Source: Candidatus Latescibacterota bacterium (GTDB lineage: Bacteria > Latescibacterota > UBA2968 > GCA-2709665). Taken from it: a stretch of 64,000 bases of DNA. Shown here piece by piece: positions 1 through 64,000 of this stretch. The DNA lies in contig OZ252100.1 of assembly GCA_965248435.1 (NCBI GenBank), positions 2,432,001-2,496,000 on the forward strand, given 5' to 3'. Numbering within the stretch: the stretch's first letter is position 1; each line of letters begins with the position of its first letter. The notes under the pieces are model-generated. The model saw only the letters and a program-made list of their open reading frames with translations. It made no database searches and was not told where the DNA came from. A program made the translations under genes and the position numbers.

Positions 1-1079
1 TCTGCTACGAGTTTGGAAAGCCTCTGGTCATCGAGGAGGTAAAGATCGATCCGCCCAAGCAGGGAGAGGTGAAGGTGCGTCTGGGCGCGACCGCGATCTG
101 CCACAGCGACGTCTATATCGTCAGCGGGGCCTGGGGCGGTGAAACACCGATCATCGCCGGTCACGAAGCAGCCGGCGTCGTCGAGGAGGTCGGGCCTGCC
201 GTCACGCTTTACAAACCGGGCGATCGCGTCCTGGCCACGCTGCTCCGATCCTGCGGCCGGTGCCGAAACTGCGCGAGCGGCGTGACCTATGTCTGCGAAG
301 GGGACTTCGCCCTGGGCAGGGAAAGGCGGCTCCACACCCGGAACGGCGACCCGATCATCCAGGGCGCGAACACGGCCGCCTTCGCCGAATACGTCGTCAT
401 CCACGAGTCTCAGGTCGCGCCTATCCCGGATGACCTCCCAATGGACCGTGCCGCTCTCATCTCCTGCGGCGTCATCACCGGAACAGGCGCCGTCATGAAC
501 ACGGCCGAGGTGGAGCCCGACAGCTCCGTCGTCGTCATCGGCACGGGGGGCGTCGGGCTCAACTGCGTTCAGGCCGCCGATATCGTCGGGGCCTATCCGG
601 TCATCGCGGTTGACCTGATCGACAAGAAACTGGAAGCCGCCAAAACATTCGGCGCCACGCACACCGTCAATGCCAAGGAGGAAGACCCCGTGGAAGCGGT
701 GAAGGAATTGACCCACGGGGGAGCCAAATACGTCTTTGTCTCCGTAGGGAGCACCGCCGCGATGGAACAGGGCCTCGAGATGGTCCGTTCAGGCGGCACC
801 GAGGTTCTCGTCGGCGTCCCGGGAGACCAGGAGACGATCACGATTCGCCCCAGGACGATGAACGCCAGAGGGGGCGGGGGGCCGAAGAACATTCTGGGCA
901 GCTACATGGGATCCACGAGGCTGCCTGTGGACATCCCCAAGCTGATCACCCTGCACAGCCAGGGGCGCCTCAAGCTGGAGGAGCTGATCACCGAGCGTTA
1001 TCCGATCGAGCAGATCGACGAAGCGATTGCGGTCATGGCAAGGGGAGACGCCTTGCGGAACGTGATCATTTTCGACTGA
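1..1079 (+). CDS. Zn-dependent alcohol dehydrogenase (MDR, class III-like), 5'-truncated by window edge
   Basis: Frame is open from base 3 (CYEFGKPLVIEEV...). Motifs CHSD, GHE, structural-zinc CGRCRNC..C and Rossmann GTGGVG. Confidence 0.92.
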   Translation, partial: CYEFGKPLVIEEVKIDPPKQGEVKVRLGATAICHSDVYIVSGAWGGETPIIAGHEAAGVVEEVGPAVTLYKPGDRVLATLLRSCGRCRNCASGVTYVCEGDFALGRERRLHTRNGDPIIQGANTAAFAEYVVIHESQVAPIPDDLPMDRAALISCGVITGTGAVMNTAEVEPDSSVVVIGTGGVGLNCVQAADIVGAYPVIAVDLIDKKLEAAKTFGATHTVNAKEEDPVEAVKELTHGGAKYVFVSVGSTAAMEQGLEMVRSGGTEVLVGVPGDQETITIRPRTMNARGGGGPKNILGSYMGSTRLPVDIPKLITLHSQGRLKLEELITERYPIEQIDEAIAVMARGDALRNVIIFD

Positions 1080-1266
1080 AATGCCGCTGCCGATCCGCTG
1101 CTCACGTGATCGTCTGGATGGCGGCCCCGGATACCCATCTGAGAACAGGCAATATTCGATTCTGAACGTGGCTGCTTGTTGATGCTTCCAGCCTCGACGC
1201 GAACAGACAGTCCCCAGAGCCATCTTTGGGGCCTTTCTGTGGTCGTGGCGAAAAGAGGAGAACGGA

Positions 1267-2325
1267 ATGCGCGAGATTAGAGGGTTGACTTTCTGTCTAC
1301 TGGCCGCCGTCATCGGCGTCACGCTCGTTCGCGCAGCGGCAGAAGCTCAGGAGCGGATGCCGAGCGGGGATCCGAGCATCCTCGCACCCGGGGCCCGACC
1401 GGATACTTTGTTCACCGGGGGGACGACCCTCACGGAAGGCGTCGTCGCCGGACACGACGGGATGATCTACTTCAACGACATCACGTTCACCTTTCTGGGC
1501 CGGCAGGCCGGCAGCGTGGAAGCGGGCCACATCTGGAGATATAATCCCGAGACCGGGAAAACAACGATCTTTCGGTCGCCCAGCGGGATGTCCAACGGGA
1601 TCAAGTTCGACGCCCGGGGACGAATGATCGTGGCCCGGGGCGCGGACTACGGAGGACGGTCCGTCATCCGCACGGACATGAGTTCCGGGAAGAGCGAGAT
1701 CATCGCAGGCCTCTACAAAGAACGCCCGTTCAACTCACCGAATGACATCACGATCGACGAGAAGGGGCGCATCTATTTCAGCGATCCGCGCTACCTGGGC
1801 CACGAACCGGTCGACCAGCCCGTGATGGCCGTCTACCGGATCGACCTCGACGGCTCGATCCACCGGATCATCACGGATGCGGGGAAGCCCAACGGTGTGT
1901 GTGTCTCACCCAATCAGAAGACCCTCTATGTCGTCAGCAACGACAACGGGGCCGTCGGCTTCGACAGGCTGGCTCCGGGCGAATCGTCCCACAAGGGTCG
2001 AATGGCCCTCCTCGCCTACGATCTGGCAGAAGATGGCACGGCGAAATTCAGAAAGGTCTTGGTCGATTACTCTCCAGAGGATGGTCCGGATGGCCTGGTC
2101 GTGGATGTGAAGGGGAATCTCTACGTGGCCGAGCGCAGCGGGAAGCGGCCGGGCATCGCGGTGCGGTCACCGGACGGCAAAGAACTGGCCTTTATTCCCA
2201 CCGAGGTCCCGACCAACGTCGGATTCGGCCGGGGCAAGGACAGCAGGGTCCTCTACATCACCGCAGGCACGAGCCTCTACAAGATCGATGTGATGAATGA
2301 GGGATATCACCTGCCGTCCAGATAA
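1267..2325 (+). CDS. Secreted SMP-30/gluconolactonase family beta-propeller
   Basis: Signal peptide; TEG, SNG, FNSPND, KPNG, GPDG and PTN motifs; RBS GAGGAG. Confidence 0.9.
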   Translation: MREIRGLTFCLLAAVIGVTLVRAAAEAQERMPSGDPSILAPGARPDTLFTGGTTLTEGVVAGHDGMIYFNDITFTFLGRQAGSVEAGHIWRYNPETGKTTIFRSPSGMSNGIKFDARGRMIVARGADYGGRSVIRTDMSSGKSEIIAGLYKERPFNSPNDITIDEKGRIYFSDPRYLGHEPVDQPVMAVYRIDLDGSIHRIITDAGKPNGVCVSPNQKTLYVVSNDNGAVGFDRLAPGESSHKGRMALLAYDLAEDGTAKFRKVLVDYSPEDGPDGLVVDVKGNLYVAERSGKRPGIAVRSPDGKELAFIPTEVPTNVGFGRGKDSRVLYITAGTSLYKIDVMNEGYHLPSR

Positions 2326-2340
2326 GGAATCTAAGATACC

Positions 2341-3399
2341 GTGGAAACCTACGACATCGAAAGGAAGCTGGCGACTTACCGCCAAACGTGCCGAAAGGGC
2401 ACGGACTGGCTGTTGGGCTTCATGAAGCCGGACGGTTCCATGGGCCCGATCGACGAGCCCGAGCGGATCTACTATTACCGCGTGCCCTGGGCCTTCGCCC
2501 TCGTGGGTGAGATCACCGCCGCTGACCGTGTGCTGGACTGGATGAGCCGCAACATGTTCTCTGCCGAGGGCGAAGTAGAGGGTCATTCGCCTCGAGGCCT
2601 GTTCGACACCCTCTACGGATCCTACCCTCTCGCCTGCCTGCTCATCGCGGCCGTGATGCGGCAGCGGTTTAGTCTCGTCATTCCGGGCGCTCGATGCCTC
2701 GCCACCTGGCAGGACCCGGAATCCGGAGGGTTCTACAACAACCGCGAAGACATGACCGAGACCGGCGAACAGGTCCTATTCCCGACCGCTCAGGGTGGGA
2801 TGACACTCCTTCAGCTCGGTCAGATCGAGGCCGCACGGAAGGCCGGCGCCTGGTTCCGGCGGCTCTGGGAGCTCCAGCCCGATATCGAACACAGGCTCTA
2901 CGCCGTCTTCAGCCGGGCAAAAGGTCTCGTGACGGGAGCTGATGCTTCTGAAAGCGCAGGGTCCTGGTCCAGCGATCTGCCGGAGCACGAATTCGTATAT
3001 GTCACGAAGAAGGACGAACCCTGGCAGGCCCACTTCAACGGAGGCATTGCTGCGGCCTTTCTGACCCAGCTCCACACGGCCACCGGCGAGGCGGAATGGC
3101 TGGACCTCGCGCGGGGCTACCAGGAATTCTCCATGATGACGAATGAATGCCAGTTCCAGTCCATGCAGGTCTGCAAGTCGGGCTGGGGATCCGGCATGCT
3201 CTACGTCGCGACGCGTGAAGCGCGCTATCAGGACTGGACCGTGCGAATGGGCGATTGGTTCGTCGAGCATCAGCTCCAAGACGGCCACTGGGAAAACACC
3301 AAGCACTGGACCCCGAATCCCACCGTGTGCAACAACATCGAGATCACGGCGGAGTTCGTCATGCACCTGGCCAACATCATCTCTTACCTCTCTGTCTAG
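2341..3399 (+). CDS. Hypothetical (alpha/alpha)-barrel protein (prenyltransferase/AGE/glycosidase-like fold)
   Basis: Repeated W..Q..DG.W/F-type motifs (WQDPESGGF, HQLQDGHW); helical pattern; operonic position. Confidence 0.55.
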   Translation: METYDIERKLATYRQTCRKGTDWLLGFMKPDGSMGPIDEPERIYYYRVPWAFALVGEITAADRVLDWMSRNMFSAEGEVEGHSPRGLFDTLYGSYPLACLLIAAVMRQRFSLVIPGARCLATWQDPESGGFYNNREDMTETGEQVLFPTAQGGMTLLQLGQIEAARKAGAWFRRLWELQPDIEHRLYAVFSRAKGLVTGADASESAGSWSSDLPEHEFVYVTKKDEPWQAHFNGGIAAAFLTQLHTATGEAEWLDLARGYQEFSMMTNECQFQSMQVCKSGWGSGMLYVATREARYQDWTVRMGDWFVEHQLQDGHWENTKHWTPNPTVCNNIEITAEFVMHLANIISYLSV

Positions 3400-3413
3400 A
3401 CCCCCTATCCTTG

Positions 3414-3499
3414 ACCGCAGACCACGGACCGCGGACCGCTCAAAACCAAAGAGATGGCTTTATTCATCTTGCCGTCCGCTGTCTGCCGTCTGCGGTCTG
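3414..3499. repeat. Heptamer tandem array (ACCGCRG) with an inverted partner array
   Basis: ACCGCAG ACCACGG ACCGCGG ACCGC, followed ~30 bp later by GCCGTCCGCTGTCTGCCGTCTGCGGTC. Confidence 0.6.
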
Positions 3500-3554
3500 T
3501 TTTGGCGGAGTCTGAGACGCTCTCGCGCAGGATATCGTTGATGGAAAACGATCT

Positions 3555-5261
3555 ATGACGCTGATCGACTGGCTGATAGTCCTCGTGATCAACGGCGGCA
3601 TCGTCCTCTACGGGCTCACCGTCTTCAAGAAGGAGCAGGAGAGCTTCGATTGGTACCTGGCCGCCAAGTCCATGCCCTGGTGGGCCGTGGGGCTTTCCGC
3701 CTTCGGGACGGCCGTGGACAGCGGGGACTACGTCGGCATCGTCGGGGGATCCTACAACCTCGGCCTGTCGCAGCTCACACAGTGGTGGCTGGGGATCGCG
3801 GTGGGATGGTTCGTACTGAGCTTCTATGTGATCGTCCCGATGTACCGTTCCGGCGTCTTCACGAACGCCGAGTGGCTCGAATTTAGATTTGGGCCGGTGG
3901 CCCGTTTCCTCGCCGTATTGATCAACATTCAATCCCGCACGAACGTCCTCGGCAACATCTTCTTCTCCCTGTTCCTCGTCCTGAACCTGGTCGCGGAAAT
4001 CGATGCGGTCTGGAGCTGGCCGATCGTCGTTGGGGTGGCCTTCACCGCGATCCTCTACATCGTCAAGGGCGGGCTGAGGGCGGGCGTCTTTACCGACGCC
4101 ATGCAGAGCGTGGCCATGCTCGTGGCCTCCTTCGTGCTCTGGGGTGTGGTCTGGGTGAACGCCGGGGGCTGGGACGGCCTGCATCAAAGCCTGGCTGCGA
4201 TAGATTCAGACCTGCCCGGTACGTTGCTGCACGTGGGCGGGTATGCGCCCGAGGGGGTGCCTCCTGCCCTGGTCGCCCTGGGGTTCATCGTCGTGTTGAC
4301 AACCTATGCCGTCATCAATCAATACGAGACAATCCGTTTTCTGGGCGCCCGATCCGAGTGGGACTTCAAAATGGCCGCGCTCGTCGCGAGCCTGGCGACG
4401 GCGGTCTGTCTCTGGTTCAACGTCAGCCTGGGGCCGCTGGCCAGGGCTGAATTTCCCTATCTGGAGATGAGCGACCAGGCCTACCCCCTGATGGTCCGAA
4501 AGTACCTCCCGCCCGGCCTGATCGGACTGGTACTCGCGGGACTGGTGGCCGGCGGGTATTCCACCTTCGATTCGATCGGCATAGGCATCTCGAGCCTGTT
4601 CGTCCGGGACATCTACGCCCGGTTTATCGTCAAACAGGCCTCGGACGACCACTACACCCGGGTTGGCCGAATCTCGGTTCCGTTCATCATCGCGCTCGGG
4701 TTTCTCTACGTCCCCTTCCTAAAGCAGGGGATGCTCCTGTTCTACATCCGTCTCGCCGGTGCGATTGCAGTCCCCCTGATGACGGTCATCCTCATGGGGG
4801 TTTTCACGCGCGTCCACCGTGAAACCGGGGCCATCGGGCTGGTGGTCGGTCTCGCCTACGGCACCTCCGCCATTCTGGCCGAGTCCCAGGGCTGGCCTCT
4901 ACCGGTGTGGTACACTCACACCTGGTGGGCCTATCTATGGAACCTGGTCCTGCCCGCGGGAAGCATGCTGATCGCATCGAAGATGATCGACCTGTGGCGG
5001 GGTCCCGTAGACGACGAGGAAATAAGAGGTCTGATCTACATGAAACACGAGCGGGCTGAAGATCTTCGCGGACTGATGGGGAAACGGTTGGCGGTGTTAG
5101 AGGGAACCTGGCTTCAGAAAACGCTGCTGGAAGCACCCGTCAGACCGGAATATCCGTTCGAGGTGCCAAAGACCGGTCTGCCCCGATTTCGGCGTCCCGG
5201 CTTCTGGGCCTGTCTCTACATCGCAGGGGCCTGCTATCTTCTGTTTGTCCACCTCTGGTAG
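3555..5261 (+). CDS. Sodium:solute symporter (SSS) family
   Basis: YLAAKSMPWWAVGLS, GGLRAGVFTDAMQ, PPGLIGLVLAG and STFDS motifs; many TM segments. Confidence 0.92.
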   Translation: MTLIDWLIVLVINGGIVLYGLTVFKKEQESFDWYLAAKSMPWWAVGLSAFGTAVDSGDYVGIVGGSYNLGLSQLTQWWLGIAVGWFVLSFYVIVPMYRSGVFTNAEWLEFRFGPVARFLAVLINIQSRTNVLGNIFFSLFLVLNLVAEIDAVWSWPIVVGVAFTAILYIVKGGLRAGVFTDAMQSVAMLVASFVLWGVVWVNAGGWDGLHQSLAAIDSDLPGTLLHVGGYAPEGVPPALVALGFIVVLTTYAVINQYETIRFLGARSEWDFKMAALVASLATAVCLWFNVSLGPLARAEFPYLEMSDQAYPLMVRKYLPPGLIGLVLAGLVAGGYSTFDSIGIGISSLFVRDIYARFIVKQASDDHYTRVGRISVPFIIALGFLYVPFLKQGMLLFYIRLAGAIAVPLMTVILMGVFTRVHRETGAIGLVVGLAYGTSAILAESQGWPLPVWYTHTWWAYLWNLVLPAGSMLIASKMIDLWRGPVDDEEIRGLIYMKHERAEDLRGLMGKRLAVLEGTWLQKTLLEAPVRPEYPFEVPKTGLPRFRRPGFWACLYIAGACYLLFVHLW

Positions 5262-5263
5262 CC

Positions 5264-5461
5264 ATGGAACCTTCTGAAGAACAGAAAAAGAAAAAGCAGT
5301 TCGAGAGCGCCTACACGGCCGTTCTCCTGCTGCTGGTTGCGGTCTTGCTCCTGGCTTCGATCTCCTACACCGCGCAACTCTGGCCGGTGAAGGTCGCGAT
5401 TGCCACGGTGCTGGTCGTGGTCTCCGGGTGGTTTGGTCGGCGTTACTGGCAGGGAAGGTGA
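5264..5461 (+). CDS. Small two-TM membrane protein, probable SSS accessory subunit
   Basis: Starts 2 bp after the SSS stop; two hydrophobic helices. Confidence 0.6.
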   Translation: MEPSEEQKKKKQFESAYTAVLLLLVAVLLLASISYTAQLWPVKVAIATVLVVVSGWFGRRYWQGR

Positions 5462-5569
5462 TTCGCCAGAAGATCCCCGCGCGCCTGAGTCCGCCAGGGC
5501 TCCCGCCTTCAAATCGTGATCCAGCCCCCGCTGTCCGTTCGATTTCCCCTTCTGCGACCCATCTTTTTC

Positions 5570-5598
5570 TTGACATTTGTCCGAAAATCAGATAATCT
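5570..5598 (+). promoter_or_regulatory. Sigma70 promoter of the AbrB-PIN module
   Basis: TTGACA-N17-TAATCT with overlapping inverted repeats. Confidence 0.6.
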
Positions 5599-5637
5599 GT
5601 TATTCAGTAAATCTGGATAACCCGAAAGGAGCCATAC

Positions 5638-5901
5638 ATGCCTGATCCGATTACACTAAGAATCGCCCAGCGGGGCGTCCTCACGCTTCCGAAATCGTTG
5701 AGAGAGGCCCACAACCTGAAGCCTGGGGATACGCTCACCCTCCTCGACCTTGGTGATCTGCTTGTCCTCAGTCCGCGCCCCTCGGAGGTGGATCGACTCG
5801 CAGACCGTGTCCAGGAATCTCTGACCGAAAAGGGTGAGTCGTTGGAGACCGTGCTCAAGTCGCTCAGGCAGGTGCGCGAAGGCGATGCCCCCGAAGCCTA
5901 G
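5638..5901 (+). CDS. AbrB/MazE-family antitoxin
   Basis: RGVLTLPKSLREAHNLKPGD motif; RBS AGGAG. Confidence 0.88.
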   Translation: MPDPITLRIAQRGVLTLPKSLREAHNLKPGDTLTLLDLGDLLVLSPRPSEVDRLADRVQESLTEKGESLETVLKSLRQVREGDAPEA

Positions 5902-6379
5902 AGTCTTCCTCGACACGAGCGCCCTCTTCGCGGGAATCTGGTCATCGGAAGGCGGAGGCAGGCAGCTCCTTCACCTGGGTGAATGGGACGCCGTTCAGAT
6001 TGTCGTGAGCTCTGACGTGACGCGGGAATTGGAGGATGTGATCCGACGTAAAGCCGCCGATCTGCTCCCCACGCTTGCTCTCCTGCTCCACCAGGTGAAC
6101 GTCGAGATCTGCGCGCCTCCTTCCCCTGATGATATCCAGGAATTCAACACCCTCGTTGGCCACCTGGGCGACGCGAAGATCGCGGCCGCCGCACGCGCTT
6201 CCCGCGCTGGATTCCTCGTGACTCTGGATCGAGCCCACCTCCTGAATCGGTCGGAGGTAGCAGAAGCCGCGGGATGTCTCATCGGAACACCCGGCGACTG
6301 CCTGTCCTGGCTGACCCGGCTTCTTCGAAGCGGGGGAAGTGGCCTTGAAGACCTACCCCCCCTGACCCCCCCTCCCTGA
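5885..6379 (+). CDS. vapC: PIN-domain toxin
   Basis: VFLDTS...E...D...FLVTLD; ATG at 5885 overlaps the antitoxin end. Confidence 0.85.
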   Translation: MPPKPRVFLDTSALFAGIWSSEGGGRQLLHLGEWDAVQIVVSSDVTRELEDVIRRKAADLLPTLALLLHQVNVEICAPPSPDDIQEFNTLVGHLGDAKIAAAARASRAGFLVTLDRAHLLNRSEVAEAAGCLIGTPGDCLSWLTRLLRSGGSGLEDLPPLTPPP

Positions 6380-6515
6380 AGGGCAGGGGGGAACGGAAAA
6401 CAACTGATTGCGATGCATAGTATGTGTCTGCCCGAGGCAAATCACGATTTTTGTTTTGTGGAAAGGCATTACTGTTACCTCCCCTTTCCTTTAGGAGAGG
6501 GGCCGGGGGTGAGGT
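6352..6515. repeat. Inverted pair of G/C-run palindromic repeats (DUF559-associated type)
   Basis: CCTACCCCCCCTGACCCCCCCTCCCTGAAGGGCAGGGGGG ... CCCCTTTTCCTTTAGGAGAGGGGCCGGGGGTGAGG. Confidence 0.6.
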
Positions 6516-6536
6516 CCACGACCCACGGGTTCAATA

Positions 6537-7517
6537 TTGAATAGACACGTCCCGACAGGACGCAGAGGCCTCGGCCTGGCATTGGCCGCGTCCACCGCCT
6601 TCATCTGGGGCACGAACCCCGTCATCCTCAAGGGCCTGGTAGAAAATCTGGACGCCTACACGATTGCCTGCTTTCGCTTCTTCGTATCCGCCGGGGTGTC
6701 GATGCTCGTCGTGGCCCGGAGACACAGCATAAGATCCACGTTCGACGCCGCTCGATCCGGTCCGATCCTCCTGATCTTTTCGATTGTTACCATGACCGCA
6801 CAGTTTACGCTCTTCCTGTCGTCACTCTATTACGTCTCGCCCAGCATATCTCAGGTCGTGGTCCAGCTCTCCCCCATCCTGATGCTGCTCGGCGGTCTGG
6901 TCCTATTCGGGGAGAAGTTTGGGCCCCGCCAGTGGATCGGGTTTGGAGCCTTCCTTGCTGGTTTAGCCCTCTTTTTTAACCAGAGCTATGCAGAACTCCT
7001 GTCTGGATCCAGTGCGATCTCGTCCGGAGTGCTTCTTGTTGTCGCCTCATCCTCACTGTTGGCCTGCTACGCCCTCGCTCAAAAACAGTTACTGACGATT
7101 GCCCCAACAGAATCCACGCTGTTTCTCATATTTTTGTCCGGCGCCCTGCTCCTCTTACCCCTCTCGAACCCGCAACGGCTACTCCAGCTGAATCAGTATG
7201 AAGCCACGCTGCTTGCCCTCGTCGCCTTCCTGACACCCATCTCTTATTTAGCCTTTGGCGAGGCCCTGGACAATCTGGAGACGTCGCGGGTTGGCGTCAT
7301 CCTCAGCACGAACCCACTCATTACCGTATCTGAGATGGCATTCATCGCTTATGCGTTTCCAGGCCTCCTCGAACCCGAGCACCTGAATTCGGTCAGCATC
7401 CTGGGTGCTGTCCTGGTCGTGGTGAGTTCCATGTTGGTTTCGCTTGGTCCTGCGGGAGATGGGCGGTACCTGGATGATCACGGGCACGAAAGGATCCGGG
7501 GAGGTCGTCAAGCTTGA
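6537..7517 (+). CDS. EamA/DMT family transporter, copy 1
   Basis: About 10 TM; WG, FRF, QLSP, GE.F...QW.G motifs; TTG start. Confidence 0.9.
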   Translation: MNRHVPTGRRGLGLALAASTAFIWGTNPVILKGLVENLDAYTIACFRFFVSAGVSMLVVARRHSIRSTFDAARSGPILLIFSIVTMTAQFTLFLSSLYYVSPSISQVVVQLSPILMLLGGLVLFGEKFGPRQWIGFGAFLAGLALFFNQSYAELLSGSSAISSGVLLVVASSSLLACYALAQKQLLTIAPTESTLFLIFLSGALLLLPLSNPQRLLQLNQYEATLLALVAFLTPISYLAFGEALDNLETSRVGVILSTNPLITVSEMAFIAYAFPGLLEPEHLNSVSILGAVLVVVSSMLVSLGPAGDGRYLDDHGHERIRGGRQA

Positions 7518-7541
7518 TTGCCACGACCCACGGATTTACTA

Positions 7542-8504
7542 TTGAATAAACACATCCCTACCGGACGCAGAGGCGTCGGCCTGGTGTTTGCGGCATCCAC
7601 CGCGCTCATGTGGGCCACGATTCCTGTCTTGCTCAAGAGCCTGGTTGAAGGCCTGGATCCCTACACGATTACCTGCTTCCGCTTCTTCGTATCGACCGGG
7701 ATGTTGATGGTCGTTGTGCTCCGAAAGCGGGGAATCCGGTCCACAATCCGCGCGGCCAGATCCAGTCCAATCCTTTTGATTCTTTCCACCCTGGGCGTCA
7801 CCGGCTCGTTTGTTTTCTATCTGTTATCCCTGAACCATCTCTCACCCGGCACCTCTCAGGTCCTCATTCAGCTCTCCCCCATCTTCATGGTGCTGGGTGG
7901 CCTGCTCTTATTCAAGGAACCGTTTGCCGTTCGTCAATGGATCGGGCTTGGAATCCTTCTCTCTGGACTCGTCCTCTTCTTCAACCAACGCTACGCCGAG
8001 CTGCTTGGCGGGTCCGACTCGCTTGTCACTGGTGTGCTGCTCGTTCTCGTCTCCGCCGTCGCGTTAGCCACGTACGCCCTTGCCCAAAAGCAGCTTCTGA
8101 CGGTTCTACCGACCGAATCCACCCTGGTGCTCGTTTTCTTGTTCGGCACCCTGCTGCTCCTCCCCCTCTCTGAGCCGTCCCAACTGCTGTGGATGAGTCC
8201 ATATCAAGGCCTCCTGCTTTGCATCTGCGCCTTCTCTACTCCGCTTTCGTACTTCACGTTCGCGCGGGCCCTCGACCATCTGGAGGCGTCACGGGTGAGC
8301 GTGGTCCTCCACGTAAATCCGCTTCTCACGATCAGTGAGATGACGCTCCTCACTGCTCTGTTCCCAGGTCTGCTTGAACCCGAGCACCTGAACGTCGTAA
8401 GCATTCTTGGGGCGGTCGGGGTCGTGGGAGGCGCTATACTCGTCTCCCTGAGTCCCGCAAAAGACACAGGGGTCGCGAGTGTTCCAAAAACGGCTGGTAC
8501 GTGA
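7542..8504 (+). CDS. EamA/DMT family transporter, copy 2 (tandem paralogue)
   Basis: Collinear with copy 1 (H.PTGRRG, YALAQKQLLT, FPGLLEPEHLN); equivalent TTG at 7542. Confidence 0.9.
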   Translation: MNKHIPTGRRGVGLVFAASTALMWATIPVLLKSLVEGLDPYTITCFRFFVSTGMLMVVVLRKRGIRSTIRAARSSPILLILSTLGVTGSFVFYLLSLNHLSPGTSQVLIQLSPIFMVLGGLLLFKEPFAVRQWIGLGILLSGLVLFFNQRYAELLGGSDSLVTGVLLVLVSAVALATYALAQKQLLTVLPTESTLVLVFLFGTLLLLPLSEPSQLLWMSPYQGLLLCICAFSTPLSYFTFARALDHLEASRVSVVLHVNPLLTISEMTLLTALFPGLLEPEHLNVVSILGAVGVVGGAILVSLSPAKDTGVASVPKTAGT

Positions 8505-8538
8505 TCTCTGAACAGCAGATGCCAGCGACCCTACCTTT

Positions 8539-8567
8539 TTGACAAAGCAACACCACAAACGTATATT
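8539..8567 (+). promoter_or_regulatory. Sigma70 promoter of the signalling operon
   Basis: TTGACA-N17-TATATT. Confidence 0.7.
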
Positions 8568-8634
8568 AATCCCCACGAAATTCACGACTTACGACAAGGC
8601 CGGGGCGAGGAAGCCGGGGTTCCAAGGAGGCTTT

Positions 8635-10896
8635 ATGATGAAGCAACCAAACGCTTTGCACAAATATGTGATTGCCTTATCGGGATTTCTCTTGGCTGTC
8701 GGCATTACTGCCCCCCATGCCCAGGATCTATCTGACCTGGATGCATTGCTCGAGACGCCGCTTTCAGAGCTGGTGGAAATAGACGTCTCGCTGGCGTCCG
8801 GAATAGAGGAGTCCATCTTCGACGCCCCGGCCGCAATGGTCGTGGTCACCGCCGAAGAAATCGAGCAGCGGGGCTACACGAACCTGGCGGAAATCATCGT
8901 GGATCTTCCCGGCTTCGATACCGTGCTCGCGAACGGAATACCGTATCTCTACGCCTACCAGCGCGGGTATCGCCATCCGTCTACCCAGCGGACGCTGCTC
9001 ATGATCAACGGCCACGTCGACAACCACCTGTGGACACACCAGGCTGTGTTCAGCCGTCGGTTTCCGCTTTCCAGCATCAAGAAGGTCGAGGTGCTCTACG
9101 GTCCCGCTTCCGCGATATATGGACCGAACGCGTTTCTGGGCATCGTCAACATCGTGACGTACGACGGAGAAGAAGTCAGGAACAAAGAGAACGCCAGCAA
9201 GATTACGATCCACGGGGGCAGCTACAGCTCGAGAGGCGTGGATGTCGCCGTGAGAGGAAAGATCGATGACGTCGCGTATTCCCTGTCGGGAAGGGTATTC
9301 AGAAGCGACGAGCCCGATCTGTCGGGCCGATTCGGGTTCATCGATCAGCGTCTCTACGCCGATCAGGATACCTGGGGGCCGCTGCTCGACGTCGAGCACC
9401 GAAATCGTCAATTCGGAACGTACTTCGACCCGACGGACGACAACGGCGTCCTGGCCAGCCTGCGGTACCGAGACCTGAAACTGGGATATGTCAGATGGGT
9501 CCGAAAGGAGGGCTACGGGCCGCATTACGTCGCAGATCGCGTCCAGAACAACGTGTTCTGGAACTCCTCCGGGACACAGATCTACCTGGAATCGGAGAGG
9601 CAGGTGATCGATCAGCTGAAGAGCAGATCGCTGCTTTCGTTCCGGAAGAGCCGCACGTGGGGCGGGTGGCCCGAAGCACTGCCGGATTTTAACCCGGGAA
9701 TGGATCACCTCTCATTCATCAGCTTCACGCAGTGGAATTCGATCAGCAACAGCTGGTTGTTCAAACAGCAGTTCGAGGTTTCGCTGCAGGATGTTCTGTT
9801 TACGGGTGGGTTCAAATTCGAGCGGAAGGAACTCACCAAGGCGTATGACATTCCCGGGTACTGGGGCGCTTTCAGCTCAAGCGTGCCGTCAACTGACCCC
9901 GGTCCACACGGTTTCGGTGCGGGCATCTTTCACAGCACGGACGACGTTTACACGACTCCCCCGCTCCACAACCCGGAGATGCCGCCGAACAACCTGGCCA
10001 TCACCGAGGATGTCGGCGGGTTCGTACAGGGGATCTTCGATGCGAACCCGTTCCGTTTCAATGCGGGTATCCGCTACGACCACAATTCCCTTTACGGTCG
10101 CTCCGTAAATCCCAGGGTGTCCGCTGTATATAAGTTTTCGTCCCGAAGCGCGCTGAAGCTGCTCTACGGAGAGGCGTTCCAGGAGCCGGCGCCGATACAG
10201 GTATGGGGGGGCTGGAACGGACGACTGTCCAATCCGGACCTCAGACCGGAAAAGGCACGGAATGCCGAAGTCATCGCCATGGTCCACACGGGGCGGTTCT
10301 TCCACGATGTCTCACTTTACTTTTCTCACTACGACAACGTGATCAAGGAGGAAGCGGAGAATGCGGGAAGCCGGGACATCTGGGGCATCGAATACAGAGG
10401 CAGGTTCACGTTTCCGAATTTCATCTCTAGTGCGCCGGACATGTCCGGGTTCTTCTACTACACGTTTACAGACGTCACGAGCAGTATCCACTTCAATCAC
10501 GATTCCGGACAGTGGGAAGACGGGGACACAGAGTTGGGGGATATCGCACCTCACAAGGTCAACATCGGTGTTAATCTTCCAGCCCGGAGAAACTGGAACC
10601 TGAACTTGAGGGGAAATTTTGTGAGCCGCCGCAAACTGTATTCACAGAATCCTCTAAGGGCTCAGGACAAGACGATAGACCCATACTTCGTCCTCAACAG
10701 CGCATTGAGCTATAAGTACGCCCCCTTTACAGCTACGGCCAAAGTCCTGAATCTGTTCGACAACGATTACTTTCACCCCGGTGTGGAGCAGGCTGACAGC
10801 GGGGACGATTTTACGAAAAGAAGCCTGGGGTTTCGGAATTCCCTCATCCCCCAGCCCAAACGGTCGTTCGTGTTCCGCGTGAGCATAGAATACTAG
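8635..10896 (+). CDS. TonB-dependent receptor
   Basis: Signal peptide; plug motifs APAAMVVVTAEEI and VEVLYGPASAIYG; NPDLRPE; NLFD; C-terminal aromatic residue; RBS GGAGG. Confidence 0.92.
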   Translation: MMKQPNALHKYVIALSGFLLAVGITAPHAQDLSDLDALLETPLSELVEIDVSLASGIEESIFDAPAAMVVVTAEEIEQRGYTNLAEIIVDLPGFDTVLANGIPYLYAYQRGYRHPSTQRTLLMINGHVDNHLWTHQAVFSRRFPLSSIKKVEVLYGPASAIYGPNAFLGIVNIVTYDGEEVRNKENASKITIHGGSYSSRGVDVAVRGKIDDVAYSLSGRVFRSDEPDLSGRFGFIDQRLYADQDTWGPLLDVEHRNRQFGTYFDPTDDNGVLASLRYRDLKLGYVRWVRKEGYGPHYVADRVQNNVFWNSSGTQIYLESERQVIDQLKSRSLLSFRKSRTWGGWPEALPDFNPGMDHLSFISFTQWNSISNSWLFKQQFEVSLQDVLFTGGFKFERKELTKAYDIPGYWGAFSSSVPSTDPGPHGFGAGIFHSTDDVYTTPPLHNPEMPPNNLAITEDVGGFVQGIFDANPFRFNAGIRYDHNSLYGRSVNPRVSAVYKFSSRSALKLLYGEAFQEPAPIQVWGGWNGRLSNPDLRPEKARNAEVIAMVHTGRFFHDVSLYFSHYDNVIKEEAENAGSRDIWGIEYRGRFTFPNFISSAPDMSGFFYYTFTDVTSSIHFNHDSGQWEDGDTELGDIAPHKVNIGVNLPARRNWNLNLRGNFVSRRKLYSQNPLRAQDKTIDPYFVLNSALSYKYAPFTATAKVLNLFDNDYFHPGVEQADSGDDFTKRSLGFRNSLIPQPKRSFVFRVSIEY

Positions 10897-10922
10897 GGCG
10901 ATGTCCAAACAGGAACTGCTGA

Positions 10923-13900
10923 ATGGATAAGCCACTCATCGACATTTTGTGGGTAACGGTTTGTACGAGCCTTGTATTCCTCATGCAGGGTGGATTCCTG
11001 TGCCTGGAAACCGGACTCACGCGCAGCAAGAACAACATCAACGTGGCCATAAAAAACCTGACCGACCTGGGCATCTCCATCGTCCTGTTCTGGGCACTCG
11101 GTTATGGACTCATGTTCGGTGATTCAAAGGGTGGGTGGATCGGGTCAACCGCATTCATACCGGACCTCGGCCGTGGAGACACCTGGTCTTCCGTCTTCCT
11201 CCTCTTCGCGGCCATGTTCTGTGGCACAGCGGTAACCATCGTTTCCGGGGCCGTCGCGGAGCGCCTCCGGTTTGCCGGTTACCTGATGATCGCAGCCCTG
11301 GCGTCAAGCCTGGTCTATCCGGTCTTCGGCCATTGGGTCTGGAACGGCGTCGACTCAGGAACGGCAACGGGATGGCTTGGCGCGAGAGGGTTCGTCGATT
11401 TCGCCGGCACCTCGGTCGTTCACAGCGTGGGAGGTTGGATCTCTCTCGCCATCCTGGTCATAATCGGTCCCCGCAGCGGCCGTTTCCCCAAAGACGGGCC
11501 GCCCCAGAAGATTCACGGAGCCAACCTGCCGATCGCGACGTTGGGGGTGCTCCTGTTATGGCTCGGCTGGTTCGGTTTCAACGGCGGCAGCACGCTCGCG
11601 ATGAACGATCAGGTCCCGGGAATCATTGCCAATACGGTGTTTTCCGGCGCCGCTGGACTGGTCGCCGGAGTCGCGATAGGCTGGGTCGTGAGGGGGCGGC
11701 CGGACGTCGACCTCGTGATCAACGGTTCTCTGGCGGGCCTGGTCGCGATTACTGCGAGCGCTCACGCAGTGACCACGCTATCTGCCGTGGTCATCGGTGC
11801 CCTTGGGGGGGTCGTGATGGTCGGCGTCGACCACTTGCTGGTTCGCTTCCGGATCGATGACGCCGTCGGCGCAATCCCCGTCCACCTGGGGGCCGGAATC
11901 TGGGGCACCCTGGCTGTGGCCATATTTGGCCAGCCCGATCTTCTTGCTACAGGCCTTCCTTTCTGGGAACAGCTCCAGATACAGATCCTGGGCATCGTGG
12001 TCTGTGCCGCCTGGACCTTCGGCCTGGTCTACATCGTGTTCTATCTGATCAATCGCCTGTTCCAACTCCGCGTGAGCTCTGAGGATGAACATATCGGACT
12101 CAACGTCTCCGAACACGGCGCAACGACCGACCTCCTCGACCTGTTCACGGTGATGGACAGTCAGTCGAAGACGGGAGACTTGAACCTGCGTGCCCCGGTC
12201 GAACCGTTCACGGAAGTCGGCCAGATTGCCGAACGCTACAATCAGGTCATGGAAGCGTTGGAGAGGGTCACTGCCAGGACAGAGGCCATCGTGAGAAGTG
12301 CCATGGATGGCGTGGTGACATTCGCGAAAGATTCGCTTTCCGTCTTCACGCTCAATCCTGCGGCTGAGGCCATCTTCGGATACCGGGAGGCCCAGATCTC
12401 TCATCAGCCATTGACGAAGCTCTTCGAGTCAACCGATCAAAGTTCAGATGTCGCTGGATCTGAGCAGATCGCGTCAACGATCTCCGAGATGGATACAGGC
12501 GAGACCCATCACGAATACACGGGCAGGCGTTCAGATGGCTCGACGTTTCCGATGGAGGTCACCGTGACAGAGGCGGAAACGGCCCGGGACCAGTTTTACG
12601 TAGGGACATTTCGGGATATTACAGATCGAAAACGGGCTGAAGTCGAGTTACAACGGGCAAAAGAGTTGGCCGAAGCCGCGAACACCGCCAAGAGTCTCTT
12701 TCTTGCGAACATGAGTCACGAAATCCGGACGCCCATGAACGCAATCCTGGGCTATGCCCAGATCCTTAGAGACGATCCGGAGCTGCCTAAACAGCAGCGG
12801 CAGGCAGTTGAAACCATCAAGACGAGCGAGGAGCATCTCCTGGGACTGATCAACGATGTTCTGGACATTTCCAAGATCGAGGCTGGACGCCAGGTACTCA
12901 ACGCGGCCGATTTTGATCTACGGGACTTTCTGCAGGGCCTCGGAGCGATGTTCGAGGTACGCTGCTGGGAAAAAGACCTCCGCTGGGTTCTGGCAGCAGA
13001 CGTCCCAGATGGTCTTGTGAACGGCGACGGGAACAAGCTTGGGCAGGTACTGATCAATCTGCTCGGAAATGCGGTAAAGTTCACCCAACAGGGGGAAGTT
13101 TTACTGCGGGTGGAAGCACGCGACGACGACCACTACTACTTCCAGGTCTCTGACACAGGGCCGGGAATTGCTGCAGAGCAGCAAGCCGCCGTTTTCGAAC
13201 CCTTTCAACAAGATGGAACTTCGCACGAAGGCACGGGACTGGGGTTGGCCATCTCCCGCCAGCTCGTCGAGCTGATGGATGGGCAGCTGACGTTGAAGTC
13301 CGCACTCGGAGAAGGTTCCCGATTCTCCTTCGTCCTGCGACTTCCGCGTGGACAGTCCCCGCACAATGAAGAGGCGAGTCTGAATTTGTCCAGGGTTACA
13401 CACCTGGCCGACGGCTTTTCCGCTCGCGCGCTTGTTGTGGATGACGTCGAAAGCAGCCGAGATATTCTTTCAAAGGTGCTGACCAGAATCGGTGTCGAAG
13501 TGGAAACGGTCGAAACCGGGATCCACGCGATCGAGCGATTTCGACAACGTCCACCCGACATCGTCTTTATGGACATCCGCATGCCGGAAATGGATGGCAC
13601 CGAAACGATGCGGCGTCTGGTCGCGGAACACGGTCCCGACGCGATGGCCATCGTGGCAGTAACCGCTTCGGTCTTCGAACACGAGCGCCAACACTATTTG
13701 GAGGCAGGGTTTGACGACTTCATCGGCAAGCCGATCCGTGTCGAACAGATCTATGCCTGCCTGTCGGAGCTGCTCGGCGTCGAGTTCACCTACGGTCCCG
13801 GTCCGGAAAAGCCGGATGAGTCGCCCCTCGACCTGAGCCAGGTCGTCCTGCCCGAAGCGCTTTACGACGCTATCAAACAAGGAGCAGAAAGTCACAGCGT

Positions 13901-14042
13901 GACCGAACTCAGAAAATGTATTGACCAACTCGAAACCCTGGATGCACCAGGACCGAAACTGGCCGCCCGTCTGCGCCAGTTGATCCAGAAATTCGACATA
14001 GCCAGCATCGCCACCCTGATGAATGAGGTTGGGTATGAATAG
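10923..14042 (+). CDS. Ammonium transporter fused to PAS, histidine kinase and receiver domains
   Basis: Amt motifs FLMQGGF..LE.G, SGAVAER, DFAG...VH, WFGFNGGS, DDAVGAIPVH; PAS; H-box [12 protein letters not shown]; N/G boxes; REC FMDIRMP. Confidence 0.93.
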   Translation: MDKPLIDILWVTVCTSLVFLMQGGFLCLETGLTRSKNNINVAIKNLTDLGISIVLFWALGYGLMFGDSKGGWIGSTAFIPDLGRGDTWSSVFLLFAAMFCGTAVTIVSGAVAERLRFAGYLMIAALASSLVYPVFGHWVWNGVDSGTATGWLGARGFVDFAGTSVVHSVGGWISLAILVIIGPRSGRFPKDGPPQKIHGANLPIATLGVLLLWLGWFGFNGGSTLAMNDQVPGIIANTVFSGAAGLVAGVAIGWVVRGRPDVDLVINGSLAGLVAITASAHAVTTLSAVVIGALGGVVMVGVDHLLVRFRIDDAVGAIPVHLGAGIWGTLAVAIFGQPDLLATGLPFWEQLQIQILGIVVCAAWTFGLVYIVFYLINRLFQLRVSSEDEHIGLNVSEHGATTDLLDLFTVMDSQSKTGDLNLRAPVEPFTEVGQIAERYNQVMEALERVTARTEAIVRSAMDGVVTFAKDSLSVFTLNPAAEAIFGYREAQISHQPLTKLFESTDQSSDVAGSEQIASTISEMDTGETHHEYTGRRSDGSTFPMEVTVTEAETARDQFYVGTFRDITDRKRAEVELQRAKELAEAANTAKSLFLANMSHEIRTPMNAILGYAQILRDDPELPKQQRQAVETIKTSEEHLLGLINDVLDISKIEAGRQVLNAADFDLRDFLQGLGAMFEVRCWEKDLRWVLAADVPDGLVNGDGNKLGQVLINLLGNAVKFTQQGEVLLRVEARDDDHYYFQVSDTGPGIAAEQQAAVFEPFQQDGTSHEGTGLGLAISRQLVELMDGQLTLKSALGEGSRFSFVLRLPRGQSPHNEEASLNLSRVTHLADGFSARALVVDDVESSRDILSKVLTRIGVEVETVETGIHAIERFRQRPPDIVFMDIRMPEMDGTETMRRLVAEHGPDAMAIVAVTASVFEHERQHYLEAGFDDFIGKPIRVEQIYACLSELLGVEFTYGPGPEKPDESPLDLSQVVLPEALYDAIKQGAESHSVTELRKCIDQLETLDAPGPKLAARLRQLIQKFDIASIATLMNEVGYE

Positions 14043-15183
14043 GTCCCAGATCGACCTGGCCGGCGGCAAAGTGCTTGTCGTCGACGACGTACCCGCAAAC
14101 ATCGATGTGCTTCGGGACGCTCTCGAAGAATGCGGCGCCAACGTGTTCGCGGCCACGAGCGGTGAGGTCGCCCTGAAGGTCGTAGAACGGTCTCTTCCGG
14201 ATCTGATCCTGCTGGACGTGATGATGCCCGGCCTGGATGGATTCGAAACGTGTGATCGTCTCAAGGCGAGGGCCGGGACGCAAGACATTCCGGTGATCTT
14301 TCTCACCGCCAGAGGGGAAATGGAAGACATCGTCGAGGGATTCGAGCGGGGCGCGGTAGACTATGTGACAAAGCCCTTCAACACTACCGAATTGCTTGCC
14401 AGAGTCAACACCCATCTGACAATCTACCGCCTTCAGATGGCGCTGGAAGAGCACGCGGACAATATCGCCCGGATGTACCGAGAACAGGAGTCCTTTTTGC
14501 GGCACGAACTCAGAAATCGGCTCGGATGCGTGATGGGCTACACAGATATGGTCTTGATGGAGGAGAGTCTGAACGAGCGTTTGCGAGGCTGGATGACGTC
14601 GGTTCAGGAAGCCACAGTGAATACATCTGAACTGATCGACTCGATGCAGAGCCTTCAGGAGTTCGAGACCGGCGAGTTCGAGCTGAGGACAAACCCGCTC
14701 GAGCTGGACCCGCTCGTAAAGCAGGTGGTTTTGGACCTGGAGACGATGCTCGGAGACCGCGTGAAGATCGAGTACGAGAATGGCGTGGCGGATTCAGCTA
14801 TACAGGGAAACGCCAATCTCCTGAAGGGCGTTTTCCAAAACCTGATAAAGAATGCGGTCGAACACGTCGCCGAGCTAGGTGACGCCCAGCAGCGTATCGT
14901 CAGGGTCAATCTGGCGACAGAAAACAGAAAAGCGGTCATCAAAGTCAACAACCAGGGAGAGCCGGTCCCGCCTGAGAAATTGGCATTGTTCTTCGAGAAA
15001 TTCAACTCCACCCGACGCAGAAAAGGCGGTACCGGGCTGGGAACGACGTACGCCTACCTCGTGACCAAGGCGCACGGAGGCCAAATTTCGGTCGCGTCTG
15101 ACAGGAGCCAAGGCACGACGGTCACGGTTGAACTCCCGATGAACGCCACCTCTAGCGCAAGTCCAGATGTCATAGATCCATGA
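14035..15183 (+). CDS. Receiver-histidine kinase hybrid
   Basis: REC (VVDD, LLDVMMP, KPF); H-box FLRHELRN; NLIKNA; GGTGLG. Confidence 0.9.
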   Translation: MNRSQIDLAGGKVLVVDDVPANIDVLRDALEECGANVFAATSGEVALKVVERSLPDLILLDVMMPGLDGFETCDRLKARAGTQDIPVIFLTARGEMEDIVEGFERGAVDYVTKPFNTTELLARVNTHLTIYRLQMALEEHADNIARMYREQESFLRHELRNRLGCVMGYTDMVLMEESLNERLRGWMTSVQEATVNTSELIDSMQSLQEFETGEFELRTNPLELDPLVKQVVLDLETMLGDRVKIEYENGVADSAIQGNANLLKGVFQNLIKNAVEHVAELGDAQQRIVRVNLATENRKAVIKVNNQGEPVPPEKLALFFEKFNSTRRRKGGTGLGTTYAYLVTKAHGGQISVASDRSQGTTVTVELPMNATSSASPDVIDP

Positions 15184-15728
15184 AATCCCAGGTGCACAAG
15201 AAAATACTCATCGGTCTCCTCTGCCTGAGCTCGCTCGCGGTTCCTGCGGGCGCAGAAGACGTCGATCTGCTGACCAACTTCAAGGCGGTCTTCGTTTACA
15301 ACTTCCTTGACTATGTACACTGGCCCGAGGGAGATGGGACTGAGGTGATCAAGATTGGCATTCTAGGCGACAGCCCTCTGGAAGAGCCGCTTCGAAAAAT
15401 CGCTGAGAGAAAGAGCACCGAGAAGAGAAAAATCCGAGTCGCGGTGAGGAAGGACGTTGAAGACTTGGGAGACTGCCACGTCCTGTTCATCCCCTCAGGC
15501 CAGGTCGGACGGCTAAAGGAGATCAAGGCATATCTGATCGACCAGAGCGTCCTCACGGTCACCGACACTCCCGGACTCGCAAACCGAGGCGTAGCTATCA
15601 ACTTTATCCTGGTCAAAGGCAAGCTCAAATTCGAGATCAATCAGCAGGCGCTCCAGCGTGCCGGCCTGCGCGCGAGTGCCCAGCTTCTCAAACTTGCCAT
15701 TCTCGTCGAAGAAGAGGAGACGGGATAG
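15180..15728 (+). CDS. YfiR (DUF4154) family periplasmic protein
   Basis: Signal peptide; KAVFVYNF.DYV.WP, CHVLFI, LTVTD, FEIN and SAQLLKLA motifs. Confidence 0.9.
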   Translation: MKSQVHKKILIGLLCLSSLAVPAGAEDVDLLTNFKAVFVYNFLDYVHWPEGDGTEVIKIGILGDSPLEEPLRKIAERKSTEKRKIRVAVRKDVEDLGDCHVLFIPSGQVGRLKEIKAYLIDQSVLTVTDTPGLANRGVAINFILVKGKLKFEINQQALQRAGLRASAQLLKLAILVEEEETG

Positions 15729-15751
15729 ATTCGAGCCCGGTCGGATAAAAA

Positions 15752-17899
<2,148 letters not shown>

Positions 17900-17904
17900 G
17901 GGCC

Positions 17905-19890
<1,986 letters not shown>

Positions 19891-19927
19891 GGGACTGCAG
19901 GGCTGGATCACATCCGCAAATTCAAGA

Positions 19928-19960
19928 GGCCGTGGGAAGAAAATCCCACGGCCGTTTTTT
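19928..19960 (+). terminator. Intrinsic terminator of the signalling operon
   Basis: GGCCGTGGGA/TCCCACGGCC stem followed by T6. Confidence 0.85.
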
Positions 19961-19987
19961 GGTTGACGATTCGCCTGGGTTAAATGC

Positions 19988-20065
19988 GGGCAGGCACGGA
20001 GGCCTGTCCCTACAGTCGTAGATCGAGTGAATGTGTGACCGCAAGGGCAACCCCCCGTGGTTGCC
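19988..20065. repeat. Two GTAG-type REP-like palindromes
   Basis: Minus strand GTAGGGACAGGCCTCCGTGCCTGCCC; plus strand degenerate GCAAGGGCAACCCCCCGTGGTTGCC. Confidence 0.6.
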
Positions 20066-20103
20066 TGACATCACGATGGCCACAAGCGGTTCCTGGAGCC
20101 AGG

Positions 20104-20391
20104 CTAAGCGGCGTAGAGTCTTTTGACTTTCAGGTTGCCAGCATTCTGCTCCGCGACCCAGAGGTCATACTGGACCTGTTGGTTCAGCCAGCTTTCTGCG
20201 GAGGTACCGAACGCTTTTGCCAATCGAATAGCCATTTCCGGGCTGATTCCTGCTCGCCCATTGAGAATCGCCGAAAGTGTCTTGCGGCTCACTCCAAGGC
20301 CCTCCGCAGCCTCGGTTACAGTAATCTCCAGGGGCTCTATGCAGAGCTCTCGCAACACTTCCCCTGGATGAGGCGGATTGTGCATCTTCAT
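20104..20391 (-). CDS. higA: HigA antitoxin (HTH)
   Basis: [34 protein letters not shown]. Confidence 0.93.
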
Positions 20392-20669
20392 CAGTGATAG
20401 TCCTCCAGGTCTACGTCCTGCGCATCTGGACCTCGGAATCTGAAAGTGATTCTCCAGTTTCCTGAAACACGCACAGACCACGCTCCTCTTCTTTTTCCCC
20501 CCAGTTGGTGGAGGAAGAGGCCGGGCAGATCCATATCTTGTGGAGCCGTCGATGCATTCAGGCGACCGAGAACAATGCGGATACGGCCGGCTTGTTGTGC
20601 TTGAATTCCACGTGTGGTTCCTGTCCTGAAGAAACGCTCCAGGCCCCTGTGCTTAAAACTCTGAATCAC
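20391..20669 (-). CDS. higB: HigB (RelE-fold) toxin
   Basis: [29 protein letters not shown]. Confidence 0.93.
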
Positions 20670-20800
20670 AAGGGAAATGTAACCTATAACGACACAGGTG
20701 TCAAGTCAGTGTTGGAGCTGGCTCTAAGCATCCAGTCGGACGCTGCCGGCTAAAGGTCAGATTCACCGCGTCGCGCTCACGAATTCAAGAGGCCGCACAA

Positions 20801-21290
20801 TTGCGGATTGAGGATTTGGGATTGCGGAATGAAAGGCAAAAGGGCGTGTTTTCGGAATCGGAAGATAAATGTGGTAGGAGCCAGCTCCTGCTGGCGAACC
20901 CCTGAATGGGGCTTTCGCATTCGAGGGCTTGCGGACGACGGCCTTTAGCCTCCGGCGGAGAGGCCAGTCCCCTCCTTGGAGGGGTGCCCCGAAGGGGCGG
21001 GGTGGGTGCAATCAGGATCTCTGAACAACATGCCTCCGGCGGCCTACTTTTCTTGTCACGCCACAAGAAAAGTAGGCAAAAGAAGGGCGCCGCTCAGGCG
21101 CCGCGGGGGCTTGGGCCGCGGCACCTTACCCTCAGTGCGAAGAACGGTGCGGCAAAAGGACTGAACTCCTCCCCTCACCTGATGCCCACCGCGGGACCCG
21201 CCCCCACTCCGCGAATTTCCATTCGCCCGCACCCCAACCCCCGCACCTCACCCGGTCCCACAGAGGGCCCCAACCCCCTAGGAGGAGAGA
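20801..21290. repeat. Cluster of small repeat elements (heptamer array, REP-like, G/C palindromes, MITE-like end)
   Basis: (TTGCGGA)-like x4; GTAGGAGCCAGCTCCTGCTGGCGAA; CCCCTCCTTGGAGGGG...; CTACTTTTCTTGT..ACAAGAAAAGTAG. Confidence 0.55.
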
Positions 21291-21510
21291 GCCACTGGTT
21301 GCAAGGAAGTCGCACACCGCGGCCCTGACATCTTCAATCGGTGCATTTCGTGAGTTCTACGGCACCTGCCTGCGAATTCTGCACATAGACCTTGTTACCT
21401 TAGCCCCAACATTTGACGAAGATCCTTTACAAAGGGGGGAGATTAGAGAGTACCCATCAGGGAATAGATTCTTCCCCCTTTGGAAAAGGGGGATTGAGGG
21501 GGATTTTTCC

Positions 21511-21888
21511 TTGTTGCGATACAACTACAATTTGAAGAAGAACGCAAGACAGTTGCGATCTAACATGACCGAAGCCGAGAAATTGCTCTGGTATCGACTA
21601 CGTAGAAGGCAAGTATTAGGTGTTCAATTCTACAGACAGAAACCGATCGGCAACTATATCGTTGACTTCTATGCCCCGAAACCGAAGCTCGTTATAGAGG
21701 TCGACGGATCCGATCATTTTGAAAAAGACCACGCGGAGAAAGATGCAAGGCGGGAGGGGTACTTGAGGGCACAAAACCTAGCTGTATTACGGTTCACGAA
21801 TCTGGAGGTTCTGCAGCAGACCGATGCAGTGATGAAAACAATTTTTCACAAAGTTCTTCAAACAATGGAAACAATCGTCCCTCTCTAG
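21511..21888 (+). CDS. DUF559 / Vsr-like endonuclease
   Basis: ARQLRSNMTEAEKLLW, FYRQKPIGNYIVDFY, IEVDG..H, VLRF.N. Confidence 0.9.
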   Translation: MLRYNYNLKKNARQLRSNMTEAEKLLWYRLRRRQVLGVQFYRQKPIGNYIVDFYAPKPKLVIEVDGSDHFEKDHAEKDARREGYLRAQNLAVLRFTNLEVLQQTDAVMKTIFHKVLQTMETIVPL

Positions 21889-21896
21889 ATTCTACA

Positions 21897-22943
21897 TCAT
21901 GCCCCTTTTCGCACCAAGCTGAACGTCGCGCTCTCGGTGTTGGAATCATCTGTTTCCACCTCGAAACTGCCGCCGTGCGCTTTGGCAACCAAAAACGTAT
22001 ACCCGCCCTTGGGTTCTGGAAGTTCCGACGCCGTTTTCTTGTAACTCACCTTAACGAGAATGCGACCACCCGCTTCCAGGAGACGGACCCGCACGGCACG
22101 GTCGGCGGTTTCCGTATGGGTGGAGGCCTCCTCCACGGCACGCTTCACGATCCCGTGGAAGACCCCCGTCAGCAGATCAGAATCCGCAGGCACCATCGGG
22201 TCGGCGAGTTCGTTCTGATAGAGGATGTTCGCCAGCGTCCCGAAGGCGAGCTCGAGATCGGCGATCACGCGGCGGACGAGCTGGTCCAGATGGACCGATT
22301 CCTTGCTGACGTGGTAATCTCCCTTGCCGAAGCTCATGAGACCCTTGAGGGTCCGCACGAGGTCTGCGAGCCCCTGTACGCCTTCGGCCACGCGCTCGAG
22401 ACTGGGGCTTGTCGCATCTCCCAGTTCTGTTCGCAGCTGTTCCATGGATCGGACGAGGGGTTCGATCCGATTCGTCAGCTCTCGATTCACGAAGAAGTCC
22501 TGCTCCTGTTTCAGCCGCTCGATCTCCCTGAGTCTCTGCTCCACCTCCATCTGCAGTCTGCGACGTGACACGTGTGCTTCAACGCGGACAAACAGCTCCG
22601 CCGCGTTGAACGGCTTCGTCACGTAGTCCACCACGCCCATCTCGAATCCTTTCACCACGTCCTCCGCCTCGGACTTGGCGGTCAGGAAAATCACCGGGAT
22701 GTCTGCCGTGTCGGGATTCGCCTTTATGCGTTTGCAGGTTTCGAATCCATCCATTTCCGGCATCATGATGTCTAACAGGATGAGGTCGGGTCGGACGCGC
22801 TCGAGGACTTCGAGCGCCTGTTTTCCGCTCTGGGCGATGTGGAGCATGTAGTCCGCCTGTTCCAGGATCGACCCGAGAACCTGGATGTTCTCGATCGTAT
22901 CGTCGACTACCAGAATCCGCGTGGCTCCATCCTTCTCTTCCAT
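21897..22943 (-). CDS. Response regulator with degenerate (pseudo)kinase C-terminus
   Basis: Intact REC; the H-box position reads FVNRELTN; no G-boxes. Confidence 0.8.
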   Translation of the reverse strand: MEEKDGATRILVVDDTIENIQVLGSILEQADYMLHIAQSGKQALEVLERVRPDLILLDIMMPEMDGFETCKRIKANPDTADIPVIFLTAKSEAEDVVKGFEMGVVDYVTKPFNAAELFVRVEAHVSRRRLQMEVEQRLREIERLKQEQDFFVNRELTNRIEPLVRSMEQLRTELGDATSPSLERVAEGVQGLADLVRTLKGLMSFGKGDYHVSKESVHLDQLVRRVIADLELAFGTLANILYQNELADPMVPADSDLLTGVFHGIVKRAVEEASTHTETADRAVRVRLLEAGGRILVKVSYKKTASELPEPKGGYTFLVAKAHGGSFEVETDDSNTESATFSLVRKGA

Positions 22944-22976
22944 ACCTGGAGTTCCCCTGCGAACGATCAGGTTTGC

Positions 22977-25076
22977 TTACGCCTCTTCCGGAACTTCCTG
23001 CTCTGCCGCATCAGCCTCCGGATCTCCGTCTTCGGGCGGGGATTTCTGCTCCCATTTGACAACGCCAGACGAGAGGCTGAAGGTAGGACGTTCCATGTCT
23101 TTGGTTACCGTATAGCCGGCATCGCCGACCTTCACACTGACTGCCGTATAGGCTTCCTGATTGATCTGGACTTCGGCGTCCTGGAGTCCCTGCCTGATAC
23201 GAGCGTGAAGTTCCTTCTCCGTTTTCTGGGACTCCCCCTTCGCCTCCAGCAGCTGCTTCAGTTTCATGATGAGCGCCACGACCGATTTGCGTCGAAACTC
23301 CGGAACCTGCTTCAAATAGGCCTGCACGACCCCTGCGTCCAGGCTCTCGATGCCCAGCGTGCGTAAGATACGCACGCTGTTCGAGTCGAAGAATTCGATC
23401 TGTTTCGACAGCTTTCTCAGCTTCGCCTTGGCTTCCACCTCCGGAAGGACCCCGACGATAGTCTCAATCCCCGAGGATGCACCCACGACTTCCGCCTCCA
23501 ATCGCGTCGTGGCGTAGACCTCTCCGCCGACGATACTCCCGCTCCGCGGTCCGTCACCCGGCCTTACGACGAGTTCTCCGCCAGCACGAATATTGGCCTT
23601 GAACAGATGATCCAGGACGATCGTATTTCTCCGGGTCATGACCGAACTTTCCTGAATGAATTTCGTCTCCACGCTGCCCAGGGAAAGCACCTTCGTATCC
23701 GCGCCCATAATTCCCTGTTCTACAATGACGTCACCCTTGGCGTTCACGGAGGCGCCCTGCTCCACAACCCCACTGATCACCACGCTTCCTTCGGCACTCA
23801 CCTTGAGGCCCTTGCGCACCGAGCCGGTAATGACGATATCCTGGCCCGATTCGATGTTCCCGGTCTTCTCGTCCACGTCCCCTTCGATTCGTAACACTGG
23901 ATTGACTTCGATGCGGGTCCCGTCCACGTGGACGTTTCCGTTGATCGTCGCGTGAAAGAACCTGGGTCGACCCCCCTCCAGGACCACGCGAACGTTTTCG
24001 CCCGCCTTGAACTCCCTCGGCGTACCGTCCGATGCAGGGACCTCCTCACCACGGATATTCATTCCCGGCTCACCCACGGTGGGCTCTACGACCGCTGCCA
24101 GGAGCTGACCTTCTCTCACCGCGACGACCCTGCTGATATCCGGACCAAACCGGCAGTCCAGGTGGGCATCCTGTCCCGGAACCGGAGGCTTTCCCTGCAG
24201 GAGGCGATGGCGCCCCTTCTTCGCGGTGTCGTCGACCAGGAATCGTGTCAGCCCCTGGATCGCACGGCCCGGAATCTCCTCGAAAATCTCCATCAACGCC
24301 AGGATGTCCACCAGCCATTCCGGCTCTGGGAACACCTGAGGTCCGACGTGCGGAAAATGGATGAAGAACGCATCCGAACAATCCGGGGACACCCAGACGG
24401 GCGGTCTGACCGAGATTTCACTGCCCTGTATGCAGACATACCCGTAAATCTCTGAGATATAGCGATCATCATCCTTCAGAACGTTCTCTCCCACGCTCAG
24501 AAACGCGGCAGTGCCGGCATCTGCCCGGCGAGCCATGGATGTAGGATTTCCGAACATATCCCGACCCGGACTCCCCGCAGTGGGAGGCGTCAACACGGCG
24601 ATCGTCGCGCCAGGTGCGGTCGCGCGGACCCGCAGGTCTCTTTCGAGCACTTCCTCCAGCAAGGGTTTCTGGAAGGCCTCCAGCAATTCCGCATACGGGA
24701 GGTCGACCTTCTTTCCGACAAGGTCCAGGAATTTGTAATCTACACTGCCCTCAGTCGGGGGCAGTGGAGGCCTTCCTTCCGCGATGACCACGTCACCCCC
24801 GGACCGATACGTGCCCTCCGGCTCTCCAAGCCCGCGCTCCATCACGCGATCAAGAAGCTCCGCTTTGATCCCGGCCCGGATGCCATATTCATCCTCCAGA
24901 GCCTTTATGAGGTCTTCCCTCTGCACGGACGTATCGCCTCCGAAGCAGAACTCCCTCAGAAAGGCCTGCGTGTCGTCTTCTGAGATTTCCACGACCCACC
25001 AGGCCTTGCCGGCCTCGCCGAAGAACCGTCTCTTAGATTTGCTGTCCTGTTTCTTAAGCATCCCAGTTACACCCAT
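22977..25076 (-). CDS. FapA / DUF342 family protein
   Basis: GDVDEKTGNI, DIVITGSV, GGE and coiled-coil C-terminus; duplicated N-terminal P..G.PG....G module. Confidence 0.85.
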   Translation of the reverse strand: MGVTGMLKKQDSKSKRRFFGEAGKAWWVVEISEDDTQAFLREFCFGGDTSVQREDLIKALEDEYGIRAGIKAELLDRVMERGLGEPEGTYRSGGDVVIAEGRPPLPPTEGSVDYKFLDLVGKKVDLPYAELLEAFQKPLLEEVLERDLRVRATAPGATIAVLTPPTAGSPGRDMFGNPTSMARRADAGTAAFLSVGENVLKDDDRYISEIYGYVCIQGSEISVRPPVWVSPDCSDAFFIHFPHVGPQVFPEPEWLVDILALMEIFEEIPGRAIQGLTRFLVDDTAKKGRHRLLQGKPPVPGQDAHLDCRFGPDISRVVAVREGQLLAAVVEPTVGEPGMNIRGEEVPASDGTPREFKAGENVRVVLEGGRPRFFHATINGNVHVDGTRIEVNPVLRIEGDVDEKTGNIESGQDIVITGSVRKGLKVSAEGSVVISGVVEQGASVNAKGDVIVEQGIMGADTKVLSLGSVETKFIQESSVMTRRNTIVLDHLFKANIRAGGELVVRPGDGPRSGSIVGGEVYATTRLEAEVVGASSGIETIVGVLPEVEAKAKLRKLSKQIEFFDSNSVRILRTLGIESLDAGVVQAYLKQVPEFRRKSVVALIMKLKQLLEAKGESQKTEKELHARIRQGLQDAEVQINQEAYTAVSVKVGDAGYTVTKDMERPTFSLSSGVVKWEQKSPPEDGDPEADAAEQEVPEEA

Positions 25077-25121
25077 GCATCACGGTCGCCTGCTACTCCT
25101 AGCTTTTTACCTTCCCGATTC

Positions 25122-25345
25122 TGGAGTATTGGAGTACTGGAGTGGTGGAGTATTGCAAAACCTCCCTTTCCATTACTCCATTCCCCCATTACTCCAACAC
25201 TCACGCATTCTCCTCGTTCCCCAATACTCCAACACTCCATTTCCCCAACACTAGCGTTCTTAGTCTTCATTCCCCCATTACTCCAACACTCACGCATTTT
25301 CCTCGTTCCCCATTACTCCAACACTCCATTCCCCCAGCACTCGCG
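25122..25345. repeat. Octamer tandem arrays in inverted arrangement (TGGAGTAT / CATTACTC)
   Basis: TGGAGTAT TGGAGTAC TGGAGTGG TGGAGTAT, then many CATTACTC/CAACACTC/CATTCCCC units with a higher-order duplication. Confidence 0.8.
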
Positions 25346-25358
25346 TTTCTTTCTTCCT

Positions 25359-26396
25359 TTATTCTTTCGCCAGATCATCCAGCTGTTCCACGTTTTTGAT
25401 CACATCATCCAGCCTCATCACTTCATCCAGCTGCTCTTTCCACTGGCCCGCATCCTGCTGAATCTGGGCGTCGCGTACCGCCACCGCGGCCTGAATCGCG
25501 AAACTCCCCAGCGTCTGAACCGCTTCGTCCGACAGCGGACCATCCTGGCGCGTTTCTACTTTGATCAGGCCGAGCAGCTCCCGCTCTCGCAGGATGGGCA
25601 CGACCGCGAAGGCCGAGCCCGTCTCGGGCGCTGCAACGTTCAGCGGTTCGGCACGCTCCCGAACGGTCGTGAACGCCTCTTTATGGACTGAGGAGATGTC
25701 GTCGAGTGACCTCAGTCTGTCCTTCGGCACGGTCTGTCCGGGCGCGTCGACCCCGATCGCGGCGGCAGCCTTGAAGGCTTCGCCCTCCGCGAGGTAGACC
25801 ACGGCTTCGTCGAACTCGAGGACCCCGGAGACCACTTCAAGCACGAGCTCCAGCGTTTCTTCCAGGGAGTGGAGCGTCAAAAGATGCTGTGCGATACGGT
25901 CCTTCCCCTCCAGCTCCGTGACCTTCTGCGCCAGCTCCGCAGTGCGCTCCTTGACCTTTTCCTCGAGATGTTCATTCAGGTCGGCCAGTGCCCTGGCCAA
26001 ACGGGAGCGCTCCAGGTGAGTGCGGATCCGAACGAGGACTTCGTCCCTCTGGAACGGCTTCGTGATGTAGTCCACGCCTCCGGCCTGAAACCCCTCCATG
26101 ACGCCCTCCAGCTCGCCCCGGGCCGTGAGAAAGACGACCGGAATATCCTCCGTGTCCGGGTTCGCCTTGAAGCGGCGGCAGGTCTCATAGCCGTCGATCC
26201 CCGGCATCATCACGTCCAGGAGGATGAGGTCCGGGGCCGTCTGCGCCGCCACTTTGAGCGCCGTTTCGCCGTCCGTGGCGACCAGCACGTTGTAGCCGTC
26301 TCCCTCGAGCGCCTGGCTCAGGACGTCCAGATTCGCCGGGACATCATCCACTGTGAGGACTTTCGCTCCGGTGAGGTCGATTATCGGCTTGTTCAT
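25359..26396 (-). CDS. Response regulator with GAF output domain
   Basis: REC, coiled coil, GAF (VVPIL....LLG.I, F/A.QAAVAV). Confidence 0.85.
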   Translation of the reverse strand: MNKPIIDLTGAKVLTVDDVPANLDVLSQALEGDGYNVLVATDGETALKVAAQTAPDLILLDVMMPGIDGYETCRRFKANPDTEDIPVVFLTARGELEGVMEGFQAGGVDYITKPFQRDEVLVRIRTHLERSRLARALADLNEHLEEKVKERTAELAQKVTELEGKDRIAQHLLTLHSLEETLELVLEVVSGVLEFDEAVVYLAEGEAFKAAAAIGVDAPGQTVPKDRLRSLDDISSVHKEAFTTVRERAEPLNVAAPETGSAFAVVPILRERELLGLIKVETRQDGPLSDEAVQTLGSFAIQAAVAVRDAQIQQDAGQWKEQLDEVMRLDDVIKNVEQLDDLAKE

Positions 26397-26531
26397 AGCA
26401 GGTCTCCGAATGGGATGCGATTTCAGCTCATGGCTCTATTTCAGGCTTTAGCGGATCAGGATGCAAGCGCTCCAAGTTAATGAGGATACGGAGAATCATC
26501 AAGTCCGATTGAAGCGCGCTTACCCGAATGA

Positions 26532-26570
26532 GAAGGCCCGGTTTCTCCAGGTAGGGAGACCGGGCCTTTT
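26532..26570. terminator. Hairpin / intrinsic terminator
   Basis: AAGGCCCGGTTTCTCC...GGGAGACCGGGCCTTTT. Confidence 0.65.
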
Positions 26571-26653
26571 CCTGGGTTGCCGCCTGGTTCAACTATGTGT
26601 ATATTTAATGGTCATAACTATATATATAATTATGTACACTAAGGGGGCATTCC

Positions 26654-26962
26654 ATGAAGTTTATGACGATGCGTGAGCTGCGCCTGAAAACGGCTGAGCT
26701 GCGTAAAGACCTGTCTGCTGACGAAGAGGTAGTCCTGACGGCGAACGGAAAACCAGTGGGGCTGCTTACGGCCATCGATGCAGGCAACCTCGAGGCCGAG
26801 CTGATCGCGGTCCGCCGCGCCCGGGCGCGTTCTGCGCTCGATCGCATTCGGGCAAGCGCCCGTGGCGAAGGAAAGGACCTGATGGCGGCGGACCATGTGG
26901 ATGAGCTCGTCGCTCGCAGCCGCAAGGAGCGGTCTTCGGGGAAGAAGCGAAGGCGTAAGTGA
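26654..26962 (+). CDS. Phd/YefM-like antitoxin
   Basis: MKFMTMRELR, VVLTANGKPV. Confidence 0.85.
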   Translation: MKFMTMRELRLKTAELRKDLSADEEVVLTANGKPVGLLTAIDAGNLEAELIAVRRARARSALDRIRASARGEGKDLMAADHVDELVARSRKERSSGKKRRRK

Positions 26963-27366
26963 AAGTCGTTCTCGACACGAACGTGGTCGTATCGGGCCTG
27001 CTCAGTGCAGCCGGTCCGTGCGGCCGGATTCTGGACCTCGCGCTGGAAGGTCAAATTACACTCTGCGCGGACCCGCGTCTGGCCGACGAGTATCGGGCCG
27101 TCATCCACCGCCCCGAGTTGGGGCTGCCGTCCGACGATGTTGATCGTGTGCTCGAGCTTCTTTTGAATCTTTCGGACCCCATCACCGCGGCGCCCCTGGA
27201 CGTCGCGCTGCCCGATCCGGAAGACCTGCCCTTCCTCGAGGTTGCAGCGTCGGCTGGCGTGCCCCTCGTGACCGGCAACCGCAGGCATTTCCCAAGTCGT
27301 TTGTGTGGTGACATCCAGATCCTCGCGCCGCGGGAGTTGATCGATCTGATTAGGAAAGAGTTATAG
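26959..27366 (+). CDS. PIN-family toxin
   Basis: VVLDTNV, DPED.PFLE, LVTGN.RHF; GTGA overlap with the antitoxin. Confidence 0.9.
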   Translation: MKVVLDTNVVVSGLLSAAGPCGRILDLALEGQITLCADPRLADEYRAVIHRPELGLPSDDVDRVLELLLNLSDPITAAPLDVALPDPEDLPFLEVAASAGVPLVTGNRRHFPSRLCGDIQILAPRELIDLIRKEL

Positions 27367-27456
27367 AGCGGGCCGATGACAGTTGACTCTTACCTGGACC
27401 TGTCCTAAGGTTCCTGTGCGACTTTTCAACTTCCACTGATCCAGCGGAGACAGCTG

Positions 27457-28410
27457 ATGAGGAAATGGATCGTGCCGCTGCTGCTTGTGCACTTGGGTGC
27501 TTCCCAAACCGGTGCGTACGAAGTGAACGAGATGGTAAATATCTACGCGAGCCTTCGGCCCGAGGTGATCTTCCGCTCCGCCGAAGGCGGCGACGCCGTG
27601 CGGCGGATGGACGACGGCTACTCACGCGTAGGTTTGAAGGGACGTGTCGACCTGTCGGAGACCCTGTGGGGCTACTACAAGTATGAACGACGGATGTCGT
27701 CAAACGACGGCCAGAGCGACGGCGCGGTCCGCAGCGATAACAACGAGCTGCGGCAGGTGCACGTCGGCATCGGGGGACGGCTCGGGACGTTGGCCATCGG
27801 GCGGCACTACGGCCAGTACTACGATGTGATCGACGACGAGCTGGACCGTCACCGGAGCCACTACAGCGACGCGGTCGTGTTCGGCGATCTGTTCGTGTCG
27901 AACGCGCTGCTCTATCTTACGCCGGCTAAGGGTCCGCTCCATGGCGGCCTGCTCATCGAGCTGAACGATGCGGACACGCAGGGCGAATCGATCGACGAGC
28001 GCGTGGAGATCACGGCATCGATCAGGGATCGGGGCGCGGCCCTGCACTTCGGCTACGTGAACTCGCCGTTTCACGACGGCCTCTTCGGCGTCTCGGCGTC
28101 CTACGGCGCGGGATCGGTGAAGGTGGCGGGTGTGTTCCAGCGCTTCGAAAGATCATCCGCCAGAACCGACAAGCTCTACAGCGGCGCCGTGGATTACGAT
28201 CTGTCGCCCAAAGATCGCCTCCGACTCGCGGTAACGAAAAAGGACGACGGCCTGGACCCCGACATGGATGAAATCTACGTGATCAGCGGGGGCGAACACC
28301 GCTTCGATGAGCACTTCATTGTCTGGGTCGAGTTTTTCAGAAAATCGACGAAGGTGAAGCAGGCGGGCGATGAATCGGCGGTGGTACTGGGGATGCGGTT
28401 CGATTTCTGA
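27457..28410 (+). CDS. Gram-negative general porin
   Basis: Signal peptide; SRVGLKG..DL; amphipathic strands; C-terminal GMRFDF. Confidence 0.8.
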   Translation: MRKWIVPLLLVHLGASQTGAYEVNEMVNIYASLRPEVIFRSAEGGDAVRRMDDGYSRVGLKGRVDLSETLWGYYKYERRMSSNDGQSDGAVRSDNNELRQVHVGIGGRLGTLAIGRHYGQYYDVIDDELDRHRSHYSDAVVFGDLFVSNALLYLTPAKGPLHGGLLIELNDADTQGESIDERVEITASIRDRGAALHFGYVNSPFHDGLFGVSASYGAGSVKVAGVFQRFERSSARTDKLYSGAVDYDLSPKDRLRLAVTKKDDGLDPDMDEIYVISGGEHRFDEHFIVWVEFFRKSTKVKQAGDESAVVLGMRFDF

Positions 28411-28435
28411 AGAGGACCGCAGACCGCGAAAGTCT

Positions 28436-28476
28436 AAAACCCGGTTTCCTCTATTGAGGAGATCGGGATTTTTTTT
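28436..28476 (+). terminator. Intrinsic terminator after the porin gene
   Basis: CCCGGTTTCCTC/GAGGAGATCGGG stem then T8. Confidence 0.75.
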
Positions 28477-28555
28477 GTCTCGTGCGGGAAATCATCCTAT
28501 CTTGCGTCGATCGAGCCGCACGAGGACCCGTCCACAAACCATTTCGCGGGGGGGT

Positions 28556-29371
28556 ATAAAGAACTATTTTCTGGCAACAATACTGTTTGCAGCGATCGGG
28601 TTGCTCTCGACTCAGGCATCCGGCGAAGATCAAGGCCCGGAAAACCTCGGCGTCTGCGGCGACTCGGGCGAATGGCCCCCCTACATCTACTTCGAGCGTG
28701 AGGACGGCCGGAAGACGGATCGCGCCGTGGGATTCTCGATCGATGTCATCAGCGAGGTCCTGGACGCGGCGGGCGTGCGATACGAGATCAGCATGCGGCC
28801 CTGGAAGCGCTGTCTGCGGGAGGTCGAAGACGGAATGAAGGTCCAGGTCGCACTGGATGCGACCTACAGCGAGGAGCGGGCGGGGAAGTATCACTACTCA
28901 CGGCCCTACTATGCGGTCGCCCCCTACTACTTCTACTCGAAGAAATATCATCCCGATGGCCTCGACATCTGGGGTCCGGGAGATCTGAAACGTCACCGGA
29001 TCAGCGGCGTCAGCGGTTACAACTACTCCGATTTCCACCTGTCCAAGGACGACATCGACTACTTCGTGAAGCACCAGGAGGTCCTCGTTCGCCACGTGCA
29101 CAACGACCGAAGCGATCTGTTCCCGGATTGGCTGGAGGTGTTTGCGGGATTTTCAGTGGTCGGGATGGACTTTCTCGCCGACAAGAATCTAGGCTACGCG
29201 CAAGTTCCCGGTCTCGGACCCACGCGATTCCATATGCTGTTTTCCAGAAACGAGGAGGGGGAGCGCCTGCGAAGGATCGTGGATAAGGGAATCGGAAAGC
29301 TCGAAGCGTCTGGGCGCCTGCAGAAGCTGCTCGACAAGCACAAAGTCCGACGGAGAGACGTGGAGGAGTAG
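28556..29371 (+). CDS. Family-3 substrate-binding protein; start codon uncertain (ATA)
   Basis: WPPY, GFSID, PWKRC, YSEER motifs; the signal peptide begins at an ATA codon. Confidence 0.75.
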   Translation: MKNYFLATILFAAIGLLSTQASGEDQGPENLGVCGDSGEWPPYIYFEREDGRKTDRAVGFSIDVISEVLDAAGVRYEISMRPWKRCLREVEDGMKVQVALDATYSEERAGKYHYSRPYYAVAPYYFYSKKYHPDGLDIWGPGDLKRHRISGVSGYNYSDFHLSKDDIDYFVKHQEVLVRHVHNDRSDLFPDWLEVFAGFSVVGMDFLADKNLGYAQVPGLGPTRFHMLFSRNEEGERLRRIVDKGIGKLEASGRLQKLLDKHKVRRRDVEE

Positions 29372-29379
29372 AAGCGGCC

Positions 29380-30201
29380 CTACGGTTTGGTGGGTTCCGG
29401 CGTTTCGGAAGCCTCCCGATCCTTGTAGGTGGAGTAGATGCGGTCGACGGTTCCGTCCTCTCGGAGCTCGTCGAGCACCTTCTGGAGGGGCTCGAGAATG
29501 CGTGGGTCGGTCTCTTTGTGGAAGGCGTATCCCATGTGTGATTTCTGCAGGACGTGGACCGACTCGAAATCCTCCGGATCCATTCCCGCCTCCATCATCT
29601 GAAACCTCGCGATATCTTCCGCGTAAGCGATCGCATCCAGCCGGCCAACCGCGAGCATCCGCACGAGATTGAGCGCTGACTTGTTTCGCGCGAGGGCCTT
29701 CTCGGGCACCCCGAGGGCGAGGACGAGCTGCTCGCCGATGTCGTCTCGAACCGTGCCGATACGGAGCCCGTTCAGGTCTGTCGGCTCAGAGATCTCGATC
29801 GCCTTCGATTTTGGACAGATCACGGAGACCCGCGTGGGGATGATCGGACCCACGAAACGGAACTGCTCGAGCCGCTCCGCCGTGTAGGTCATCGAAAACA
29901 GCGCGGTGCCGGGCCGCCCGAGGAGATACTGGTAAGCGCGCGGCCAGGGAAGAAGCTTCAAGTCCTCCCGCCCGAGGTTCACGCCCACCTTCACGAACAT
30001 CCTCATCAGGACGTCGACGGTAATCCCCTTCAATTTCCCGTCCGCCTCATCCTTGTAGTTGAACGGAGGATAGTGCTCCACCATCCAGCTTATCCCCTCG
30101 ATCTCACCCACCACGTCCGTGGGTGGCCCCGCTGAGACCTCGGAGTAGACGAGTATCAGAACGGTGATTGTGATCGATCTTCGCAACAAACGCCTTTCCA
30201 C
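29380..30201 (-). CDS. Family-3 substrate-binding protein
   Basis: EHYPPFNY, GITVD, PWPRA, GRLDAIAY motifs. Confidence 0.85.
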   Translation of the reverse strand: MERRLLRRSITITVLILVYSEVSAGPPTDVVGEIEGISWMVEHYPPFNYKDEADGKLKGITVDVLMRMFVKVGVNLGREDLKLLPWPRAYQYLLGRPGTALFSMTYTAERLEQFRFVGPIIPTRVSVICPKSKAIEISEPTDLNGLRIGTVRDDIGEQLVLALGVPEKALARNKSALNLVRMLAVGRLDAIAYAEDIARFQMMEAGMDPEDFESVHVLQKSHMGYAFHKETDPRILEPLQKVLDELREDGTVDRIYSTYKDREASETPEPTKP

Positions 30202-30345
30202 CGATCGGATGTGAGAATTTCAGCGTCTATTCGAAAACAGGCACAGATTGGATCCTTCTTCTCGGATTATGATAGACCATCCTCTGTCCGTTGTCAACCG
30301 ATCCCGGCCGTCACGCTCGCGCTTTGGCCCGATGTGGCCCTCTTC

Positions 30346-30434
30346 CAGCGCCAACGGCGCGTCCTCCCTTTACCCAGGGCAGCGCCCTCGGGCAGCGAAG
30401 TACATAACGCAGTACGGCCTGAAGGGCCGCGATA
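30346..30434 (+). repeat. ~90-bp triple-hairpin repeat, copy 1
   Basis: CAGCGCCAACGGCGCG...CCAGGGCAGCGCCCTCGG...CGGCCTGAAGGGCCGCGATA. Confidence 0.9.
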
Positions 30435-30492
30435 GGCGGATCCCCCGCTTCAAGCGTGCGGGGGGGGCAGGCACGGGCCATTCGGGCAATAT

Positions 30493-30906
30493 CTAGCTTT
30501 GCTCTGCGGGATCAATCACCGTGAGATCTTTGAAATAGTCGCGCAGGAACCCGCGATCCCGCGCGACGAGTCTATCGGCGTGAGTCTGAGCGTGAGCCCC
30601 TATGAGGAAATCCGTTACAACTCTGCCTTGCCTGCCTCCTCGATGGAGGTGTGCGGAGAAGAGCTCCCCCGCGAGGATTGCGCTTTCTGGTGAAGATGGC
30701 CTGAACTCGAGCTGCCAGTCCCTGAGAAACTCTTCAAAGACGGCTCTGGCACCAAAGGCTGGATAAATTTCCGCCAGAACGCACTCACATACCAGGAGCA
30801 GCCCCTCCGATAATGCGACGCGCAGAGCTTTTTCCGAGGCAATGGCGAAATCAGGATCGTCTGCAACGACGTCGAGGATCACCGAACTGTCTAGAGCTGA
30901 AATCAT
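30493..30906 (-). CDS. vapC: PIN/VapC toxin
   Basis: ALDSSV, E, DFLIGAHA, RDRGF. Confidence 0.88.
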   Translation of the reverse strand: MISALDSSVILDVVADDPDFAIASEKALRVALSEGLLLVCECVLAEIYPAFGARAVFEEFLRDWQLEFRPSSPESAILAGELFSAHLHRGGRQGRVVTDFLIGAHAQTHADRLVARDRGFLRDYFKDLTVIDPAEQS

Positions 30907-31124
30907 TCCCGTACAGCCCGTAGATAATCGTCTACCGCAAGTCCCTTCGGCAGTTTGCCTTGTCCACGCCACTTGTGAAAGACATCTTCGGATTGAACCT
31001 TCCGCGCCACCAGAACCCCTTCCACTGCTTCGAAATCCAGCACTGTGCCGGTTTTCAACCCAAGCTTTTCGCGGCAGGACTTGGGCACGGTTACCTGACC
31101 TTTGGACGAGAGTTTTGCCTTCAT
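30903..31124 (-). CDS. AbrB-family antitoxin
   Basis: SSKGQVTVPK..REKLGL; promoter TTGACA-N17-TACCTT upstream on the minus strand. Confidence 0.9.
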   Translation of the reverse strand: MKAKLSSKGQVTVPKSCREKLGLKTGTVLDFEAVEGVLVARKVQSEDVFHKWRGQGKLPKGLAVDDYLRAVRE

Positions 31125-31373
31125 ACCGGCTCCTTACTTTTTGTTTCCCACAGCGATTCCTACTTTAAAGGTAGGATTTCTTACTAATTTTGTCAAGGTC
31201 ATGCCCGGAACTAACAACACGTTGCCAGAACGAGAACTGGTCTGAACACAAGACAAGGGATGTGTAAGGGAGGGCCGTCTTATTCTCCAAAGCCCACTAG
31301 ATTGAGTAGATCAATCCCAGCCGAATCGGTCGATAGTAAAACCCCGGTAAAGCTCTTGCCAAACGGCTCGAAT

Positions 31374-31393
31374 GTTATTACTATAGTAATAAC
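31374..31393. promoter_or_regulatory. Perfect 20-bp palindromic operator overlapping the -10 of the AbrB-Doc promoter
   Basis: GTTATTACTATAGTAATAAC; TTGCCA-N17-TACTAT. Confidence 0.75.
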
Positions 31394-31413
31394 TCCACGG
31401 GAGGGTGCTCTTC

Positions 31414-31641
31414 ATGATTGAACTCAAGGTCCGCAAATTCGGCAACTCGCTCGGGGTCGTCCTGCCGAAGGAAGTCATCAACCGGCTGCGTACGAAAGAC
31501 GGGGAACCCTTGTACCTGATCGAAGGGCCGGACGGTGGCTACCAGCTTTCGCCCTACGATCCCGCTTTTGAAAAGAAGATGGCGAAGGCCGAAGACATTA
31601 TTGGCCGCTACCGCAACGCGCTGCATGCTTTGGCCAAGTGA
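31414..31641 (+). CDS. AbrB/MazE-family antitoxin
   Basis: RKFGNSLGVVLPKE, YRNAL.ALAK. Confidence 0.9.
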   Translation: MIELKVRKFGNSLGVVLPKEVINRLRTKDGEPLYLIEGPDGGYQLSPYDPAFEKKMAKAEDIIGRYRNALHALAK

Positions 31642-32030
31642 ACGAACCGGTCTGGATCGAGAAGCAAGACGCGCTGCTGCTGCACGACCGCCTGATGGCT
31701 CTGCACGGCGGCGCGGCGGGCTTACGTGAGGAAGGCTTGCTGCAATCCGCCCTGGCGCGGCCGCGGCAGTCTTACGCTTATACGGAAAAACCGGACACCA
31801 TCGACATGGCGACTGCCTACACGGCGGGTATCCTCGACAACCATCCTTTTTTTGTTGACGGCAACAAGCGCACTGGCTTTTTGGTCGGCGTCCTGTTTCT
31901 GGAGTTGAACGGGTGTCGCTTCACCGCCACAGAAGAGGACGCGGCTCAGGCCGTTCTGGAACTGGCAGCCGGTGCACTCGATGAAGCGGGCTACACGGCT
32001 TTCCTTCGAGCGAACACCAAAGCGGAATGA
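31638..32030 (+). CDS. doc: Doc/Fic family toxin with a one-residue insertion in the catalytic motif
   Basis: HGG..G.R..GLLQSALARP; HPFFVDGNKR. Confidence 0.9.
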   Translation: MNEPVWIEKQDALLLHDRLMALHGGAAGLREEGLLQSALARPRQSYAYTEKPDTIDMATAYTAGILDNHPFFVDGNKRTGFLVGVLFLELNGCRFTATEEDAAQAVLELAAGALDEAGYTAFLRANTKAE

Positions 32031-32425
32031 GCTTGCCCGGCAAAATGATGCTTGTCCCCTGCGCCGCGGTCATGAGCGACAAACTCCTCCGCAAACACTG
32101 ATGGTGATCGGGAAGGATGAGTCGGTTCGCGGTTCAACCAAAGAAGCCCGGTCCCTTACTCCTTGGGATCGGGCTTTCTATATCGAGGATCTAAGAAAGA
32201 TGCCTGCCCGGGTTACCTGGTCAAGGACTTGACGGCTTCAATGACATGGCCTCAAGTCTGCGGATCTACTGGGGGCCGAAGTGAACGGCAGGGCAACTTA
32301 TTGAGTATACGATCACGCAACACGAGAATGGTCGAACTGGCTTGGCGAAAACTTCCTTAAGCGGTACACTGCTGATTGCCAACCGTCTTTAGGTTGCGAA
32401 CGACGATCGACGAACGACGGCCTTT

Positions 32426-32513
32426 CAGCGCCACGGCGCGTCATCCATTTACCGAGGGCAACGCCCTCGGGTCGCGAAGTACGTAGCGGCGTGCGGCCTG
32501 AAGGGCCGCGATA
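32426..32513 (+). repeat. ~90-bp triple-hairpin repeat, copy 2
   Basis: Same three hairpins; preceded by GAACGAC GATCGAC GAACGAC; followed by the transposase remnant. Confidence 0.9.
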
Positions 32514-32526
32514 ACTTCATATCGCC

Positions 32527-32570
32527 ATGCCTCAATCCCTGTCCCGCACACTGATTCATCTTGTGTTCCG
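32527..32570 (+). pseudogene. N-terminal remnant of an IS200/RAYT (Y1 HUH) transposase
   Basis: MPQSLSRTLIHLVF matches the characteristic MPQSL....HL.FST start of this TnpA group; homology is lost afterwards and there is no HUH motif. Confidence 0.6.
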
Positions 32571-32854
32571 GATCCCCTACCCATCGCGGACCGTTGGCCC
32601 GATGATGCATCGCCTCATAGAAGCTCGCTTTCGGCCAAAAACCTGGAAGATTGAAAATGTGAATGACCTGACGCGTGGGTGCAGACCGCGAAAAGCACGG
32701 CTCCCTGGCTTGAACCGTGCCCCAGCTTAAAGCATACCGGGACACGCCCAGCCTAAACCTTGCCAGCTTGTTTATTGGAACGAATCGCGCTATATTATCG
32801 TAACACCCTTGATTCACTGGCGTTATGCTGGACGGATGGATCGTGGAGTGATTT

Positions 32855-33082
32855 ATGGCGGATTGGCAGAATTGCGATGCGGTTGAGCGCGACTCGAAAA
32901 AGGTGAGCGGGGCCTGGATATTTCGAGGAACACGGGTCCCCGTATCCGCGCTTTTCGAGAATCTCAAAGATGGCGCGTCGATTGAGCAGTTTCTCGAATG
33001 GTTCCCTGGCATAGAACGATCGCAGGTAGAAACCGTGCTCGATCACGAAGTGAAGGCGCTAGCAGATTCAGTTGATACGTGA
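32855..33082 (+). CDS. DUF433 family antitoxin
   Basis: SGAWIFRGTRVPV..LFENL..G.....FLEWFP. Confidence 0.9.
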   Translation: MADWQNCDAVERDSKKVSGAWIFRGTRVPVSALFENLKDGASIEQFLEWFPGIERSQVETVLDHEVKALADSVDT

Positions 33083-33396
33083 GGATTCTATTTGATCAGG
33101 GCACTCCCGTTCCTCTTCGACGATACCTTGCCGATCACTCCGTCGATACGGCCTTTGAGCGAGGATGGTTCAACCTGCAAAATAGCGAATTGATTGCGGC
33201 AAGCGAGAAGGATGGATATCAACTCTTGATCTCTACAGACCAAAGCCTCCGATATCAACAGAATCTGTCCGATAGACAGCTCGCGATCATCGTTCTTCTT
33301 TCAGCTTCGTGGCCACGCATCCAACCGCGAGTTGATGACATCCGAACGGCTGTGGACAAGATTGTTCCGGGTGATTACAAAGAGGTATCGATCTGA
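33079..33396 (+). CDS. DUF5615 / VapC45-like PIN toxin
   Basis: RILFDQGTP, STDQ.LRYQQN. Confidence 0.85.
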   Translation: MRILFDQGTPVPLRRYLADHSVDTAFERGWFNLQNSELIAASEKDGYQLLISTDQSLRYQQNLSDRQLAIIVLLSASWPRIQPRVDDIRTAVDKIVPGDYKEVSI

Positions 33397-33561
33397 GACA
33401 TTGCCCTCTGTGAACGTGGTCTCTCCACTGGCTTGAACAGGGTTCTTTTGTCCCGCTGGATGACTCCTCCGGCGGGATTTCTGTACGTGTTTTGCTCAAT
33501 CAGAAATGACTTTTTCGATTCGGCACGGCTGTGAACGAACCTAGTAGACGGTTCCGAATGG

Positions 33562-33957
33562 TCAGGCGATCACATCAACCCCATAACGCGCGAAGACGGC
33601 GTCGCCGGTTACGACGGGTAGGCTGTGGGTTTCAGCCGTGGCGATCAGGATCCGGTCGACAGGGTCGGCATGGATCGCGGGGAGCTCCGTGGCGCGCACC
33701 GCGGCGGCCAGGTCGACGGGAAGTTCCCGGAGGTCGTGGTGTTCCAGGATGGTGGCAAGCCACTCTGCCGGACGCGACGGTAGAGTGAGTTTGCCCTTGG
33801 CGACTTTGATCCCGATCTCAAATCCGGAGATCGCGGAGACGTAGACAACCGGTGCGTCGTCTATTCGGGTCAAGGCGTCCTGAGACAGCTGTCCGCCTCC
33901 CTGGCCCAGCCACAGGATCGCACAGGTATCGAGAAGCACGACCCTACCCCTCCGCAT
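33562..33957 (-). CDS. vapC: PIN/VapC toxin
   Basis: LLDTC, SAIS.FEI, H.DP.DRILIA.A, VTGD. Confidence 0.92.
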   Translation of the reverse strand: MRRGRVVLLDTCAILWLGQGGGQLSQDALTRIDDAPVVYVSAISGFEIGIKVAKGKLTLPSRPAEWLATILEHHDLRELPVDLAAAVRATELPAIHADPVDRILIATAETHSLPVVTGDAVFARYGVDVIA

Positions 33958-34183
33958 CTTCAGAAGGCCACTCGGCCGGACTCATTGGTTCGGTCGGATC
34001 GTAGTTGACGACTGCCTCCTTCGCAAGGGGGTGCGGATCGAGTCGGGTCCGCTTGCGGTACGGAACGAGACTGGCAACCGGCTTGCGGTGTCGGCAGATG
34101 ACGACCTCATCGCCGGTGCGCTCGATTCCCGCAAGGAGGGCGGACAGCTGGGTTTTGGCCTCGTGCACGCTCACGAGTTTCAC
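33944..34183 (-). CDS. Phd/YefM antitoxin
   Basis: VHEAKTQLS, VVICR..KPVA; promoter TTGACA-N17-TAAGTT upstream. Confidence 0.9.
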   Translation of the reverse strand: MKLVSVHEAKTQLSALLAGIERTGDEVVICRHRKPVASLVPYRKRTRLDPHPLAKEAVVNYDPTEPMSPAEWPSEDAEG

Positions 34184-34331
34184 GGAATCCTCCAATGAAG
34201 TTAGGGTATCGATTTGATCTATTAAACTTAGTCTGATTAGTCATAATTGTCAAGGGGGAGGGTCCGAGCACCGGCACGGCCCGACGACAATCAGAATCCG
34301 GGGACAATGAATCGCACCCAGCGAGGGAAGC

Positions 34332-34586
34332 GTGGGCAACTATCGACCGCAGTCAGCAGATACGACGGAAGCCGTCGATCGCCTGATGTTCGAGGCTTAC
34401 GGACGGATGTCCGCGGACGAGAAGCTGCGCCGGGTCAGGGACCTCAACCGCACCTGCAAGATGCTTTGTCTGCAAGGCCTCCGGGAGAGGTACCCCGATG
34501 CGGATGAGACCGAATTGAGTGCTCGCTGGGCGGCAACGTTTCTCGACGAAAAGATCGTCTCCGCCCTGTTCGGATGGTCCCCATAA
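34332..34586 (+). CDS. Small helical protein paired with a nucleotidyltransferase
   Basis: DT..........MS..EK.............G.R..YP pattern typical of NTase partner proteins. Confidence 0.65.
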   Translation: MGNYRPQSADTTEAVDRLMFEAYGRMSADEKLRRVRDLNRTCKMLCLQGLRERYPDADETELSARWAATFLDEKIVSALFGWSP

Positions 34587-34590
34587 ACCG

Positions 34591-35127
34591 ATGAATCAGC
34601 CCGATCCGATAAAGGTCATAAACGATGTTGGCCGGATTCTCTCCGATTTGGGAATCCGGTTCTTCGTAAGTGGGTCTATCGCGAGCTCTCTGTATGGCGA
34701 ACCCAGGTCCACGAACGATATCGACATTGTCGCGGACCTGGACGAGGAAGATGTAAGGAGAGCGATCGAACGATCGTCTTCGTTCAACATCGTCCACAAT
34801 GAAACGGTCCAGAAAGTCGACATCTTCGTGGCCGGACGCGATCCACATACCATCCGGGAGCTCGGAAGGACACACCTGATGACTCTGCAGGACGGGTCGT
34901 CCATTCCGCTGGCCTCTCGAGAGGATCTGATTTTTCAGAAACTGGTGCGGTACGAGAAGGGAGACCGCGTCTCCGATCGACAGTGGCGGGATGTTCTTGG
35001 GCTGCTGAAGGGTTCGGAACCTGACGTCCACTACTTGAAAGACTGGGCGGAGCAGCTCGGCGTCGCAGATCTACTCAGCGAGGCATTCGTAGAATCCGAT
35101 CTGAGTGATCCCGGTGATGAGCGATAA
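34591..35127 (+). CDS. Pol-beta-like nucleotidyltransferase (AbiEii/DUF6036-like), possibly internally shortened
   Basis: GSIASSLYGEPRSTNDID, KVDIF, EDLI..KL, SDRQWRDV. Confidence 0.8.
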   Translation: MNQPDPIKVINDVGRILSDLGIRFFVSGSIASSLYGEPRSTNDIDIVADLDEEDVRRAIERSSSFNIVHNETVQKVDIFVAGRDPHTIRELGRTHLMTLQDGSSIPLASREDLIFQKLVRYEKGDRVSDRQWRDVLGLLKGSEPDVHYLKDWAEQLGVADLLSEAFVESDLSDPGDER

Positions 35128-35147
35128 TTGACGCGATCCTGTTCTTC

Positions 35148-35237
35148 CAGCGCCAACGGCGCGTCCTCCCTTTACCGAGGGCAGCGCCCTCGGGTGCGCG
35201 AAGTACATAACGCAGTGCGGCCTGAAGGGCCGCGATA
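35148..35237 (+). repeat. ~90-bp triple-hairpin repeat, copy 3
   Basis: Near-identical to copy 1, including the preceding TCTTC. Confidence 0.9.
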
Positions 35238-35407
35238 TGACCCACCCCGCCCAGCCAGTCGCACGCCTTTCTTGAGGCACCTCCGCCCCAGGCGAACGGG
35301 CACCCCTCCCAGGAGGGGACTTGGCCAGGCGGCTCGTGAAGTGGGTCAATTGCGAATTGCGGATTTGGGATTGCGGAGGCGGTGAATTAGCCGAACTTGC
35401 GGAGTGC

Positions 35408-35851
35408 TCAGTCCAGGTTAGATGGCTGGTCTGCAGGATCGATGCGTTGGATGCCCGGGACGGAGTCGAAATGGGTGTCTACAGTGATGATGCGAGTGAT
35501 GCCGTGGCCCGACATGACAGAGCAGTGAACGGCGTCTCGCACCGGGAGGTCGGGATGATCCTCGAGGAGGCGGCAGGTGCCTCGCATGTCAGCACCGGTG
35601 ACGGACAGCAGATCGGGGAACAGGTCCATTACATCGGCTGCGAGACGGAGTCCTTCGACCCTGAGGTTCCGGCGGGAGAGAACGTAGAGCAGTTCCTGGA
35701 CGACTTCGATGCTGGTCACCGCGTCGAGGTCTCCGTCTCCGATACGGGTGAGGATGTCGCCACAAGGAACTTTGAGGCGATGTTCGCTACCGGCAGCGTA
35801 GAGGAAGATGTTGGTGTCGATGAAGACGCGAGTATCAGCGGACGCCGGCAT
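35408..35851 (-). CDS. vapC: PIN/VapC toxin
   Basis: FIDTNIFLYA.G, EV.QE, RDAVH, T.D.HFD. Confidence 0.92.
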   Translation of the reverse strand: MPASADTRVFIDTNIFLYAAGSEHRLKVPCGDILTRIGDGDLDAVTSIEVVQELLYVLSRRNLRVEGLRLAADVMDLFPDLLSVTGADMRGTCRLLEDHPDLPVRDAVHCSVMSGHGITRIITVDTHFDSVPGIQRIDPADQPSNLD

Positions 35852-36077
35852 CGTGCGCCTCCTCGGCCTCCCGGTCGATATCCTGCCAGTCGACGACAGG
35901 AAGATTCATGATGCCGGCTGCAGCTTCGGCTTTCCGGGGCGGCACCTTCAGGTAGCGCTCACGGACGGCATCACGCACCAACTCGGCGACGGATACCCCT
36001 TCGCGTGCGGCCCGGATTTCGAGCTGCCGGTATTCGGCGGGTTCCATAAGAATCTGGGCGCGTTTGGTTCTAGCCAT
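35835..36077 (-). CDS. CopG/RHH antitoxin
   Basis: RAQIL....Y..L...A...G.SVAELVRDAV; RBS AAGGAG. Confidence 0.85.
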   Translation of the reverse strand: MARTKRAQILMEPAEYRQLEIRAAREGVSVAELVRDAVRERYLKVPPRKAEAAAGIMNLPVVDWQDIDREAEEAHDAGVR

Positions 36078-36188
36078 AGACGACATCTCCTTAGTATGTG
36101 CATAAGTATACATATATACGGCTTCTTTGGCAACCCGAAACCCTGACGGGGCCAAGTTGCGAACGACGATCGACGAACGACGGCCTTT

Positions 36189-36280
36189 CAGCGCCAACGG
36201 CGCGTCATCCCTTTACCGAGGGCAGCGCCCCCTCGGGTCGCGAAGTACATAAACGCAGTGCGGCCTGAAGGGCCGCGATA
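36189..36280 (+). repeat. ~90-bp triple-hairpin repeat, copy 4
   Basis: Shares the upstream GTTGCGAACGACGATCGACGAACGACGGCCTTT and the downstream ATCGCC.TGCC with copy 2. Confidence 0.9.
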
Positions 36281-36380
36281 ACTTTGCATCGCCCTGCCCG
36301 TCAGCCAACCCCCAGAGAATGATGCAAATTCAGCGATAATCTCGCCCCCAAGGCAGCAGATCCTCCGATGCACTGCAGCC

Positions 36381-36409
36381 TTGACACGAATACCGTTATC
36401 CGTTATAGT
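36381..36409 (+). promoter_or_regulatory. Sigma70 promoter giving a leaderless higB mRNA
   Basis: TTGACA-N17-TATAGT-N7-GTG. Confidence 0.75.
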
Positions 36410-36416
36410 ATGATAC

Positions 36417-36710
36417 GTGATAAATTCCTTTCGCGACAAGGCCACGGAAGATATCTTTGACGGTCGGGATACACGCGTTGCGCGTTCGGCGTGTCCGTCG
36501 TCCTTGTGGCCGGTTGCCCGGCGCAAGCTGGATCAGATCAATCGTGTCCGCGACGCGAACCACCTCTCGATACCCCCGGGAAACCGGCTCGAGCGACTGC
36601 GCGGGGACCGACGGGGTCAATACAGCATCCGAATCAACGACCAGTACCGTATCTGTTTCCATTGGGAGGAGGGTCATGCCTTCGATGTCGAAATCACGGA
36701 CTACCACTAA
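36417..36710 (+). CDS. higB: HigB toxin
   Basis: MI.SF.DK.TE, PPGNRLE.L.GDR.GQYSIRINDQYR.CF, TDYH. Confidence 0.93.
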   Translation: MINSFRDKATEDIFDGRDTRVARSACPSSLWPVARRKLDQINRVRDANHLSIPPGNRLERLRGDRRGQYSIRINDQYRICFHWEEGHAFDVEITDYH

Positions 36711-37038
36711 GGGGCGGGCTCGGCTCGCTGAGCGTCGGCTGCCGACCGACCGCCCACCGACGCACCCAGGAGAGATGCTTCGCGCCGAGTTCCTTGAACC
36801 CCTGGGGATTACACAGACCGCCTTCGCCGCTCGACTGGGCGTGTCCTTTCCCCGGCTCAACGAGATCATCAAGGGGCGCCGTTCGGTAACGCCCGACACG
36901 GCACTGCGACTTGCTCGCGTCCTTGGCATGCCCGCTGATTTTTGGCTCGGCCTGCAGAGCGACTGGGATCTCTGGCAGGCGATGCAAAGTGACAGTGCCG
37001 CCGACATCGAGCAGCTGACCCCTCTCGAGCTGCCTTAG
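36676..37038 (+). CDS. higA: HigA antitoxin
   Basis: RPPTHPGEML, GVSFPRLNEII.G.R.VTPDTALRL; start placed after GGAGGAGG inside higB. Confidence 0.88.
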   Translation: MPSMSKSRTTTKGRARLAERRLPTDRPPTHPGEMLRAEFLEPLGITQTAFAARLGVSFPRLNEIIKGRRSVTPDTALRLARVLGMPADFWLGLQSDWDLWQAMQSDSAADIEQLTPLELP

Positions 37039-37126
37039 CGCCAACGGTGCGTCATCCCTTTACCGAGGGCAGCGCCCCCTCGGGTCACGAAGTTCATAAC
37101 GTGGTGCGGCCTGAAGGGCCGCGATA
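37037..37126 (+). repeat. ~90-bp triple-hairpin repeat, copy 5
   Basis: Overlaps the higA stop; followed at 37144-37170 by a degenerate copy of the transposase 5' end. Confidence 0.9.
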
Positions 37127-37275
37127 AACTCAGACCGCCCACCGCAATCCCTGTCCCCGCATCTGATTCAACCGATCTTGTGCAGACGCGAAAAGCCCGG
37201 CTCCCTTCTGAGGGGGCCGGGCTTAATGTAGCTTGTGCGTGAGCAATCACGATCAATCAAGTTTTACGCTTGACC

Positions 37276-37674
37276 TCAATTCAGGACATCCCAGAGTCGG
37301 AGACCTGGGACCTTCTTAAAATGTTCATCGAAGGTGGCGATCACGGATCCGGTTTCGATGGCCTGGGCGGCAATCCAGACATCGTTCATCGGGATAGGAC
37401 TACCGGCCCGCTTAAGCGTATCCTTAACCTGGCCGAACACCTCGGCCGTTTCCCCACCGATCGGGAGCACACGAACCGTGGGCTTCTGAAGGAAGCGGGA
37501 AAGTTGAGCTCGGTTCTCCCGAAACTTGCTCCCACTTCTGAAGCCTGCGAAAAGCTCGCCCATCACGATCGCCGAGAGGTAGACGGTTTCCGCATCACCC
37601 AGCACGTTGAGAACGCGTTCGTCGCCGCTCAGGAACCGTGCATATGCGTTCGTGTCCAGAAGGATGGACTTCAT
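37276..37674 (-). CDS. vapC: PIN/VapC toxin
   Basis: LLDTNAY, GEL, PIP.NDVWIAA, TFD.HF. Confidence 0.93.
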   Translation of the reverse strand: MKSILLDTNAYARFLSGDERVLNVLGDAETVYLSAIVMGELFAGFRSGSKFRENRAQLSRFLQKPTVRVLPIGGETAEVFGQVKDTLKRAGSPIPMNDVWIAAQAIETGSVIATFDEHFKKVPGLRLWDVLN

Positions 37675-37925
37675 TTCCAGTCCTCGGGATCGACGGTTTC
37701 AAAGTCTCCGGTCGCACGACCGAACGCTTCGAGATCCACCTGGGACCAGGACCCAAAAAGATCCTGAAAATCCAGCTTGCGATCAGGCGGCTGCTCAACC
37801 AAACCGAGAGCCTCTCTCAGTAACCGCTTGATCGTCTTGTTCAGGCTCTGGCCAGCCGAATCAGCCTTGCTCCGGATCTTGTCGTCCAGAGAATCATCCA
37901 GCCCGTGAATCGTAATGGATTTCAT
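37671..37925 (-). CDS. FitA-like RHH antitoxin
   Basis: ITIHGLD, G.SLN; promoter TTGACA-N17-TATATT with three TGAACTAT direct repeats. Confidence 0.85.
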   Translation of the reverse strand: MKSITIHGLDDSLDDKIRSKADSAGQSLNKTIKRLLREALGLVEQPPDRKLDFQDLFGSWSQVDLEAFGRATGDFETVDPEDWK

Positions 37926-38026
37926 TGACCTATCCTTATAGTTCATATTTCTATTCAGAATAGTTCAAAATATAGTTCATATTAGTCCCTTTGTCAAGGC
38001 TGCTTTTTCAAGGATTTGCACCTTCA

Positions 38027-38058
38027 ACCCAATTTTCCACGCGCGTGGAAAATTGGGT
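38027..38058. repeat. Perfect 32-bp palindrome
   Basis: ACCCAATTTTCCACGCGCGTGGAAAATTGGGT. Confidence 0.85.
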
Positions 38059-38092
38059 GAGAGCCTTCGAGCCAGCGCGAAACAAGTCAGGA

Positions 38093-41000
38093 CTACTTGA
38101 GCAGGAGCATCTTGTGGATCTGCTGGAAGCCTTCCGCCGCCATCCGGGTGAGGTAGATCCCGCTCGCAACCGGTCGGTTCTGTGCATCCAACCCGCCCCA
38201 GCGCAGGACGTAGTACCCGGCCAGGTGGTCCTCATCGACGAGCGTGGCGACCTCTTGACCGAGGATGTTATACACGCGGATGGAGACGCGACCCGCCTCC
38301 GGGACGGCATACTGGATCGTCGTCTCGGGGTTGAAGGGGTTGGGGAAGTTGGGCTCCAGTGCGAACTCGTCCGGGACGAGAGAGAGCCTGGCGCCAAGGT
38401 TCTGAGCGGCGTTCACTCCCAGCTTGTCGTCGATCAGGAGGCCTTCCACGATCTCGATCAGGCCTCCTCTGGGATTACCATCCAGGATCTCGAAGTGGAG
38501 CCGCGCCGCGATCCCATCCCCTGCGACGGGCGAGCCCTGTGTCATCGCGCTTGCGACTAGGACCTCGCCCTCCTCCGAGACGTGTCTGAGCACTCCGAAG
38601 ATCTCAGCGAGACGCCCATCCTGTTTGAGGATGCCCTGCCCGCCGTCCGTCGCCGAGATGAACTTGAGGTGATCCGGGTCGTACTTCACAGTCACTCCAT
38701 ACCCCTTCAGGTTGTGGGTATTCGAAACCGTGATGTCGGCGATGAACTCCTTACTCTGCGTAGAGGATGAAGGCCTTCTGACGAGCTGCAGTTTGGTGTC
38801 GACGTCTATGCCGTAGGTTTTTACCACGGCCACCGGTTTCGTGCCGCTCTCACCTTTGACGTACTGTTTGTCGAAGAGCCCTATTAAGGCAAGAAAGTCG
38901 AAGAACCCGACCGCACCATCTCCGGTCAGATCGGCGGCCAGGTCGAATCCGGAGTCGCCTGGAGACTTTTCGAAGGCACCCACGAAGCCCAGAAAGTCGA
39001 AGAAGCCGACCTTAAAGTCACCGTCCAGGTCACCGGGAAATTCGGCCGCAGTCGCGTCGACGGTAATCTGGCCCTCCAGGAAGGCACTTTCGAACGTCCC
39101 GTCGCCGGCCTTGACCCGGTAGTAGTAGGTGGTGCCGTCCTCCAGGGTCCTGTCCACGGTCCACGCGGTCACACCGGCTGGATCGCCCGATCCGGTGCCT
39201 GCCCCGGCCGAGAGTCCGGCTTCGAGGGAAAGGGCATCCGAGTAGTCGCTGGACGAGGCCAGGTGGAACGTGTAGGACAATCCACTTCCGGAGCTGTTGT
39301 TGATCACGATCGTCGGGCTGAGTGGGTCACCCTGGATCAGCGCAAGCGTCGGGGTATCCAGACCCTTGTCGACCGCCGGAGTCACGACGTCCGAAGCAAG
39401 GGAGGGATCGCCCGAAAGCTGCTGGGCTGCGAGGGAGCGGATCTGGTAGCTGTAGGACACGTCGTTATCGACGTTGTTGTCCACATAGCTCGTGGCCACG
39501 CCGAGGGTGGCGATGGGACTGAAACTCCCGTCTCCGGCTTCCCGTTCCACGATGTAGCCGACGACGCCCGAAGAGGCACTCGCCTCCCACGCCAGGCTGA
39601 CGATTCCGCTTCCCTCTGTCGCTGTGGGCTGATCAGGGGGATCCGGCGCAGGAACTGCACCCGCCGCGAACGTTTTAAAGGCAGTGACTGTGCCTTCGGA
39701 AGGAGGGTTCCCGGCACGATCGACCGACTCCACCTGGAAGGAGTAGTCTGTGTCAGGCGTCAGGTTGGTCAGGATGAGGACGTGGCTCGTGACGTCCGAG
39801 GCGTCCCCGACGTTGAAGTCGAGAGATCCGCCCGCAGCGCCGAACAACACCGCGCTGTCGGAGACCTCGTCGGTGTCCCACGTGATCGTGGCCGTGCTGT
39901 CGCCAGGCGTGGCGACGACGTTGCTGATGACGGGCGAGGTGACGTCGGGATCGGCGTCGGTCTGGAACGAGAGGATATCACTGCTCACGGGACCGTTGTT
40001 GCTCTGATCCTTGGAGGACACCCGGTAATAGTAGAGCTGATCCGCGTCCAGGTTCGTGAGCGTGATGGTATGTGCCGTGTTGAAGTCGGGATCGTTTCGT
40101 ATCTGGTCGAGGCTCTCCTCGGACGTTCCGAAGGCGACCTCTGCGTCGGCGGCCTCGCTCGTCTCCCAGCCGATCGTAGCCTGTCGGTCATTCTTGTAGA
40201 TCACACTCGCGTCCACCGAGATGACTGGCGCGGAGATGTCTATGTCTGACGGCGTACTGCCGAAGGCGACCTTGCTCAGCGTAGCCCCGTTTCCAGAGAC
40301 ATCCGTGGCCCCGGCCTGATAGGCGTAGGTGGTTCCAGCGGTCAGTTTTGTGAGCACAACCCGGTGTGTCGTCACGTTGTCGCCGGAGATCTCCGAATCG
40401 CCGAGGTCGTCCTCCGAGTCCCCAAAACTGAGCTGGCTGTTGCTGTTCTCGTCCGTGCCCCACTCGATCGTCAGACTCGACGTCGTAGAGGCCACGACCT
40501 TCGGGGCCGCAGTAATCACAGGGAACTGCGTGTCCGGATCGGTGTCGGTCGTGAAGCTCCCGAACCCTCCCGGGACCTGGAGCTTGGTGAGGGGATCGGT
40601 GCTGGTGACCTCCAGCCCGGCCGCGTTCGTCGACGTGACCTGGAAGACATACTGCTGCCCAGGAGTCAACCCCGTGACCTCCACGCTGTGATCCGTCGCG
40701 AGTTCATCTGTGTTTTCCACGACAATCTGAGAGGCTTCCCCGAACACCGGAACGTCACCCTGCAGGGCCAGTTTCGAAGCGGGGAGCGCGCCGACTTCGG
40801 CCAGAGAGGTGGCGTCCTGATCGGTCCTGAATCTGATGATGACGAAGTCGTCCTTGATGTCCACGACCGGGCCTTCGATGATCGACGGCGCCACGGCTGC
40901 CGCCGCAGGTCGCGTGCGGAAGGTGTGATCAAAGCTCAGCCCCAGGATCCCCCCGGCGGGATCTGTCTTGACTACGTTCCCAACGTTGTCCGCGGATTCG

Positions 41001-44000
41001 ACCCCGAAGTGATATTCCGTATCCTCAGTCAGGTCGGTCAGGGCGATGGAGCAAACGATCCCGCTCGTGGCCTCCTCGATGGTGCTCGTGTACTCGCCGG
41101 TGGCGCCAAACTCCGCGTCTGTTGCCCAGCTGATCCGACAGTCAGACAGCTCGTTCAGGAGCCATTTCACCCTGGCCGATTCCGAGGTGATGTTCCGGAC
41201 GACCGGGCCTTTCACGATCACCGGGGCCTCGTCGTCAACATCGTCAGCCGCCCGTGTCGTGAACACCATCAGGGCGTGTTCACTCAGGCTCGTGTTGCCG
41301 AACGGATCGGTCATCCGGACCTTGAAGCGGTAAGTCGTTCCAGGCTCCAGATTGCCCACGCTCACGCCCCTTCTCTTCCGGAGCCTGGCGCCTTCCACGA
41401 CAATGGAATCGTCGTTGGCCTGTTTCGCGCCGCCGCCAATTGCCTCTTTATTGAGGATGACTTCCGCGGAGTGGACCTCGTTGGCTCTCCAAATGATGAT
41501 GACCGAGTTGTTGGTGATGCCGACGGGGATGGGATGTCCGAAGACCCGCGGCCCCTCGGCGTCTGGCTCTGTGCGTGTGACGAAGGAGAGTTGGCCCGTG
41601 TTCGTCGTGGGTCCGTTGCCTGCGAAGTCTGTCGCCTTGATCTTGTAGAAATATTCTGTGCCTGAAGTCAGACCCGTAAGGAAGAAGGTGTGTAGACGCC
41701 TGGGATCGGTCGTCGACTCCAGGATGCCCACCGTGCCTGTGTCGTCTTCATAGACATCGGGGGTCGTTGCATACTGGATGTCCATCGTGGTGGGCTCGTT
41801 CGCCTTCGCGAAGATTTTAGCCTCGGTGTCGCTGATAAACAGCACACCGGGCGGTCGCACGAATATCGGGGGAACGTCGTCCTCGACCGACGTGGTAACG
41901 ATCGTGAAAGGGGGTGAAACCACAGCGTTTCCGCTCACGTCTGCGGACCGGACCCTGACGTAGAGCGTGGTGTCGACCGGAAGGTTGGCCAGGGAGATCT
42001 GGTGGAGGCGCACTGCTTCGTCGACGGTGACCGAATCGATCCCCGCTTCATCTTCGTCCTCGTCTTCGTCCTGTAAAATAGCTTTGGTGAGTACGTCGAC
42101 GGTCAGCGCATCGATTGCGTCTTTGTCCAGACTGTAGAAGATGGCACTGTTGCTCCGCCTGCTGGTTCGCCATTGGACGTTGGCCCGGTCGAAGGAAGAA
42201 AACGAAGAAGGCCTTCCAAGGACTTCAAGGGGGCGGGTATCGACAGCATCCAACGTTCTGAAGCTGAGCACAGTCGATTCGAACGCGTTGTTGTTCAGGT
42301 CCGTTACCGTGACCCTGTAGAAAACCTCCTCGCCGGGGTTTAGACCAGAGACGACGACCTCGTGAGACTTGGTGGGGTCGGCCGGACCTGCAGCGGAGGT
42401 GTCCAGGGCGTCCGCGGCGGCCCCATAGGCGATCTGAGAGGTCGCGGCCTCATCCAGCTCGAATCCTATTCTAACTTCTGTTTGAGTTCTTCCAAGGAGT
42501 CCCGGGCCCTCCAGAATGCGCGGAGGCCGGGTGTCCTGATTCTTCGTGACGAAAAGGGCCGTAGTGGACGGGTAGAAATCGGATTCGCCCTGGGCGCTCA
42601 GCGATTTGGCCTGGAAGAAGTAACGCGTTCCGGGTGTGAGGCCTTCGATCACGAGCCGGAAGCGCGTCATCTCATCGACCAACTCTACGCTCCTGTCCAG
42701 GTTGTTGGGGTCTTCACTGTAAACGACCGTGACGATCCCGGGTTTGTCGAATTCGCCTGTAATCACCGCCCGGGTATCTGTAACGGCCTCGGCCGCGGGA
42801 CGCACAGTAGCCACCGGGACATCGGTGACCCAGGAGTCGATCACCAGGGTTACATCGGGGAAAATGGTTTCAGACGCGAGGACATCGGCGGGATCGGTGA
42901 AGGTGACCTCTGAGAAGGTGATCTGCGTCCCCCGGAACTGGTCTCGGGCCAAAAACCATATCGACCCGGCCAGCGCGTTCGCCGGAGGCACCTGGCTGGC
43001 GCTTTCGGGGACCGTCAGCCTCAGCCTGATCGTGGTTTGATCCACGTTTTCAATCGCAGTGCCCCGTCGGTTGACGACCAGGCGGACGTTGGGGGTAACG
43101 ACCTCTTCGGAACCGTCCTGGAAGGAGAATTTCACGCTGGTCAGCGTAATCGTGAAGGTGCGAAATTCGTCCTTGAGCAAAAGGTCCAGGGATCCGACCC
43201 GTTTCAAGACATTCAGCGGCTCGCCCTCATCGAATGCGGATACGGTCCCCTGGTCAAACACGATCTCTTTCGTGTTCAGCTGCCAGGATACAGGGTTGGG
43301 CGGAAAATCATAGCCCTGTCCCTTCTCGCCTGTGACATCTGCAAGCGCGAAACGCTTGTCGAGGGCGAACGTGAACGTCAGACCGACCGTATTGGAGAAC
43401 CCCGTTGCGTCCAGTCCTATGCGGACGGTCTGGCCGCCGCCGCCCCTGGCTTCCACTTCTTTCGTAGCAGAAGGCAGAAAGCTTACCGATGCGCGACTTT
43501 CATCGGAAACGGGGGCCGCTGGAAGTTCTGGAACTACGACCCGGAAAGGGGCCCGGGGGAAAAACAGGGTGTACCCTCCCAGGATCTGTTCGCGGTCCAA
43601 CTGCGCCTGAATCTCAATCTCGGTCGCCTCGGTAATCCCTCCGAGAAAGATGTGCGCCCCGATCCTCGCACCCGGGTTCACCCTGCGCTGGTGCACGCTG
43701 TCGTTTATCAGAGAACCCCTCTTCAGGTCCGCGTCAAACGCCTTGGGGATATTCCCAGGACTGAAGATTACAAACGGGATGTTGAGAGGAATCGTCGTTT
43801 CCGAGCCGTCCTGAAAACTCAGGACGACGTCGTTCAGGGACACCGCGAGGGAGGTGAAGGCGGACAAACGGAGATGCACTAATCCGGCAAGCTTTAGCGC
43901 CCCGGTGTTATCCTCGTCGAACACACTTTCGGTGCTCTCATTGAATGTGAAGTTCTCAGAGCCATCCCAGGTAACGGGGTTTGGCGGGGAGTCGTAGCCG

Positions 44001-44284
44001 AGTTGTCTTTCGCCGGTTATCTCAGTGACAGCCCCGGCATCGCTCATCGTAAAGTTCGCCGTGAGCCCTACCGTATTGGAAAGGCCAGTCGCAAAGATCT
44101 CGAACGTCACATTGTCGCCGGCGTTCGCGACGATCGACCTCGTCTGGGATTGCGCCCCGTCTCCCTGGAGCTGGATGTCTGCGTCCGCATCTGGATCCTG
44201 AGCAAGTGAGCTACCGCACGTAACTCCGAACAGGGAAACAGATACGACAAAAGTGGCCAACCTGAGCCTGGAGATGAATTTCAT
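38093..44284 (-). CDS. Large secreted protein: duplicated cohesin-like modules, Fn3 repeats, dockerin-like EF-hand pair, cohesin, FlgD/T9SS-like C-terminal domain
   Basis: Signal peptide; repeated W.T.E.....V.YG / L..L.P.T.Y.Y; DLDGDFKVGFFDF and DLTGDGAVGFFDF; NFPNPFNPET...ASGIY...KMLLLK. Confidence 0.85.
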   Translation of the reverse strand: MKFISRLRLATFVVSVSLFGVTCGSSLAQDPDADADIQLQGDGAQSQTRSIVANAGDNVTFEIFATGLSNTVGLTANFTMSDAGAVTEITGERQLGYDSPPNPVTWDGSENFTFNESTESVFDEDNTGALKLAGLVHLRLSAFTSLAVSLNDVVLSFQDGSETTIPLNIPFVIFSPGNIPKAFDADLKRGSLINDSVHQRRVNPGARIGAHIFLGGITEATEIEIQAQLDREQILGGYTLFFPRAPFRVVVPELPAAPVSDESRASVSFLPSATKEVEARGGGGQTVRIGLDATGFSNTVGLTFTFALDKRFALADVTGEKGQGYDFPPNPVSWQLNTKEIVFDQGTVSAFDEGEPLNVLKRVGSLDLLLKDEFRTFTITLTSVKFSFQDGSEEVVTPNVRLVVNRRGTAIENVDQTTIRLRLTVPESASQVPPANALAGSIWFLARDQFRGTQITFSEVTFTDPADVLASETIFPDVTLVIDSWVTDVPVATVRPAAEAVTDTRAVITGEFDKPGIVTVVYSEDPNNLDRSVELVDEMTRFRLVIEGLTPGTRYFFQAKSLSAQGESDFYPSTTALFVTKNQDTRPPRILEGPGLLGRTQTEVRIGFELDEAATSQIAYGAAADALDTSAAGPADPTKSHEVVVSGLNPGEEVFYRVTVTDLNNNAFESTVLSFRTLDAVDTRPLEVLGRPSSFSSFDRANVQWRTSRRSNSAIFYSLDKDAIDALTVDVLTKAILQDEDEDEDEAGIDSVTVDEAVRLHQISLANLPVDTTLYVRVRSADVSGNAVVSPPFTIVTTSVEDDVPPIFVRPPGVLFISDTEAKIFAKANEPTTMDIQYATTPDVYEDDTGTVGILESTTDPRRLHTFFLTGLTSGTEYFYKIKATDFAGNGPTTNTGQLSFVTRTEPDAEGPRVFGHPIPVGITNNSVIIIWRANEVHSAEVILNKEAIGGGAKQANDDSIVVEGARLRKRRGVSVGNLEPGTTYRFKVRMTDPFGNTSLSEHALMVFTTRAADDVDDEAPVIVKGPVVRNITSESARVKWLLNELSDCRISWATDAEFGATGEYTSTIEEATSGIVCSIALTDLTEDTEYHFGVESADNVGNVVKTDPAGGILGLSFDHTFRTRPAAAAVAPSIIEGPVVDIKDDFVIIRFRTDQDATSLAEVGALPASKLALQGDVPVFGEASQIVVENTDELATDHSVEVTGLTPGQQYVFQVTSTNAAGLEVTSTDPLTKLQVPGGFGSFTTDTDPDTQFPVITAAPKVVASTTSSLTIEWGTDENSNSQLSFGDSEDDLGDSEISGDNVTTHRVVLTKLTAGTTYAYQAGATDVSGNGATLSKVAFGSTPSDIDISAPVISVDASVIYKNDRQATIGWETSEAADAEVAFGTSEESLDQIRNDPDFNTAHTITLTNLDADQLYYYRVSSKDQSNNGPVSSDILSFQTDADPDVTSPVISNVVATPGDSTATITWDTDEVSDSAVLFGAAGGSLDFNVGDASDVTSHVLILTNLTPDTDYSFQVESVDRAGNPPSEGTVTAFKTFAAGAVPAPDPPDQPTATEGSGIVSLAWEASASSGVVGYIVEREAGDGSFSPIATLGVATSYVDNNVDNDVSYSYQIRSLAAQQLSGDPSLASDVVTPAVDKGLDTPTLALIQGDPLSPTIVINNSSGSGLSYTFHLASSSDYSDALSLEAGLSAGAGTGSGDPAGVTAWTVDRTLEDGTTYYYRVKAGDGTFESAFLEGQITVDATAAEFPGDLDGDFKVGFFDFLGFVGAFEKSPGDSGFDLAADLTGDGAVGFFDFLALIGLFDKQYVKGESGTKPVAVVKTYGIDVDTKLQLVRRPSSSTQSKEFIADITVSNTHNLKGYGVTVKYDPDHLKFISATDGGQGILKQDGRLAEIFGVLRHVSEEGEVLVASAMTQGSPVAGDGIAARLHFEILDGNPRGGLIEIVEGLLIDDKLGVNAAQNLGARLSLVPDEFALEPNFPNPFNPETTIQYAVPEAGRVSIRVYNILGQEVATLVDEDHLAGYYVLRWGGLDAQNRPVASGIYLTRMAAEGFQQIHKMLLLK

Positions 44285-44441
44285 AGCGATGTGGCCAGGA
44301 GAGTCCATCGGTTCACTCCGTGAAACGTTGACCATCAATTTCTGGCATTGTAATCACTTCTCTGACAATATACACGATGTCTTGTCTTCACGAACCCAAT
44401 TTAGGTAACCCCATTCAACCGTTCAGTCGATCGAAAATGAA

Positions 44442-44468
44442 AGCCCTGGAGGATAGTCCTCCAGGGCT
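44442..44468 (-). terminator. Intrinsic terminator
   Basis: AGCCCTGGAGGA/TCCTCCAGGGCT stem with a T-rich tail on the minus strand. Confidence 0.7.
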
Positions 44469-44537
44469 ACGGTGTTCCTGATCTAGGGACGAATTACCAG
44501 CCGATAATGCTCTCTTTTCTCCGGGATTACCGCCCCC

Positions 44538-45680
44538 CTACTGTCCTTTCTGCTGTGTTTTCTGCTGTGCTGCTCTCTCCTTTTTCTCCTTTAATGCTTT
44601 GTCCTTTGCTGCTTTGTCCTTTGCTGCTTTCTGCTGTGCCCCTTTCTTCTGTGCTTCCTTTGCCGCTTTCTCCTTTAATGCTTTCTGCTGTTCCACTTTC
44701 TTCATAAATTCTTTTCGCGATTTTGCATCCTCCTTCTTTACTTTCTCCTTCGCTGCTTTCTCCTTCACTGCTTTCTGCTGTGCAGGACCGCGCGAAGGTG
44801 GACCTACCTGTTTGGTCTTGCCCTCCGGCGATGCACCCTTTTTCGCCTGACCGCCCAGCCCCATACCCGGCGTGCTCAGACCCGGAGGCTGCCCGGGACG
44901 CTGACCGCCTGGCTGCTGTGCCTTAGGGCTTCTCAGACCTCCCTGCGATGAACCTTCCTTCTTGGTCTTACCATCCTGCGGTGCACCCTTTGTTGACTGA
45001 CCGCCCTGCTCCATACCGGGCGGTCCCAGACCAGACTGCGGACCGGGACGCTGCCTGCCGCCCGGCTGCTGCGCCTTCGGTTGCCCCAGACCTCGCTGCG
45101 ATGAACCTTCCTTCTTGGTCTTACCATCCTGCGGTGCACCCTTTGTCGATTGACCCCCCTTCATCATGCCAGAAGGTTCCATCCCTGGCGGACCGGGACG
45201 CTGCTTGCCGCCTGGCTGATTTGCTCTCGGCGGTCCAAGACCGGTCTGCGGGGGACCGCCCCCCTTGGTCATTCCGCCTTGCGCCCCGCCCGGCTTCGTC
45301 GGACCGCCCAGCCCCATACTTGGCGGGCCCACGCCAGACTGCTGCATGGGATGCTGCCTACCAGAACGCGGTTGTGAACCTGCCGTGCCCTGTATACCGG
45401 GGTGTTGCTGTGAAGGCCCAACGTTCGGACCTCCCCAGGCCTTCGCCAATTCCTGCTTCATCTTCACTTGCATCTGCGGTGGAAGCTGACTCATGAGTTT
45501 GACCATCTGACGGTTGAGGTCAATGATCTTATCCACGATCTGGTTTTCGGGGCCCTGCTGCGGTGCCTCCTTTGAGGATGATGCCTTCTCTCCCTTCTTC
45601 TTGATCTGCGCGTCCGCCGTTGCAGCGAAAAAGAGACACGCCGCCACCAACGCGATCCAACTAAACCGACACTGGGACAT
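44538..45680 (-). CDS. Secreted low-complexity protein (G/P/Q repeats, K/A-rich tail)
   Basis: RBS AGGAGG; signal peptide ending ADA; 153-bp internal duplication; KAAKEK-type tail. Confidence 0.75.
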   Translation of the reverse strand: MSQCRFSWIALVAACLFFAATADAQIKKKGEKASSSKEAPQQGPENQIVDKIIDLNRQMVKLMSQLPPQMQVKMKQELAKAWGGPNVGPSQQHPGIQGTAGSQPRSGRQHPMQQSGVGPPSMGLGGPTKPGGAQGGMTKGGGPPQTGLGPPRANQPGGKQRPGPPGMEPSGMMKGGQSTKGAPQDGKTKKEGSSQRGLGQPKAQQPGGRQRPGPQSGLGPPGMEQGGQSTKGAPQDGKTKKEGSSQGGLRSPKAQQPGGQRPGQPPGLSTPGMGLGGQAKKGASPEGKTKQVGPPSRGPAQQKAVKEKAAKEKVKKEDAKSRKEFMKKVEQQKALKEKAAKEAQKKGAQQKAAKDKAAKDKALKEKKERAAQQKTQQKGQ

Positions 45681-45719
45681 CGCGATTCCTCCTTTCAGAC
45701 GAGATACGAAATACGAGAT

Positions 45720-46143
45720 GCTGGATTCAATGACTAAGTGCAACACTTGGACTTGAAGACTTCAGCTGGTGTTTTGAAGTTAAGACATTTTCTTGGTCGG
45801 TTGTTGATCCGGTTCTGAATTTTCTTTAACTCGTGTTTGCTGACCTTTGAGAAGTCTGTCTTCTTGGGGAGGTATCTGCGGACCAGACCGATAGCGTTTT
45901 CCACAGCGCCTCGCCTCCCAGCTGTGGAACGGTTTGCAGAAATAGGATTTGGTGCCAAGCACCTCGTTGACCCGTTGATGTTGGCCGTTTTTGGATCCGT
46001 TGTCATATGTGATGCTCTTCCTCATGTGGGGAGGATGTCGCCCAAGGCGTCGATTAATCGCTTCGGCGACCTCCGAGGGTCCGTTCTTTGCCAGCTTAGG
46101 ACAGTTGCTACCCTAAGTGTTGCACTTCCTTATTGAACTCGGG
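45720..46143 (-). mobile_element. Internally deleted (424-bp) IS30 derivative with both inverted repeats and a GAT target duplication
   Basis: Near-identical to both ends of the element at 51336-52390; 632-bp deletion at a TAG microhomology. Confidence 0.92.
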
Positions 46144-46157
46144 GATACGTTTTGTCC

Positions 46158-46691
46158 TTAAGCCGAATCATCCTCCTCCGGCGCCCCATCCTCCCCACTT
46201 CCTTCCTCTACCTCCTCATCTGGCTCCCCACCGCGTATCGTATCCGCATAGTTCTCGATCTGTAAGTTCGCGCCTATCATTCGTTTACACATCAGGTCCA
46301 GCACGTTCTGCATCACCTTCCGGTGCAGCTCCCAGTCCTCCGCGAACAGACGCGCCAGATCCATCTTGTCGATCACCAGCGCCGTCGTCTGGACCGTCGC
46401 CGTCACGTTCGCGGATCGGGGCTGTCCGGAGAACAGCCCCATCTCTCCGCTCGACATCCCCTGTGTGATACTCCCCAGGACATCCCCGGTCTTGGTCGTG
46501 ACAATCAGCTGACCTTTCAGAAGCGTCACCATACTATCGCTCGGCTCCCCCACCCGATAGATGGGCTGGTCGGGCTCGTAGGTGTGCATATGGCAAATGT
46601 TTAAGATATGCTTGACCTGCTCCAGATCCAGCCCCTTGAAGATGTCGATCTTCTCGATCGTCTGCTGTATGCGGTATTGATCCTGGTTCAC
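46158..46691 (-). CDS. Stand-alone cyclic-nucleotide-binding domain protein
   Basis: GEMGLFSGQPRSANV; no HTH; acidic tail. Confidence 0.88.
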   Translation of the reverse strand: MNQDQYRIQQTIEKIDIFKGLDLEQVKHILNICHMHTYEPDQPIYRVGEPSDSMVTLLKGQLIVTTKTGDVLGSITQGMSSGEMGLFSGQPRSANVTATVQTTALVIDKMDLARLFAEDWELHRKVMQNVLDLMCKRMIGANLQIENYADTIRGGEPDEEVEEGSGEDGAPEEDDSA

Positions 46692-47242
46692 GAAGCGTCC
46701 CTCGATTCATCCACTTCCGATTCCGTGGATTCCACAGACTCGGATTCAACCTCCTGGTCCTCCTCATCCGCTTCAGACGCTTCGCCCTCTTCATTGAATC
46801 GCGTCTCGATCTGCACGTTGGCCTTGACGAGCCGCTCACTCAACAGATCGACCACGTTTTCGAGGACCTTCTTATGAAGCTTCCAGTCCGCTTCGACCAC
46901 GCCCATCAAATCCGATCTCTGGATCACCAGCACCGTCGTCTGGACTGTCGCGGTTACATTCGCCGACCTCGGCCTCTGGGTAAACAGGCCCACCTCTCCG
47001 CTCGACATCCCTGTCGTGATGCTTCCAAGCATACCACCCGTCCCGCTCGTGACGATCAGGTGGCCCTTGATGACCGTCAGCATGCTGTCGCTCGGGTCCC
47101 CGAACGCGTAGATCTGCTGTCCCGGTTCACGCGTGTCCATGCTGGACACCCTCAGGATCCTCTGTACCTCCTCCAGCTCGAGTCCCCTGAAGATATCGAT
47201 CTTTTGAATCGTCTGAAGCACGCGGTATTGCTGCTCGTCCAC
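46688..47242 (-). CDS. Stand-alone cyclic-nucleotide-binding domain protein (tandem paralogue)
   Basis: GEVGLFTQRPRSANV; acidic tail. Confidence 0.88.
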   Translation of the reverse strand: MDEQQYRVLQTIQKIDIFRGLELEEVQRILRVSSMDTREPGQQIYAFGDPSDSMLTVIKGHLIVTSGTGGMLGSITTGMSSGEVGLFTQRPRSANVTATVQTTVLVIQRSDLMGVVEADWKLHKKVLENVVDLLSERLVKANVQIETRFNEEGEASEADEEDQEVESESVESTESEVDESRDAS

Positions 47243-47573
47243 GGTAACCTCAATTCTTTCCCGACGTCAGCCTCTCTGATGCACAGTTCCCCGACACGAG
47301 CAAACCAGGCTCACCAAAATCCCCTCCCGGGTCGGGGCGGGTCACAATGGAGTTTCTACTCATCGCAGCCACCCCTACATCCCCCGAAGGAATGGGCTTT
47401 ATTATTCCACCAAACGTCTCTCCGGGATGCCCCGGCAAAGCCGAGGCCTGCCCCGCCTGCCCCTGCGTGATTCAAGCAGGGGGTATGAATTAAGCCGGGG
47501 CGGGGCCTGCAAGGTTTAAGCAGGGGTGGTCAAAATCGCGAATTCAATCATCCGGAGCTGGAGCGCAGCCGGT

Positions 47574-47930
47574 TTACGTCCCAACGAGCGCCTCCACCGT
47601 CTCAAGGATCTCCTCCCTCGCAAACGGTTTTTCGATCGCGCGAAACGCGCCCAGGTCCTTGGCCATGCTCATGTATTCAACACCACTGCCCGAAACCACC
47701 AAGATCCTGATCGACGGAAACTCTCTTTTGAGTTCTCGAATGACCTCTATGCCTTCCTTCTCCGGCATGAAGATATCCAGGATGACGAGATCGGTCGGGT
47801 TCATCCGGTAGCGCGTTACGCCGTCTACGCCATTCGGCGCCTCCGTCACCACGTGCCCGGCCGGCTCCAGAATCGCCTTCAGGACATCCCTTGTCGGTTC
47901 GTCATCATCGATCACCAGGATGGAAGCCAT
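47574..47930 (-). CDS. Single-domain response regulator
   Basis: VIDDD, LDIFMPEKEG, KPF. Confidence 0.9.
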   Translation of the reverse strand: MASILVIDDDEPTRDVLKAILEPAGHVVTEAPNGVDGVTRYRMNPTDLVILDIFMPEKEGIEVIRELKREFPSIRILVVSGSGVEYMSMAKDLGAFRAIEKPFAREEILETVEALVGT

Positions 47931-47992
47931 CCAAAATCTCCTTCACAAAGGCGGATTGTGACAGCAGCGGTCTGCGGTCAACCACGGGTTCT

Positions 47993-48283
47993 TTAAAGAG
48001 ACCCGATAATCGACCTGTACTCCTCTTCTGAGAATGCCTTCAGCGTCTCCGTCCTCACGCTTCCTTTGGAGGCAAGAGCGAGCGCAAGCTTGGCGATCGT
48101 CTCGTCGTCAGGCGCCTCGGCAATGGCGACCATATCGTGGCTGCCGAAGGTCATATAGAAGGGCCCCAACTTCGCGCCAGCTTCCTCGAACGAATGCCTC
48201 GCCTCATCCAGTCTGTTCGGACTCTCCCTGATGTCCTCGATTCCGTCCTCAGTCCAATTCAGCAAAATGACGTAGGTAGCCAT
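47993..48283 (-). CDS. GYD domain protein
   Basis: TFGSHD.V, EAPDDE, G.VRTETL.AF. Confidence 0.85.
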   Translation of the reverse strand: MATYVILLNWTEDGIEDIRESPNRLDEARHSFEEAGAKLGPFYMTFGSHDMVAIAEAPDDETIAKLALALASKGSVRTETLKAFSEEEYRSIIGSL

Positions 48284-48338
48284 GGCGTACCTCCTCTAGG
48301 ATTCTACGGCCTGCTAGCCAGCAGACACTGGTTTACCT

Positions 48339-48767
48339 CTAAGCTTCCCTTCCCGCGAGTCTTCGCATCCAGATCCAATGCGTCGCGAAAAGAACGACGC
48401 ACGCGATGATCAGCAACCCCCGCGTCGTCAGATCTCGAAGCGCGTGAAACCGGACGGTTTCGACGCGATTGGCCCTGGTCGCCTCGTACATCTTCCTCAA
48501 GGTCTCGTCGTCCGGAACATAACCTGGATCGGCGGCATCCGGGCCCTTCGGAGATCTGAGAACGCTCATCCTGTAGCCTTCGTAGGAAGACAGATCCACC
48601 GGACCGTGAAAACGCTCAACTGGACCGTAGCGGGCGCCGCCAGTGAGCGGAGCGCTCAGGCTGAACACGGCATCCACGAGGCTGCTTAGGGAAACCAGAA
48701 AGGTGACGACCGTGACCAGGCAGACTGCGTAGCCGTAGATCTGAGCCACTTTGTTTTGTTTTTCCAC
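48339..48767 (-). CDS. Two-TM hypothetical membrane protein
   Basis: YGY.VCL N-terminal TM and LF.THW C-terminal TM. Confidence 0.7.
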   Translation of the reverse strand: MEKQNKVAQIYGYAVCLVTVVTFLVSLSSLVDAVFSLSAPLTGGARYGPVERFHGPVDLSSYEGYRMSVLRSPKGPDAADPGYVPDDETLRKMYEATRANRVETVRFHALRDLTTRGLLIIACVVLFATHWIWMRRLAGREA

Positions 48768-49109
48768 GTTCCTCCAGCAGGGAATTCAGTTCTGGTGCAC
48801 GGCGGAAAAACTAAAAGCCGCACCTCTCCAGATGCGGCATTTGCTGTCCCTTCATAGGCGAAACATCAGAAGGTCCATGTACGCTTCCCTGGCAATCAAG
48901 CAAGGCGTGCGTGATCCCCGACAGAATTACCAATATGATGGGGACGTTTCTCTCCGATGTCAAAGAAAATCCTGCAGTGGAGCCGCCCCCTTTTTGGTGT
49001 ATATACGCCGACTTGGAGTCTCCGAAGGCGTCCACTTTAGCCACGGGTTTATGCTACTCCGGTCTTTGCGATCTACGATCCACGATTCACGATCCATTAT
49101 CCACGAACT

Positions 49110-49601
49110 TTAGCTCCCAAACTGCTCCCCAACGCGTTCCTGAAGGTCATCGATCAACCCGTGCAGGTCCAGAGCGAACAATCCGCGTCTCGGACCCTTC
49201 CTCAGAAATTCCCTGCTCTGTCGGCGGTTCAGAAATCGCGCCCTGAACCGATTCCCCCTATCCCCAACGCGGACGAATACCATCAGCTCCCGATCTCCCA
49301 GGATCGCATCGTCGTGCACCTCGGCGACCAGAAGCCTTAGGAACCGGGGGGCGACGCCGAACGCCTCGAGCTGTAGCGCGATCGACATGCGGAGCAGGTC
49401 GAGAAAGCTGAACCCCCGCTCCCGGCCTCGACCCCCGCTGTCCAGAGAAGGATCGATGATCCCCTGCTCCACATACAGGCTCACCTTCCGCCGTGAGATC
49501 TTCAGAATCGCCGAGGCATCGCCAGACGAGAACAACCCAAAGGTTGAAAGGCCCGTCTCCGCCTCGATGCGTCCCTTGCCCCGCTTACCATTGAGTCGCA
49601 T
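49110..49601 (-). CDS. MerR-like HTH protein
   Basis: FSS..A..IL.IS......V..GII.P...G.G..R.FS..DL; promoter TTGACA-N18-TAAATT and two CGTAAATACG repeats upstream. Confidence 0.75.
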   Translation of the reverse strand: MRLNGKRGKGRIEAETGLSTFGLFSSGDASAILKISRRKVSLYVEQGIIDPSLDSGGRGRERGFSFLDLLRMSIALQLEAFGVAPRFLRLLVAEVHDDAILGDRELMVFVRVGDRGNRFRARFLNRRQSREFLRKGPRRGLFALDLHGLIDDLQERVGEQFGS

Positions 49602-49941
49602 CGGATATATTTCCGTATTTACGAGTTTAATAAACGTATTTACGGTTTATAATTTAGCCCCGTCATCGAGCCGTTGTCAAGTAAAATCGAGATGGATTAC
49701 GGGTCCAAAAGACCCCTCCGAGTTCTTGGCGCTCACCTTCCTCTTTCCTGCAATTCTTTTCTATACATACAACTTTTCCCACTCAAACGGAAAATAATTC
49801 CCAAATCTGTTCCATTCAGGGGGGCTAATCTCACCGGAAAAATAATTAGGTGATCTACATTACACTTAATTTCTTCTTAATCAGTGACCTGCCTCACAAT
49901 GAAGTTTTTTGACTCACTTTTCGATCAAAAAGCATGTCTCG

Positions 49942-49956
49942 GGCACGGGAATTGCA
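49942..49956 (+). promoter_or_regulatory. Sigma54 -24/-12 promoter
   Basis: GGCACG-N4-TTGCA with exact spacing, downstream of a ~300-bp AT-rich region. Confidence 0.7.
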
Positions 49957-51335
49957 ACCTATATATAGTGTAAAAAGTGACGGTTTTCTCCTGTTCACTC
50001 TAAACATCTAAACTCCCAGACCTTAAACCAGATCACACCCATTAACCTTTTGAGGAGGGTCGGCAAATGCGCCATTTCGTACGAGCCTTCAGCCTCGCCT
50101 CCTCCATTTCGTTACTCTTCGCGTTTGATAGTTTTGCTGCGAAGGTCGAAAGGGGACCGGCGAGTCCAAGTACCTCCAGCGTGACACAGGTCACGCCGAT
50201 TCAGTCCAGGTGCCAGTCCAGTACAGTTTGGATGTTACAGCGGTTGGTCGACGACGGAATCGCACAGGCAGAGGACTATGTCTGTCTGGGGCACGCGCAC
50301 CTCGTCGCAAAAGACGGGAAAGCTGCAAAGCGTGCATTCAAGAGTGCCGTCGAACTCGGAGCAAAAGCCGCAGGTCACAACGGACTCGGACTGGTGAGCT
50401 GGAACAACAGGAACGGCGGAATGCAGGCAATCTTCCAATTTCGACGTGCCCTGGCAGAAGATCCAACCTTTGTGGATGCCCAGTTCAATCTCGCGGCAGC
50501 CTATCAGAAACTGAGACCGCGGGATGCCATGGCGGAATACGAGAAGGTCGTCGCGCTCGATCCGCAACATCGGGACGCCTACTACCGCATCGGTCAGCAG
50601 CGGGAAAAGATTGGAGAGACCGACCAGGCGATCACGGCCTACGAAACTCAGATTCGGGTCAATCCCACGCACGTCCGCGCGAAGTACAGGATGGGCAAGA
50701 TCGCTGCAGCGCGGGGCCAGTTGCGGAAGGCCGGGCTGATTTTTGGAGAGCTGACGACCGCGGGCGGCGACGTCGAAGCGTGGTCTTACCTGGAAATGGC
50801 CGTGCTGAACTACAGAATTCAGAAACTGGATCGCGCTCAGCGCTTCTTCGAGGCCTACATAAAGCGTCTGCCTGAAGAAGAGCGCTGGCTCTACCGGGAC
50901 ATTTCTCGGGACGCCACAAAGAAGCAGATGGTTATCTATAAGAATACGTCAGATGACAAGAAGGAGGAGATGGCCAGTCGATTCTGGGACCTTCACGATC
51001 CAACGCCGCTTACGGCCGTAAACGAACGGCTCGTTGAGCATTACCTGCGAGTGGCCACCGCACGAAAGAAATACTCGAGTGGGGAGTTTCCCTGGGACGC
51101 CCGCGGGGAAGTCTACATCCGTCTGGGGCGCCCGGATCACGTCAGTAGTTGGAATAATGTCCGTACCGAAGCCGATCCCGGGATCCAACTTGCCAGAGAG
51201 AAATTCTCGAATAGAGTCAGTTCCGACTTTTCCGCGTCTCCCGGTCTCCCCCTCTTCCCGATGAAACACCGCTGGGAATACTGGGTCTATCCAGAACTCG
51301 AGGGAGGCGTCGAGTTCACGTTCGAAAATCGGTTT

Positions 51336-52390
51336 GCTGGATTCAATGACTAAGTGCAACACTTGGACTTGAAGACTTCAGCTGGTGTTTTGAAGTTAAG
51401 ACATTTTCTTGGTCGGTTGTTGATCCGGTTCTGAATTTTCTTTAACTCGTGTTTGCTGACCTTTGAGAAGTCTGTCTTCTTGGGGAGGTATCTGCGGACC
51501 AGACCGATAGCGTTTTCCACAGCGCCTCGCTCCCAGCTGTGGAACGGTTTGCAGAAATAGGATTTGGTGCCAAGCACCTCGTTGACCCGTTGATGTTGGC
51601 CGTTTTCGGATCCGTTGTCATATGTGATGCTCTTCCTCATGTGGGGAGGATGTCGCCCAAGGCGTCGATTAATCGCTTCGGCGACCTCCGAGGGTCCGTT
51701 CTTTGCCAGCTTAGCCAGGTGTAGGTATCTCGACGATCGCTCAAGACAAGCGCCAACGGCCTGTTTGCTCTCACGAGAGATGATGGTGTCGGATTCCCAG
51801 TGGCCAGGTTGTTTCCGTTTTTCGATGTAACGGGGACGTCGATCGATCGAAATACGGCCTGGAATGTGGCTTTCCCGGTGTTTTCGGGTATGCCACCGCG
51901 GCTTTCGTTTTTTGTGAGCTCGGGATAAGCAAGCAACCAGATCCCGCTGCTTGCGCACCTTTGGATCGTAGATATACTGATAGATGGCTTCGTGGCTGAT
52001 ACCCGCGCTCGGACGCTCCTCGGGAAGCCTCCCAGCGATCAACTCGGGAGACCATCCTTGCTTGAGTTTGGTCTCGACATATCGCCGGATAACCGGATTC
52101 TTCAGCCGTTTCCGCTTGCCGGCCTCCCGCTTACGTTTCTCAGCCCTTCTGTGAGCCTGGAGGCCCGAGTAACTCTCAGCTATCGGGGACGGATTACGTT
52201 TCAACTCTCTTGAAATCGTGCTGGCGCTCCGGTCAAGGGCCTTGGCAATATCTCTAAGGCTTGCACCAGTGGCTCGACAAAGCGCAATCTGCTCGCGTTC
52301 GTCTATCGTAAGATGCTTGTAATTGTTTCCCATACACTTAGGATAGGACAGTTGCTACCCTAAGTGTTGCACTTCCTTATTGAACTCGGG
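51336..52390 (-). mobile_element. IS30-family insertion sequence, 1055 bp, TTT target duplication
   Basis: Imperfect ~28-bp inverted repeats (CTGGATTCAATGACTAAGTGCAACACTT / AAGTGTTGCACTTCCTTATTGAACTCGG). Confidence 0.95.
51350..52333 (-). CDS. IS30 transposase
   Basis: HTH STISRELKRN, WSPE.I, SHEAIY, GHWESDT, DNGSE, WERG..EN. Confidence 0.95.
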   Translation of the reverse strand: MGNNYKHLTIDEREQIALCRATGASLRDIAKALDRSASTISRELKRNPSPIAESYSGLQAHRRAEKRKREAGKRKRLKNPVIRRYVETKLKQGWSPELIAGRLPEERPSAGISHEAIYQYIYDPKVRKQRDLVACLSRAHKKRKPRWHTRKHRESHIPGRISIDRRPRYIEKRKQPGHWESDTIISRESKQAVGACLERSSRYLHLAKLAKNGPSEVAEAINRRLGRHPPHMRKSITYDNGSENGQHQRVNEVLGTKSYFCKPFHSWERGAVENAIGLVRRYLPKKTDFSKVSKHELKKIQNRINNRPRKCLNFKTPAEVFKSKCCT

Positions 52391-53425
52391 TTTACGAATC
52401 GACGCTATTCGTTCGCGCCCGTGCCCGAGCGGATCACACGTTCTACTCCCGTCCGCCCGGGAGCTTTCAACGGCGAAACGATCCTTCGAAATGTCACGGC
52501 CCGGCAGCCAAGTGTCTTCAAGAGGAACTTTGCGGACCTGCCGATAGACTTCCACTACTATCCAGCAAGCTTTCGCGGGAAGACTGGACAGACTCACCTC
52601 GAAATCTACTTCGGCCTCCCCGCCTCTCAAGGTGCCAGGCTTGAGGCGGACGGAGACGGCCTCCTCGTGCTGGACCGGGGTGTGACGCTTCACGACAGCC
52701 AGTGGAACGAAGTTCACAGAGTAGAAGACCAAATCATCTTCGAAATGCCTTCGGACGATCAGATTCAAGACGGGGCCTTCATTCCCAGCGTCCTCCCGGT
52801 CGATCTGCCCCCGGGATCCTACCATCTCTCGCTCCAGGTTCGGGACACGAAATCGGGAAAGTCTCAGATTTCCGAGCGGGAGATCACAGTGAACGACTAC
52901 GCTGAACGAGATGCGCTCCAGCTCAGCGATATCGAGCTCGCTTTCTCGATCTCCGAAGCAGATTCGGACGAGGGCTTCGTGAAGCACGGACTTCGGATCG
53001 TCCCGATGCCTTCACAAACCTTCAGAAAACACCAGCACCCGTTCGCCTACTTCGAAATCTACAACCTGACTCGGGATGAATACGGACAGAGCCACTACCG
53101 TGTCGAGTACGCGTTCCAGTCTGCCGAAAAGCCCTCCGTGCCCGTCCGTATTCTCAAGGGGCTTGGCCAGGCGATCGTTAGCTTCGGAGGCACCGAACAC
53201 GAGATCGTCGTCGCATACGACCGCCGCAGCGACACACCAGATGAGATGGCATACGTAGAACTCGACTTGACCGAAGCCGATCACGGCCAACAGCGCATCC
53301 GGGTCACCGTTACGGATCTGCTGACCGAGAAGCAGGCATCCAGGGAGGTCGCCTTCAAGGTCGTTCCCTGAGCCGGTTATCTCCACTCAAACGCGCTCCG
53401 CCAATCATATCCTCGAACGGTGCGC

Positions 53426-53460
53426 AAAGAGGCCCCTGAGGATCACCTCAGGGGCCTCTT
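53426..53460. terminator. Bidirectional terminator between convergent genes
   Basis: AAGAGGCCCCTGAGG-ATCA-CCTCAGGGGCCTCTT. Confidence 0.8.
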
Positions 53461-53553
53461 CTACTTGACACTATGCGGTTTCAGCTTTGCGGTACCCGGT
53501 ACCAGTGTTTTGCCTTCCCGGTACCCGTGTCTTGCCTTCCCGGTACCCGTGAC

Positions 53554-54030
53554 TTACTCTGAAGGAAGGCTCATCACCTTCCCATCTTTCGAGGTGACCT
53601 CCAGCCCGCCATCACCCTTCGGATCCGCGCCGGCAGTCACCAGGTTCTTTCCTTCGCTCGACATCACAGCCAGGAGCCCGTTCCCGCTATCCTTGTCTGC
53701 TCCCGCGAACACCAGATTCGTCTCGTTACTCGAATAGACTGCCAGCATCCCATTCCCCGCGTCACTCTGCGCGATCGTCGTCGTCCGGTTGCCCTCTGCG
53801 TTTCTCACGTCGATCCGTCCCCCCAGCATCCAGGAGTCCAGGTTCACGACCCAGTCTCCACTGTCGTTCACGATCCGGAGCCGCTTGCACTGAACGACCT
53901 CCTTCACCCCGGACCTGCCTGCAGCGGCACTGATTCCAGCCGCCAGAATCAGTGTAAGAATTACTGTCATCCTTCGCCAGCGGCGGACACTGATCTCCAG
54001 CTCGGTTAGGCAATCTCCTACGGTTTTCAT
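53554..54030 (-). CDS. Hypothetical membrane-anchored beta-repeat protein
   Basis: RBS GGAGGAG; one TM; repeated G.G.L.V....G units. Confidence 0.65.
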   Translation of the reverse strand: MKTVGDCLTELEISVRRWRRMTVILTLILAAGISAAAGRSGVKEVVQCKRLRIVNDSGDWVVNLDSWMLGGRIDVRNAEGNRTTTIAQSDAGNGMLAVYSSNETNLVFAGADKDSGNGLLAVMSSEGKNLVTAGADPKGDGGLEVTSKDGKVMSLPSE

Positions 54031-54224
54031 AATCTCCTCCCTGTCGATGTGTGAGCCTGAAAGCTCGCGCGATCCCAACATGATGAAGCTTATGGGGCCT
54101 CGAAATATTGCGAGTGCCAAGCGTCCTGTCAAACAAAATTGGGGCTTGAGCACCGTCCGAACTGGCGCTATATTGCGCCGGAACACGGGAGGGCGCGTTT
54201 CCACCTGGCGGAGGAGAAAAACCT

Positions 54225-54872
54225 ATGAGTGAAGCCAAAACGAGTGAAACCAAGCCCAGCATCAATATCTCACCGACCGGACCCTTCATCGTCAAAGGGC
54301 TGAAGCGGCTGACCGACGCGCAGGGCAACTCAATCGAAATAGACAAACCTGTGATCGCCCTCTGCCGATGCGGCGGCTCGAAGAACAAACCATTTTGTGA
54401 CGGCGCCCATTCATCCATCGGTTTCTCAGGTGCGAAGGAACGCGCCGAGGACTACGTGGCGAAGGAATTCGAGGGCAAGGAGCTTACGATCGTCGACAAC
54501 GTCGGGGTCTGCTGTCACGCCGGTGCGTGCGTGGACGGCGCGCCGTCTGTCTTTTTCAGCTGGGATGGAGACGAGCGCATCTCGGTCCCCGACGAAGCGG
54601 ACAAGCAGGCGATTATCGATACGATTCGGAAGTGTCCCTCCGGCTCCCTGGCATACAAGCTTCAGGACGAGCTGCACGATGAGTACTTCTCCGATCCGGA
54701 GATCTTCGTCTCGAAAGACGGACCCCTACACGTGCGAGGCGGGATCACCCTGAACAATCCCGCAGGAGAATCGCCGCTCGCATCCGACCATTTTACGCTT
54801 TGCCGGTGCGGCGTTTCGAAGAACAAGCCCTACTGCGACGGCGCGCACAAGGAGGCCGGGTTCGAGGGATAG
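54225..54872 (+). CDS. CDGSH iron-sulfur protein (CDGSH, divergent 4Fe-4S, CDGSH)
   Basis: Two LCRCG.SKNKP.CDGAH motifs; central C.HAG.C and CPSG.L. Confidence 0.92.
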   Translation: MSEAKTSETKPSINISPTGPFIVKGLKRLTDAQGNSIEIDKPVIALCRCGGSKNKPFCDGAHSSIGFSGAKERAEDYVAKEFEGKELTIVDNVGVCCHAGACVDGAPSVFFSWDGDERISVPDEADKQAIIDTIRKCPSGSLAYKLQDELHDEYFSDPEIFVSKDGPLHVRGGITLNNPAGESPLASDHFTLCRCGVSKNKPYCDGAHKEAGFEG

Positions 54873-55036
54873 GCTGCGACGAAATCGAGTCCTACCGGAA
54901 GTACTGAAGAGGGGTTACGTTTCCGAAACGTAACCCCTCGAATCTTTCCAGGCCCCGGGTTTCTGACTCCACTGAAACCAGGCCCGTCGCCGGGCGTCTA
55001 AGAGTGCGGCCGACGTCGAGGAATTCACAAGAAATC

Positions 55037-55082
55037 TTGACGTTAGATGCGTCACGGATATATTTACTTACCGGTAAATAAA
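55037..55082 (+). promoter_or_regulatory. Promoter and probable TetR operator of the efflux operon
   Basis: TTGACG-N16-TATATT overlapped by the near-perfect palindrome TTTACTTACCGGTAAATAAA. Confidence 0.7.
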
Positions 55083-55107
55083 ATCATCTAAAAAAAGGAC
55101 TTGATCT

Positions 55108-56424
55108 ATGCGGGATGTAGGGGTTACAGCGCTTCTGTGCCTGATTTTGGCAACGCCATCGGCAGCTCGCGTCCTGACTCTGGACACCGCCGTCGATCTG
55201 GCGCTTCAGAACAACGAGGAGATGCAGCTCGCCGACCAGGACAAGCTGCGAGCCCGGGAGGAGATTCGCGAAGGTTGGGCGGAAGCGCTGCCCGACATTC
55301 GCCTCACGAGTAACTACGATCGGTCCTGGATCCTGCCGATACTCGTCTTCGACACCCCCGAGGGTCGTCAGACATTTCAAATCGGAACCTCGAACAACAT
55401 CACTACGTCCGTCCGTCTCAGCCAGCCGCTTTACTCGGGTGGCAAAGTCGGGGCGGCGCTGCGGGCGGCGAGATCGTTCAGGGACTTCACTGACCAGGGC
55501 TACAAACTTTCCAAGCAGTCGGTTGCTGCGAGGACCGAGATCGGTTTTTACGACACGATCCTGGCGGAGTCCCTCGTTGACGTGACGGGTGAAGCGCTCG
55601 ACCTGGCGAGAGCGAATCTCGAGCAGGTAGAGTCTCTGCGTCGAGCCGGACGCGTCTCCGATTATGACCTTCTCCGAGCGCAGGTACAGGTGTCAGACCT
55701 GCTCCCTGATTCTATCCGGGCTGCAAAGAACCTGGAAGTCGCGTTGATGAACCTCAGGAATATCGTCGGGCTCGATCAGACCGAAGAGATCACATTGAGC
55801 GGATCGTTCAGGGATCAGACGGCGCTCGATTTGAACGATCTCGAAGCGCTTACGGAACGCGGACTCCAGGCACGCCCGGAGATTCAGCAGGCCGGCTTCG
55901 AGGTCAGGATTCGAGACGCCGCGATCCAGGTCCAGAAGTCCGAGATGCGCCCCTCTCTCGACCTGGTGGCGACGGGGCAGCTGGCGGTCCAGAGCGAGGA
56001 CTTCAGCCTCTCGGGCGAGGATGCACAGGAGAGCTGGGTCACCGGTGTCGCGCTGACCATCCCCCTGTTCGACGGTCTGAAGAACAGGGCGCTCGTCAAC
56101 AAAGCGAAAGTCGACAAGCGCAAGGCCGGGATTCAGGTGGATCGGCTCAGGAAACAGATCGGTCTGGAGATTCGTCGGGCCTGGTTTGACGTCAACGAGG
56201 CAAGGGAGCGGGTCGCCGCACAGGCGCAGGTCGTCGCACAGGCCGATAGAGGGGAGCGGATCGCAAGATCGAGGTATGGCAACGGCTTCGGAACACAGCT
56301 CGAGGTACTCGACGCGCAGCTCGTTCTGACGAGAAGCAGAACCGAATGGGTAGGAGCGAAGCGTGACCACGCGGTTTCCCTTGTCCGTTTGGAACGCGCC
56401 GTCGGGCTCGAGGTCGAGCCGTGA
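55108..56424 (+). CDS. TolC-family outer membrane efflux protein
   Basis: LTL..AV.LAL.NN, QPLYSGG, IPLFDG, Y.NG.GT.LEVLDAQ. Confidence 0.92.
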   Translation: MRDVGVTALLCLILATPSAARVLTLDTAVDLALQNNEEMQLADQDKLRAREEIREGWAEALPDIRLTSNYDRSWILPILVFDTPEGRQTFQIGTSNNITTSVRLSQPLYSGGKVGAALRAARSFRDFTDQGYKLSKQSVAARTEIGFYDTILAESLVDVTGEALDLARANLEQVESLRRAGRVSDYDLLRAQVQVSDLLPDSIRAAKNLEVALMNLRNIVGLDQTEEITLSGSFRDQTALDLNDLEALTERGLQARPEIQQAGFEVRIRDAAIQVQKSEMRPSLDLVATGQLAVQSEDFSLSGEDAQESWVTGVALTIPLFDGLKNRALVNKAKVDKRKAGIQVDRLRKQIGLEIRRAWFDVNEARERVAAQAQVVAQADRGERIARSRYGNGFGTQLEVLDAQLVLTRSRTEWVGAKRDHAVSLVRLERAVGLEVEP

Positions 56425-56480
56425 GGAGCTGGGTTCCAGGGTTTTCACGACTTCACATTCCATTCAACCCGGGGTGATGC

Positions 56481-57562
56481 ATGGTTTGGCACGAAGGCAG
56501 GGCAAAGGTGAGAAGAAGAACAATGATCCTGGTCGCGTTGATCGGCGGAGTGGTGAGCGGGTGTGGTGGGGATAAGGATGCCGTCGAAGCGACGGCCCCG
56601 GGAGAGCCGGCAAAGGCAGTCAACGTCGCGTCGATGACGGTTCGACCCGACTCCCTGACGCAGGTCAGCCGGTATCCCGCATCCGTCGAAGCCTGGCGGG
56701 ACGTTCAGCTCAGTTTTCTCGAGTCTGGGCCGGTTTCCAGAATCCTGGTCGATCTGGGCGACCGAGCGGTCACGGGACAGATGCTTGCGGCGCTGCACAC
56801 GAGCCTTCTGGACGCCGCGCTCATCGAGGCGGAGGCTGGGGTGAAGTTTCACAAATACAATTTTGAAAAATCCAAGCAGCTCTTCGGAGACGGAACGATC
56901 GCCGAGCGGGACCTGTTGCAGTCCGAGTATGACTACAAGCGAGCGGAGTCCAACCTCGCAACGATCCGACAGCGGCTGGTGAACAGCACCCTGCTGGCCC
57001 CCTTCTCTCGGGGACCGTCGCGGCTCGCGCGATTGAAGTGGGTGATCTCGTCGCTCCGGGCCTGCCCGCAATCCAACTCGTGCAGACAGACAAGGTCAAA
57101 ATGAGAGCCTGGGTGTCCGAGAATGATATCGGGGACTTCGAGGTCGGGCGCGACGTAGATGTTCTTTTAGACGCGATTCCGCGACGCGTTTTCGGCGGCC
57201 AGATTGGGAGAGTCGGGCCGGCGGCCGACCCTCGCCGACGCGTCTTTCCGATCGAGGTGAACATCGATAATGCAGACGGCGCGATCCGTCCAGGAATGGT
57301 CGGGAAGCTGGTGGTTCGCAGGAGAACGTTTACCGACGTCGTCGTCATACCGCGTGAAGCGATCGTCGAACGGGAGACAGGTCCGGTTGCGTTCGTCATC
57401 GAAAACGACCGAGCCGTCTTCAGATCTCTCCAACTGGGCGTAGGTCAGGGAAATCGGGTGATCGCGCTCTCTGGCGTCGAACCCGGGGAGCGCCTCATCG
57501 TTTCCGGCAGTCGCGATCTGATCGATGGCGAGCGTGTCATCGTCCGAGAGGTCGTCAGATGA
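56481..57562 (+). pseudogene. RND membrane fusion lipoprotein, frameshifted
   Basis: Lipobox VSGC; an extra TC in TCTCTC near 57004-57009 breaks APFSGTV..RAIEVGD. Confidence 0.85.
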
Positions 57563-60500
57563 AGATCACCGACTACGCGATCTCGAAAAAGGTCACCGTC
57601 TACGTGCTGGTCGTCCTGATGGTTCTGGCCGGCACGTCGACCTACTTGACCCTGCCGAGAGAAGCCGCGCCGGATATCGAGATTCCGTTCATCATCGTGA
57701 CCACGCCCTACGTCGGCGCCGCGCCGGCCGACGTCGAGAACCTTGTGACACGAAAGATCGAGAAGAAGCTGCAGGGACTCGAGAACGTGAAGGATCTGGG
57801 TTCGACCTCTGCGGAGGGGATCTCGACGATTCAGATCGAATTTGTCGCCGGGATCGACGTGGATGAAGTCCTGCAGAAGGTGAAGGACAAAGTCGACCTG
57901 GCCAAGCAGGACCTGCCCGATGACGCCGATGACCCGATCGTGTCCGAGGTGAATTTTTCGAACATCCCGATCATGATCGTCAATATGTCGGCTGATTACG
58001 GTCTTGTCCGACTGAAGGAGATCGGGGAGGACCTCTCGGACGAGATCGAGGCGATTCCCGGCGTCCTGGAGGTCCGCCTGGCCGGCGGGCTCGAAAGAGA
58101 GGTCAAAGTCGATGTCGATCCGGACCGGCTGGCCGTGTATGAGCTGTCGCTGAACGACGTCGTCGAAACGATACAGCGAGAGAACGTGACGCTTCCCGGT
58201 GGAAGCATGGATATCGGCGCTTACCGCTACTCTGTGCGGGTGCCCGGCGAGGTCGAGCATGTCTCCGAAATCGCCGACCTCGTGACCAAATCAGAAGACG
58301 GGCTGCCGGTCTACATCCGGGACGTGGCCCAAGTCACCTACGGGTTCGCAGAACCGACGAGCTACGCACGCCTGAACGCGAAACCGTGTGTCAGCCTCTC
58401 CGTGATCAAACGCAGCGGCGAGAACCTCATCGAGATCTCGGATCGCGTGAAGGACCTGTTGGTGACCCTTCAGCCGACCTTCCCGAACGGCACCTCGACA
58501 TCGATCCAGGGGGATCAGTCCGAAGACATTCGGATGATGGTGAAAGACCTGGAGAACAACATCATGTCCGGCCTGATCCTCGTGATCCTCGTGCTGTTCT
58601 TCTTCATGGGGCTTCGCAACGCCATCTTTGCCGGCGTTGCGATACCCCTGTCGATGTTGATATCGTTCGTGGTGATCGACGCGCTTGGGATGACGCTCAA
58701 CATGGTCGTGCTGTTCAGCCTCATCCTGGCGCTGGGTATGCTGGTCGACAACGCGATCGTGATCGTCGAAAACATCTACCGTCACGTTCAGAACGGAAAA
58801 CCACGAGAGCAGGGTGCAAGCGTCGGGACCAATGAGGTCGCCATTCCCGTGATCGCCTCCACGCTGACGACGCTGTGTGCCTTCGCCCCCATGATCTTCT
58901 GGCCGGGGATTATGGGAGAGTTCATGAAGTATCTGCCGATTACTCTGATCGTGACGCTCTCCTCTTCTCTGTTCGTTGGCCTCATCCTGAATCCGACGTT
59001 CTGCTCGACGTTTATGAAGGTCGATACTTCACCCGGCGACAAGGATCCCTGACTGACGGCCGTACTCGATCGATACCAGGAGATCCTGGACAGGGCGCTC
59101 GATGCGCCGGGCAAGACGATGCTCCTTGCCGGGGGCACGCTAGTCCTGGTGATCGTCACCTACGGCTTGCTCGGTCGCGGGGTAGAGTTCTTCCCCGATG
59201 TCGACCCGCGAAAGGCCTATGTGGACGTTCGAGCACCCTCAGGAACGCGCCTGCAAACGTCGGATAAACTGGTCGTCGAGATCGAAGACGTCCTGGGGTC
59301 CATGACCGACGTGGAAACCTATGTCGCCACCGTAGGGTCTTCAGCGGACCCCGAAGACTTCTCGTCGACCGCCGGATCGCCCCACAAGAGCAGAGTCACC
59401 CTGGACTTGATCGACGAGAAGTTGAGGCCGCACGACGGTTTCGCCGTGATCGACATGCTCCGCGACCGGCTCATCGGCATCACCGGCGCGGAGGTGGAGA
59501 TTACCAAGGAACGTGTCGGCCCCCCGACCGGGCCGCCGATAAACGTCGAGGTCGTCGGTGAAGACTTCGAGATCCTGGGCGAGCTCTCGTCGCAGGTCAA
59601 GCGAATCGTCGCCAGGGTTCCAGGCATCGTCGACGTGAAAGATGATTACGACAAAGGACGGCCGGAGGTTCGGGTGATCGTCGACCGGGAGGCGGCCGCG
59701 CTTGCTGATCTGAATACCTCACTGATCGCGCAGACGGTTCGCACGGCGATCTATGGAAACGAGGCGTCCGAGTTCCGTGTCGGCGAGGACGACTACGACA
59801 TCCGTGTTCGGCTGAAGGAGGATGCGAGAAAACGACTGTCCGATCTCGAGAATCTGATGATCGAAGAGGATGGCAAACTGGTGCCCCTGGGCACGGTCGC
59901 GCGCATCGAAACCGGGGGAGGGTTCAGCAGCATCAAGCGCAAAGATATGAAGCGCGTGGTCTCCATCGCGGGCAAAGTCGTCGGGCGCACGACGGATGAG
60001 GCCCTTACGGCCGTCCAGACAGCATTGTCGGACTTCAAACTGCCGCCCGGCTACCGGATCCAGTACACGGGCGAGAATGAAGATCAGAAGGAGTCCGCTG
60101 ACTTTCTGTCCAAGGCGTTCGTCGTTGCCGTATTCCTCATCGCGCTCGTCCTCATCACGCAGTTCAACTCGGTCGCGCTCCCCTTTGTCGTCCTCACGTC
60201 GGTCGTTCTCTCCCTGATCGGTGTGCTGCTCGGCCTGCTTATCACCGCTACGCCGTTCGGTATTCTGATGACTGGGATCGGCGTGATCAGCCTGGCGGGT
60301 GTGGTCGTGAACAACGCGATCGTCCTGATCGACTATATCCTCCGCCTGAGATCCGAAGGCAGGTCGCCCAGACAGGCAATCGTCGAGGCGGCACGGACGC
60401 GTTTCCGCCCGGTCCTCATGACGGCCATCACGACGATCCTCGGCCTCATCCCCCTGGCAACCGGAGTCAGCGTCGATTTCTTCTCCCTGTCGCTGGAGAT

Positions 60501-60675
60501 CGGGGGCCGCAGCAGTGAGTGGTGGGGGCCGATGGCGAAAGCGGTCGTGTTCGGACTGGCATTCGCAACCGTGCTGACGCTCGTCATCGTGCCTGTGATG
60601 GTGGAGTTGATCTGGTCAGCCACCGATCGTTTGAACCGAAGGAGCAAGCCCAGCCTGCACGCCGCGGCTGACTGA
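57559..60675 (+). CDS. AcrB-family RND permease with an in-frame TGA at 59050-59052 (halves 57559-59052 and 59119-60675)
   Basis: GMLVDNAIVIVEN, GVVVNNAIVLID, RFRPVLMT; both halves share one reading frame. Confidence 0.88.
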
Positions 60676-60683
60676 GGTAAGAG

Positions 60684-61316
60684 ATGACCGTAGCTGATAG
60701 GAAAATCCGAAGAGGGACGGGCAGACCGACCGATCTGGTCGAAGGAGAGGTGAGGGCACGCATCATCAGCGTGGCCGCGCGGGTCTTCTCTCAGAACGGC
60801 TACTCAGGCGCGTCCATCCAGGAGATCGTCGATGCGGCCGGGACGACGAAGCCCATGGTCTATTACTACTTCAAGAATAAACAGGCTCTGTATCAGGAAA
60901 TCTTCCGGACCGTACACCAGGCAATCGGTCGTGCTCAGGAAAAGATCGTCTTAAGGGACGATCTGTCGATCCGGGAGAAGCTGGTCGCGATCGTCGCGAC
61001 GCACTTCAAGCTCGGGTTGGAGTCTCCGGAGCGCGCCCGCTTCATGTTTGCCGCCCATTTCGGGCCGCGCAGGGCGATGCCGGCCGTGCACGATCCGGAA
61101 TGCGAGGATGTGATGTTCGGGACGCTGGTTCGCCTGGCCGGAGACGGTGTCGAGCGGGGCGAGCTCAGAGGGGATCCCATCGCGACCGCTCAGGCCCTGC
61201 TTGGACAGATCATGATCCACCTCACATTCCATCTCTCCGAGGACAATCCCATCCGCCTCACCGACAGATCCGCGGAAAATGTCGTCGATCTGCTGTGGCA
61301 AGGTGTCGGGATTTAG
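60684..61316 (+). CDS. TetR/AcrR family regulator
   Basis: A.RVF..NGY...SI.EI...AG.TKPMVYYYFKNK. Confidence 0.92.
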   Translation: MTVADRKIRRGTGRPTDLVEGEVRARIISVAARVFSQNGYSGASIQEIVDAAGTTKPMVYYYFKNKQALYQEIFRTVHQAIGRAQEKIVLRDDLSIREKLVAIVATHFKLGLESPERARFMFAAHFGPRRAMPAVHDPECEDVMFGTLVRLAGDGVERGELRGDPIATAQALLGQIMIHLTFHLSEDNPIRLTDRSAENVVDLLWQGVGI

Positions 61317-61325
61317 AATCACGGA

Positions 61326-61435
61326 AATCCCCCTCAATCCCCCTTTTAGGAAAGGGGAAAGAATTTATTTCTGGATGGGTACTCTTTCACAGAGGGCAAC
61401 CTTCCCCCTTTGGAAAAGGGGGGGAGGGGGGATTT
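61326..61435. repeat. Inverted pair of G/C-run palindromic repeats (same family as 21472-21507)
   Basis: AAATCCCCCTCAATCCCCCTTTTAGGAAAGGGG ... TTCCCCCTTTGGAAAAGGGGGGAGGGGGGATTT. Confidence 0.75.
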
Positions 61436-61470
61436 GTTTCCATGTCGACTTTCATAATCACCTGCTGGAA

Positions 61471-62484
61471 TCACATCGCCTCAAAACCCATCTCTGGATT
61501 CAACTGGCCCCCTCCGCTCATCTCCTTTCCATCTAAATAGATCGTAGGCGTCGACAGCATCACGTCCCAGTGGTAGAGGCTGTGCCCAACCGTGCCTCCA
61601 AGCTCCGGGTACTGAAACCCGAACCCGAAGTCCAGCGCCGCAAGCTTGCGTTCATCTTCCATCAGATTTCCCGATATGCGGGCCGCCGGGTTCATCCCGA
61701 TGCTGGCGTGACACAACCTGTATACCTTCTCGTCCCTGGCGCCGATCGTTTCCAGCCAATTTCGTATGAGATCCGCCTCAGGTCCACCTTCGACACGCAT
61801 GATGATCCCGTTTTCCACGAACAGGGAATAGGGCGTGTGGACCAGCCTGTTGTGGGTATCGCTTGCGTCCACGACAATCACGCCGTTGATCGTCTCTTCT
61901 ACAGGCGCAACATTCACCTGGGCGCCCGGGAAGAAATCGATCTCGCCGTCGTAGGAAATGGCGCCATCCCCGAATTCGCTTTTCACCTTACGCGGTATCA
62001 GCTCATAGGTCAGATCGGTTCCCTGCGGTGAGGTCACCCGACAGACCTTCGTCTTGTTCCACAGCGCCTCTACGCGCTTGCAGTTGCGATTCATGGCATC
62101 GATGTCGACGTCAAGCACTGCGCGGAGACAGTAGTCCTCGATCCCGTTCACAACCGTGGACAAGATACGTGCACCCTTCTCCAGGGCCTCCAACGTCGCG
62201 GGATCGCGCACAATCCCACCGCCGAGGACGAGCACCAGCTTGCTGCCGAGGATCGCGCCCTTCAGAGAGGCCCCCAGCTCCTTTCCGGCATCTCTGTGCG
62301 TACGCTTCTGGACGATCATGTGGGTGTCGGCGCCAGCAACGATGCCCGCCGTGAAACAGGCCTGCACCAGGTTCATGTCCGTAGCCGTGTCGGCTACGAT
62401 CAGGAGCGGATCGCCTGGCTCAGGATTGACCAGACGGTTGATCACGACGTGCGCAAACTCTTGCCAGAAGACGACTGAACGCAT
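61471..62484 (-). CDS. Peptidase M29 / aminopeptidase T-like (NicX-related) protein
   Basis: GTDL, FPG, NG.IVVD, HASIGMNP, MEDER, HWD. Confidence 0.75.
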   Translation of the reverse strand: MRSVVFWQEFAHVVINRLVNPEPGDPLLIVADTATDMNLVQACFTAGIVAGADTHMIVQKRTHRDAGKELGASLKGAILGSKLVLVLGGGIVRDPATLEALEKGARILSTVVNGIEDYCLRAVLDVDIDAMNRNCKRVEALWNKTKVCRVTSPQGTDLTYELIPRKVKSEFGDGAISYDGEIDFFPGAQVNVAPVEETINGVIVVDASDTHNRLVHTPYSLFVENGIIMRVEGGPEADLIRNWLETIGARDEKVYRLCHASIGMNPAARISGNLMEDERKLAALDFGFGFQYPELGGTVGHSLYHWDVMLSTPTIYLDGKEMSGGGQLNPEMGFEAM

Positions 62485-62583
62485 GGTCTTCTCCCTTAGT
62501 TACCAGGAAAGCAGGACGGAGCAGCTCACATTTGGATACATCTAAGGGGTTACGCCAATTTTGACGCAACCCCTTGATTTTCT

Positions 62584-62672
62584 TGGTGCCGAAGGTGGGA
62601 CTCGAACCCACACGAGCGCTAAGGCTCACAGCGCCCTGAACGCTGCGCGTCTACCAATTCCACCACTTCGGC
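62584..62672 (-). tRNA. tRNA-Leu (anticodon CAG)
   Basis: GCCGAAGTGGTGGAATTGGTAGAC...CAGCG-TTCAGGG-CGCTG, long variable arm, GGTTCGAGTCC, 3' CCA. Confidence 0.96.
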
Positions 62673-62758
62673 ACCTCTTAAATCCGGTCCCTCGAACAGG
62701 GCAAAATCAATATACTTAAACGTTTTTTGCTTGTCAAGAAAGGGGCCCAGGAACCCCG

Positions 62759-63298
62759 CTACCCGACGTCACCTCTCACCTCCCCAGTACCCAGTCCGAT
62801 GCGCTTCGCTACTCGAAACCGATCATCCGGGGCGTCGTCTCTCCAGATCAGACTCACCTCCTGCGCGCCAAAGGTGAGCGGCTGCCATCCGTCCTGAAGC
62901 GCAGCGATTAATTCCTGTGATTCTGGTCTGCCCATCGCCTGGCCAACGCTGAGATGTGGCTTGAATCCCCCTGGGTACTTCCTGACTTCATCGCAGTCCG
63001 GCACCACCTCCCAGAGCGACGTCTGAAGTCTGACAAGGTCGTCTTTCGGTTCCGGTGAAAGCCACACGGTGGATCCCCTACCCGTGTGGTCGAAACTCCT
63101 GAACTCCCCCAACTTTATCTGAAACGGCGGGACCTCTACGCAGGCCGCTGAGAGTGACTCTGTTAACCCATCGAATTCCGTTCGGGGCATAAACGGATAA
63201 ACCAGTGTGATATGGGGCATCCATCGCCTGACCTGGCGATCGTGGATCTCACGGATGGCTTGAATCGGGGGCCAGATCTCGGTCGGCGGAATCATCAC
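62759..63298 (-). CDS. 2H phosphoesterase (2'-5' RNA ligase-like)
   Basis: PHITL and PHLSV motifs; the true start may lie ~30 bp upstream. Confidence 0.88.
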   Translation of the reverse strand: MMIPPTEIWPPIQAIREIHDRQVRRWMPHITLVYPFMPRTEFDGLTESLSAACVEVPPFQIKLGEFRSFDHTGRGSTVWLSPEPKDDLVRLQTSLWEVVPDCDEVRKYPGGFKPHLSVGQAMGRPESQELIAALQDGWQPLTFGAQEVSLIWRDDAPDDRFRVAKRIGLGTGEVRGDVG

Positions 63299-63666
63299 GA
63301 TTGCCGTCTTATGGGTCTTTCTGGCGACCTGAATCTCTCCTTATTCAACTTGACGTGGTCTGGAACACATTCTAACCCGTGAACTCGCGGTTCATTATAA
63401 GATAAGTTGTTGTAAAAACAAGCTTTAAACGCACTTCTTTTCGCTTGACAATACAGAGTTTCTCCCCTATTTTCTTATGTACGCACATTGTATTGGCTTC
63501 CTGATCGGGGGGAGGGAAGCTGCTTTACCGAGCTTAAACATAACCGTTGGGAATCGGGGATAACCGCGTCGGGCGGCGTGCGGTTTTCCTATACCTGAGC
63601 GGTTTTTTTATATCTATTTCGTTCGGGCGACCTATCTCCTCGGATAGCCCACAGCTGGAGCCGTGA

Positions 63667-64000
63667 ATGCAGGAAGCGAACGAGGTCGAAGCCCTACAGT
63701 ACATCGAAAAACTCAATGACCTGCCGACGCTGCCGACCATCGCAACACGCGTCGTGAGCGTCACGTCAGATACGGACACGTCCGTCAAAGAAGTCGCCTC
63801 TCTGATCGAGAAGGACATGGCCCTTTCTGCCAAGATCCTCCAGGTCATCAACTCCACGTTCTACAGCTTTTCCCGCGAGATCGTCAGCGTACCCGAAGCC
63901 GTAAGCCTGATGGGCTTTACCCAGGTCGGAAATCTGGCCCTCGGCTTGTCGGTCGTCGAGGGCTTTCCAAGGGGACGGATATTCGGATTCAGCTTTCCGG
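63667..64000 (+). CDS. HDOD domain protein, 3'-truncated by window edge
   Basis: Translated by hand: MQEANEVE...LPTLP...IEKDMALSAKILQVINSTFY...EAVSLMG. Confidence 0.88.
   Translation, partial: MQEANEVEALQYIEKLNDLPTLPTIATRVVSVTSDTDTSVKEVASLIEKDMALSAKILQVINSTFYSFSREIVSVPEAVSLMGFTQVGNLALGLSVVEGFPRGRIFGFSFP

Follow-up and report, generated by a model that had tools for sequence, protein, structure and literature searches.

REPtrons, as the concept is drawn from PMC3333891 and PMC5581495, comprise a small Y1 HUH transposase gene (RAYT, or TnpA-REP) bracketed by inverted, hairpin-forming extragenic repeats, the sequences known in their various arrangements as REPs, BIMEs and REPINs. TnpA-REP is described in part of PMC3333891 as cleaving and recombining BIMEs in vitro. 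What Bertels et al. (2017) call 'RAYT-like IS200 Group 3' is characterised, in the relevant part of PMC5581495, as belonging to the IS200 clade, lacking duplicates and having abundant flanking 16-mers.

Two other kinds of system bear comparison: IS200/IS605 elements with their MITE derivatives, the PATEs, and the toxin-antitoxin (TA)-rich arrays of chromosomal integrons. The substrates of IS608-type Y1 enzymes are hairpins lying on the same strand at the two ends, and their reaction passes through circular intermediates. In integrons the recombination site, attC, is a single long imperfect R''-L''/L'-R' hairpin.

The window analysed here, a 64,000-nucleotide stretch of a 5.67-Mb Latescibacterota genome, carries five copies of a REP-like repeat of ~95 nt with three hairpins (hereafter, the head) within an island of TA modules. 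We think it probable that these heads are REP-like orphans left by a REPtron that was gained horizontally and has since died out, and that the TA accretion island around them is an ordinary one. The resemblance to REP-RAYT systems lies in the inverted heads that bracket a small Y1 HUH gene in other genomes, in extra head copies both clustered and dispersed, in a low-copy gene with divergent paralogues, and in non-autonomous units that, like REPINs, join a head to a degenerate inverted partner. The differences are that a REP is one ~35-nt palindrome, whereas the head has three distinct hairpins with conserved loops and is recognisable by sequence across phyla, and that here the gene is dead in the host genome, leaving five co-oriented orphan heads in a single island. 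As in IS200/IS605 elements, the protein is a Y1_Tnp with HUH motif and tyrosine and the subterminal hairpins are structured; as in PATEs, deletion derivatives, here copy 2 in the window and the units of a relative (G058), keep the ends and the first tnpA codons. However, the heads that flank the intact gene are inverted, unlike the end hairpins of IS608, and the gene is not present in many identical copies. The island also recalls TA-rich integron arrays, in that co-oriented structured repeats separate small promoter-bearing TA operons, but it has neither IntI nor attC architecture nor a rule of one repeat per cassette, and its repeat derives from a different enzyme family.

The head repeat and its distribution in the genome

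The earlier note had reported five co-oriented repeats lying solely between modules, and all five are indeed on the plus strand. Head 1 (30346-30434), which consists of the three hairpins only, has the AbrB-PIN operon's 3' end on one side and an SBP gene on the other. Head 2 (32426-32515) is part of the sole full unit (32393-32658, plus strand, ~235-265 nt), made up in order of a 33-nt left extension, the head, a transposase relic and a tail; the tail carries a GGACC-GTT-GGCCC-type hairpin and resembles a degenerate inverted head. Head 3 (35148-35237) lies between the convergent modules 5 and 6 and starts 21 nt past the stop codon of a nucleotidyltransferase (NTase)-like gene. Head 4 (36189-36285; with flanks 36156-36298) is flanked by two divergent promoters, those of RHH-VapC and HigBA, shares the 33-nt left extension of head 2 with 100% identity and a sharp left edge, and retains a decayed trace of the transposase-start region. 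Head 5 (37037-37130; with trace to 37170) starts at the HigA stop codon and is followed at 37142-37170 by degraded remains of the start of the transposase gene, 79% identical to 32530-32558.

The five heads share 90-95% pairwise identity. That no further copy exists in the window was already noted; the statement can be extended to the whole genome. BLAST recovered the five heads, all in the island, and nhmmer with a model of the window copies found the same five plus two chance matches (E 3.1 and 6.1). A cross-phylum nhmmer model returned them with one additional match at E 0.75, and a covariance model (R1) scored them at 79-89 bits, its next-best match (17.8 bits, E 0.16) being the opposite strand of copy 2. 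Were the five placed independently and at random, the probability of the other four heads landing in one and the same 7.6-kb part of the 5.67-Mb genome would be ~3e-12. Their co-orientation is by itself weak evidence (1/16).

All three hairpins fold in each of the five copies (z-scores -1.3 to -3.5), in agreement with the original description, and the family as a whole bears this out; the conserved loops are AAC, AAC and TGAAG. Across 67 heads from several phyla, 96.3% of cells are paired, compared with at most 47% in slid controls, and compensatory changes, with both sides altered, affect 11 of the 19 pairs. Cells with two-sided changes number 124 as against 32 in shuffles, and none of 500 shuffles reached 124. 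At the level of sequence this comparison confirmed that the hairpins have been kept by compensatory evolution, as a structure under selection. One such change is confined to the window: four of the five copies carry the derived hairpin-2 pair CCGAGGG/CCCTCGG where heads elsewhere have CCCAGGG/CCCTGGG, and copy 1, altered on one side only (CCCAGGGC / GCCCTCGG), is the intermediate. Because the derived pair is common to four of the five copies, we attribute the copies to a local origin. This window-specific variant is absent elsewhere among 185,579 species genomes and metagenome contigs.

The cognate transposase and its heads in other genomes

The relic downstream of head 2 (32527-32568, plus strand) comprises 14 codons, begins MPQSLSRTLIHLVF and has no Pfam match of its own; it is read as a transposase relic solely because of comparison with intact genes elsewhere. 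In the window, ATG-CCT-CAA-TCC-CTG (MPQSL...) comes after copy 2, and the same sequence, followed by the same tail, occurs in units of a Latescibacterota relative (G058), in many of which the ATG has decayed to ATC; at one of these (L049), ~52 transposase codons remain between head and tail. The intact MPQSL-type protein, representative of a widespread family of small Y1 (HUH) transposases, has 150 aa, matches Pfam Y1_Tnp at 81 bits, and has a readable HVH motif and C-terminal AYIRNQ tyrosine. It passes the NCBIfam IS200/IS605 model NF033573 (58.7 bits; cut-off 55), and a sequence search detected no similarity to solved RAYTs, so that strict RAYT membership of the family is unproven on sequence grounds. 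By description only, the family fits the profile given for 'RAYT-like IS200 Group 3' in the part of PMC5581495 concerned with it.

The proposed tie between the repeat and a Y1/HUH transposase is well founded: in other phyla, intact MPQSL-type genes carry the head directly upstream, the same leader that the earlier note had proposed to look for. On a Verrucomicrobiales MAG contig (L082), a head at 3007-3095(+) precedes an intact 150-aa Y1_Tnp gene (3107-3559), which is followed by an inverted head at 3654-3562(-); one extra +/- head pair lies upstream. Related loci, from several phyla, number at least 533; in the best 80 of them, covariance model R1 found 304 heads. At least one head is present at 73 of these 80, and up to 20 lie within 5.4 kb at the densest. 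A (+) head lies within 150 nt upstream of the gene at 58 of the 80 loci (opposite orientation, 9), a (-) head within 150 nt downstream at 59 (opposite orientation, 19), and 48 have both the upstream (+) and the downstream (-) head. Five genomes, three of them single-chromosome and two multi-contig, each hold 1-3 close copies of the gene plus divergent paralogues. Consistent with horizontal gain, one MAG of the Verrucomicrobiales and one of the Deltaproteobacteria have transposases that are 88% identical.

The distribution of heads among relatives is patchy. The searches found them in 7 of the class's 132 genomes, the host being one of the seven, and in 1 of 21 same-family genomes; the same-genus genome yielded none. 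This pattern, too, is consistent with horizontal gain. The relative G058 has 47 heads (16 forward, 31 reverse) in ordinary intergenic DNA, some in tandem head-tail arrays with a period of 260-380 nt; co-oriented local clusters are a general habit of the head family, even where no genes intervene.

Toxin-antitoxin modules of the island

Six of the eight two-gene TA modules listed in the earlier note have both partners matched by Pfam at E<=0.01: module 1 (30493..31124, minus strand; MazE/AbrB-like antitoxin and PIN toxin), module 2 (31405..32030, plus; MazE/AbrB-like antitoxin and Fic/Doc toxin), module 4 (33562..34195, minus; Phd/YefM antitoxin and VapC-like PIN toxin), module 6 (35408..36110, minus; RHH antitoxin and PIN toxin), module 7 (36417..37038, plus; HigB-like toxin and HTH_3, HigA-like, antitoxin) and module 8 (37276..37946, minus; FitA-like RHH antitoxin and PIN toxin). 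Among these matches, the Phd antitoxin of module 4 and the FitA-like antitoxin of module 8 score below the Pfam cut-off, and the true start of the module 6 antitoxin is uncertain, since its long ORF, to 36197, overlaps head 4. The remaining two are incompletely supported. Module 3 (32855..33396, plus), proposed as a DUF433-DUF5615 pair, does contain a DUF433 protein, but its 105-aa partner had zero matches in Pfam and NCBIfam searches, leaving DUF5615 unconfirmed. Module 5 (34332..35127, plus) pairs an 84-aa protein with zero family matches with a 202-aa nucleotidyltransferase-like protein whose AbiEii/DUF6036 nucleotidyltransferase matches are all sub-threshold.

Scanning with a simple sigma-70 pattern turned up 7 sites (2.9 +/- 1.7 expected). 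Good promoter-like sites precede four of the eight modules (AbrB2-Doc, RHH-VapC, HigBA at 36381-36409, FitA-VapC at 37997-37969) and the idea that most modules have their own promoter is thus borne out only in part.

The GC-content is lower in the island (0.55-0.57) than in its flanks (0.59-0.62), and the neighborhood is not conserved even within the genus. DNA matches to module 3 (67-88% identity, mostly to the DUF433 part) occur in 15 other genomes of two families, 8 of them covering most of the module; heads are absent from all 15.

Origin of the association between heads and modules

If the heads descend from a REPtron, then the ancestral unit would have been a 150-aa gene with a head before its start codon and an inverted head after its stop, often with more heads clustered nearby. 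Judging by IS608 TnpA and by the TnpA-REP of E. coli, its enzyme would recognise the hairpins as single-stranded DNA. The host lineage most likely acquired such a unit horizontally; local multiplication of heads and subsequent decay of the gene to the 14-codon relic at 32527 would have left the five orphans. The surrounding TA accretion island would be poor in genes and tolerant of recombination, a place where selfish modules accumulate. We therefore regard the heads and the TA modules as co-tenants and not as parts of one machine. The heads are probably inert today, or at most may act, in the manner of REPs, as 3' hairpins of the two operons ending right at them.

The enrichment beside TA genes that the earlier note proposed to test is not seen in other genomes. 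G058 heads, found in both orientations, adjoin housekeeping genes such as TsaD, UbiA, LDH and ABC-F, and none of 33 neighboring proteins tested matched a TA-module Pfam family, the kind of pattern that the earlier note had named as contrary to its model. Homologues of the island TA proteins are rare near heads elsewhere: 3 of 80 loci around intact genes (tblastn), 1 of 32 loci, and none of the 17 in the class's other genomes.

Several observations count against co-tenancy. That all five heads sit in one TA island, each exactly between modules, is striking, and the co-tenant reading must ascribe it to historical accident and local spread. Heads alternate in orientation near intact genes and are co-oriented in the window; this co-orientation matches the G058 arrays, but the tail is kept at copy 2 only. 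A minority of intact loci also adjoin TA or defence genes (RES-Xre at L101; PIN and TIR at L117; ThsB-TIR at L129) in a scan covering 110 of 203 small flanking ORFs; HsdS genes lie near the intact transposase at L082, L104 and L110. Lastly, in one relative (X5; one contig, depth 2), 32104 is joined to 33562, the sole strain-level indel seen, and head 2 and the DUF433 module are absent together; at least one head and one module have thus been gained or lost as a single segment.

It is unlikely, though worth weighing, that the heads act as portable homology, with TA segments exchanged by RecA or the island imported en bloc from a repeat-rich donor, transposase chemistry playing no part. The heads are 90-95% identical over ~95 nt, the 33-nt flank common to copies 2 and 4 is what recombination or duplication would leave, and the GC-content, the unconserved neighborhood and the differing module content of a relative all fit. 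However, no donor is found, the window head variant occurring nowhere else in the collection searched; G058, for all its repeats, yields no DNA match to the TA modules; and the X5 indel is not bounded by heads.

The integron-like cassette array put forward in the earlier note, in which Y1 strand transfer at co-oriented heads excises and inserts circles of head plus TA module without IntI or attC, is chemically plausible but not supported by what was observed, and in our judgement is improbable. The placement of all five genomic heads between TA modules on one strand speaks for it, as do the segments 35243-36188 and 36285-37036, each with exactly one module, the same-strand hairpins and circles of IS608-type enzymes, the in vitro activity of TnpA-REP, the G058 arrays (expected if circles re-insert beside a head) and the joint absence of head 2 and its neighboring module from X5. 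Yet a search of the host genome found no intact cognate transposase, leaving only the 14-codon relic. Five heads serve eight modules; three of the seven internal junctions, and the right edge, have none. Module homology borders lie ~85-110 nt from heads (that of HigBA begins at 36379/36380, the -35 box, ~85 nt from head 4; that of the DUF433 module at 32768/32844), and head 2 lies inside the X5 variable segment, not at its ends. TA association is absent or rare elsewhere, the heads flanking intact systems are inverted and not direct, and co-oriented clusters are habitual in the family.

REP elements in E. coli stabilise or attenuate mRNA, and the heads could have been kept for a comparable new use, either as hairpins at the ends of transcripts or to insulate neighboring TA operons from one another; this too we hold to be a poor prospect. 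Heads 1, 3 and 5 stand at operon 3' ends, two of them within 21 nt of a stop codon, and hairpin 2 regained its pairing by a second change within the host lineage. But the scan called neither a T-run terminator nor a promoter at any of the five heads, head 4 lies between divergent promoters, and the compensatory change may date from the era of an active transposase.

A further reading would make the repeats attC sites left by a decayed chromosomal integron without integrase (CALIN), since similar, co-oriented repeats that separate small TA cassettes, many of them with promoters, resemble sedentary chromosomal integrons. It is effectively refuted. A search for an integron integrase found none: TIGR02249 matched 21 times, always in part, with a top score of 104 bits where the cut-off is 265, and never near the island. 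The element consists of three short, perfect hairpins, separate from one another and with conserved loops, no GTTRRRY core is visible at the repeat edges, and elsewhere the same element flanks Y1 transposase genes. In addition to its three hairpins, the head can form a weaker fourth stem, GCG...CGC in some copies and CACG...CGTG in others, which differ by one compensatory change.

The head repeat and its toxin-antitoxin island

Five copies of a repeat of about 95 nt (the head) lie on the + strand of the window, at 30346, 32426, 35148, 36189 and 37037, and each folds as single-stranded DNA into three hairpins, as the earlier note had described. The genome was searched for further copies by four methods: BLAST, nhmmer with a model of the window copies, a covariance model, and nhmmer with a cross-phylum model. 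All four returned these five as the sole copies in 5.67 Mb; with the covariance model they score 79–89 bits, and the next best match scores 17.8 bits. The spread of the head in this genome is thus five copies in one 7-kb stretch, a clustering far beyond chance. The GC skew has its extremes near 3.0 and 0.22 Mb, which makes the + strand of the island the C-rich one.

Copy 2 belongs to the only full unit in the window (32393–32658). An open reading frame beginning MPQSLSRTLIHLVF starts 11 nt past the end of its head, and similarity is then entirely lost: this transposase relic comprises 14 codons, from which both the HUH motif and the catalytic tyrosine are missing. The other four copies are heads only, with traces of the start region kept by copies 4 and 5, and a search of the island for tails found none besides that of copy 2. 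In hairpin 2, four of the five heads have a compensated pair that is derived, CCGAGGG/CCCTCGG in place of the CCCAGGG/CCCTGGG found elsewhere; copy 1 holds the one-sided intermediate. This suggests that the copies multiplied within the lineage while pairing still mattered.

The island is bordered on the left by a periplasmic solute-binding-protein gene (29380–30201, − strand) and on the right by a gene for a 2081-aa surface protein (38093–44338, − strand). Between them are eight small two-gene modules and no housekeeping gene, which upholds the description in the earlier note. In six of the eight pairs both partners match Pfam families at E ≤ 0.01 (MazE/AbrB-like with PIN, MazE/AbrB-like with Fic/Doc, Phd with PIN, RHH with PIN, HigB with HTH_3, and FitA-like RHH with PIN), two of the antitoxin matches falling under Pfam's own cut-off. 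Module 3 pairs a DUF433 protein with a partner lacking a Pfam match, and the nucleotidyltransferase matches of module 5 are all sub-threshold. Judged by the adjacency of small genes from known toxin-antitoxin (TA) families, the eight pairs qualify as predicted type II TA modules, two of them with only one partner recognized or with weak matches. A simple promoter scan gave 7 sigma-70-like sites in the island, where 2.9 ± 1.7 are expected, and good sites precede four modules; the claim that most modules have their own promoter is upheld only in part. The TA island itself is ordinary.

Other repeats occur in and beside the island. The spacer that follows head 3 (35243–35400) contains short G/T-rich iterations, AATTGCGAATTGCGGATTTGGGATTGCGG, and contig depth in the source sample reaches 271 in the bin 35196–35479, against about 35–40 in most neighboring bins; this very high depth means that the spacer probably holds another repeat that further organisms of the sample share. 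A 34-nt near-perfect palindrome, AACCCAATTTTCCACGC/GCGTGGAAAATTGGGTG, sits where the island ends on the right (38025–38058) and has three copies only in the genome. A 2.5-kb element encoding a 314-aa tyrosine recombinase has six copies, and the other two palindromes lie inside an extension of about 1.1 kb beside two of these. An Rfam scan of 29500–38500 (E ≤ 5) returned only mir-320, on this palindrome, and sR32, both chance matches. The surface-protein gene has a T9SS-type C-terminal sorting-domain-like tail, and its 3' 3.8 kb (38081–41884) is 88% identical to a paralogous copy at G000:C1:3006819–3010619. From about 45707–46000 onward runs the terminal part of an element with many copies: some 290 nt of it recur at 98–99% identity in at least 35 further places in the genome; a second copy in the window lies near 51335–51615, with a transposase reading frame of the rve/HTH_38 (IS30-like) kind at 51350–52333, and the element is probably an insertion sequence.

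Relatives of the head and the MPQSL-type transposase

A BLAST search of 60 relatives found the repeat in G058, a Latescibacterota genome of the same class and another family, and weakly in G042 and G038. When 29 candidates per genome were scored for heads, 15–16 matches were listed in each of G042 and G038. The G058 copies open a unit of about 235 nt, in which the head is followed by a decayed MPQSLSRILIHL start (its ATG altered to ATC in most copies), a deletion junction, and a tail of GGNCC-GTT-GGCCC hairpins that resembles a degenerate inverted head. A 24-nt pattern allowing up to three mismatches located 47 heads in this genome, 16 forward and 31 reverse (the reversed-pattern control gave 0); the two orientations are intermingled over the first half of the large contig, and reverse copies predominate over the rest of it. 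Co-oriented heads here form arrays with a period of 260–380 nt and with no genes in between, and co-oriented local clusters are normal for the head family even where genes do not intervene.

Across the class, heads were found in 7 of 132 genomes and, within the same family, in 1 of 21; none was found in the genome from the same genus. A scan for the exact pattern in one genome from each of 185,579 species retrieved only two records, G058 (12 stretches) and one contig of a Verrucomicrobiales metagenome-assembled genome (MAG; locus L082). When metagenomes were scanned for the window-specific head variant, the one match was 24 nt long, arose by chance and lay in an unrelated contig. A classical 148-aa IS200-type tnpA (MGLRRTSHAVYDSQYHLVW...; L050, L060 and others) is present in G058 too, in about 14 near-identical copies, without the head repeat and unrelated to it, so that active IS200 and fossil MPQSL-type MITEs coexist there.

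On the Verrucomicrobiales contig a head (3007–3095) is followed after 11 nt by an intact gene for a 150-aa protein (3107–3559), an inverted head begins 3 nt past the stop, and there is another +/− pair upstream. The protein matches Pfam Y1_Tnp at 81.2 bits (cut-off 23) and, as its only NCBIfam match, the IS200/IS605 model at 58.7 bits (cut-off 55); it contains HVH within EDHVHLLF and a C-terminal tyrosine within VAYIRNQ. The only solved relative identified by sequence is 2fyx, annotated 'transposase, putative' (E 1e-4). A search of the 185,579-species collection with this protein found at least 533 related loci in Verrucomicrobiota, Acidobacteriota, Planctomycetota and other phyla, of which the best 80 were kept. 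Among these best 80 of at least 533, 73 have at least one head: a (+) head lies within 150 nt upstream in 58, a (−) head within 150 nt downstream in 59, and both in 48, with the opposite orientations occurring at 9 and 19 loci. The covariance model recognizes 304 heads at the same 80 loci, often in alternating clusters of 10–20. Transposase identity across phyla reaches 88%, and in five genomes (three single-chromosome, two multi-contig) the gene is present in 1–3 copies at ≥52% identity, together with paralogues at 29–45%. The tie to an HUH transposase proposed in the earlier note is thereby borne out, both by the flanking heads and by the discovery in L082 of an intact MPQSL-type gene behind the same leader.

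The structure of the head was evaluated in an alignment of 67 sequences, drawn from this genome, from G058 and G042, and from 37 further loci, with the three hairpins scored as 19 pairs. The expected pair forms in 96.3% of cells, and 11 of the 19 pairs show changes on both sides, amounting to 124 cells compared to 32 ± 4 in shuffles, a value reached by 0 of 500 shuffles. Sliding the 3' partner by 1–3 columns reduced pairing to 24–47%. Conservation extends to the loops (AAC, AAC and TGAAG), to the 3' border CGCGATA and to a (C/T)AG border. Kinship among the sequences inflates the counts; even so, the 29 further pair types in the alignment and the slid controls are hard to account for without structural constraint. 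By analogy with IS608 and TnpA-REP, we infer that the constraint may be recognition of single-stranded DNA by the transposase, although a role at the RNA level is an admissible alternative source. Rfam holds no family matching the head.

Heads and the arrangement of TA modules

The earlier note had proposed that the island is a cassette array built by transposase strand transfer at the hairpins. If so, heads should keep company with TA genes elsewhere, and outside this genome TA genes are rare beside them. Among 33 proteins beside or between heads in six regions of G058 there are no matches to the TA-module Pfam families; the neighbors include TsaD, UbiA, LDH, an ABC-F ATPase, aminotransferases, response regulators and an IS1595 transposase, and the island modules find no match in G058 DNA. 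With tblastn, the 16 TA proteins of the island matched at 3 of 80 transposase loci (the best 80 of at least 533), at 1 of 32 loci in G058, and at 0 of 17 loci by heads in five further members of the class. Of the 203 small open reading frames flanking the 80 loci, 110 were compared to Pfam, and these yielded a RES-Xre pair (L101), PIN and TIR (L117), ThsB-TIR (L129) and HsdS (L104, L110), and housekeeping genes too, for example TIM and SecG. These matches indicate that the system is at times in defense- or TA-rich variable regions, like many mobile elements, with no rule of association. At L082 (264–2685), L104 and L110, intact MPQSL transposase/REP units are embedded in type I restriction-modification loci, with HsdS and a YhcG/DUF1016 nuclease gene as neighbors.

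The geometry is also contrary. There are five heads for eight modules, and the junctions between modules 1 and 2, 3 and 4, and 4 and 5, as well as the right edge, are without a head. Borders of homology fall away from heads: that of HigBA starts at 36379 in G042 and at 36380 in the relative sampled by sequencing run X5, which is the −35 box of the module's own promoter, some 85 nt right of head 4, and that of the DUF433 module in other genera starts at 32768–32844, at least 110 nt from the tail of the unit. A comparison of 14 kb of DNA to 31 genomes matched only these two modules and pieces of the flanking genes; the same-genus genome gave zero DNA match, and a search for the flanking solute-binding protein (E ≤ 1e-20) gave no match in four of five relatives.

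Run X5, from another study, holds 18% of sampled words. In one 857-nt contig of depth 2, position 32104 is linked to 33562 across 139 letters of other sequence, which implies that the organism keeps Doc and VapC2 and lacks head 2 and the DUF433 module. With the weight of a single low-depth contig, this shows modular turnover in which a head can be gained or lost jointly with a module. The breakpoints lie about 290 nt left of the copy 2 unit and at the VapC2 stop; neither is a head. Three stretches of the island have no cover in X5 (29800–30083, 33208–33491 and 34344–34911), at a contig depth of 2–5 that cannot show absence. Joints with short sides of 20–43 nt (for example 35195 to 36252, 33845 to 35856, and 35378 to 38035) were judged artefacts of repeats or paralogues or products of other organisms; in those from 32615/32617 to 36185 a tail meets a head, and they stem from other, G058-like members of the sample. 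In the X5 relative the stretch 38009–38083, which includes the palindrome, is swapped for 187 other letters.

With association, geometry and breakpoints all against it, and with the features of an integron missing, we regard construction of the array by strand transfer at heads as very improbable. We give no more credence to a related proposal, that the co-oriented heads are true recombination sites: an MPQSL-type Y1 enzyme, once in cis or acting in trans, would cut two same-strand heads at the same position, free a single-stranded circle of head and cargo, and re-insert it beside another head. The joint loss or gain of head 2 and a module hints at such mobility, but the breakpoints of that change do not fit. 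Were it true, the reaction would have produced both the TA array and the head-tail tandems of G058, and cassettes would be shuffled in a new way, by HUH chemistry on single strands, analogous to the process in integrons. Identity with an integron or CALIN is all but ruled out: attC is a single imperfect hairpin with R and L boxes and a GTTRRRY core, whereas the head is three independent perfect hairpins with no GTTRRRY at its edges, and the genome has no TIGR02249 (integron integrase) match past the cut-off, so that the absence of IntI and attC noted earlier stands.

The heads as probable remnants of a REPtron-like unit

We consider it probable that the heads are REP-like orphans in an ordinary TA accretion island, left by a REPtron-like unit that was acquired horizontally and is now extinct. 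The REPtron (REP-RAYT) layout, as outlined in PMC3333891 and PMC5581495, places a low-copy Y1 transposase between inverted hairpin repeats, which are found as satellites too. The HUH motif and single catalytic tyrosine of such enzymes are present in the L082 homologue, the window having only its 14 codons. The gene sits between inverted repeats at 48 of the best 80 loci; in the window the gene has disappeared, and the five heads all point (+). Dispersed extragenic copies are many in G058 (47 sites) and confined to one stretch here. The transposase is single or low copy in the five genomes searched and not amplified in the manner of an insertion sequence; low copy number and inverted flanks likewise set it apart from IS200/IS605 elements, with their many near-identical full copies and same-strand end hairpins. 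As to clade, the protein may belong with TnpA-REP/RAYT or with IS200/IS605; its sole NCBIfam match is to the IS200/IS605 model.

The patchy distribution within the class, the high identity across phyla and the derived pair suggest a sequence of events in which the unit would have arrived horizontally in the lineage, its heads spread locally, and the transposase gene then died. A limited search of titles and abstract openings found nothing linking REP/RAYT elements to TA cassette arrays. The family looks new, its REP-like unit being a composite of three hairpins that accompanies IS200-like 'MPQSL' transposases and shows conservation and covariation across phyla. Its value lies in giving an identity to the repeat that punctuates the island, an element with strong cross-phylum covariation that brackets a very widespread family of small Y1 proteins. 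The REPtron idea is thereby stretched well beyond Proteobacteria, in a composite form unusually conserved in sequence, and the attractive but unsupported reading of the window as an integron without integrase gives way to a more conservative, testable one. The covariance model can serve to annotate MAGs for such elements and for the orphan remnants they leave.

Two intact genes for 138-aa Y1 proteins (MSKAHT...) from a different subfamily also occur in the genome, both outside the window, at G000:C1:2292534–2292875 (L006) and G000:C1:3762381–3762722 (L007); their identity to the MPQSL type is 30%. They are flanked by inverted two-hairpin repeats of their own kind (CAGCGTGGAAAT..ATTTCCACGCTG and AGTCCGG..CCGGACT), the first hairpin motif of which occurs about 18 times in the genome. 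These loci look like a second, living REPtron-like system.
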